Origin: Octopus bimaculoides
Taxonomy: Eukaryota
Assembly: GCF_001194135.2 (NCBI RefSeq)
Contig: NC_068988.1
Location: forward strand, 91,115,810-91,177,745
Direction: 5' to 3'
DNA length: 61,936 nucleotides
Below are positions 1-61,936 of this stretch, piece by piece. Numbering within the stretch: position 1 is the first letter of the stretch; every line of letters starts with the position of its first letter. A model generated the notes under the pieces. The model was not told where the DNA came from and made no database searches. It saw nothing but the letters and a program-made list of their open reading frames with translations. Position numbers and translations under genes: made by a program.

Positions 1-10
1 TATATATATG

Positions 11-69
<59 letters not shown>

Positions 70-148
70 ATATATATGTATTTATGTATATATGTGTATA
101 TATGTATGTATATACATACATCCATCCATACATACATACATACATATA

Positions 149-345
149 GGAGCAGTGTGGTAAGAAGCTTGCTTCCCAATCACATGGTTCCGGTTTCAGT
201 CCCACTGCGTGGCACCTTGGCCATATATCTTTTACTATAGCTCCGGGCCGACCAAAGCCTTTTGACTGTCGATTTGTTCAACTAAAACCTCGCAAGGCAG
301 TGCTTCAGCATGGCCGCATTTAAATGACTGGAACAATTAAAAGAA
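149..345 (+). mobile_element. tRNA-derived SINE family A (head ...gtgtggtaagaagcttgcttccc...)
   Basis: A-box-like gtgtggtaag, B-box-like ggtttcagtccc; related copies at 1490-1857(-), 5285-5470, 18815-18975(-), 19470-19530(-), 53900-54000(-), 59715-59885. Confidence 0.75.
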
Positions 346-1489
346 TAAAGGAATTGATACAACGTTGTCCTCGACCTGAAAAAGAAGGAACAAAAGCGAA
401 GTTGATCTGTAGGAAAGTTTGGTTTAATATCCCACCATACATTATATGTTGCTATTTTACCGGTCACACATACACCAACCTCACAATCATATTCATAAAA
501 TGCATTCGCTTTCTTGAATGCTTTTGTGAACCCGTATGACACACATCGGAACCACAAAATATCATCAACTGACACACATATATTGAATAGAGACATGTGA
601 ACTTAAGCAGGATAATTTTATTTCACGTCGGGTATTTCAACATAATCACTAAGAGTGCACAGCTATGCCACAGGTAATGGATGCTATGATTTTTATCTAT
701 GTCTGAATTCAACTGAAAGAAACAATGGACCTCGGGAAAACAACGTAAACAGAATATGGAATATTTACTTCAAGTTACTCTAGGAATTTCACAAGACATC
801 TCACTAGGTGCCTCGGTGATTATTCACCTTATCTGCCACTGTTGAACTAAAGACAGTTCCTTGCTTATCCACATACATAAGTATGTGTGTGTCGTTTAAG
901 CTGTTGTAGGTGAACACGCACAAGAAAGACATGAGCAGAGAGGAAATAACATAGGACAGCTGTTCTGATCATTGTAGTTAGTGCGGAGCTGGGAAGATTT
1001 CTGGAACGAAGTTGATGGAAGGTGGTGTAATAAGTGTGGGTGGTAGGGGTAGGGTACTGGCCAGCTCCCAGGAACAGATTCCGCTGATAAAAACAAGCCA
1101 TAGTAGTGACATTTATGTGTCTACATTACAAAACAACTACACCATTCTAATAATTGTTTCAAATTTTGGCACAGTTAGATTATATCGACCTTTGTCGACT
1201 CCGAAAAGTTGAAAAGCAAAGTCGTCCTCGGTGGAACATAGACTCAGAACGTAAAGACTAAGATTGGCGAAGCATTTTGTCCGGCGTGTTAACGATTCTG
1301 CCAGCTTACCGCCCTAACTTTACCGGCAAAATATTAGTAGCTATCTTTATTTTCTTACATTTGTGTTCTACATTGCAGTACAGACGAGATTCCGATCGTG
1401 AGACTGCTCATCTTCTTATATGAAAGTACTTCTCATAATTTCAGTAATTTTTTTTAAAGCCTGGTACTTATTTCATAGGTCATTTTTCC

Positions 1490-1677
1490 CGAACTGCTAA
1501 CTTACAGGGACGTAAACATGCAAATACCGGTTGTCAAGCCGCGATGGGAGAGAAATGCACACACACAAACACGTGCGCGCATACACGCACACACATACGT
1601 ATACATAAAAACACACATACATATAAACACACACGCACGTACACTGATACACACATACACAGACACACAGATACACA

Positions 1678-1708
<31 letters not shown>

Positions 1709-1857
1709 GACGGTTTCTGCCTACCAAATCCACTCACTAGGTTTTCGTCGGTCCGAGTCTATAGCAGAAGATACTTACCAAAGTCGCCATGCAGTGAGAC
1801 TGAATCCGGGACTATGTGATCGGAAAGCAATTTCATACCACACAACCACGCCTGCAC
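1490..1857 (-). mobile_element. SINE family A copy with internal (CA)n
   Basis: Reverse complement of the family A head at 1709-1857 and tail piece at 1490-1545. Confidence 0.72.
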
Positions 1858-1875
1858 TTGTATGTGTGCATGTGT

Positions 1876-1918
<43 letters not shown>

Positions 1919-1993
1919 CTGCACCCGTGTGCGTACGTAGTGCATCCATATATGGACGCATGTATCTACTAATCTACCGATGTTTCGATCTAT

Positions 1994-2027
<34 letters not shown>

Positions 2028-2050
2028 GTCTGTCTGTCTGNNNNNNNNNN

Positions 2051-2099
<49 letters not shown>

Positions 2100-2527
2100 A
2101 CATACATGCGCACACACTGTATGCCTTAATATAAATGGATTCGTGGATAGGTCGTCGTCATCGTCGTCATCATCATTTTCATTATCAGCATCGTAATTAG
2201 ATTGAGCAATAAGTACCAGAGAAATTCTCCACTGAATAGCAGTAATTATTATAAGCAAATGATCAGAACGAAATAAAGAGCGGTGACAGAAAGGAGAAAA
2301 ACGTTCTAGTTTTAGAATATGTATTCTGTAAATAAGTGCAGAAAGGAGACGAATGTTAAGATGCAGTTACATCAGATGCAAAAGAAAAAATAGCTATCAA
2401 TATCTACTATAGTCAATCGAAAGCTCGAGAGACATTGTTCAAGGGAGATAACTTCTTAATAAAGAGTCATTCGTTATCTTCCTTACATCACAGCTAATTT
2501 TTTTAGCGTGTGTGTATGCTAGTACAA

Positions 2528-4827
2528 TAGTAGAACCTCGCAGTACGAGTGCACCATTGTACGAGCAATTTGCTGTACGAGCCGAGGCTCGTGCCAATTT
2601 AGTCGGCGCTGAGCTCGCACACGCTTTCCCAACGAGCGCAGTCTCCGCTCGCTTAGTTCACGTCTTCATCTCGCTGTGGCAGCATCGCTGTGGCAGCATC
2701 GCTGTTGTGTTTTCCCCAATGTTTTGGTTTAGTTTCGTGCATTTTTGCTATTATTTTATAATAATTAGTTATGTTAGCCATGGATTCTAAAAAAGGTGAG
2801 TGCAAAGGACAGTGCTGAGAAGAAGAAAAAGCTGATTACGATGGAATTGAAGAAGGAAATCTTCGATAAACAAGAGAGAGTAGTGCGAGTGTTGGATGTA
2901 GCACGTCAATATGACCGAGGCACGTTGGTGATCTGCACCATCCTGAAGAAAATGGATACGATCAAGGCTGTTACAACAGCAAAGTGTGTCTTCAGGGTCT
3001 CTAAGCAACGCACATCTGTCCACGAAAGGTTGGAAAAGTTGCTTCTCCCGCGGATCAACGGGGAGCAACTTGCAAGGGATACTATTACGGAGACCATCAT
3101 CTGCGAGAAAGCACGAGCGCTACATGAGGATCTCTTGAAGCAAAGCCCTGAAACATCGACGGAGGAGACATCAGCAGACGCATTCAAGGCCAGTCGTGGC
3201 TGGTTTGATTATTTTAAGAAGAGGAGCAGTGTTCATAGCGTCGTCAGTTATGGAGAAGCAGTGCGTTCTGATACGAAGGCAACTGGAGATTTCGTGCGTG
3301 ATTTCCGTCAGCTCATCGTAACCGAGGGTTACATCGCACAACAAGAAACTAGCTTGTTTTGGTAAAAAACAAAATGCCCAGAAGAACCTACATAACTGCA
3401 GAGAAGAAAATGTCAGGCTACAAACCTATGACAGGGAGGCTAACTCCCGCCCTTTGTGCTAATGCGAGTGGAGACTTAAAGATTAAGCCGCTCCTTGTCT
3501 ACCATTCTGAAAATCCACGAGCGTTCAAGTCACACAAAATCGTGAAGGAGAAGTTACAGGTCATGTGGAGGACAAACGTTAAAACCTGGATCACCAGGCA
3601 ATTCTTCTCCGAGTGGGACAACTTTGTCTTCGGACACAGCATTGAAAAAGTACCTATGAAGGACAATCTCCCTCTCAAGGCTCTCCTCATCCTCGACAAT
3701 GCTTCCACTCACCTTCCTAACCTCGAAGATGATATCCTGGACGAATTTAAATTTATAGAAGTTCTGTACCTTTCATGCCACACCAACAGGTGATTTCAAA
3801 TTTTAAGAAATTGTACACCAGACACCTGTTTCGTCGATGCTTTGAAGCCATCGAAAATACAAATCTAACTCTTTGTGAGTTTTAGAATGAGCACTACAAC
3901 ATTGTAAACTGCCTGAAAATCATCAATATAGCTTGGCAGGGTGTAACGAGGAGGACGCTGAATTATGCATGGAAGAAACTGTTGTCTGACTGCGTATCCG
4001 AAAGAGACTTTGAGGGGTTTGAGTCTGAGACACTTGTAGTCGAGGAGATAGTGTCTCTCTTGGCAAGTCCATGGGCCTCAAGGTTGATGATGAGGACATT
4101 AACAATCTCGTCGAGGAACACTCAGTGAAGCTGGTGACAGATGAACTCCTGCAGCTCCAGGAGCAGCAGCATTTGGATGCGGAAGAAGAGATTGGTTACC
4201 CGGAGTAGGACAGTGTTGCGGAGAATGCTATCTCTACGAGTGCCATAAAGGGAAGTGTTGGCGAAGTGGTCGCATGTTTCTGAATTTGGAGAAAAATATC
4301 ATCCTGAAAAAGTAGCTACAGGTCGTGAAGCTGCTTTATTTAATGACACTGCTCTGGTGCATTTTCAAATGCAGTAAAAAAAACAGATTTCTCTTGATAT
4401 GTTTCTAATGAAACGACCTGCAAGTGAAGAAAGTGTGTCTTGAATTAAGCTGAGAGAGAAAACGCCGGAAGTTGTTCTTCCTGAAGTTTTAATGGAAGGA
4501 GATTCTCCTTCCTAGCAGTAATCCTCCTCCACCCCCTCTATCGTCTTCCTCGCGCACAAATCATCCCATCTTCAGGGTAATTCAGTTAATAAAACCAGTT
4601 TACATATTTCTTTTGCATTCTCTTTTCTATAATTGCTATTTTACTTGTGACTCTACCTTCTCTGTTTTAAAACCCATAGAAAATTGTTTTGGGGTGGTTT
4701 GTGGGGCTGCGACGGATTAATTATATGATAGTTAATTTCAATGGGGAAAATTGATTTGTAAAACGAGTAAATCGTAAAACGAGCTCGGTCATGGAACGAG
4801 TAAAACTCGTATTTCGAGCAATCACTG
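2528..4827 (+). mobile_element. Tigger/pogo (TIGD1-like) DNA transposon, full-length, transposase decayed (about 2780-4521)
   Basis: CENP-B-type HTH (ELKKEIFDKQERVVRVLDVARQY, FKASRGWF), DDE_1 motifs ANASGDLKIKPLLVYHSENPRAF and LLILDNA, typical C-terminus EGDSPS; degenerate TIRs tagtagaacctcg..tacgag / ctcgtatttcgagcaatcactg followed by TA; several frameshifts and stops. Confidence 0.9.
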
Positions 4828-5706
4828 TATTGCTATTATGTTTGAATGAAAAGAGTTTCATTTACCATTTAAATTATCTAATAAATGGTTATCTTTAGAA
4901 AAATTGGAGGCTAATAAATTTCGTTAGACATCATTAGTAGGTCAATAACTTTAATCAGCCGCTGTCTATATACGTTTAGTTACTTTTATATTTATCACAT
5001 TTCAATGCGTTAAATGTTATTTAGAAATCTGTAAATATGTAGGCTTTCTTATCCTTTATGGCTTTCTAATGAATGGTAGAGAAGAGCCCGGTAATAAAAG
5101 ATAGGAAAATGATTTCAAATAGAAGTGAAAAGTTTTAAGAAGTGAACATTTATGAAAAATTATTTAACAGAAATTCAGAACTCAGCTTTTCTTACAGTTC
5201 AATGCGACAACATGAACCCTTAGACTACTCGAATGGTTAAACATCCTTACCTGAATATAATTAGCACTGCTGTGTCTTTTACTACAGTCTTGGACCGACC
5301 AAAGCAGCCTTCAGAGTGGATTTTATAGACGGAAGACCAAAGAATCCCATAACACACACACACACACACACACACGTGTGTGTACGTGTGTATGTCGCCC
5401 ATCACCGCTTCGCAGACGGTATTTTTGCGCTCACATCTCCGTAACTTAGCGGTTCAGGAAAATCAATACATTTTAGATATAATTAGCAATATGTGATTGT
5501 AAATTTTGGAACAAGGCCAGCAATTTCGAAGGAAAGGGAAACCAGTCATATCTGGCCAAAATAGTGTATCTGTTGCATGTTGTTCAAACCGGTCAGAAAT
5601 CAAATTCTCAAGGCTACGCGACAATACATAGATTCAAAGCAATGAGGAGAAAGAGGCATTACATTCGACACAGTGATTTGAATGATAAGGAGTTAAATAT
5701 AGAGTA

Positions 5707-6460
5707 TCTATATAATAACCTGCTTGTTCGTTCGTCCATTATACATTAGTTAGCTAGAGACCTGGAGGTGAAGTGGGCGAGAGGTGGAGTAGGAGTGAGA
5801 GAGAGGGAGGAGCGAAGAAGAGAGGAAGAAGTAGAGAAAGGTGATTAAAATCAATACACTTAGGCTAAATGGTCACGTGGTAGAGGCGAAGAACGAGAGA
5901 AAAAGACGATGAGAGAAAAATAGGGAGAGAGAAGTGTTAACGACGAGGGGTGAGGAAGGAATACTTATTACGCGGTTAAAAAGTTAGCTGAAGGGGATAG
6001 TAGATAGCGAGAGATGGACAGAGATGCAGTTATATTGAGAGAGTCAGATAGCAGTGGTATGCTGATACTGAAAATAATTTTTTTCATTGAACTAATTTTT
6101 TTATAGCGACCATCGCACATGCATAAGTGCAATTATCGTCTGCACGCTTAAAAGATTGATATTTGTTTATAAGGGTTAACTTAGCTTAAACTCTAGATTC
6201 GCAAAAAACACAGTGCAAACTGCCCGAGAAAGGTTGCGCATATATAAAGCACCGGATGAGAAAGGAACAGCAAGAAGATATAATAAAAAGAGGAAAAAGA
6301 CAACGCCGGCAGAGACGTGAGGAAATGAATGTAGACGAACGTCAAGAATATTTAAAGAAAGCTAAACTATGAATATTATAAAAATGCAAATCGTCTGCTT
6401 TTTCTTAAATAGGTCCTCTTAATTTTTTCCATTCCGTGGAATTTCCACGAGCTCTACTAG
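5707..6460 (+). mobile_element. Non-autonomous Helitron, 754 bp
   Basis: 5' TC (a|tctatataataa), 3' hairpin CGTGGAA-T-TTCCACG (6435-6449) then CTAG|t; inserted between A and T with no TSD; empty site in the paralogous block. Confidence 0.88.
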
Positions 6461-6708
6461 TTTATTGTAGCTTTGGATACAGGCACCTTTGATAACGATA
6501 CCAGGTTTATTTTCTTTCAGAGTATTCTAATTACTCTGATAAATCTTTAATGACTCACAGGAGAAACGTGATTAAAAATTTAAAAAAAGCAAAGCTTGGT
6601 TTTGTCAATGTTTACGTCTGTTTAGACAACCAAGAGTAACAATGCCAACAACCACAGCAACAACGAAGTGAGTATAAAATCAATGAAGTTTAATCTGAAT
6701 AAACAAGC

Positions 6709-6823
6709 TCAGCCAACTTTAACATTCCCTGTCACCACTGTCATATTGGCCTTTTTAACTTCCTGTATGTACAACACTAGTTTGGAACACTGTTACTCCA
6801 AAGGACAAGAGTTTCTCACATGT
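6709..6823 (-). pseudogene. Orphan paralogous copy of the GRL last exon
   Basis: ttttctag|TCEKLLSFGVTVFQTSVVHTGS*; aligns to 47124-47249 with a 1-nt insertion and about 12-nt deletion; flanks also homologous. No upstream exons found by eye. Confidence 0.8.
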
Positions 6824-7223
6824 CTAGAAAAGGAAAAGAAAAAATAAGAGAAGTAGAACAAGTTCAGATTAACAGTCCAAAGTCATTTCATAGTCTATTT
6901 AATAGCGAAATAAATATATTGTACAGTGTTTGTTGATAATTTTACTGTATGTGCAGGTCAGTGCAGATAATATGGTAGTCACTCTAGATTCGAGTTAATC
7001 TTGTACAGTAACTGATGATCGGTAGATTATTTGGTAATCAGTGTTGATTATTTAGTGGTCAGTGTAGTTATTAATTGGTTAATTCAGGTTATTTAGTGAT
7101 CAGCTTAAAGTATTTGCAAAATAATTTAGTGAGAGTATTACATAAGAAACTAAAATTAATTATCATGCAGGGAATTAAATAGCATGCATAGAATTTTTAA
7201 ATATTTATTAGGAACTGAATTAA

Positions 7224-9300
7224 CACTGTTACAAAATTTTGCAAAAGTTTTCTTACCCTAATTTTCTAAGTGTTTATATCTAAATTTTCGCTCCAATTCC
7301 GAAAATTGTCTTACTTTTTCTTGACCATCGACTGCTGTTGAGATACATGAAACTACGCTAATTAATAACAAATGTACTGTTTAGGGGAAGGACCATCTCA
7401 TTTGTACACAAAATTTGAGATAGCTCGGGAAAATCGTGCTTTTGGTTTAATATAAACCTCTAATGAATGAACAGTGATAAGCTACTCCATGGTACTCAAC
7501 AGATATGCCAATTTCATTTCAGTCTGTCAAAACTGATGGACTCCCTTTCTGTGAAGTAGAGAGCCTATTCATTAAGGTGTATATTGAAATGGTACTTATA
7601 TATTTTTCTTCTTCAGCTTTTGTACTGTGAATATTTCTCTATATTTTTTTGACCATAGTTACTAGAGGGTACAGAAATTCTCCAGATTATTTCTGTTATG
7701 TGTGCAGATAGTATGTTGCAACAAAGCATGTACGACATAAAATCGTGAAAGGTGCCAAATACTAATAAAACTCATACTATAGGTAGAAGATACTATGAAG
7801 CTCTCATCTGGAGAGTCCGAAGGTAGCAGCAACCAAGAGATGGATGAAGCGATCGAGCTAAGAATGAATATTCACCCACACTTTCTAAATCAACGCGAAC
7901 TGGACGATCTCATCGGGAATTTAGGCCTCACCAATTCAGGAGCTGAATTTGTAGCATCCAAGTTGAAGGAGCGGAATTTGTTAAAGGAGGACTACAAATC
8001 AACAGTGTACAAGAAAGGACATGAGGAATTCGAAGTATACTTTGATATTTCTGAAGATCTGTCTCTGCAAAGATATAAGTGGCGTGTTTGCAGCTAATGG
8101 TGCCTTTTCATAGACAGCTCAGTTAGAAGCCTCAAAGCAGTTTTACTACACAATGGTAATCAGTATCCACCTCTGCCTATCGTATGCTCTTTTCAGATGA
8201 AAGAAAAATATGAAACTATCAAAAAGCTTCTTCAGAAAGACTATAAGTGAGATATTTGTGGTTATTTTAAGAAGTTTGTCTTTTTGCTAGGATTGCGAAG
8301 TGGATACACAAAATATTCGTGTTTTCTTTGCGTATGGCACAGCAAAGCCGATCATACGGGAAGGTTGAGTGACCCCTTCCCCACAAGAAATGATATGCAG
8401 CCGGGAATGTCATAAGACAACCTCTTGTAGAGTCTGCCAAGGTTTTGTTACCTCCGCTTCACGTAAAACTGGGTTTGGTCAAACAATGCGAAGGCTTTAG
8501 ATCATTCTGGAGAAGCCTTTCAAGGAATTCGTTTGCTCTTTGCAAAGCTATCTAAGACAAAGTTTAAGGGTGGCATTTTTACTGGACCGCAAATAAGGAC
8601 AATGCTGAGTTCAGAGAAATATGATAAAGCAATGAGTGATATCGAAAAAGAGATATGGTGTGCATATCATGGCATATTTTTTGGCTTTCAAGGTCAGAAC
8701 AAATGTCCCAACTACAAGCAGCTGGTGATAACGCTTAATGAGAGTTTTAAGAAGTTAGGGTTAGGGTTAGGGTTAGGGTTAGCTATCAAACTTCCTTAAA
8801 CGTGCACTACTTGAATTCACATTTAGACTTCTTTCCTGAAAATTAGGTCAAGTCAGTGAGAAGCATGGTCAGAGATACCATCAGGACATTACTACACTGG
8901 AGAAGAGATACCAAGGAAGATAAGACACTACCATGACGACAGACTATATATGGTCATTTGCCCGCAAAAAGATAAAGGAGATCACAGTAGGAAAACACAA
9001 TCCTTAATGCATTTCTAGTGTAATCTCAGCATATGCCTACGTAGATTTTTCTGTGTAGCTTAAAGTGCAATGCAATAAATGACGACAAAAATATTACTTG
9101 ATTGATATTGTCGCACAATGTGAATAAGGTCAAATATAGCACTACCGCACCAAAATATATTTTTTCTTCCAGTATAAAACCATGATTATTTCTTAAATTA
9201 TCGATAGGAAGCAAAATCTAAGGGCATTTTTGAAATCAAGAGAAGAAGAACACCAAGGAACATTAAAAACATTTAGAAAAACAAAATTGGTGTTACAGTG
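7224..9300 (+). mobile_element. Chapaev3-like (CMC) DNA transposon, internally deleted and decayed
   Basis: TIRs cactgttaca-aaattttg / caaaattggtgttacagtg, flanks taa / tta; remnant motifs NSPDYFCYVC, LLPPLHVKLGLVKQ, GGIFTGPQIR, HYLNSHLDFFPE, HGQRYHQDI. Superfamily label is from recall of these motifs and CAC termini. Confidence 0.7.
8755..8782 (+). repeat. (TTAGGG)4TTAG telomere-type repeat inside the transposase gene
   Basis: Direct reading; begins at in-frame TTA GGG (Leu-Gly) codons. Confidence 0.95.
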
Positions 9301-9755
9301 TTATCGAAAATGCCTTGTTTAGAAAGACAGCACGGTAGGATTTAAGGAGGATTTGGTTGCTATTTTTACCTGGTCGAGCGACCACATAAATGTTTGCTTA
9401 TTCTGCAATGTATAGGTCACTTGTATTTTGCTGATTTAAATTTTTTTTTCCTGGGATGTGTATACAATCAAATCATATGGGTTTCTGATTTGCGTAAACA
9501 CATTCTCATGACCGAATTCAAGATAATATTCTTAATATTCCCAACCGTATGTTCACACGTCCATTAACACACCTTCAATCACAAACAATGGTCAACATCT
9601 CCACACACGCGCAAGCACACACAGGCTCACACATGCACACATACACACATACCAGCGCCCCCCGTACGCATACACATTCGCGCACCTGTGTGTGTCTTAA
9701 CCAGTCATCAAACCGTTTACAAAAACCTGTTGTTACAACTCAAATTATTTGTCAT

Positions 9756-9851
<96 letters not shown>

Positions 9852-10807
9852 ACCTATTTATCTATTTATATCCCTCCCGTCTCTCTCCAATCTATCTATT
9901 TGCACTCTTTGTGTGTGTGTGTGTAGGTGTATGTATATATACACACTCACACACACACATAATACATACATACATACATACATACATACATGGGAAGAAA
10001 CAGGGAGGCAGCGAAAGACAGGAAAAAAGAAAGAGAGAAAGGAGGTGAATAAACATTACGATTAACTACCGTCATTATTTTTATCACCATCAGTAAAAGA
10101 AGAAACAGCGACGATATCAACACCACTAAGAAAGAGGGGAGCGAGTCTGTGAAGGAAAACAATACCGAAGTCACTCGATTGTCTGAAAATAGCAGCTAAA
10201 TCTCCCTTAAATCATACATTCTAACATATTCTAACACAGTCTTTGATAGCTCTAAAAAAAAAAAGCGATAATTGTTTGAATGTCCTTGAGTATTGGTCGT
10301 TAGGATTGACGTGGGTAAAACATCAAATCAGAAAAGTTATACAACAAAACAATAAGAGAAAGAAAAGACCAACAACCTGAAGAGGCTAATGTTAAAACGA
10401 TGTCCTAGTGTACGCAGACAATATGACGGGCTGATATTACTTTACCCCTGTTGAAGTGTCAGGTAACATTTTCCCCATATTTTCCTACACATTATTTCAC
10501 AAATATTCAACACACACACACACATATAACACATACTCACGCACATAACACACACACACACACACACACTTGTTTGGATACGGTAAAGAAATTTAGTCTG
10601 TCTGATAAATACTCACATTTGGTTTTACAAACGGGAGCAAACCTAATACACCTGTTTTTATGTTCTCAGTTCAAATGCCGCCGGGGTCGACTTTGGTTTT
10701 CATCCTTTCAGGGTCGATAAATTAAGTACCAGTTGCGTACTGGGGTAGATTTAATCGACTGGCCCCTAACCCCAAAATTTCAGGCCTTGTGCCTAGAGTA
10801 GAAAAGA

Positions 10808-10834
10808 TTATTATTGTTGTTATTGTTGTTGTTA

Positions 10835-10913
<79 letters not shown>
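10808..10913. repeat. (ATT)n/(GTT)n microsatellite between tandem SINE-B copies; similar (ATT)n at 12623-12729 and 12929-12984
   Basis: Direct reading. Confidence 0.95.
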
Positions 10914-11130
10914 GGCGGCGAGCTGGCAGAAACGTTAGAACGCCGGGCAAAAGCTTAGCGGTGTTTCGTCTGTCTTTATGTCCTAAGTTCAAATTCCGCC
11001 GAGGTCGACTTTGCCTTTCATCCTTTCGGGGTCGATAAATTAAGCACCAGTTGCGTACTGGAGTCGGTCTAATCGACTGGTCCCTTTCCCCAAAATTTCA
11101 AGCCTTGTGCCTAGAGTAGAAAAGACTATT
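10914..11130 (+). mobile_element. tRNA-derived SINE family B (head ggcggcgagctggcaga..., B box gttcaaattcc, (ATT)n tail)
   Basis: Near full copy; related copies at 1185-1316(-), 10660-10810, 12180-12285, 12735-12930, 21098-21310, 42490-42600, 46455-46675(-), 49993-50200, 50225-50400(-). Confidence 0.8.
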
Positions 11131-11142
11131 ATTAATATTATT

Positions 11143-12163
11143 GCTTTGCACAGCTTCTAACGCTGGAGATGTACTAACGGTGTCAGCTGTTCACTACCAG
11201 TGAACTAAGGTAACACCTCTTATTTTTCGAGCACCTTTCTGGAGTATTCGAAAGGTTCCAAGCAGTGCTGTTTTCTGCAAATGCTCCACCCTTATTGCAG
11301 CCCTTATTTGTTCCATGTACTTCTCAAGATGTTTATTCACTGTTCCTAGGGCTCCGACAATTATTGGTACTACTATCACCTTTTTCATCGACCACAACTG
11401 CTTAACTTCCCAAGCTAACCTGTCATATCTCTCGACTTTCCTTTCTTCCTTATTGCATACCTTGTTGTCAGCTGGGCATGCTATATCTATGATCCAGCAT
11501 AGTTTGCTTTGTTTCTCAATTAAGACTATGTCTGGCTTCCTATTCTCTATCTCATGGTCACACTGAATCATAAAATCCCACAGGATCTTGGCATTACCAT
11601 TTTCGATGATGCCTTCGGGTTTATGGTCGTACCAATTTTTTGCTCTGTCAAGTCCATACTTGTTGCAAAGTATCCAATGGACAAGCCTTGCTATATCGTC
11701 GTGGCGTCTCTTATATTCCTTCTTGGCTAGTGGCGTACATTGACTGGTTGTATGCCATACGGTTTCACCATTTTGTCCACAAATTCTGCACTTATCACTT
11801 TCTGATGTGTTGTCTATTCTGTATTTTATGTAATTTGTTCTTAGTGCTTGCTCTTGGGTAGTTCAGATTAGAACCTCCGTTTCCGGTTTTAAATCGCTTT
11901 TAGTCATCCACAGCCATTTTTTTTTCTCTGTCTGTCTTATCTTCAACATCCGTATGAAATTGCCCATGCATTCTTTTCTTTACACAGTTTCATTCGTTTT
12001 CAATTGTTTGTACAGTGCTTTATCTTTGCAATCTTTCACCCTACACAAGCCTGACCTTCTTACTTCTAATAATAGCGGTTCTGTGGCATTTTTTACAGAC
12101 CATGCTATGTTGTTTTCTTCTGCTTTAATGCTGTGTTCGCATCCAATAAGTCCTCTTCCTCTT
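11143..12163 (-). mobile_element. R4/Dong-like RLE non-LTR retrotransposon, 5'-truncated 3' fragment
   Basis: GRGLIGCE, MHGQF, WLWMTKSDLKPETE, QEQALRT, CCHC knuckle CRICGQNGETVWHTTSQC, RHDDIA, KILWDF, PD..D..K (RKPDIVLIEK..IIDIACP..K); flanked both sides by (ATT)n. Confidence 0.85.
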
Positions 12164-12622
12164 ATTATTATTATTATTAGGGCAGCGATAAATTAAGTAC
12201 CAGTGAAACACTGGGGTCAGTGTATTCAACCAGTCCTCTCCCCACAAATTTCAGGCTTTATGCCTATAGTAGAAAAGATTATTATTAAATTGTAATTTTG
12301 AATTTTTATCACTTCTTATTTTGAACTTGTCAAAGACAGACGTACTTTTCAAATATCGATCAACTAATAAAATATCTTAAAATCGAATCGTGCTCTTTGT
12401 CTTAACTGTTTACCTNNNNNNNNNNNNNNNNNNNNNNNNNNNNNNNNNNNNNNNNNNNNNNNNNNNNNNNNNNNNNNNNNNNNNNNNNNNNNNNNNNNNN
12501 NNNNNNNNNNNNNNNNNNNNNNNNNNNNNNNNNNNNNNNNNNNNNNNNNNNNNNNNNNNNNNNNNNNNNNNNNNNNAGTTGGATATATTCGCGAATATTA
12601 TTGATATTTTTCTTGCTCTGGC

Positions 12623-12730
<108 letters not shown>

Positions 12731-12927
12731 GTCAGCTAGCTAGCAGAATCGTTAGCACGCTTAGCGGTAATTCGCCCGTCGCTACGTTCTGAGTTCAAAT
12801 TCCGCCGAGGTCGATCTCGCCTTTCATCCTTTCAGGCTCGATGACACTGGGTTCTATGTAATCGACTCATCCCTCCCTCATTTGGGGGGAGGGATGAGTC
12901 GGTTGCCCTTGTAGCAAAATTTGAAAC

Positions 12928-12984
<57 letters not shown>

Positions 12985-12985
<1 letters not shown>

Positions 12986-15110
12986 TATATTTTCTTTTTA
13001 TCACAGGTTTTGTTGGAGCTCCTGGAGTCTTGCACGCGTAGCGGGCTAGCTACCTGCAACCTACGGTACCATGCTACTCGTTCTTTTCTGCTACCTAATA
13101 CTTTCCTGATTATTCTAGCCGTACCTAGAGGCAAACCTTTTGTAACGGTTCTACTGGGCACTCTATTCCAATTTCCTTTATATTCCTCTCGATGCTTTCT
13201 GATACTGTTTCCAAGGACCCAACAATAATTGGTACTGTCTTCGCCTTCTTCATTTTCCATATCCGGATTATTTTGTGCTTATGAGACTTGTATTTATCTA
13301 TTTTTTCGCCTTCCTTCTTGACTATTCGTGGGTCAAAAGGGTATGTAGCATCAACCACATAGCACACGTGGTGCATCTTGTCGACCACCACTAGGTCCGG
13401 TCTGTAGCACCTGATCTGTTTGGAGTGGGAAATCCCAGAGGATTTTGCTAGTCTGCACCTTCCTGCAAGCACTCATCTAGCTGTTTCGCTATCCTTTCAT
13501 GGATCCATCTCAGCTTCTTCATCCAGTAACCTTGGACCTCATCCGATCCTGGACTCTTCCAATTTGGGAATTTTCTTAAGTGCTTTTTTCATAATTTCTG
13601 TAGTTATTTTCATGTCTTCTTGGCCTTCTGTATTTCTTAAACTATCTTGGACTTCATGCATCCACTCTGCTTCCTCATTATGCTCTAGAGGTTGGGCCCA
13701 GATCCTTCCCAGAATGCCCTGCTTTCCTCTGCATCCGGTTTCATTGTTACGTGTATTTGCCCATCTAGTTCCTGAAGCAGTTTCTTCTGATTTGCTTCAA
13801 ACAATCTTTTTGCTTGAATTGTTTTGTTCTATTGCCATATCTTTCCAGTTTTACTCTTTGCTTCAATTCCTCCAAAATCACACCATACTTTTTTTTATCT
13901 CTTATTCTATATGTTCTCTCCAGCATTATTCTTATGTTTTCGTTCTGCAATTCCCCGCTACTCAATCTATCAACTTGTCCTAAATGTCTCTTTAACTTTG
14001 TTTCTCACAAATTCTTCTACGTTAGCATGCTTCTTTGCGTTCTGTTTGTTCTCTTCTTTTGTATCCCAGTCTATCTGCAGCAACCGTAGCTGCAGCTCAA
14101 ATAATCTTGTTAGTTTCAGTAATATTTCTTGTCTAGAATAGCCCAAGGACCTAATCTATCTTTGAGCTTGCGTCGATCAATGTACTTCAGATTTGGGGGT
14201 GCTTGATCCTGGTCTTCTCTAATATACCGACACAGCATCCTCAGTATGTCTTGTTGGTCATCATCGTACTCTTGTGATATAGCTCTTCTCATTACTTCTG
14301 CTTCATTTGCTGAGAATGAATTTACATTTACACTTTGCTCTACGTCTTCACTGCCGCCATTCATTTCTCTGTCCTCGATGAGCACCGTATCTGTTGGTGA
14401 AGTATTCTTCTCTGCCTCTGACATTGTGTACAAGCTGTCTCTGGATGACGACCGGGCCTGCGCTGCTCAACCACAGTCCACCTGCCGGGCAAAAGGCTTT
14501 CACTTTTGGTTCTAGCCTCATCAAGACCATTATTTGATACATTTCTATTAGACATTTTCACTCAACATTGAGGTTTGTGTTTTAAGGCAAGCCACCAACC
14601 GGTATTTTTATCGAGACACCATCTCTAGTAAGATTGTCAACCAAGACTGCAAAGCTCTTACTACCCATAAGTTGGTCCTGTTTTCTTAACATTTCTGTGT
14701 GTTGGGTACCATGATCATGACTCTCACTAGGAGACAGGCGAACGTCAGTTGGTCCCGTATCTTCATCCAAATATTGCTCCGGAGTTAGGTCTCGATTCCC
14801 GGTTCATTCGCATTCATCCCAGGCATGGAGCCGTTGGACACTGACTGGTTGTCATCACTGTTACTAAGGAGTCCTATCTACCCCAGTTTTAAATCAGAGT
14901 GTTCCTTCTCCTAGACAGACCGCTAACCAAGGCTCACGAGTTCTGTCTACTCGTTTTCTGAATGGCCATTGACTCTTCTGAGTTTCTCTGCCCTTTGTCG
15001 GGTTTTGTTTTTAATCCCGCAGGGTGTCGAAAATCCACCCTCCTCACCAGGCAAGCTTAGTGGGGTTGCCGGTTTAGATGCCGATGACTCGACGGTTGCA
15101 CAACACATGT
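12985..15110 (-). mobile_element. Second R4/Dong-like RLE retrotransposon, RT core deleted
   Basis: N-terminal [42 protein letters not shown], then directly KILWDF..RPDLVVVDK..VVDATYPFD..KIDKY; 3' end abuts (ATT)n at about 12929-12984. 5' boundary approximate. Confidence 0.78.
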
Positions 15111-15910
15111 TAATCTTTCTAGGCTATTATTTACTTGTTCACTATTATAATTTCACTATTACTACTATAATCTCTACTTTATTGTTTACTTGTTCACTAC
15201 TATAGTTTCAGTATTATTTCTATAATTATATTATAACGATAAGGCTTAGAGGTCCCAATATTGTCTCCCCTGATTTCTTCAGACAACAAACGATGGAAAA
15301 TTAGGGTCGGACGGAAGGGGATTTTTGAGAGGAGCGTCGATAAGTTGGGCATAGCATTGCTAAGATATAGAAATCTATGAACATCTCAAAGTTTTAGCAA
15401 ACATATAGACAATTCTCTAAAGACATCTCAAGTCTTTGAATCACAAACAGTGATATTTCATAGTTTAAAGTAATATAAATTTCACTCCTCTGTCTGTATC
15501 ATCTGCGTTGGAATGAAATTTTACCAATGGTGACGTATCAAAATACGATGGACACTTGATTTTTGAGTCCCTATCGCACAACTCGCTTACCGCACAGTTT
15601 CTAGTATTCTTTCTTACTTTGTGGGGCTCGTCGATGTTGCAGTGTTCCGGGACGTTTCTAGTAGGCATTCTAAATAGTTCTACCTGATTCAATTATCTCT
15701 AATTCGGGTGATGACATATCGTGAAGGTGGATTTGTTTGAGACTTTGTCCGAAACTATCTTTGCACTTCAACAGCATTTCGAAAGTTTCAGTGTTGCTTT
15801 GGCTAAACTTCCTTTGTTCAAAGCTTAACCTGGTTTTCCTCATTATTTCTAATGGATTAAAGTCTAACAGTTGAGTTATTAGCTGTTAAACGGTGTATAC
15901 ACTTTTGCGA

Positions 15911-15912
<2 letters not shown>

Positions 15913-15992
<80 letters not shown>
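15913..15992. repeat. (GT)n microsatellite about 260 bp upstream of the EGF-TIR ATG, followed by a C-rich tract with ccgccc
   Basis: Direct reading; any promoter role is unsupported. Confidence 0.9.
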
Positions 15993-15996
<4 letters not shown>

Positions 15997-16249
15997 ACGC
16001 GCGTGTGCGGAATACAATTTTCCACCGCCCACGCTACCACCACCGCCAGCCCAACACCGACCCGCTCCACCATTAATATGAATTGTGTATCTTTTGTGTT
16101 TTTCAGTGTAATATGATGATTTTTTGTATCGAGAAGTGCTCCATTAATAGGTTGGCACCGGGATCTGATGCTAATCTCACCTCATTCTCTGTTGTACACT
16201 TGACCAAGCAACATCGCAGCAACATAGCATCATATTTGTAAAAGAAACT

Positions 16250-16940
16250 ATGAAGGAAGCTGCTGTATTGTTACATATTGTTACATTGATGGCAAGTGTG
16301 ATACATATCAACACTAGCAGCTTCATCGTCAACAACAGCGTCAACAAAAGAAATATGATCAGTAACCTAAACTCCAAATTTATAACCTTTAACAATACGG
16401 TGGATTTGATTATTAAAGCGGCGACCTGCCATCCGGTATTGAAACCATGTAGAAACGGTAGAAAGTGCCTTCGTGACAGTAACGATAGAATATACAAATG
16501 CCGTATGGACAACAGTAACAACACTGACGACAACAACAACAACAATGAGATGAATACGAGCGTCACCACCGTCAACTACAATACTAGCGACAGCAAGAAC
16601 ATTAACAACAGCAGTAGCAGCAGCAGCGATGCTATCGACGCTAGCATCATCAACCACAGCAACATCAGCATCACTAACAGCAACGAAAGCTACAGTGATA
16701 ACTTCAATAGTGCCATCATCAACAGCAGCAACAGTGACAGCAACAGCAGCAGCAGTGACAGTAACTACAACAACAGAAACTTCAACCCCCAAATTATACC
16801 CTTTAACAAAGCAGTGGACTTGATTATAAAAGCGGCGACCTGCCATCCGGTATTGAAACCGTGTAGAAACGGTAGAAAGTGCCTTCGTGACAGTAACGAT
16901 AGAATATACAAATGCCGTATGGACAACAATAACAACACTG

Positions 16941-16983
<43 letters not shown>

Positions 16984-17327
16984 CGGGACCTCTGAATCTC
17001 CAGTTGTTTCACCCAAGACCTGTACCATGAATTCGACTCATTGTGGAAGAGATGAAACGTGTGTAAAATACAACAGTAGTTTACAGTGCCGTAAGTTAAG
17101 TGGCGGAGAACAGTACATTTGTGATCTATGTGCCAATGGTTTATGTGTGTTCGAGAAGGACGGAGATATATCCTGTAGTTGCAAACCACAGTGGACAGGA
17201 GATCTATGCTCTGAGCCTTGCCACAGGAACTGTACAATTGGCAATTGTATTTTGTTACGATACGAAGAATATTGCGAGTGTCCAGGCAATTTTACGCCTT
17301 CTTCGAACTGCACAGAACAATACAACG
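16250..17327 (+). CDS. EGF-TM-TIR exon 1 (signal peptide, half-EGF repeats, N/S-rich stalk, 2 EGF domains)
   Basis: ATG at 16250; donor AACG|gtgagt at 17327/17328; EGF-like CDLCANGLCVFEKDGDISCSCKPQWTGDLC and CHRNCTIGNCILLRYEEYCECPGNFTPSSNC. Confidence 0.88.
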
Positions 17328-18574
17328 GTGAGTCATTTTTTCCCTCTTACAACGATTGTAAGATTATGATTGCATATATATATATATANNNNNNNNNNNN
17401 NNNNNNNNNNNNNNNNNNNNNNNNNNNNNNNNNNNNNNNNNNNNNNNNNNNNNNNNNNNNNNNNNNNNNNNNNNNNNNNNNNNNNNNNNNNNNNNNNNNN
17501 NNNNNNNNNNNNNNNNNNNNNNNNNNNNNNNNNNNNNNNNNNNNNNNNNNNNNNNNNNNNNNNNNNNNNNNNNNNNNNNNNNNNNNNNNNNNNNNNNNNN
17601 NNNNNNNNNNNNNNNNNNNNNNNNNNNNNNNNNNNNNNNNNNNNNNNNNNNNNNNNNNNNNNNNNNNNNNNNNNNNNNNNNNNNNNNNNNNNNNNNNNNN
17701 NNNNNNNNNNNNNNNNNNNNNNNNNNNNNNNNNNNNNNNNNNNNNNNNNNNNNNNNNNNNNNNNNNNNNNNNNNNNNNNNNNNNNNNNNNNNNNNNNNNN
17801 NNNNNNNNNNNNNNNNNNNNNNNNNNNNNNNNNNNNNNNNNNNNNNNNNNNNNNNNNNNNNNNNNNNNNNNNNNNNNNNNNNNNNNNNNNNNNNNNNNNN
17901 NNNNNNNNNNNNNNNNNNNNNNNNNNNNNNNNNNNNNNNNNNNNNNNNNNNNNNNNNNNNNNNNNNTGTGTGTGTGTGTGTGTTTGTGCGTGTGTTTGTG
18001 CGTATGTGTTTGAAAACCTTAGCTGTTAAGTCATATGGTATGTCAACTATCTCCCCTTCTCACATGGATCTGATCTCAGTTGCCATTTGATAATTGTGAC
18101 ACATCCTCCAGAGACAGATAATTTTACTAGATTAAGAATATATTTCGCTTTTGTATCTGATTTGCAAGATTCTTTATGTGAATTCGTGTGTTGAAACAAA
18201 TTTTATTGTGTCTAGAGGGAATCAGTATGCCAATATAAATAACACTGTTTCAATTCCACTCATTTGTTACCAGTTAGTTGGTTAAATAACCGATTGTTTT
18301 GCTATTGTTTGTTAAAGTTATTTCGTTGCTACTTGCAACCTTTTCAATGACAAACAAAAACAAAACAATCGGATATTTGACCAATTGACAAATGATAAAT
18401 GTGTGTGTTAATTATACTGGCATAATGACTCTCCCTAGACGCATCAAGAATTTATGCTACATGATATTTGATATACCTGTGTTTCTCTCTCTCTCCCCTT
18501 CTCCCTATCTCTCTCATTCCATCCATCTCTCTTTCTGTCCTATCTCTTTACATCTCCAATCTTTCTGTCCTCTC

Positions 18575-18618
<44 letters not shown>

Positions 18619-20201
18619 TCTTTTTCTGTCCTATTTCTTTATATGTCTTATATTTCTGTCTCATCTCTCTCTCTTTTCCTCTCTCTCTCTCTCCTCCTCT
18701 CCCTCTCTCTCTCTCTCTCTGCTCCTCTCTCTCTCTCTACTCCTCTCTCTCTCTCACTCTCTCTCTCTTTACATGTGTGTGCCTGTGTCTGCGCGTGTAT
18801 ATATCTATTCTTTTAGTCTTTTACCTGTTTCAGTCATTTGGCTGCGACCATGCTGGAGCACCACCTTAAAGGGCTTTAGTCGAAGAAATCGACCCCAGGA
18901 CTTACCCTTTGCAAGCTTAGTACTTATTCTATCGGTCTCTTTTGCTGAAACACTAAGTTACGGGGACGTAAAAACACATTACTTATTAGATATACTTCTA
19001 TTTGACCATTAACTTGTGTAAAAAAAAATATTTTTATATATTTTTTAATTTTTTTAATATCTAACGGTTTTTTTTCTTAGGTCTGAATTTTTTATTTACT
19101 TTCATAACTCCAACGGTCTTTTTTGAAATGTACAGTTATCGAACTTCACAGCATAACATCATTAATTTGCATCAATTATCATTTGCTTTGTCTTCTTACG
19201 GTTTCAAAACCGATGTGTTATACGGTTGCAATATGTCTCATGTCTTTTCAACTTGTTTATTTACATGTAATTATAGGTCAACTATGAATGTTGTCTATGA
19301 ATGTTGTCTATTTTTACGGTCTGCTTTGTATTAATACGACCCTGAGGAGATGCAATATCCCATATTTTATAATATGCATGAATCGATCTGGATATTGCAT
19401 CGAAATGATCATAGGTCATAATAAAGTCTTTACAATGGATCAGATTTTAGCTCTTATTTAAATCGATGGCGCCATGCAGTGGGACTGAATCTATAACCAT
19501 GTGGTTGAGAAGCAAACTCCTTACCACACAGGTGTAGAATGAGAGAGGAGAGTTTGCTTGAGGCTTTATTACAACAGCGTGAATTACTTAATCTTACACG
19601 TTTTTCCCTAGCAAACACAACAATTTTGTACGATAATCGTTACGTAAACGAATACATAATAGAGTTAAATGCATGACAGTTGCAGCCTACAGAGGAATAT
19701 ATTATATCGTATAATATATTATTGCATACCAAACTTGGTTGGCCGATAGAGCGAGGAAACAAATGTGTGTAAACTTAAGAGAAAATTATTTTTATACCAT
19801 TTAAGTAAAGGGGTAGGGTAGTAGTATTATGTTATCAGTGAAATTAAGAGAAAAAATGTCAAAGAGTAATAATGAAGCGCTATGTCTTAGAGCAAAAGAG
19901 GTTCAATTAAGGTCATAATTACAAAAACTTTCTACAGATGAATGGTTTAGAACGGAGTCATGGTGTGGACAGTATATTAGTTAGCAAAAGGCGGTCGGAT
20001 ATATACGCTGTTAAATTAGTCATGTACACTTGTACAAATTTTATCGCCACGATATTTTCTATATCCTTGTACACACATACAGGCACACACACAGGCACAC
20101 ACACAGATACACACACACACACACACACACATGTATATATACATGTGTGCGTGCACACGTGTGTAGGTAAATATTATATATACACATCTCTCTCTCTCGT
20201 A

Positions 20202-20249
<48 letters not shown>

Positions 20250-20391
20250 NNNNNNNNNNNNNNNNNNNNNNNNNNNNNNNNNNNNNNNNNNNNNNNNNNN
20301 NNNNNNNNNNNNNNNNNNNNNNNNNNNNNNNNNNNNNNNNNNNNNNNNNNNNNATATATATGTATGTATATATACATTCATATATGTATTC

Positions 20392-20424
<33 letters not shown>

Positions 20425-22021
20425 CAAGCAATGTTAAATCTCTGAACGAGGTATTAACAGTAACTGCACGATAAAGTGAAGTATATTTGCCACTTAAATG
20501 TGGCTGACCCCTAAGGGTGGATGTTACTGTTGCTTTTAGCCCCAAGAGAACATCTGCTCCAGCTGGCTATCGACACACATCTGTGTCCTGTCTATATTTG
20601 CAAAGGGAAGTTATCTTTCCCATCTTGATCTGCGATATATATGTATTTACATATGCATATTTATACGCATATACGCATGTATATACCTATATGTACTAGA
20701 TGAACGTTAACCCTGTTTTAAATATTAATGTTAATTAGTGTGTTTAATATTTTCCCTAACCTTTTCTTTCATTTGTGCGAGTTGTACTGCATAATTCATC
20801 AATTCTATGGTATTTCCTCGTCTGCTTTAACTATCTCATCTCTTTATATCTCTTTATATAACATGATATCAGCGAATTTTATTTAAGTTTTTCCCTATCT
20901 TTACGTTTGCCAGGACTCGCAGGATTCTAATTTTAACGTCAAGCACCTGTTCACATATTGGAATGTTTCATTTAATTTATTTTCGTACTATTTTTAATTT
21001 GTTCTCATATCTGTTTTTATGGACTTCTCCTCATCTTAATTATCCTTTTTTAATTTGTCTTTGTTAATGTCCTATCAGCTATTGAACTTGTTATTAAGGC
21101 GGCGAATTCGCACAATCCTTAGCACGCTGCGCTCAATTTTTACCGACATTTCGTCAGTCTTTACGTTCCGAGTCCAAATTTCGCCAGGTCCGCTTTGCCT
21201 CTCACACATTTCGGGGTCAATAAAATAAGTACCTCTTGAACACTGGGGTTGATATAACCGACTTAATCTCTCACCCGAAATTCCAGGCCTTGTGACAAAA
21301 TTTGAAAACATATTTATAATTATAATCTTCTTTATTTTTATATTTTATCACACAGTATGTGTGTGTGTGTGTGTGTATGTGTGTGTGTGTGTGTGTGTAC
21401 TGTGGCAGACTGGGTCTAAAAATATTGGTTGCCAGGAGACAAAGGATCCCACCCGCAACTACAATGCTATCGTTTAATTTTTTTAAAAATAATTTTCACT
21501 AATTACACTGTACATGTACTGTGCATATTACTGATAACGTACAGTGATACCAAATGTAAATACAGAATGTCATAATGGGGTTACTATATAAATATTTACG
21601 CGAAAGTATAGTATACTGTTATTTTTGAAGTATAGTGTTGTTTNNNNNNNNNNNNNNNNNNNNNNNNNNNNNNNNNNNNNNNNNNNNNNNNNNNNNNNNN
21701 NNNNNNNNNNNNNNNNNNNNNNNNNNNNNNNNNNNNNNNNNNNNNNNNNNNNNNNNNNNNNNNNNNNNNNNNNNNNNNNNNNNNNNNNNNNNNNNNNNNN
21801 NNNNNNNNNNNNNNNNNNNNNNNNNNNNNNNNNNNNNNNNNNNNNNNNNNNNNNNNNNNNNNNNNNNNNNNNNNNNNNNNNNNNNNNNNNNNNNNNNNNN
21901 NNNNNNNNNNNNNNNNNNNNNNNNNNNNNNNNNNNNNNNNNNNNNTCTCTCTCTCTTGCTTCTCTCTCTCTCTTGCTTCTCTCTCTCTTACTTCTCTCTC
22001 TCTCACTCTCTCTTTCTCTTG

Positions 22022-22056
<35 letters not shown>

Positions 22057-22058
22057 CT

Positions 22059-22093
<35 letters not shown>

Positions 22094-24118
22094 TACATAC
22101 ATGCAACCTACATAAATACATCAATTACAATTTTATTCAGGAGTGTACTCCTTTTCTCTGCCTTTCTATTAATTCTCTCGGGAATTGTTTGACCTTCTGC
22201 ATTGCTTAACTGCTTTATTTGTTTTGTTTGTTTTCTGTTTTCAATTTTTATTCTTTCTCAAGACTTCTCCGATGATAACTGGTTCTGTTCTATTCTTTTT
22301 TTGCTTATGGATATTCCCACATTTTGTAGACTTCTACTTTTATTTAAGCTTGTATCGAGATCTTTTTACTGCTTTACAATGTCCTAGTTTGAAGAAATTA
22401 TGACTTCTATAATGTGATATTCTCTTTTTTATATCATGTATTCAATTGCTGCTTGTTGGGCTATCAAAATTCCATATAATTTTTTAGTTTTCCAGGTTCA
22501 ATTTGAGCCTTTTCTGTTCTGCATCTGTGACATTTGTTTCAAGTATAGTATCTATGTTTTACAGAGTAACCAAACCGTATCATGATGAGGTGGGTTAAAA
22601 AGTAGTGTTAAAGGAAGAAGTCGTGGCAAATTATAAGGTGCAGTGAATATAATTTCAGAAAGATTTACCAGCAAATAACACGAAGATCGACATTAATATT
22701 ACGAATTTAAGGAAGCTTGGACAGTTTGAAATATTTGGACAAACTTTGAAATGCTTGGACTTATCTTGAGTTTGCACACAAGAAAAATATGGTTGTACCG
22801 TTGACATAGCTGTTCTGAGGACCGTACGTCAGTTTGTGAGCTCCGGCACACGACACTGTATCATGTGTCAGAGCTCTGTGAGACAGAGGTAGCATGCTCA
22901 TGTAGGAGTTTTACATCATATCCACTGAACGGCTACTGTAATACGGAAATCGTCGTATGCGAAGTAAAGGTAACAACAATCGGACCAAATGGGCAACTAA
23001 ACGTGCGAAAGTACGTGGGAACAACTGAAGGCCACTTCAGGATCCGCTATCACAACCACAAGTGATCCTTCAACATCTTGGAGAGACCTAACGTCATAAC
23101 CCTAGTCAAGCACGTATGGTTATTGAAATAAAGAGCTGCAGAGTACAGCATAAAGTGGAGGATTTTAGAGAAATGTAAATCATACTTTAATAGCAACGGG
23201 AAGTGCAGGTTATGCCTGGCTGAGAAAAGAGCGATATTAAGGAGCTCTCAGCATCCAGGAATCTACCTGAACAGCAGAAGTGAAATTTTAAATGCCTGCC
23301 CACATGAAAGGAAGTACATCCTATCATACCTGCGTGCCTCATTGTAGCTATAATCACCAGTCCCGCCAGCTTCAACTCTTCCCCCACCGATACCTGGGAA
23401 TCCGGCAGAGAGTTTGACTAGAACATACACAAACGCACTCGCAAACACACACGCACTCGCAAACACACATGCTGTAACACGGCGAACATCCACTCAATAG
23501 ACCCTTTTCCACCTCCCCCAATATAAGCCCCTACACTTATTGTACCCCTACACACATTCCATGCATACATAAATGCCCCAAAGAATTTAACCAAAACATA
23601 AAAGAAAAAAAACACACACACTAACGAGCACAGATGTGTATGCGGCCATTTCTACAAAAACACTAACCCTAAAACATACACACATTTCCCAAACACTCTT
23701 TTCCAGAAAACTGTTGTCGCTTTGCAGCAACTCCAGAAATGGTGTTTTGTTATCAAGGGACATAACACTTAACCAAACCATTGCTCGGTTCGTTTCCTCT
23801 TTTTCACATCAACCACAAACCGGATATGTCTATTCACCTCCAATAACAGAGACCAGTTGCCATATTTCATTCCATAACTGCCACCTCTGAAGCGGACAGG
23901 GTTATATAATCAGATTGTTACCTAACACTCCATTGAAACCCCTAGTGCGAAACCGATCGGTAAGATTGGCTGTAATGGATATATAAACTGTATACTTCGA
24001 ATAATATACCCACTCAACTGACAAGTATACGAGTGCATTGTTTCTGATTTATGGATTCCAAGACGGTATATGCATACGTATATAGTTATATATCTGTCGA
24101 TATGTTCGTGCATATGTA

Positions 24119-24171
<53 letters not shown>

Positions 24172-25195
24172 GTTAAAGTAAAGAGGAAAGGCAAAAAATT
24201 AGGCAAGGCATGACAAGTATATTTGATTTAAGTTAATCTAATTTTGCTACATAACGAACGGTAAAANNNNNNNNNNNNNNNNNNNNNNNNNNNNNNNNNN
24301 NNNNNNNNNNNNNNNNNNNNNNNNNNNNNNNNNNNNNNNNNNNNNNNNNNNNNNNNNNNNNNNNNNNNNNNNNNNNNNNNNNNNNNNNNNNNNNNNNNNN
24401 NNNNNNNNNNNNNNNNNNNNNNNNNNNNNNNNNNNNNNNNNNNNNNNNNNNNNNNNNNNNNNNNNNNNNNNNNNNNNNNNNNNNNNNNNNNNNNNNNNNN
24501 NNNNNNNNNNNNNNNNNNNNNNNNNNNNNNNNNNNNNNNNNNNNNNNNNNNNNNNNNNNNNNNNNNNNNNNNNNNNNNNNNNNNNNNNNNNNNNNNNNNN
24601 NNNNNNNNNNNNNNNNNNNNNNNNNNNNNNNNNNNNNNNNNNNNNNNNNNNNNNNNNNNNNNNNNNNNNNNNNNNNNNNNNNNNNNNNNNNNNNNNNNNN
24701 NNNNNNNNNNNNNNNNNNNNNNNNNNNNNNNNNNNNNNNNNNNNNNNNNNNNNNNNNNNNNNNNNNNNNNNNNNNNNNNNNNNNNNNNNNNNNNNNNNNN
24801 NNNNNNNNNNNNNNNNNNNNNNNNNNNNNNNNNNNNNNNNNNNNNNNNNNNNNNNNNNNNNNNNNNNNNNNNNNNNNNNNNNNNNNNNNNNNNNNNNNNN
24901 NNNNNNNNNNNNNNNNNNNNNNNNNNNNNNNNNNNNNNNNNNNNNNNNNNNNNNNNNNNNNNNNNNNNNNNNNNNNNNNNNNNNNNNNNNNNNNNNAAAA
25001 GAACCTATATATATGGAATGTATAAAGTTTCGAGCATTGCTCTTCGTTAGAAAGAGGAGAGAGATGTCCAGAGAGAACAAAAAAAAAAAGTCTAAGAAAA
25101 GCGCGTGTGTGGTTATATGGCTGAAGTGACCGGAAGAGGAGAGAGATAGAGATAGTGCTTGTTTAAGGCAGGACAATGCGAAACTACCAGTGTGT

Positions 25196-25231
<36 letters not shown>

Positions 25232-28200
25232 CTGTGTGCGTGCGTGGTAGTATCTGTGTGCGCGTGTGTTTGTGCTTATGCGTATTTTGTTTATTTTCTG
25301 TCTTGTTTCTCTTTTGTTATTTGTATCTTCAACCTTTTATAAGAGCTAATTTGTAACTGTAATTCATATTTCAAAAAATGTTTGATGATGTGGTTATGAA
25401 ACACGATATAATTCTTGTTATATGAATATAATTGAAATTATAGTATCACATAAAAATTATTGAAATAATTGTAGAAATGAATATTTTGAAATATCACTGA
25501 TATTGTTTCCTGTTATTCTTTCTTACATATGCTTGTATATTCATTTGTGTATACAGAAAAAAAAAAAACGAACGACAGAGTAAGAAAGAGAGATGCCAGT
25601 GTGTATGTGTATTTAACGTATACATGTATGCATATAATACACATCCTGGCTTTCTTTGTATCTAACCCCACTGATTGGTGTGTGTGACAGAGAGTGATTC
25701 CATTTATGGTGTATGAACGAGTACTTTTACTCACCCATAACTCTCTATATTTATTCTTTCATTTCTGTTTCCTTATTTACTTCTTGGAATCTACACTGAC
25801 TTAGGTGTGTGAAAGCATAATAACACATAGTACTTTATGCTACCTAAAGTATACTATCTTTTCCTATCGCTCTTTAAATTTCCTACATTGACCACAAACT
25901 AAACTGATACTTACTAACATAATGTCAACATCTATCACTCCAAATATGTGCACACTTCACCAGTGAACATCTTTCAACTACATTGAAACGCATTGAGTAC
26001 ATTTTTGACTGACTGATACCTTAGATCTTTGACTTCGAATGCCTAAAATGTGATATGTGTATGCGTACATGCAGATTGTTACCCGAGCCTTCTATGATGT
26101 ATCGCATCATATGAAGGTTTCTGTAAATGAATCTGTTGGGAACCGCACACATTTTTGATTGACCAACCAACAAGTAACAACCACTTTGCTAACACCTTAC
26201 CCATTTAGAGGGATTATGGGCTGGAAATTATTTAGATTATCTCCTTTGTTGTTGTTTATTTTTCTTTCACCAGAGTTAACACAACAAGGTTCACAGAATT
26301 GAGAATTCTTCCGTTCCTTTGCCAGTAGTCATAGACCTTCATCAGGGTCGATGAACAAGTCTGGCATAAAACCATAAAACTCATAGAGTAGACCATCCAA
26401 GCCGGGCGATTTGAACCTTACACAACCACTCAAAACCTACTTGTTATTAGCTTTTCGCAGTGCCCGTCGAGAGCCGCGGTAGACCGCCAAGGTAGACACT
26501 AAGGTTCATAACCGCCTCCGACTTATCGCTTACTCCAAACAGTTGAGCCAAGTGCTGCACATATCTGCAACGCCGCACATATCTGCCTGGAACCGAGTAA
26601 CACGCGTGCATCTTGTTCAGTTAAAGACCGAATTGTGGCTGTGTTGCAACGAACGCCCTGCCTCCGCCACTTGTGTCCATCGAACCACTTTCATTCCCTT
26701 TTGTTTTAACGTAGAAGCTCAAGCCCAGACAACGCAGACTTGGTGTTTCGCGTTGGTTGTGATCCCTTTTCTATTCGCCTCTTCTACCTTGCTACCTACT
26801 TACTCCTCTAATCTATTTCTCTCTATCACTAGTTCTTAACCAAACTTTATCCAGTGTCTGTTATTAGCTACTATCTCCGTCAACTGCAACTTGATTAGAT
26901 CGCTAATTCTATCTCTGTAATCCTTTTGCTTCGGGAAAACTAGTTCAACTGTCAGTAGCAATAACCCTGTCTATCAGTTCGATCGCAGTCAACTGCACAG
27001 GTGTCAAATTTGCGTGCTGTGTAGCCTAGTAGTTTAAATGTAGACACTATATACCATCTATATTAGCTAGCCTAACGAATACGCAATTTATATATGATCT
27101 GGATGAGTATTGTGGTTGCTCTACATTCACAACGAATTACAGTCAATACTTGTCAGACATCGTGCGTCAAGAATATAATTCCAATCGTCCTCTGGTACTA
27201 AGGAGTTTAATGAAACTCCGTTATCCTGTCCCGGTAGGTGCATAGGCAACCATTAATCTGAAGGCACTGCCTTTACTGTCCTGAATGATAGTACCGACGA
27301 CTTAACTCCTTGATCCAGGAAGATCAAATGTACAGTCAAAGCCATTCTTTTCCGGTAAGTCTGCGCTGTCTGGGCTTGAGCTTCTACGTTAAAACAAAAG
27401 GGAATGAAAGTGGTTCGATGGGCACAAGTGGTAGAGGCAGGGCGTTGCTGCAACACAGCCGCAGTTCGGTCTTTAACCGAACAAGATGCACGTGTGGTAC
27501 TCGGTTCCGGTAACCGCCCGATCCCGTTAGACCACAAGATCTGTATCTTATAGTTGTCAAAAATGGGGATGAATGCATGTGTTCCAGAGTTTCTGGTTCC
27601 ATTAATGGTTTCCACATCTATATTTAGTGATCAGAATTCGCCGAGCAAGTTATTTGACTTTCAAGCTGACCCCAAAGCACGTACATTTGCACATCCTTCT
27701 CTGCGTGAAAACGGGAGAGGTTACTCAACTTCGTCATCGAGAATGGCGGGTCATTTGCATCCTTTTCCAGAAGGTGGATGTTTCTTAAAAAGTCCTTGTA
27801 ATACTATTTTTCTGAAACTCGCAACACTTCCTGAGATATTGTCCAAAGAGTATGGTAATTGGCATTTGACGTTTTCGTTAATTATGATATATTTTTCTAA
27901 TTAACTATACGTTTCACATCACATTAAAAAGTATATAATGTTATTGTAACCATAGCTTAAAATGACATCTTTGTTATAGTTTCTCTTACACAGCACCAAC
28001 AATGATTCATTTCACAAATGTTCGCGAGCACTTCGGGAATTTATGGACACAAAACATGTCCGTTGAATAACATCAAAACGTACTAAACCTGTTCAGTGAT
28101 ATCTTAAATCATTCAAATTAAATGCAAATAATATTACATATAGGCAATTAATTAGCACTAATTTGAAGCGAAAAGTTGAAACGAGCCCATGAATCAGGCC

Positions 28201-31200
28201 AACAGTTTGTATATAGCTCTTGTATGGTAGCCATATTACAGATTTACTGCCAAGTACCTTCTTCTCTAATTAAATATGATTTGTTTCTGGTATTTTAAGT
28301 GTACTATTGCATTGTATAAAATAGTGAGGGGGGGGGGGGGGTGACAGACAGACACTATTTATTTGATTTTTGACTGATACCTGACCTGATTGTAAATAAG
28401 TAACACAACTACGTAGGCTGGATACATTACAGTTAAATGTATTATCATTGGTTTGGTACATTGTAAGGTGGCATCAAAAGGTTCTCGAACTAGTTATACT
28501 TGATAAAAAAAATAACTTATTTACCTAAGTTTTAACATCATCTACTTCCAAATAGTCACCTTGCGCAGCAGTACACCTGTCCCAGCGTTCCTGCCACTTT
28601 GGAATCCATCCTGGAAGTAATTTTCCGTAAGTGAGTCGAGGACCTTCTGCGATTCGGTCAGGAACTCGAAAACGGTGTTAAAGTGGCGATCTTTGAGCTG
28701 CCTTTTTATCATGGGGAAGTGATGCAAGTTTACAGGTGCTAAAGCTGGTGAATAGGATGGGTGCGGAAACAATACCATCTTGTTGAGAAACTCGCGAGTG
28801 AAGCGGACCTCGGTGACAGGGTGTTTTGTCACCGTGAAGAATTCAGTTCTTCGCGCTCCACTGATTCGGTTACTTTCGCAATAGAACTATCGACTGACAG
28901 TCAGGTCCTGGAGAATAAATTCTCGGTGAACAATACTGCGGAGGTCAAAAAAAAAAGAAAGAAAACGATGAGAATGCCCTTGATTGAACTGTGGCTCTGT
29001 CATGCCATCTTGGGTCGTGGAGATGAAGGGCGCTTCCATTGTGACGACTGCTGCTTCATCTCAGGATCGAACTCGTAGACCCAACTCTCGTCACTGGTGA
29101 TGATCCTCGACATGAAGGATGGGTCATCAGCTGGAAGAGATCTTGAAATACTTCGACGCGGTGTTCTTTCTGCTCAGTTGTCGGCAGACGGGGGACAGAC
29201 TCAGCAGAAACACGCTGCATGTTCAATTTAAACGTTGGGATTGCCTGCACGGAACCATATGACAGGCTAACAACATCAGCAATGTCGTTGATTGTCCTCC
29301 GACGATTCCCATGCACAATCTGATGAATTTTCTCCACATTTCCGTGAGGTGATGCTCGCGTCAGGTCTTTCAGATCGTTCGTTGTCTTTCAGGGACGTTC
29401 TTCCGCTTTTGAAGCGCCTGTTCCACTCGAAACATTGCGTACGACCCATTGCCCCGACGCCGTAAGCATACCGAAGCATGCTCAGTTCACCTTGGTTCTT
29501 TGTTCCAACTTCCTGTCCATAACAAAATCGCTGACTACACTATACACGCGATGACAAAAACACAAATTTCACAACTTGCGAAGGAAACACAGCAATGTCA
29601 ATTGGCACGCTGTTTCATGAAGGTCACTGTTAGCTCTCACTGCGCAACCGTGTACTGCCATCTGTTGGCGCGCTACAAAACTAGCCTGGGAACTTTTTGA
29701 TATCACCTTGTATTATACCTACATACAGCTAGGTGGATTAAACAGGTCATGCACACAATACAGTAAACTGTTAACAGCTTAGTGCATTGAGCTGTTTATA
29801 TTTAAATATGCGTTCGATTATTTTAAATAGAAGTAACACCATCTGTTCTTAATTACAGACGGTCCTGATGGAAACCAGAAGAAATTATTCCCAGTAGATA
29901 TTATTTTAGCTGCCATAGCAGTTACTGTGATTGTCTTAATTTCACTCGTATTGTACCTGATGTGGAAGAGACGCTTTCGATTCTTTATGAAGTTTGCATA
30001 CTATTTTCAGCCTTACGTAGATAAAGGTAAGTTTCATATGTAATAACTGAAAGTTAACATTTAACCAATGGAGTGTTGCATTATAACTTCGATTGTGTGT
30101 CAGTGTGTCATGTATATTATCGGGAAACAACTGGATATTTAGAACATTGTTTTGTAGCTGTTGCTAGTGTATGTCCCCAAGAGATCCATGAAACAAGGAG
30201 GTCAATGGTGCGTAGATAGTGAGTCGAATGAAAATCTATAACTTTGTAGTTTGTTGTAACGGGATTCGATTCCAGGATAGACTGTCTTTAGTCATGATAT
30301 CCTTAATTTAGGTTTTGTGCACTAATGCATTTTAATCTAGTTAGACACTGATTTGATCCTTCTGACATATAAAGAAGAATCATATATGATAGTGTTACAG
30401 TCAAGTCACTCTATTGCCTATTCTAATTCAGTTGCTTTCGTTAGTGTTCACAGCAGAAGTAGTGAAAGCGAATGCAGTCCGAATCTGATAGCTGCTTCTC
30501 GGCTTTACAAATTATTGGTACTCTGTATGCCACTACTGTATTTGAGGCTAATTTTGCTGATTATTTTGCTGATTATTGCATTACTGTGTTTGCTTCATCT
30601 TTTTTGTTTTTTAATCAAGTAGGGTTCTCTCAGTATACTGTTATAGTAGATTTCTGGTGTGTTGTATTTTGTAGAGGTGTGGATGCTTGCAGGGATAGGG
30701 GCGGCAAGATTGGGCTTTGCTGCAATATTTTTTCAGAATTTTTTTTTTCTTTTTGTTGACAGTCTAAGGAATGGATCTCTGCACAAACTGTGATTTTTGC
30801 CAAGTGCACTGTTTTGAATTCTTCTTGGTTTATTACAAAGTGACTGGATCTGTAGAAAGACTGGATAACTTATGATGCCTTAAATGTGCTGTTTAAGGAT
30901 TAATGTAGTTTTTTTTTTTTCAGTGAAAGGAATATATAAGTTTGTGATATGAAAAATGAGTCATTCTAAAATGTTTGAATGTCCGTGTGTGTTAGGTGGG
31001 TGATATTTCTGTATGAAGATACTTTGCTTAAGTTTCATTAGACTATTATAAATTTTGTTAGACTATTATGAATTCTAGGTAGTTGGCATATAATTGCAGA
31101 TATTGGTGAGTGCAGTAATGATATTTTGGGTGTATGTTTGTGATTTTGTTAGGAAATTAAATATTTTGAGAATAGGGATTGCTTTTCTGATGTGTGATAT

Positions 31201-32034
31201 AAAGAAATAGGTCAGAGTCCTGGCTGGGTGGATATTTAAGAGTGAACTGTGATCAAGCAACTCCATAACACACACAGTCGAACGAACGATCCAGTATGAT
31301 ATATTACTTTAAGTTGTTGTTGTAGAATAGGATTGTGAGTGCAACACTCTAATCACTGGGTCATCCCTCAAACACACACACATATATATGTGTGTGTATA
31401 TANNNNNNNNNNNNNNNNNNNNNNNNNNNNNNNNNNNNNNNNNNNNNNNNNNNNNNNNNNNNNNNNNNNNNNNNNNNNNNNNNNNNNNNNNNNNNNNNNN
31501 NNNNNNNNNNNNNNNNNNNNNNNNNNNNNNNNNNNNNNNNNNNNNNNNNNNNNNNNNNNNNNNNNNNNNNNNNNNNNNNNNNNNNNNNNNNNNNNNNNNN
31601 NNNNNNNNNNNNNNNNNNNNNNNNNNNNNNNNNNNNNNNNNNNNNNNNNNNNNNNNNNNNNNNNNNNNNNNNNNNNNNNNNNNNNNNNNNNNNNNNNNNN
31701 NNNNNNNNNNNNNNNNNNNNNNNNNNNNNNNNNNNNNNNNNNNNNNNNNNNNNNNNNNNNNNNNNNNNNNNNNNNNNNNNNNNNNNNNNNNNNNNNNNNN
31801 NNNNNNNNNNNNNNNNNNNNNNNNNNNNNNNNNNNNNNNNNNNNNNNNNNNNNNNNNNNNNNNNNNNNNNNNNNNNNNNNNNNNNNNNNNNNNNNNNNNN
31901 NNNNNNNNNNNNNNNNNNNNNNNNNNNNNNNNNNNNNNNNNNNNNNNNNNNNNNNNNNNNNNNNNNNNNNNNNNNNNNNNNNNNNNNNNNNNNNNNNNNN
32001 NNNNNNNNCATATATACATACACACGTACTACTG

Positions 32035-32113
<79 letters not shown>

Positions 32114-32330
32114 TTTTAAAAAAATTCAGACAAATACATAACAAAAACACCAGGACTTACAAATATATATAACATACAGAAAATTGCACTACTGGGTACT
32201 GCACACATTCTACGCAAAACACTTTCAATACAGTAAACATAAGAGCACCACAGCAAACCACAGCACATACCCAAGGCGCACAGAGCTGCGCTCGGTAGTG
32301 AAGTGAAAGCACGTTATAAAAATAAAACTA

Positions 32331-32370
<40 letters not shown>

Positions 32371-33635
32371 GTTTTCCATTTTCAGAGGAGAAGTTATACG
32401 ACGTATTTATTTCGTATAAATCTTCAGATACAGACGAAAATTGGGTGAAAAATATTTTGTTTCCGAAAATCGAAGATGACATGGGATTGAAAGCATGTAT
32501 TCACTTTCGGGACTTCATCCCGGGTGAGAGTAAGTATCAACTAGTATGAGTGGAATATACCAGTTCAGAGATGTGTACACACACTCACACACACACGCAC
32601 ACGCACACGCACACACACATATACATGGTCAAGGTACATTTGAATAGAATCTTCCATGCTGATAAGTTCCAAAGAAGACCGTAACATGTACATAGCTGTC
32701 CTTTTGCTAAGAAACAAAGGGAAAACTTTTCAGTAAACCTGTATAGTCTTCATGTAGAGTCATACAAAGGCAATCTGACTGGTTGTTTGAGCATCGAATA
32801 AATTTTCTTACGGCATCTGTTTCGACTTCCTGCGCTTTGAGTACAAATCTCGCGTTGGTTAACTTCGCTTTTAATTATTTCGGGATCGATAAAGAAAGTA
32901 TTAAACCGGGCCTGTGAAGTGATGGAAATGTAAGAACCTTAGATCAGATATTTTATGGTATTCGTTCTGGCTTTTAACGTTGTGAGTTCGAACCCCGAAT
33001 TATGATAAACATAATCCATAGCCGATTTTAATAACACAGCCTGACACTTTCGGTGTTTTTAGCAGAGTTCCCGTATTACAAACATTCGAGTCAGGACTCT
33101 TGTTCGAGGATACCGTCCCCCCCCCCACACACACCCCAAGACCTAAGATGTTCTTTAATGGTCGTCGTACTACCTTACCTCTTGACCAAACGGTAAAAAA
33201 GATTAAATAAATAAAAGATTTATTAATTTTCGGAGCTTGATTCTTAATTTCGTAAAGTTACCTCCCTTCCTCCCCTTTCTCAAAGAATCGCTAACGATTA
33301 ATCAGTTATTGCTAAATATGTTAAACTAGCTTATTCTAAATAAGATGCTTCGCTAAATACTGGTGAATGCAACATAACTAGCTGCACAGTATCTCGCGCA
33401 CAAAGTACAGAATCAGGATAGGTCGAAACGATCGTTGTATTGAATAAATATTCTTGCAAACTCCATTCTCCGTTTCCCCCATTCATTATAAGCTCAACGA
33501 ACAGCGCGGAATTCCTGAGGTAAGTCCAATGACATTTACATCAAAAGCTCAGGTAGCTTAAACGGTGAAAGTGCTTTAATCGGCATACTACTAACCATAT
33601 ACTCAAGGTTGAAATAATTATTAATATCTATCTAC

Positions 33636-33693
<58 letters not shown>

Positions 33694-34542
33694 NNNNNNN
33701 NNNNNNNNNNNNNNNNNNNNNNNNNNNNNNNNNNNNNNNNNNNNNNNNNNNNNNNNNNNNNNNNNNNNNNNNNNNNNNNNNNNNNNNNNNNNNNNNNNNN
33801 NNNNNNNNNNNNNNNNNNNNNNNNNNNNNNNNNNNNNNNNNNNNNNNNNNNNNNNNNNNNNNNNNNNNNNNNNNNNNNNNNNNNNNNNNNNNNNNNNNNN
33901 NNNNNNNNNNNNNNNNNNNNNNNNNNNNNNNNNNNNNNNNNNNNNNNNNNNNNNNNNNNNNNNNNNNNNNNNNNNNNNNAAATAGATCACATCTTGTGTC
34001 TATTAAGACCTAAATTGTTCTCAACATGAAATATAGCAGCTGTTGAGAACAATTTAGGTCTTAATAGACACAAGATGTGATCTATTTCTAGCGCATTAAT
34101 TGTCCACGTTAGTGGTCGACGTTATTTTTTAAAATGTATCTATATTATATATATATATATATATATGAGTGAAATTGTTTTTAATCAGTAATTTTCTTGT
34201 ATATTTACAGCTATTTCAAACAATATCATAGAAAGCATACAAAATAGCAGAAGAACGCTTTTAGTGCTAACCAATGATTATATAGAGAGCGAGTGGACCC
34301 GGATGGAGTACCAAGTAGCCCAACAGGAAATGTTAAAACTTCGTCACAGAATTATTCCCGTTATTCTGGGTAATTTTAAGGATTTAGACATCAAAGACAA
34401 AAATCTAAAATTTATTTTGGAAACAGTGACCTACCTACAATGGCCACCAGACTCAGAGAGTATTCATCTTCAAAATGCATTCTGGAACAATCTGAAGAAG
34501 ACTTTACGAAATAAATACCAGTCGAAGCAAGTTTCTACATAA
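16250..34542 (+). CDS. EGF-TM-TIR single-pass receptor, 4 exons (16250-17327, 29859-30026, 32386-32529, 34211-34542), 573 aa
   Basis: Exon lengths 1078+168+144+332=1722 nt, open frame, all three introns GT-AG and phase 1. N-terminal hydrophobic signal MKEAAVLLHIVTLMASVIHI, EGF Cys patterns, 22-aa TM followed by KRR, TIR box1 YDVFISY, box2/BB loop CIHFRDFIPG, SEWTRMEY, box3 FW. Extra exons hidden in intron-1 gaps cannot be excluded. Confidence 0.88.
19338..19417 (+). ncRNA. Type I minimal hammerhead ribozyme (intact core)
   Basis: GACC-CUGAGGA-[gatgcaatatcc / ggatattgcatc, 12 bp]-GAAA-palindrome (A)UGAUCA(U)-UA cleavage site-GGUC. Confidence 0.8.
22880..23990 (+). mobile_element. Penelope-like element 3' part (GIY-YIG endonuclease remnant plus terminal repeat region)
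   Basis: CSCR..YPLNGYCNTE.VV..., KYVGTTEGHFRIRYHNHK, LVKHVWLLK, YSIKWRILEKCKSY...KCRLCLAEK..I, LNSRSEILNACPH; decayed hammerhead downstream. Confidence 0.85.
23880..23970 (+). ncRNA. Decayed minimal hammerhead ribozyme of the Penelope element
   Basis: gccacct-CUGAAG(c)...ccctagtgc-GAAA-palindrome (A)CCGAUCGG(U)-A-agattggc; A9 mutated, stems I and II imperfect. Confidence 0.6.
25950..27720 (-). mobile_element. L1/Tx1-clade LINE ORF2 remnant (APE, linker, RT N-terminus)
   Basis: APE pieces GCANVRAL..IDVETI.GTR, LIFLDQ, AFRLMVAYAPTG; RT pieces KSPGLDGLLYEFY, KGDNLNNFQPI, CAVPNRFIYRNLHMMRYII; many frameshifts. Ends approximate. Confidence 0.75.
28464..29710 (-). mobile_element. Mariner DNA transposon, near full-length, decayed (in TIR-receptor intron 1)
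   Basis: About 30-bp TIRs taaggtggcatcaaaaggttctcgaactag / ctagcctgggaactttttgatatcaccttg|ta; ATG at 29520 MDRKLEQR, GRTQCFEW.RRFKSGRTSL.D.ERS.RP, YSPALAP..FP.IK..LK.RHF. Confidence 0.9.
29859..30026 (+). CDS. EGF-TM-TIR exon 2 (transmembrane helix)
   Basis: ttacag|AC...AAAG|gtaag; reads DGPDGNQKKLFPVDIILAAIAVTVIVLISLVLYLMWKRRFRFFMKFAYYFQPYVDK; 168 nt, phase 1-1. Not in the ORF track. Confidence 0.88.
32386..32529 (+). CDS. EGF-TM-TIR exon 3 (TIR N-half)
   Basis: ttttcag|AG...GAGA|gtaagt; EEKLYDVFISYKSSDTDENWVKNILFPKIEDDMGLKACIHFRDFIPGE; 144 nt. Confidence 0.92.
33980..34087. repeat. Perfect 47-bp inverted repeat, 14-nt loop, abutting an N-gap
   Basis: 33980-34026 is the exact reverse complement of 34041-34087. 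Confidence 0.9.
34211..34542 (+). CDS. EGF-TM-TIR exon 4 (TIR C-half, stop)
   Basis: ttacag|CT; ISNNIIESIQNSRRTLLVLTNDYIESEWTRMEYQVAQQEML...LQWP...AFWNNLKKTL...VST*. Confidence 0.92.
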
Positions 34543-34579
34543 TTTTATATTTATACATGTCTATGAGATATTATCTCTG

Positions 34580-35071
34580 TCGTGCCTTCTTCGGGCGTGG
34601 AGATCAAGGGTTCTTCCATTGTGACGACTGATACTTCGTCTCAGAATTGTACCCTGAATTTTCTCCACATTTCCAAGGAGGACGCTCGTGGCAGGCCTTC
34701 CAGATTGCTCATCGTCTTTCAGAATCATTCTTCCGTTTTTGAAGCCCCTGTTCTACTCGAAACATTGCGTACGACCCATTGCTTCGTCTTGAAGGATGCT
34801 CAATGTCTCTGTAGCAGACTTCCCATCTTTTAAAATCAAAATTTCACGCTGGCTCTTTGTTCCAACTTTCTGTCCATTACAAAATCGGAAACTACGGCAT
34901 ACACGTGATGACAATAACACAAATTTCACAAATTGCGAAGTAAACACAGCAGTGTCACTCGGCACACTGCTACGTGAATGTCAGTGCTAGCCCTCACTGC
35001 CCACGCAACCGGATGCTACCGTCTGTTGGCGCGTTACAGAACTAGTCCGGGAACTTTTTGATGCCACCTTG
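34580..35071 (-). mobile_element. 5' fragment of the same mariner family, just downstream of the TIR-receptor stop
   Basis: TIR actagtccgggaactttttgatgccaccttg|ta; GKSATETLSIL..EAMGRTQCFE; aligns to the right half of 28464-29710. Confidence 0.85.
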
Positions 35072-36814
35072 TACGTACTTTGTTCCAAGACATGGATTTT
35101 AAGGATTTCAATGATGTAACTACAGATAAGTTTCCCTGATTATCAGCAGTATTGTCACTAGATATCATGCAATGAATGCTGGTTATATACAACACATGTG
35201 TTGCTGAATACCGGACATTGATGTAAGTTCAAGACATTGGTCATACTGATGACATATTTCTTTTGTGGTGGAAGACGTATTATCTCTCAAGTTAAACATT
35301 TCATGATTGGCGGTGAGAAACGTCATTTGCAGATAGTATTTTTTGTTGTTATCATGTGTGGATCATACGGGATTTTAAATATCTCAGTCTTATGTTTCTT
35401 ATATTCTCACGTGATTTATCAACAACTATCCAAAAATAAAGGGGATTATTGTCAATAGTAACATAGATATTATCTCATCCTGGGACAAAATATCTGTCTT
35501 TATCGAGTATAACAGCTACAACCAGAGATTCTACCATATAGTTGTTGAGGCTAACTGCTACAGCCAAAGCTTTTATTAGTGGAAGGAAGATCCCTAATTT
35601 TCTGTAAGTATTCACGGATGGACATTGTACAGTGGTATTTCAAAACCTAAAATGTTTATTTCGTTTGTAATAAAGAGAAATTTTTCAATATTAAGAGTTA
35701 TACCATATTTGACATATAAAGCAAACTATTTGGTGGAAAATACTTCTAAGTTATTGGCTTAGTGGTTGGAATCCATCAACGTATTTAGTTTTAACGTGTG
35801 CTTCGGAGACTGTTTCATGAAATCTAAAATCTGTTACCAAAAACAATGTAACCGTCAAGAACTGTGCAATATCGGTATTTACCGCGCAGAATTCTGACTT
35901 AAGTGTAATGCCTATCTTCCTTCTACATTCGGGCAATGTGATGACCATTCCAGACATCAAATACAGTCTTCTTTCTTTTCTTTCTTTCTTTCTTTCTTTC
36001 TTCTGAGTTGAAATAAATATCAAATATCCAGAGATATCACAGAGCCACCAACAAGAACAGCTTCAAGTCTTGATCCAACCTCATCTTTTACGTCTTTCTG
36101 TCCGTGAAGTGGAACAAGATAGAGACAAGTAGGTAGCAGGTTCAGCTTCAGAGTTGATTATGAGGTCTCGTGGGGTACTTTTCATTATTGGAAGTGTTAC
36201 TGTTGTAACGGCTTATGTAATGGTATATGTTGGTGGTCGGCAGTTACCAAGTGTAACGGTGTTGATGTTGCAGGTATGCAAGATTAAAGAACAGTGATCG
36301 AAGTTGTAAACAAACATTTACTTACTGTTACGTATTGTTTTAGCCAAACCGCGACAGGCTGGTATAATATAATTCGTAAAGCATGCGAGGTAAAGAGAGA
36401 TGTATATTTTCCTTGTATAGTGCGTGTGTTCTCATCATTGTGTAGTAGTAAATCACAGATAGAGAAAGGGTAATGTTGTAGAGAAAAGAAAGTGAGCCAG
36501 TAAAAGTGAGAGAGGAGGGACGAAACAACTGCTTCGTTGGTGAGTTACCATAGTTGTCTCGCTGTGCCTTTTCATTCCGTTGACGGCATTTCGTTCAGCC
36601 GGTCAGCCAGCACGGTTCTCACTAATTGACTTTGGCTTACGGAGTTCCTGTATTTATTATAACTATATATAACTAGCTAGAAAAATAGGTATATTGGAGA
36701 GAACAAAAGATATTCTTTGGGGGTCGACTGTTATCTCAATTCCATTCTCCATCGCATACAAGAGGTTAGAAGGGTCTTACCTCCTAGTAGCTGAGATAAT
36801 CAACTTTATACGTT

Positions 36815-49331: not shown

Positions 49332-52300
49332 NNNNNNNNNNNNNNNNNNNNNNNNNNNNNNNNNNNNNNNNNNNNNNNNNNNNNNNNNNNNNNNNNNNNN
49401 NNNNNNNNNNNNNNNNNNNNNNNNNNNNNNNNNNNNNNNNNNNNNNNNNNNNNNNNNNNNNNNNNNNNNNNNNNNNNNNAGACCGATAGATTAAAAAGAA
49501 CTTATTGCTGACTGAAATCTTACAAAAAAGAATTTAAATGTTCAAAATCCAGTCATGTTAGTTCAAAAATATTAAAGAAGAAACTAAATTTGTGAATCCA
49601 GCAAACTTGTTTTTTCCTCAATAATTATTTCGTTGTATTTACATTAATAACTCTTTTGTATTTACATTAGCAGCTCTTTTAAATTATCAGAATTTCTAGA
49701 TTCTAAACAGAAAACTTAAAGAGTTGTTTCTTACCATAAGTATTGTTGAAGAGTCGATATTGAACATTTTGGCGGCAGTGAGATAGCTTGGATTGGAGAC
49801 TCTTGCGAAGAATAGAGAAATCTAGAATTTTTTTTTTTAACAGATGAAAAAAAAAAGTTGAGATTATTTGTAAGTAAAGTTATATTTCATATAAGATGAG
49901 CAAGCTCACGATTAGAACTCCGTATGTATTGCTCTGCAGAATAGAGAAACGTAGGAAAATAAAAATAGCTGCTAATATTTTGGTTATGAACTATGGCGGT
50001 GATCTGGCAGAGTCGTTAGCACGCCGTGCAAAATACATAGCAGCATTTCGTCCGTCTTTACCTTCTGGGTTCAAATGCTGCCGAGGTGGGCTTTGCCTTT
50101 CATCCTTTCGGGGTTAATAAAATAAGTATCAGTTGAGCACTGAGATCGATGCAATTGATTTACCACTCTCCAAAAATTACTGGCCTTGTGCTAAAATTTA
50201 AAACCAATATTTTTCTTGGCAAAATAATTGCTTCTAATTTATGTTCAAGGCCTGCAATTTTGAAGTTAATTGTTACCGTCGACTTCAATACCAGACTGAT
50301 CCTTTCTTTTAACATTTCCGAAAGGATGAATGAAAAAGTTGGCGCCGGTAAGATTTTAACTCAGAGTACCGGAATAAATACCTCAAAACATTCTTCCAAC
50401 GCCCTCTTTGCTAAGCAAAATGATATTAAACATTATAAAGAGTATTTTCAGGTAAGACAAAATCGATGAATAGAAATAGATTAGAACCCTAAATCTACTG
50501 TTTTGAAATATAGTCGTTTCTGTTAGGTTGGAGCCAAAGTTAATACCGTTTTTCAACAAGTAGCATTTGCCATATCTGATAGGACTGTTCGCAAATGGTT
50601 CGCTACGTCTAGGAGTTAAAAACTTTGACCTGGAAGGCTGTGAACGTTTCGGCAGTCGTTGATGATGACCAAACAGAAACTCTTATCAAAAATAATCCCG
50701 ATCACACATCACGAGACAGTATTCCAGGGGTTGCGAGTGTCCAGCCTTGCAGCCAGGCACTTAATTTGCATAATACTCTCCTGTGGTTTCTCCGTTTTCT
50801 CTTGCAACAAATTGCAAGAAAAACGTAAATATTTTCTTAAGAAAAAGGGGAAATAATATATCGTGATATCTGGCTAACCCCAGAAGAATACTTTAACAAA
50901 TCGATTTGCAACCAACAATAGCTAAGTGCGAAAACTGGTAGTCGTGAAAGTGCATCCTATCGAATGCCTTTGATCACACGTGCTTGAGAAAATTACATTA
51001 ACAAAGCGATTTGCAAATGACATTTGTCATAAATTCAGTTGTGAATATTATTTAACGACAATTTTTAAAATTTACTTAAACGGCTGATTGCGATATCTTT
51101 GTTATCTGTTCATTTTGGGAAAAGGGTATCTTTATTAAAGACCTATTAATTGTAAAAAAATATATAAAGTAAATGTGAAATTAACGTTGTGATATCAATT
51201 TGAATATTATGTAATTGTGCGTAACAGATATTTTTAACCATTTTTTGTATGTTAATCTAGCCTAGCTTAAAGCCTACCGTTAGATTAGGGAATTTGAAAC
51301 CAGTAGCCATCGCGTCGTTATGCATATGTTTCCAGTTTAAAAAATTTTTTTTTTTATCAATAGTATTATTATTACTCTTATTCTTGGATTTATCGGTATT
51401 ATCGTCAGTGCGTTAGGTTCCCGCTTTTCTTCCAGTCGACTTTATTCATAATTTTATTTCCTTTTTTAGATTATAATTTAATCATATTAACCCTTCATCA
51501 AATAAAAAAAAATGGAATGATGATTATATGCGTTTTGGTTTCATTTGTACGGGGAAATTGAGGGTTTGTAAAAGCCACAGTGCATGCTTTGTGATATTGT
51601 GTTTTCCAACGCAAATTTGAAGCCGTCTAAGCTGCAAGAACACTTCAATAACTGGCAAAGCAGAGCCGATACTTTAGGCCATGATGTTGAATCGTTGAAA
51701 GCTAGAAGAGCCCGTTTTGATTCTCGAGCAACCCTTCCAAAATTACGTTCTGTATCTGCTAATAAACCGCTGCTTCATACTAAGTAGCCGAGTCCAAGAG
51801 GTCCCATACAATTTCAGAAGAACTTATCAAACCATGTGCATTAGGAATGGTAACACCTGTTCTGGGAAAAGAAGCAAGAAAGGTGGAACGTGACTATGAT
51901 TTGCTTGGAGAATTGGAATCACAAGACTTCAATGAAATGCTAGCTTATTTGACAAACATTTTCAACCGTATGAATGATCTGAGTCTATCTTTTCAAGGAA
52001 AAAAAACATAAATATATTGAAATGCTGTGAAAACGCTTTCAAAGAAAAGTTAGCTCTTTGGTGTCGACGAGTGAAAAGAGGGAATCTTTCAAGTTTTCCA
52101 TCACTTGAAGAAACGATCGATAATGAATCTATATATAATTCCTAGTGTATGTGAAGAAACTGTGGCTCATTTGGAAATGTTGTCAAAGTCGTTTGACGAT
52201 TATTTTGCGGCAGGAAAACTGGAAACTTCTGAAGAACAAAGGAGAAAACTGATTCGAAGACTACAGATCCAAGCCATCACTGGAACTGTAAAGATCTGTA

Positions 52301-55300
52301 AAACTTTCCAGAAATTTATCATGCAAGCATATACGAGCATATCTATACGTGCAACTATATGCATGAGAATACATACATAAAATAAAACATAGAAATCTGC
52401 ACGTATACATACATACATACATACATACAATGAAAACAAAATAACTCACCCTTGTCATTGTGTCTTGGCTGTGCTCTTTATTGAGACTCAGTCTGTATAA
52501 ATACTCGACGGGTTCTTCAACCTGAAACAAGGAAAGAATAGAAAGAACAACAAATTTTTGATGGGTTCTAGTTTTTAATACAGTTGTCGTCGTTGTCATC
52601 GCTGCTGCTTCTGTTGTTGTTGTTATTGTTGTTGTTGTCGTTGTTGGTGATGTTACGGCTATTGCTTAGCTATACATCGACCCAGAACTAACTAATTTAT
52701 GCTCAAATGTATACCAAACTGACTAAACCGTCTCTCAAATAGCTTGACTGTGATTTGAGGGAAATTTAACCACTATCTTATCATAAAGCTCCCAGGATTG
52801 GCTTGGATTGTTGTTGTTGTTGTTTTAGCCCACGGTCAGCCCAGATTTAGCAGATTTATGATTAAAAACGTTCCATCCAGGAGCACCATATACTTTTAAG
52901 AACATTCTAAAGGCAATAGAACATGTGGGTCTTATAATTTTTCAAGACGGATTCAGTTCTTGGATAAGACGAAATGTTGTGCCCTTGAGCAAGGCCCATC
53001 ATTTCACGTGACTTCAATAGAATCCTAATGTAACAGGTGTGATTATTGAACAAGACAGCATGTTGTACCCTTGAGCGAAGCATATCATTTCACGTTATAC
53101 GAAACTCCCATCTGAAAACGAGTGCCAGCTGACTGTTGGTGCAACCTTTGCTCCCTCCAGCTATCACGCCTTCCATGCTTTACTGGGCTAAGGGTGAGAG
53201 GTTTTAAACATTATCTACGTCTACTCGCGACCCTAAAAGCACCAAATGTAACAAGCGATAGCATGGTACATGCTTCCATGTTATGCTCGATTGTGAGTAA
53301 CGGTTTATCTTTTAAAGCTCTCAGTGGGTAATATACCAGCAATTTGGTTGGTCTTACCGGCAGGTGAGATGTCCACGGGGAGATTTGTTATGGGTTAATA
53401 TTTTATATTGTTTGTTTTGGTTAGGGTTATATTATATATATANNNNNNNNNNNNNNNNNNNNNNNNNNNNNNNNNNNNNNNNNNNNNNNNNNNNNNNNNN
53501 NNNNNNNNNNNNNNNNNNNNNNNNNNNNNNNNNNNNNNNNNNNNNNNNNNNNNNNNNNNNNNNNNNNNNNNNNNNNNNNNNNNNNNNNNNNNNNNNNNNN
53601 NNNNNNNNNNNNNNNNNNNNNNNNNNNNNNNNNNNNNNNNNNNNNNNNNNNNNNNNNNNNNNNNNNNNNNNNNNNNNNNNNNNNNNNNNNNNNNNNNNNN
53701 NNNNNNNNNNNNNNNNNNNNNNNNNNNNNNNNNNNNNNNNNNNNNNNNNNNNNNNNNNNNNNNNNNNNNNNNNNNNNNNNNNNNNNNNNNNNNNNNNNNN
53801 NNNNNNNNNNNNNNNNNNNNNNNNNNNNNNNNNNNNNNNNNNNNNNNNNNNNNNNNNNNNNNNNNNNNNNNNNNNNNNNNNTATGTATGTGTGTATATGT
53901 ATATACGGCGGGCTTCTTCCCGCTTCTGTCTACCAAATCCACTCACAAGGTCTTGGTCAGCCTGAGGCTATAGTAGAAGACACTTGCTCAAGATGCCGCG
54001 TGTACGTGTGCACGTGTGTGTGTGTGTGTGTGTGTGTGCGTGTGTGTGTGTGTGTGTATGTGTGTGTGCGTATGTGTACGTGTGTGTGTGTGTGTGTGAG
54101 AGTATACATATACCTATTAATATGCATATAATATAGTCATATCAATTCAGAAGCATCTATACATTGAGTAATGATTAAATTTTGGGATAAAATTTTGGCT
54201 TTAAAACTAATGTTAGTAACAAATTTAAAAGTTAATATTCTGGATGTCACCTTAGATTTAAATATGAAATTCTACACAGAAAATATTATATTCCATAATC
54301 ATTTGCCATACAATGTATCTAACTACTCATGTAGAAGAATTGGTAGAATTATACAAGCTAAATGTCACTCAAAAACGCTATGTTAACCTGATAAAATAGT
54401 TATTTATAGATAGAATTGACAACGATACCTCTTCATACAGAAATATTTATATACAAAATACAAGTAATATCCGATTCAAACTATAATATCACCTGGAAAA
54501 GCACTGAAAGGTGAAAACTTTACAAAATTGGTAGTAATAGATGTAGTCCACATAATTTAGATAAAAGACAGAACTAAAAAAAAAAGAAATGTTTAGCAAC
54601 TAGGGATATATTTGAATGTTAAATCTGAAACGTCTGGAAAATGAAGACATGAGGATAAATTCATTTCACGTAACTGGACACACCCGTATTAAATGAGAAA
54701 TTGTTTTTGTGCGCAAGTGTAATGAAATGTATGGAGCGATGAATGCATGTCTGCTGTTTTGGATTACGCATATACCCCTTTACGCCCTTATGATACTTCT
54801 ATTCAAATTTATGTGAATTTTAATTTTTTTAAAAACATATAAAACTGTAACTGCGTATATCTACTTGATCCGACTGTCAGAATCTGTCGATATTTATGTA
54901 ATAATTGTTTTACAACGTAATTCCAATTTTAGATATTGGTCAAATTTTCATTTGGGACCTCGCTTTAATTTATACATTTTTACCCTTTAAACATAATAGG
55001 TGAAAGTTACTAAATAAATATTTCTCATAGTGTTTTGACTTCTCCCAAACGAAATATTCTCTTTCTCTCTCTTTATATAAATATATATCTCTTTATATAN
55101 NNNNNNNNNNNNNNNNNNNNNNNNNNNNNNNNNNNNNNNNNNNNNNNNNNNNNNNNNNNNNNNNNNNNNNNNNNNNNNNNNTATAAGGGTGATGCAAAAA
55201 AGGGGGAAAAATTTTTATTTTCAATTTTCAGGAGACACCCTCCTATTTTATTCATAGTCCTAAGAAAGCATTGTATGCGAAATTTGGGGTTAAAAAAGAG

Positions 55301-56820
55301 AAAATTAGAGGTTGCTACCAAACTTTAAAAGTAAAGGTATAAAAGTTTGTGCTAAAAAGTATTGTATAAAAATAAATGTATAAACGTATATTCTAGGCTA
55401 TAGCATGTAGTGAGGTACGGCGTATAGCGCGTTAACTTTTTTTTATGTGGAAGTTCCCCCAGTAGGCATATCATAACTACTTATGTAATTTTTTTTTTTT
55501 TTTTGTGAAGCAAGAGTAATGTTTCTTGTTTTTGTTTGAGAGTTGTATCCCTCCATCAGTCGTACATCTCTTTCCGCAATATCCTTTATCACTTTGAGCC
55601 CGTATGTGATATCTTTTGCATTCGCATAACTTTCGTCATCATTCCATTCTTCAGCAAGGCACCTCTAGGATTTCAAAGAATCTTTTTGTGTTGGCAGTAG
55701 CGAAATCCTGCCCAGCCGATTCAGAATTTATTGATGCTAGTTTGCTCGGTTTTGAGTCAACTGGTTTCTGCAGAGAATGCTTCATTTTGTTTTAATGTCT
55801 CATGCGAAACTGCCGAATCAAACAAATGCAGAAACCACAAGCTCCTCAGAGACGTACCACAATGTGTCTTAAAAACTTATTGAGTGCAGCACTTGTAATT
55901 TTGTCATCCTTTTGCTTGTAGAGCAGCAGACTTTGCACAAAATGCAAATCTGAACGGAGGGTGCACGAGGGTATGGATGCCAGGCACCACGATCTGATGT
56001 ATATCGCTGCTGAAAAGCAGCAAACATCTCTCAGTTCTTTTCCCTCTCTCTCAGTTAGTTTAAACTGAGATTTAAACATCCAAATTTTAATGCAGTAAAT
56101 TAGCTTGGCCATCCATCGTGCTCTGTGATAAGCTCCGGGTGCTTTAACGCTGATTCCTGACTTGGGGGTACTACCGAGGAACATGAGTGTTAACTCGAGC
56201 GATTCCTTGTAGTCACCATGAGGCTGCTGTTCATCAAGCTGAGCTTGAGCAAATTGAATGATTTCTTCAGCATCTGAAATTTTCTCTGCAATGTTAGGGT
56301 CATCTGTTGCTGTTTGGTAATTGTTCTTGTCAATTTCCACTCACTTTGCTTTGAATCTCTTAAACAGTTGTATGTCGGGGCCAGTAGAAGATGGCAAGGA
56401 GACAGAAAATGTACAATAAATACAAACTGAAAAATAAGAATATACAAAATGGTCAGTGGATGGTAGCAACCGCTAAAATGTCTTCAATGGTGCTGAAATT
56501 TTACATGTTGTTTTTGCACTAGACTAAATAAAATTAGAGGCAAATTAGATGTATGTGTGTGCACACACACACACACACACATGCGCACAAACAAACAAAA
56601 AGAACGCAGTGTGAATAACGGACAGAGTCAAAACTATTGAAAAGGTTACACGACACAACGAAAATTTTAGGAAAATAAAAATAAGAAATAAGTGGAAATT
56701 TTACCGGTGAGTGTGTTAAATTAGAAGGCCCTAAAAGAAAATGACTCTACTCAGACACAACAGAATATGCTTCAACACACGAACTCACATAAAGAATCTT
56801 GCAAACCAAATCCAAAAACG

Positions 56821-56864
<44 letters not shown>

Positions 56865-57905
56865 GTATGTGTGTGTGAGTGTCTGTGTCTGTGAGTGAGT
56901 GTGAGTTTGCAAATATATAAATACACACACATATAATTGTATAAATATACGTCAACATACAGCAGCTTGCAAGGTGATGCCACTATAGAGAACTGATGTT
57001 GAGAAGACGATCCGTGTTATTGCCATTAAAGCGATAAGTAATTTTCCTGTAATATCTACTTCTTTCTGAAATAGGACGTAGATCAAGACACATGCTATAA
57101 TTATCAAGAGCATGAAGAGAGTGACTAAGTATATTGAGAAGTAGGTGTTGACTTGATGGAGAAGCTCCATTATCTCTTCGTATTTCTTCTGTATATGAAT
57201 CAACTTACTGTCAACGTCACCAGTTGTCTGTTTTTTGTCGTCGAGGAGTTTCAGTTTTTGTGAGAGGGCATGCAACTCACAACAGATTATTTCCACGAAG
57301 AAATAAAGTAGTATATGGTCGCTGAATATTCCTGAAGCAATGAACCAGCTGAAAAGCAGGTAGTTTATTATTTCAAAAGCTGTATTCTTCCACATTGGTA
57401 TATGTAATAAAGTGTTCATATTAGTCGACGCAAATTCAGTTATACTCAGTATTCCAATAGTTAACATACTCATGATTATTATAAAAGCTGAAAATACCAC
57501 TGTAAATAGAACTTTCCGCTTTAATTTCCTGAAATAATTTTGCTCCGTTAAAGGTAAATAAGCCGCGAATTTCTCTTGCAATCTTCTGCCATATACGATA
57601 TCGAAGATGAACCTCATATTCTGTGTTAAAATTTCCACAGTATAGAAAAGCAAAAAAACGAAAAAGACGACGAATTTTGTGGTATTCATCCCTGTGTCTA
57701 ATATCATACATAAGCGCCATATATTAAATGCCAAAAATAGTAAAACGATACACTTAAGAACTTTAAACAAATTCTTTTGGCATTTGGTGAGATAACCTGA
57801 CGGGTAAAATTCTTGACCGGCGAGCGCCGTAAAATGCAATGCAGGTTTAAAAACATCCATCAGACTTTCTTCATGCGAATCCTCTGTTGATCGCCCGTGG
57901 TACAT
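47124..57905 (-). CDS. Gustatory receptor-like (GRL / 7TM ion-channel superfamily) protein, 4 exons (57905-56961, 52521-52450, 49821-49735, 47249-47124), 409 aa
   Basis: 315+24+29+41 codons, all introns GT-AG phase 0 and clustered at the C-terminus as in the GR family; multiple hydrophobic helices; C-terminal SYLTAAKMFNIDSSTILM / ISGTLLSYGVIVFQ matches the GR TM7 signature (T/S)Yhhhh(h)Q. Confidence 0.88.
47739..48004. mobile_element. hAT (Charlie-like) MITE
   Basis: Ends cagagctcctcaac / tttgagaaccactg; 8-bp flanks gcctaaac / gtccaaac. Confidence 0.6.
49083..49300 (+). mobile_element. tRNA-derived SINE sharing the family C body with a different head
   Basis: A box tggcttagtgg, B-box-like gagttcatttcc, body ctgaatctccctgagaactacgttaagagtacacgagtctgtggag. 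Confidence 0.72.
49735..49821 (-). CDS. GRL exon 3
   Basis: ttctag|ISLFFARVSNPSYLTAAKMFNIDSSTILM|gtaag; 87 nt, phase 0-0; LTA..MF.ID is GR TM7a-like. Confidence 0.85.
50523..50715 (+). mobile_element. Hsmar1-like mariner 5' fragment (GRL intron 2)
   Basis: TIR-like ttaggttggagccaaagttaataccgttttt; AISDRTVRKWFA, VVDDDQTETLIKNNPDHTSRD. Confidence 0.7.
51510..52240 (+). mobile_element. hAT (Buster/ZBED8-like) transposase remnant, internally deleted (GRL intron 2)
   Basis: WNDDYMRFGF, PQCMLCDIVFSNANLKPSKLQEHF (BED finger), HTISEELIKPCAL, LAYLTNIFNRMNDLSLSFQG, VAHLEMLSKSFDDYF. Confidence 0.82.
52450..52521 (-). CDS. GRL exon 2
   Basis: ttgtttcag|VEEPVEYLYRLSLNKEHSQDTMTR|gtgag; 72 nt, phase 0-0. 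Confidence 0.82.
55600..56345 (-). mobile_element. DDE-type transposase remnant, superfamily unassigned (GRL intron 1)
   Basis: QPHGDYKESLEL..FLG, PGAYHRARWMAKLIYCIKIWMF..QFKLT, SAALNKFLRH; I recall this motif set from a widespread invertebrate transposase family; no TIRs identified. Confidence 0.65.
56961..57905 (-). CDS. GRL exon 1 (TM1-TM6)
   Basis: 945 nt from ATG to ...LQAA|gtatgt; multi-pass hydrophobic ORF with HIQKKYEEIMELLHQVNTYFS helix. Confidence 0.9.
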
Positions 57906-58271
57906 GTTGGTGGAGTTACTGCAGCTGGATATATCAGCACTAGAGATGATAAAAGGAGTTAGATGACATCATTATGAATATGTATTCTTTGGCTCGTTTT
58001 ATGCCATACTGCTTGGGAGAAGCTTTGTGATTATCTTGCTCCTCTAACCAGACATCAAGCAGCTATTTGCTGTAATATTGACGCTTGTGATGTAGTAATA
58101 GCTGTAGTGATGCTGCTGGTGATATCAGTAATGGTGTTGTCTATAGATGTATAGTTGTAGTCGTTACACATGTAGTGGTGGTGGTAGTGATTTCACGCTA
58201 CTCTGTACCCTGGTCATAAAATATACTCATTCATTAATTATGCCACAAAATTCAAAGGAGATAATAAAAGC

Positions 58272-58325
<54 letters not shown>

Positions 58326-58438
58326 GAGAGAAACGAAAAAAGAAAGAAAGGAAAAAAGGAAATGGAATCACACAATACGAAGATTTAATGAATGTAAAGA
58401 GCGTGTATGCGTATGTATGTATTAATGTATTCATATAT

Positions 58439-58509
<71 letters not shown>

Positions 58510-61001
58510 TTTTGGGGCGTTGTTTATAAAATAACTTGGAAGTGATGTATGCATTGTAGTGTTGAATTGTCGTTCATACTATGTGTCTGTGTTGAAGTGA
58601 TGCATATATCAGACTATTGAAACGATTTATGTAAATATACCTTTGATACAAAACTCAGACGTTACACTTGCTCTCTTGGGATCTGACATTAAATACATTA
58701 GGGAATAGATGTACATTAGCAACTATTCCCCACTTCACATCCTCACACACTCATACACCCATACACACGTTTGTCGGCAACTCAATATAATATTATCGAC
58801 ATGTAGGTCATAGAGATAAAAATTTACTATTGACGATTTGATTTCGATTCCTTCTTGCAGCAGGATTAATATTATTCTTACTACCCTTGAAAGGGCATGA
58901 CCGTCACATAATCTTATTGCTTTTACTCAGTAAATATATGTCCCTACTCCTGAATGATTCATACAATAAGATAAAGATTAGATAAAACGCTAAGAAGATT
59001 CGATACTAGCTTCGAAATACTTTCACATCTATTTGAAGAACAATCTAGGTTCTGAAATTCTGAACATCAGATTCTCAGGATTTGGCAAAAATGTATTCTT
59101 TAATTTAAAAACTAGTTTTGTTTTTAAATTTAAAACAAAAATTTTTAATAGATTCAAATATAGCATTTCAAATTTTCAAATATAGCATTTAAAAAAAAAA
59201 AAAACATTTTAAAGCATTAATAAATAAATTGGAGGATATAAATTCAGTTGACTGATGCTGTACATAAGTAGTACCTATTTCGACTTTCATTGATAAATGT
59301 ACGATTAAAATTATTTAGTACATATCAGCTAGCTTGAACAATTGGTGTAACTTACATGCAGTCATGCTATCCTAAATATGACCATGCACTTGAGGCTGGG
59401 AAAATGGGGAATTGTGTATCACATGTGTGTGTGTGTGTGTATGTGTGTGAGTGTGCATGCGTGTGTGTATATGTATATATATGTATGTAGATGGTAGCGA
59501 TGGTTCCCTGTAGACTGACGATCGTACGGAAGTATGTAATGTAGGCATAAAAGAAGGTCTCTTCAGAAACAGATTCAACTACCACAAGTCGTAGGAAGTG
59601 CCGCTAAGCATAGTGCCTGACGCACTAATAATAATGTATACATATCTCTCCACACACACGCATCACACAGAGAAAGAGACAGACAGAGAGAGAGTAAGCG
59701 AGAGAAAGCGAGGAAGGGACAGAGTGATACATATACATGTGTGTGTGTGTAACTTAGCGGTTCGGCAAAGGAGACCGATAGAATAAGTACTAGGCTTACA
59801 AAGAATAAGTCCTGGGAACGATTTGCTCGACTAAGGGCGGTTCTCCAGCATGGCCGCAGTGAAATAACTGAAACAAGTAAACAATTTTTGAAAAGCGACA
59901 TTAACCACCATAATTGTAGATTTTTGATCTTGTTTGCAGTCAATGACTCACTATATATTCACTGTCCTCCTCTTCTCTTTATTCCGCCATAACTTCTCCA
60001 TTCTCTAGCACTCTTCTCAGTAGATTCAGCTGACGAATGAATATAAACTAACGGAAGTGCATACATATTGTTTGATTCTTTGACTCCGAATCACCATGCG
60101 TTACCATTTTACCATTTTATTCTTGGTAATAGGCACATCACAATCCCCGGTGTATCATCTCCATTTAAATTGTGGGTACTTTTAGTGGACTTAAAGGCAT
60201 CCACGACAGAGGTTTCTCGTGAATACACAACACCACTCGTCACACTCTCGCAAGAAAATAAAAAAGAACTAAAATCGTTACTTAATTCTCTCTCTTCTCA
60301 AATGTACAGGAACTTCGTTCCAGCCCTGACACCATTTGCTAACACAAAAACCCGCATCCTATTTTACTTCAAGACTCAGTTATTTTCATCTCTATCTATA
60401 GTTTATCTCTGCTACAAGACTACACATTTTACTCAAACTTCACTATGAGAAACGCTATCCATTTTCCCTGCCACTCAGCCACCTTTTCCAGGTATCAGTA
60501 ACAGTCACTTCTCGTTCCTCTTACTCAGAGTCTCCATCCTTCCCTCGTTCTTTAAAACTTCTGGAAGCATTAGCAACTCTTCTAATATATCTCCTCCTAT
60601 ATCAAGGACATATGTCTCATTTGAAACTTCTCCGAAGACATTCAAAGCTCTGAATCGTCACAGAGATATTTCAAACACTCTAGATCTCGTTTTCGTATTC
60701 AAACTGAACCAGTACCAGATCACAACTGTCTATGTATTTATCTTGCGGCCGATCAATGCTTTATCGATGATACATACAACATGCACTATGTATTACATAA
60801 CGTCTTCTTCCTCTGGACCATACAGTACTTTAATTCGGCTGACAGACAGGATCCCCGCTAGTTTTATGCCAATTATCATCTCAACATATGTGATTCATCC
60901 CATAAAAATAAACAGAGAGGCATGTGGCTGAAATAACCTCTAAGTCATGTTTCTCTGCATCCCAACACAGCTACAAATCAATTCCCTAATTACTACAAGT
61001 G

Positions 61002-61040
<39 letters not shown>

Positions 61041-61896
61041 NNNNNNNNNNNNNNNNNNNNNNNNNNNNNNNNNNNNNNNNNNNNNNNNNNNNNNNNNNNN
61101 NNNNNNNNNNNNNNNNNNNNNNNNNNNNNNNNNNNNNNNNNNNNNNNNNNNNNNNNNNNNNNNNNNNNNNNNNNNNNNNNATATATACATATAGCTGCGC
61201 TGAAGTGGTGCAGGCAAAATCAAAGCTCAAAACGATTGGAGAAAATTACCGAACTCCAAAGCTGGGACTTTTAGAACTTTTAATTTCCAATACCTATTTA
61301 GAAATTTGTTTATTTTGAAATATTCTTTGTTAGGTTATCTTATTTAGTTATCTTCCCTAATGAAAGCCTTGCTCTGTTTCTTGATAATGTTTTCTTTCAA
61401 ACCATTTTAACGTTGAACATTTATTTTCTAATCTTAGATCTTACTTGCAACTACGGTTTCATTTGTACACGATAATAATCTACATTACATATTACATAAT
61501 TTAAAACACTTTCTGAGTCATGAAATTTCAAGCTGTAGATCGATTTAATGTCTCTATTAGCACTAATGAAAATGATAATGTATATGTCCAGTCGGCCTGG
61601 ACATACTAGACGTACTTAACGTATGAATCCACTAATAATAATATTCGATTATATCGAGATGGCAGGTTGCTTATATCATGCAGATGTAATAATTTATACT
61701 TTCAGTCACAGCAACGAAGAGTACTTCACGATCAACAAACCATATGTATAAATCGAGTGACTGAAATGTCGACTTGGGCATCAAGTATATCGAAGTAATA
61801 AAGTTAATGTCTGGTCATAGAGTGACCAATGGTTTCGCATCCACGAAGGTTGTAGCTTCGTAGACAACCCATCAGACTCTAGCCCGAAGACAAACT

Positions 61897-61936
<40 letters not shown>

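What the first reader, a model, noticed from the sequence alone, without database searches (positions are those of the whole stretch)
16250..34542. LRR-less Toll-type receptor: EGF ectodomain, TM and TLR-like TIR across four phase-1-joined exons
Seen: exons 12.5, 2.4 and 1.7 kb apart splice in frame into a 573-aa protein; the ORF track shows only disconnected pieces and misses the TM exon. Known: TLRs use LRRs and IL-1R family members use Ig domains, and the BB-loop Pro (RDFIPG, intact here) is needed for MyD88-type adaptor binding. Inference: a signalling-competent receptor that couples an EGF-type ligand or adhesion cue to TIR/NF-kB signalling. I recall EGF+TIR architectures being catalogued in bivalve genome surveys but know of no ligand or function, nor of a cephalopod description. 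Strong candidate for an undescribed system here.
Basis: partly seen in the sequence, partly recalled or inferred. Interest (0 to 1): 0.82.

Follow-up and report, generated by a model that had tools for sequence, protein, structure and literature searches.

The report
Octopus EGF–TIR receptor gene, alternatively spliced
This is a real, transcribed Octopus bimaculoides gene for a membrane protein with EGF-like modules outside the cell and a Toll-like-receptor-type TIR signalling domain inside; it belongs to an already catalogued but functionally unstudied mollusc family, and a conserved splice variant drops its membrane anchor.

Summary
The four coding exons (16250-17327, 29859-30026, 32386-32529, 34211-34542, + strand) have GT-AG borders, are all phase 1 and give 573 aa. 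RNA contigs from six public runs join them at exactly those sites. All six assembly gaps lie in introns, and exon 1 is spliced directly to exon 2 or 3, so no LRR exon is hidden.

Additions:
- A 5' UTR exon lies at about 10092-10462.
- The last exon runs to about 35688.
- A second isoform skips the 168-nt transmembrane (TM) exon in frame (517 aa). It appears in four of six runs and is also annotated in O. sinensis.

The TIR is closest to human TLR2/1/6/10 TIRs (E 2e-22), with boxes 1-3 and the BB-loop proline intact. The ectodomain is EGF-like by cysteine pattern, homology and a predicted fold that matches Notch EGF arrays; Pfam scores are below threshold.

The architecture is right, but it is not an undescribed system. 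The same EGF-TM-TIR layout occurs in 25 or more mollusc species, including O. sinensis and Argonauta, and 'EGF-TIR' is listed in oyster and Aplysia immune-gene surveys. Function is untested anywhere. I rate it a new member of a known kind, of moderate interest, mainly for the TM-exon splice switch.

The parts
10092..10462 (+). Non-coding 5' exon (5' UTR); donor CAG|gtaaca at 10462/10463
   Evidence: RNA contigs of X3, X11 and X13 cover 10092/10109/10126-10462 and continue with TGTAATATGATG..., which is 16107 onward
16107..17327 (+). Exon with the start codon (CDS 16250-17327, aa 1-359 plus the first base of codon 360). It encodes the signal peptide, two copies of a 4-Cys module, an Asn/Ser-rich glycosylated linker, one 4-Cys module and two 6-Cys EGF-like modules
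   Evidence: Acceptor ttttcag|TG at 16106/16107. In-frame TAA at 16109. Transcribed throughout. 20 N-X-S/T sequons and 24 Cys. AF2 plus Foldseek point to Notch EGF arrays
16374..16545 (+). Copy 1 of the internal 172-nt duplication (module FNNTVDLIIKAATCHPVLKPCRNGRKCLRDSNDRIYKCRMD)
   Evidence: Self-BLAST of exon 1: 94% identity to copy 2. Both copies are also present in O. sinensis P0001
16789..16959 (+). Copy 2 of the internal duplication
   Evidence: The X3 contig 16415-16858 spans from copy 1 into copy 2
17021..17311 (+). Membrane-proximal Cys-rich region, aa 258-354: a 4-Cys module plus two EGF-like modules (CANGLC...CSC...C and CHRNC...CEC...C)
   Evidence: 11 Cys/Gly columns are invariant across 28 family members. 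pLDDT is 84-93. Top Foldseek hits are Notch EGF11-13, probability 0.99-1.0. Pfam EGF_Teneurin E=0.017 and EGF_2 E=0.11, both below cutoff
29859..30026 (+). TM exon (168 nt, phase 1-1, cassette). TM helix I374-W395 = 29900-29965, followed by the basic stop-transfer KRRFRFFMK and the conserved YYFQPY juxtamembrane motif
   Evidence: Hydropathy maximum at 369-395. Included in contigs of X3, X11 and X13; skipped in X1, X11, X18 and X19
32386..32529 (+). First TIR exon: box 1 (YDVFISY) and box 2 / BB loop RDFIPGE (32508-32528, Pro461)
   Evidence: Pfam TIR 79.6 bits over aa 420-569. Alignment to the human TLR2 TIR shows identical RDFIPG
34211..35688 (+). Last exon: second half of the TIR with box 3 (F554-W555), stop codon at 34540-34542, then about 1.15 kb of 3' UTR containing repeat-derived sequence
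   Evidence: X3 contig covers 34211-35688 and X11 contig 34211-35590. Junction 32529/34211 seen in seven runs

Best explanation
This is a five-exon, roughly 25.6-kb gene of Octopus bimaculoides (chromosome CM046608.1, about 91.126-91.152 Mb). It encodes a type I membrane protein of the molluscan EGF-TM-TIR family. Shown: it is transcribed and spliced as proposed. Its ectodomain is Cys-rich and EGF-like, with 20 N-glycosylation sequons. It has one TM helix followed by a positive-inside cluster. Its cytoplasmic TIR is of the TLR1/2/6/10 type, with boxes 1-3 and the BB-loop proline. Inferred: binding of a ligand, or cell contact, at the EGF modules dimerises or clusters the protein. That would juxtapose the TIR domains and recruit a TIR adaptor (MyD88, which together with IRAK and TRAF6 is expressed in Octopus haemocytes), leading to NF-kB-type output. 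Shown: skipping of the symmetrical 168-nt TM exon gives an in-frame 517-aa isoform without a membrane anchor. This isoform is frequent in O. bimaculoides RNA and is also annotated in O. sinensis. Inferred: that isoform enters the secretory pathway and acts as a soluble decoy or antagonist, so the splice choice sets how much signalling-capable receptor is made.
For: Gene model and splice sites. RNA junctions. TIR: Pfam E 3e-22. Best solved relatives are TLR2 (2e-22), TLR15, TLR1, TLR6 and TLR10, well ahead of IL-1RAcP (2e-13), SIGIRR (3e-12) and MyD88 (1e-4). EGF nature: invariant Cys/Gly columns in 28 homologs, significant EGF_2/EGF_Teneurin hits in homologs, and an AF2 model (pLDDT 84-93 over the EGF pair) whose top PDB matches are all EGF arrays. 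Topology: hydrophobic N-terminus, all sequons and 24 of 25 Cys N-terminal to the TM, and KRR after the TM. Family conservation from EGF pair to TIR in cephalopods, gastropods and bivalves. Same four-coding-exon layout in the O. sinensis paralog. TM-less isoform: X1, X11, X18 and X19 and O. sinensis P0001. MyD88, IRAK and TRAF6 transcripts in Octopus haemocytes: PMC4199593.
Against: No functional datum exists for any member of the family; none turned up in the five literature searches made. Pfam EGF scores for this protein itself are below the curated cutoffs. The signal peptide, the topology and the fate of the TM-less isoform are inferred from sequence only. Three relatives (P0002, P0003, P0005) have Val instead of the BB-loop Pro, so that residue is not universally constrained in the family. 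Contig depth is a poor measure of isoform ratios, and the tissues of the runs are unknown.
Confidence: 0.55

Rival explanations
1. It is the signalling chain of a two-chain receptor, as in Hydra, where an LRR-less TM-TIR protein (HyTRR) works with a separate recognition chain. The EGF modules would mediate association with a partner that binds the ligand, rather than binding a ligand themselves.
For: There is no recognisable pattern-recognition domain, and the ectodomain is short apart from low-complexity sequence. The Hydra Toll-receptor-related 2 TIR is a clear relative (4w8g, E 2e-13). Cephalopods have the smallest TLR repertoires among molluscs (PMC10279657). The Hydra partnership itself is from my own knowledge (Bosch et al. 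2009), not read here.
Against: No partner has been identified. The two membrane-proximal EGF modules are conserved, but the distal ectodomains vary widely in length (360-1250 aa proteins), which fits diversified direct ligand binding as well.
Confidence: 0.15
2. It is a negative regulator or decoy of Toll signalling, like SIGIRR/TIR8. Its TIR would sequester adaptors or TLR TIRs without activating them, and the TM-less isoform and the TIR-less neighbouring paralog would add further decoys.
For: The SIGIRR TIR is a detectable relative (E 3e-12). The locus produces an anchor-less isoform. A paralog isoform lacks half the TIR (P0029), and the adjacent EGF-only paralog is P0008. This pattern is typical of regulated or decoy receptor families.
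Against: The TIR is much closer to activating TLR1/2/6/10 TIRs (E about 1e-22) than to SIGIRR. Boxes 1-3 and the BB-loop proline are intact.
Confidence: 0.12
3. It is a developmental, neuronal or adhesion receptor rather than an immune one, comparable in logic to Toll-6/7 or IL1RAPL1. Teneurin/Notch-like EGF modules would mediate cell-cell recognition and the TIR would signal locally.
For: The best Pfam and fold matches of the ectodomain and of its homologs are teneurin-, Notch- and Delta/Jagged-type EGF modules. The gene is expressed in the RNA runs sampled, for which nothing on tissue or condition is on record.
Against: EGF modules are generic, so the similarity says nothing about the ligand. 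The tissues of the runs are unknown.
Confidence: 0.1
4. The TIR acts as an NAD+-consuming enzyme (SARM1-, plant- or bacterial-type) rather than as a scaffold, so that clustering triggers NAD+ depletion or production of a signalling nucleotide.
For: TIR NADases appear among the weak PDB matches (RUN1, RPV1, AbTIR, Cat1; E 1e-5 to 5e-4).
Against: These matches are 17-19 orders of magnitude weaker than those to scaffold-type TLR TIRs. From my own knowledge, the vertebrate TLR TIRs that were tested showed no NADase activity.
Confidence: 0.04

Closest known systems
Molluscan 'EGF-TIR' proteins, listed in the Crassostrea gigas immune-gene survey (PMC4346834) and the Aplysia californica immunome (PMC9334734: LOC101855416, LOC101856027), and RefSeq models such as O. 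sinensis P0001/P0014, Argonauta hians P0005, Patella vulgata P0007 and Lottia gigantea P0015
   Same: The order is the same: signal peptide, EGF-like modules, TM, conserved juxtamembrane segment, TIR. Identity is 37-63% over the EGF pair to the C-terminus, and the Cys framework is invariant. An octopus paralog has the same four-coding-exon layout.
   Different: This gene and its O. sinensis ortholog carry an extra N-terminal region: two copies of a 4-Cys helix-hairpin module and an Asn/Ser-rich linker, absent from the other members retrieved. They also have a TM-exon-skipping isoform. The oyster and Aplysia entries themselves were not retrieved, so orthology to them is inferred from heterobranch and bivalve relatives.
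Toll-like receptors of the TLR1/2/6/10 group (TIR domain)
   Same: The TIR matches at E 2e-22 over its full length, with RDFIPG identical to human TLR2 and boxes 1-3 present. Both are type I TM proteins.
   Different: There is no LRR ectodomain. The TIR is split by an intron just after the BB loop.
Hydra Toll-receptor-related proteins (HyTRR; PDB 4w8g)
   Same: Both are LRR-less TM proteins with a Toll-type TIR (E 2e-13).
   Different: From my own knowledge, HyTRR has almost no ectodomain and relies on a separate HyLRR chain. This protein has a structured EGF ectodomain.
IL-1 receptor family / SIGIRR
   Same: Both use a non-LRR ectodomain, a TM helix and a TIR. Soluble or decoy isoforms are a theme in the IL-1R family.
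   Different: Those receptors have Ig rather than EGF ectodomains. TIR similarity is ten orders of magnitude weaker than to TLR2.

Membership tests
Molluscan EGF-TM-TIR ('EGF-TIR') family | C-terminal TIR domain | tested here: met
   Pfam PF01582 79.6 bits (cutoff 21.3) over aa 420-569, and PF13676 62.9 bits
Molluscan EGF-TM-TIR ('EGF-TIR') family | EGF-like module(s) N-terminal to the TIR | tested here: met
   Pfam scores on this protein are below cutoff (EGF_Teneurin 15.6 bits against 24.3; EGF_2 13.3 against 22.1). However, the 6-Cys patterns align with invariant columns to homologs that have significant EGF hits. The AF2 model matches Notch EGF arrays at probability 0.99-1.0
Molluscan EGF-TM-TIR ('EGF-TIR') family | Single TM helix between the EGF modules and the TIR, with an N-terminal signal peptide (type I topology) | tested here: met
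   Kyte-Doolittle maximum of 3.0 at aa 369-395, followed by KRR. The N-terminus is hydrophobic, and all 20 sequons are on the N-terminal side. No dedicated signal-peptide or TM predictor was available
Molluscan EGF-TM-TIR ('EGF-TIR') family | Full-length homology to other members (EGF pair through TIR in one alignment) | tested here: met
   E from 1e-57 down to 1e-159 with 83-100% query coverage for octopod, limpet and Logan members. The profile search recovers 25 or more named mollusc proteins. About 50 of the top 150 50%-identity representatives match from the EGF pair to the TIR end in one stretch
Molluscan EGF-TM-TIR ('EGF-TIR') family | Orthology to the specific oyster and Aplysia genes named in the surveys | not tested
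   Those sequences were not returned by the searches. Heterobranch (Elysia, Plakobranchus) and many bivalve members were
Toll-like receptor (TLR) family | Extracellular leucine-rich repeats | tested here: not met
   No LRR hit in Pfam at E<=1. RNA joins exon 1 directly to the TM or TIR exons. Family members carry only EGF and TIR domains
Toll-like receptor (TLR) family | TLR-type TIR with boxes 1-3 and the BB-loop proline | tested here: met
   TLR2 TIR E 2e-22. YDVFISY, RDFIPGE and FW are present
IL-1 receptor family | Extracellular immunoglobulin domains | tested here: not met
   No Ig hit. The predicted fold matches EGF arrays only
MyD88-dependent signalling receptor (functional class) | Binds MyD88 or another TIR adaptor and activates NF-kB | not testable with these tools
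   Only the sequence prerequisites (an intact BB loop) and the presence of MyD88, IRAK and TRAF6 transcripts in Octopus (PMC4199593) could be checked

The most novel reading that the evidence does not exclude
A conserved splice switch on a symmetrical TM cassette exon toggles this Toll-type receptor between a membrane-anchored signalling form and a secreted form that still carries a complete TIR domain. If the soluble form is made and exported, it would be a physiological regulator (decoy) of an LRR-independent Toll-type pathway in cephalopods, whose TLR repertoire is the smallest among molluscs. To my knowledge (not searched here) it would also be the first animal TIR domain placed outside the cytosol.
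Probability: 0.2. Interest if true: 0.65.

Novelty: new member of a known kind. Interest (0 to 1): 0.4.

Why it matters
EGF-TIR proteins have been counted in mollusc immune-gene surveys, but none has a ligand, partner or phenotype. This locus gives an RNA-verified gene model in a laboratory cephalopod. No O. bimaculoides protein model with this TIR was returned by the protein searches. The locus also shows that the family's modular phase-1 exon structure is used to make anchor-less forms, and TIR-truncated forms in a paralog. That makes a concrete question testable: do non-LRR Toll-type receptors signal through MyD88, and is their output tuned by decoy isoforms and TIR-less paralogs?

Tried and rejected
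Each exon was then laid separately.
- The spliced 573-aa protein could not be given to the look-up of encoding contigs or structure prediction because it is not contiguous in the window. I therefore folded only the exon-1 ectodomain (aa 180-359) and relied on sequence for the TIR.
- The O. sinensis ortholog locus could not be fetched, because isoform X2 is not the recorded product. A gap-free check of intron 1 was therefore replaced by the RNA evidence and by the paralog locus L002.
- Hidden LRR exons are rejected on the RNA joins.
- A tandem paralog inside the window is rejected, because tblastn finds only one copy. The paralog P0008 lies just outside the window.
- A deuterostome member is rejected. 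The Ptychodera flava hit is an Ig-EGF-HYR-TM-TIR mosaic, not the same architecture.
- The alternative C-terminal exon of O. vulgaris at 36031-36258 has no RNA depth in four runs.
- Literature searches for 'ecTIR-DC' or 'TIR-DC' together with EGF, and for a cephalopod description, found nothing specific.


Full report

Yes. Joining 16250-17327, 29859-30026, 32386-32529 and 34211-34542 on the + strand gives a 1722-nt open frame of 573 codons plus TAA. The splice sites are canonical (CAACG|gtgagt ... ttacag|ACGG; AAAG|gtaagt ... tttcag|AGGA; GAGA|gtaagt ... tttacag|CTAT), and all three junctions are phase 1.

The scan program asked for the gaps to be tested first. All six runs of N in the range lie inside introns: four in intron 1, one in intron 2 and one in intron 3. 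The closest begins 61 nt after the exon-1 donor. The frame therefore never crosses a gap.

**2. RNA evidence**

The sequence occurs in several public RNA runs of one organism. Laying their contigs on each exon gave the following.
- Exon 2 is covered exactly from 29858/9 to 30026. It is flanked on one side by the last 28 nt of exon 1 and on the other by the first 30 nt of exon 3 (X3, X11).
- Exon 3 is covered exactly from 32385/6 to 32529 and is followed by the start of exon 4 in seven runs.
- One 1838-nt contig (X3) and one 756-nt contig (X13) each link exons 1, 2, 3 and 4.
- No contig shows any additional exon between exon 1 and the TM or TIR exons.

Exon 1 is transcribed from 16107 to 17327. 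It is preceded by a non-coding exon at about 10092-10462 (donor CAG|gtaaca, acceptor ttttcag|TG), seen in three runs. An in-frame TAA at 16109 makes the ATG at 16250 the start. The last exon continues to about 35688 as 3' UTR. The gene thus has five exons over about 25.6 kb.

**3. A second isoform**

In runs X1, X11, X18 and X19, contigs join 17327 directly to 32386 and skip the 168-nt TM exon. In X3, X11 and X13 the TM exon is included. The exon is symmetrical (phase 1-1), so skipping keeps the frame and gives 517 aa (...TEQYN-EEKLYDVF...). The RefSeq 'isoform X2' of the O. sinensis ortholog (P0001, 538 aa) has exactly this join (...TEQYK-EEKLYDVF...), so the event is conserved between species. 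In the three runs of study P1 it is the only form assembled. Contig depth is not a reliable measure of abundance, and the tissues are unknown to me.

**4. What the protein is**

*TIR domain.* Pfam finds a TIR domain at aa 420-569 (79.6 bits, E 3e-22) and nothing else above threshold. Against solved structures the TIR is closest to human TLR2 (E 2e-22), then TLR15, TLR1, TLR6 and TLR10. It is far closer to these than to IL-1RAcP (2e-13), Hydra TRR-2 (2e-13), SIGIRR (3e-12) or MyD88 (about 1e-4). The BB loop RDFIPG is identical to that of TLR2. Box 1 (YDVFISY) and box 3 (F554-W555) are present in the sequence.

*Topology.*
- The strongest hydrophobic segment is aa 369-395 (core I374-W395), followed by KRRFRFFMK.
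- The N-terminus (MKEAAVLLHIVTLMASVI) is signal-peptide-like.
- All 20 N-X-S/T sequons and 24 of the 25 cysteines lie N-terminal to the TM.
- This fits a type I topology with a cytoplasmic TIR. It is inferred from sequence; no dedicated predictor was available.

*Ectodomain.* On this protein Pfam gives only sub-threshold EGF hits (EGF_Teneurin E 0.017, EGF_2 E 0.11). Three further results support an EGF-like nature.
- The two membrane-proximal modules have the classical 6-Cys spacing.
- Their Cys and Gly columns are invariant in alignments of 6 and 28 family members. Several of those members score significantly for EGF_2, EGF_Teneurin and EGF_TEN.
- An AlphaFold2 model of aa 180-359 has a mean pLDDT of 74.7, rising to 84-93 over the EGF pair. 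It finds only EGF arrays in the PDB, led by Notch-1 EGF11-13 (E 3e-4, probability 0.99-1.0).

*N-terminal half.* This part is peculiar to this gene and its O. sinensis ortholog. It holds two copies of a helix plus 4-Cys hairpin module. The two 172-nt copies are 94% identical at the DNA level. They are separated by a 160-residue stretch that is 31% Asn and 17% Ser and full of sequons, and they are followed by an Asn run.

**5. Organism and context**

Locus L001, fetched for the paralog P0008 from O. bimaculoides GCA_001194135.2 chromosome CM046608.1, overlaps window 1-6066 at 100% identity. The window is therefore O. bimaculoides, and window position w equals record position 91115809 + w.

P0008 is a 207-aa protein that is 82% identical to this ectodomain but has no TIR. 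It starts about 3.9 kb to the left of the window on the opposite strand, head-to-head with this gene. O. sinensis has the same short form (P0010).

No O. bimaculoides protein containing this TIR was returned by either protein search. The gene therefore appears not to be modelled, or only partly modelled, in that annotation.

**6. Relatives**

- The single-sequence search found the O. sinensis ortholog (63% identity, 100% coverage), an O. vulgaris fragment, Argonauta hians, Patella vulgata and transcript-derived proteins. All have EGF-TM-TIR.
- A profile of six members recovered named proteins from Lottia, Haliotis, Biomphalaria, Mizuhopecten, Pecten, Ylistrum, Mercenaria, Mactra, Mya, Dreissena, Mytilus and Ruditapes.
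- An exhaustive HMMER scan of 1.84 billion representatives gave 586 hits at E<=1e-30. About 50 of the best 150 match in one stretch from the EGF pair to the end of the TIR.
- The representatives I looked up are all molluscs (Argopecten, Haliotis, Lottia, Mercenaria, Patella, Lymnaea, Babylonia, Sinanodonta, Elysia, Plakobranchus). The one exception is a Ptychodera flava protein that turned out to be an Ig-EGF-HYR-TM-TIR mosaic, so it has a different architecture.
- The O. sinensis paralog LOC115215177 (P0014) has the same layout of four coding exons. Its isoform P0029 skips the first TIR exon.

**7. Literature**

'EGF-TIR' is a named category in the oyster immune-gene survey (PMC4346834) and in the Aplysia immunome, which lists two genes and states that function is unknown (PMC9334734). 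I found no functional study and no cephalopod-specific description. Cephalopods have the smallest TLR repertoires among molluscs (PMC10279657). MyD88, IRAK and TRAF6 transcripts are present in O. vulgaris haemocytes (PMC4199593).

**8. Mechanism**

The best-supported reading is a type I receptor whose EGF ectodomain senses a ligand or contact. Its clustered TLR-type TIR domains would then recruit a TIR adaptor. Alternative skipping of the TM exon would produce a soluble, non-signalling form.

What is shown: the gene structure, transcription, both isoforms, the domain identities and the conservation.

What is inferred: topology, ligand-induced dimerisation, MyD88/NF-kB coupling, and the secretion and decoy role of the short isoform.

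The rivals are set out in the Rival explanations section, each with its refuting result:
- the signalling chain of a two-chain receptor, as in Hydra;
- a SIGIRR-like negative regulator;
- a developmental or neuronal adhesion receptor;
- an NADase TIR.

**9. Verdict**

This is a new, apparently unannotated member of a catalogued, pan-molluscan EGF-TM-TIR family, and it fails the defining LRR criterion of TLRs. The most interesting new element is the conserved TM-exon splice switch. Interest 0.4.

Noticed in passing
about 3.9 kb left of window position 1, opposite strand (L001 10001-12746; CM046608.1 about 91.109-91.112 Mb): A head-to-head paralog, P0008, annotated 'abnormal pharyngeal pumping eat-20', 207 aa. 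It has the same signal peptide and EGF region (82% identity), then a short hydrophobic C-terminal exon and no TIR. O. sinensis has the same short form (P0010). It may be a TIR-less decoy or a GPI-type relative.
   Followed up: partly
window 56952-57905 (-): An intact 317-aa single-exon ORF with several hydrophobic segments and a weak hit to 7tm_7 chemosensory receptors (E 8e-4, 19.2 bits, below the 26.6 cutoff). It may be a gustatory-receptor-like gene.
   Followed up: partly
window 2796-3793 (+): Two adjacent ORFs with a Tc5 transposase HTH (E 3e-5) and a DDE_1 endonuclease domain (E 2e-19): a pogo/Tigger-type transposon remnant between the two paralogs.
   Followed up: partly
window 27554-29479 (intron 1), also 11194-11571 (-) and 13125-13472 (-): Several 90-125-aa ORFs with no Pfam match that look repeat-derived. 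A 24-aa piece (27701-27772) is 75% identical to an internal segment of the paralog model P0009, which suggests an exonised repeat in that annotation.
   Followed up: no
window 34780-35060 and 35967-36004 (3' UTR and downstream): Short segments with RNA contig depth 10 to 100 times that of the rest of the exon, and many contigs that diverge at their edges. These are dispersed repeats expressed from many other loci.
   Followed up: no
window 36031-36258 (+): The alternative C-terminus of the O. vulgaris model P0004 maps here at 72% identity. It would need a donor inside exon 4 after ...IPVIL (CTG|GGTAAT at about 34368). No RNA depth was seen here in four O. bimaculoides runs.
   Followed up: partly
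L002 (O. sinensis CM016866.1) 10001-34947: The paralog LOC115215177 has the same exon layout (ectodomain, TM, TIR-a, TIR-b). Its annotated isoform ('protein draper isoform X2', P0029) skips the first TIR exon, so cassette use of the phase-1 exons recurs in the family.
   Followed up: partly
P0135 (Ptychodera flava XP_070565311.1): A hemichordate Ig-EGF-HYR-TM-TIR protein whose TIR and flanking region match the family profile at E 4e-50. This is another non-LRR mosaic Toll-type receptor, with a different architecture.
   Followed up: partly
window 16236, 16261, 16447, 17050, 32447, 34593, 35001, 35109, 35353: Single-base differences, and one 4-nt insertion in the 3' UTR, between RNA contigs and the assembly. 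They look like ordinary polymorphism between individuals.
   Followed up: no
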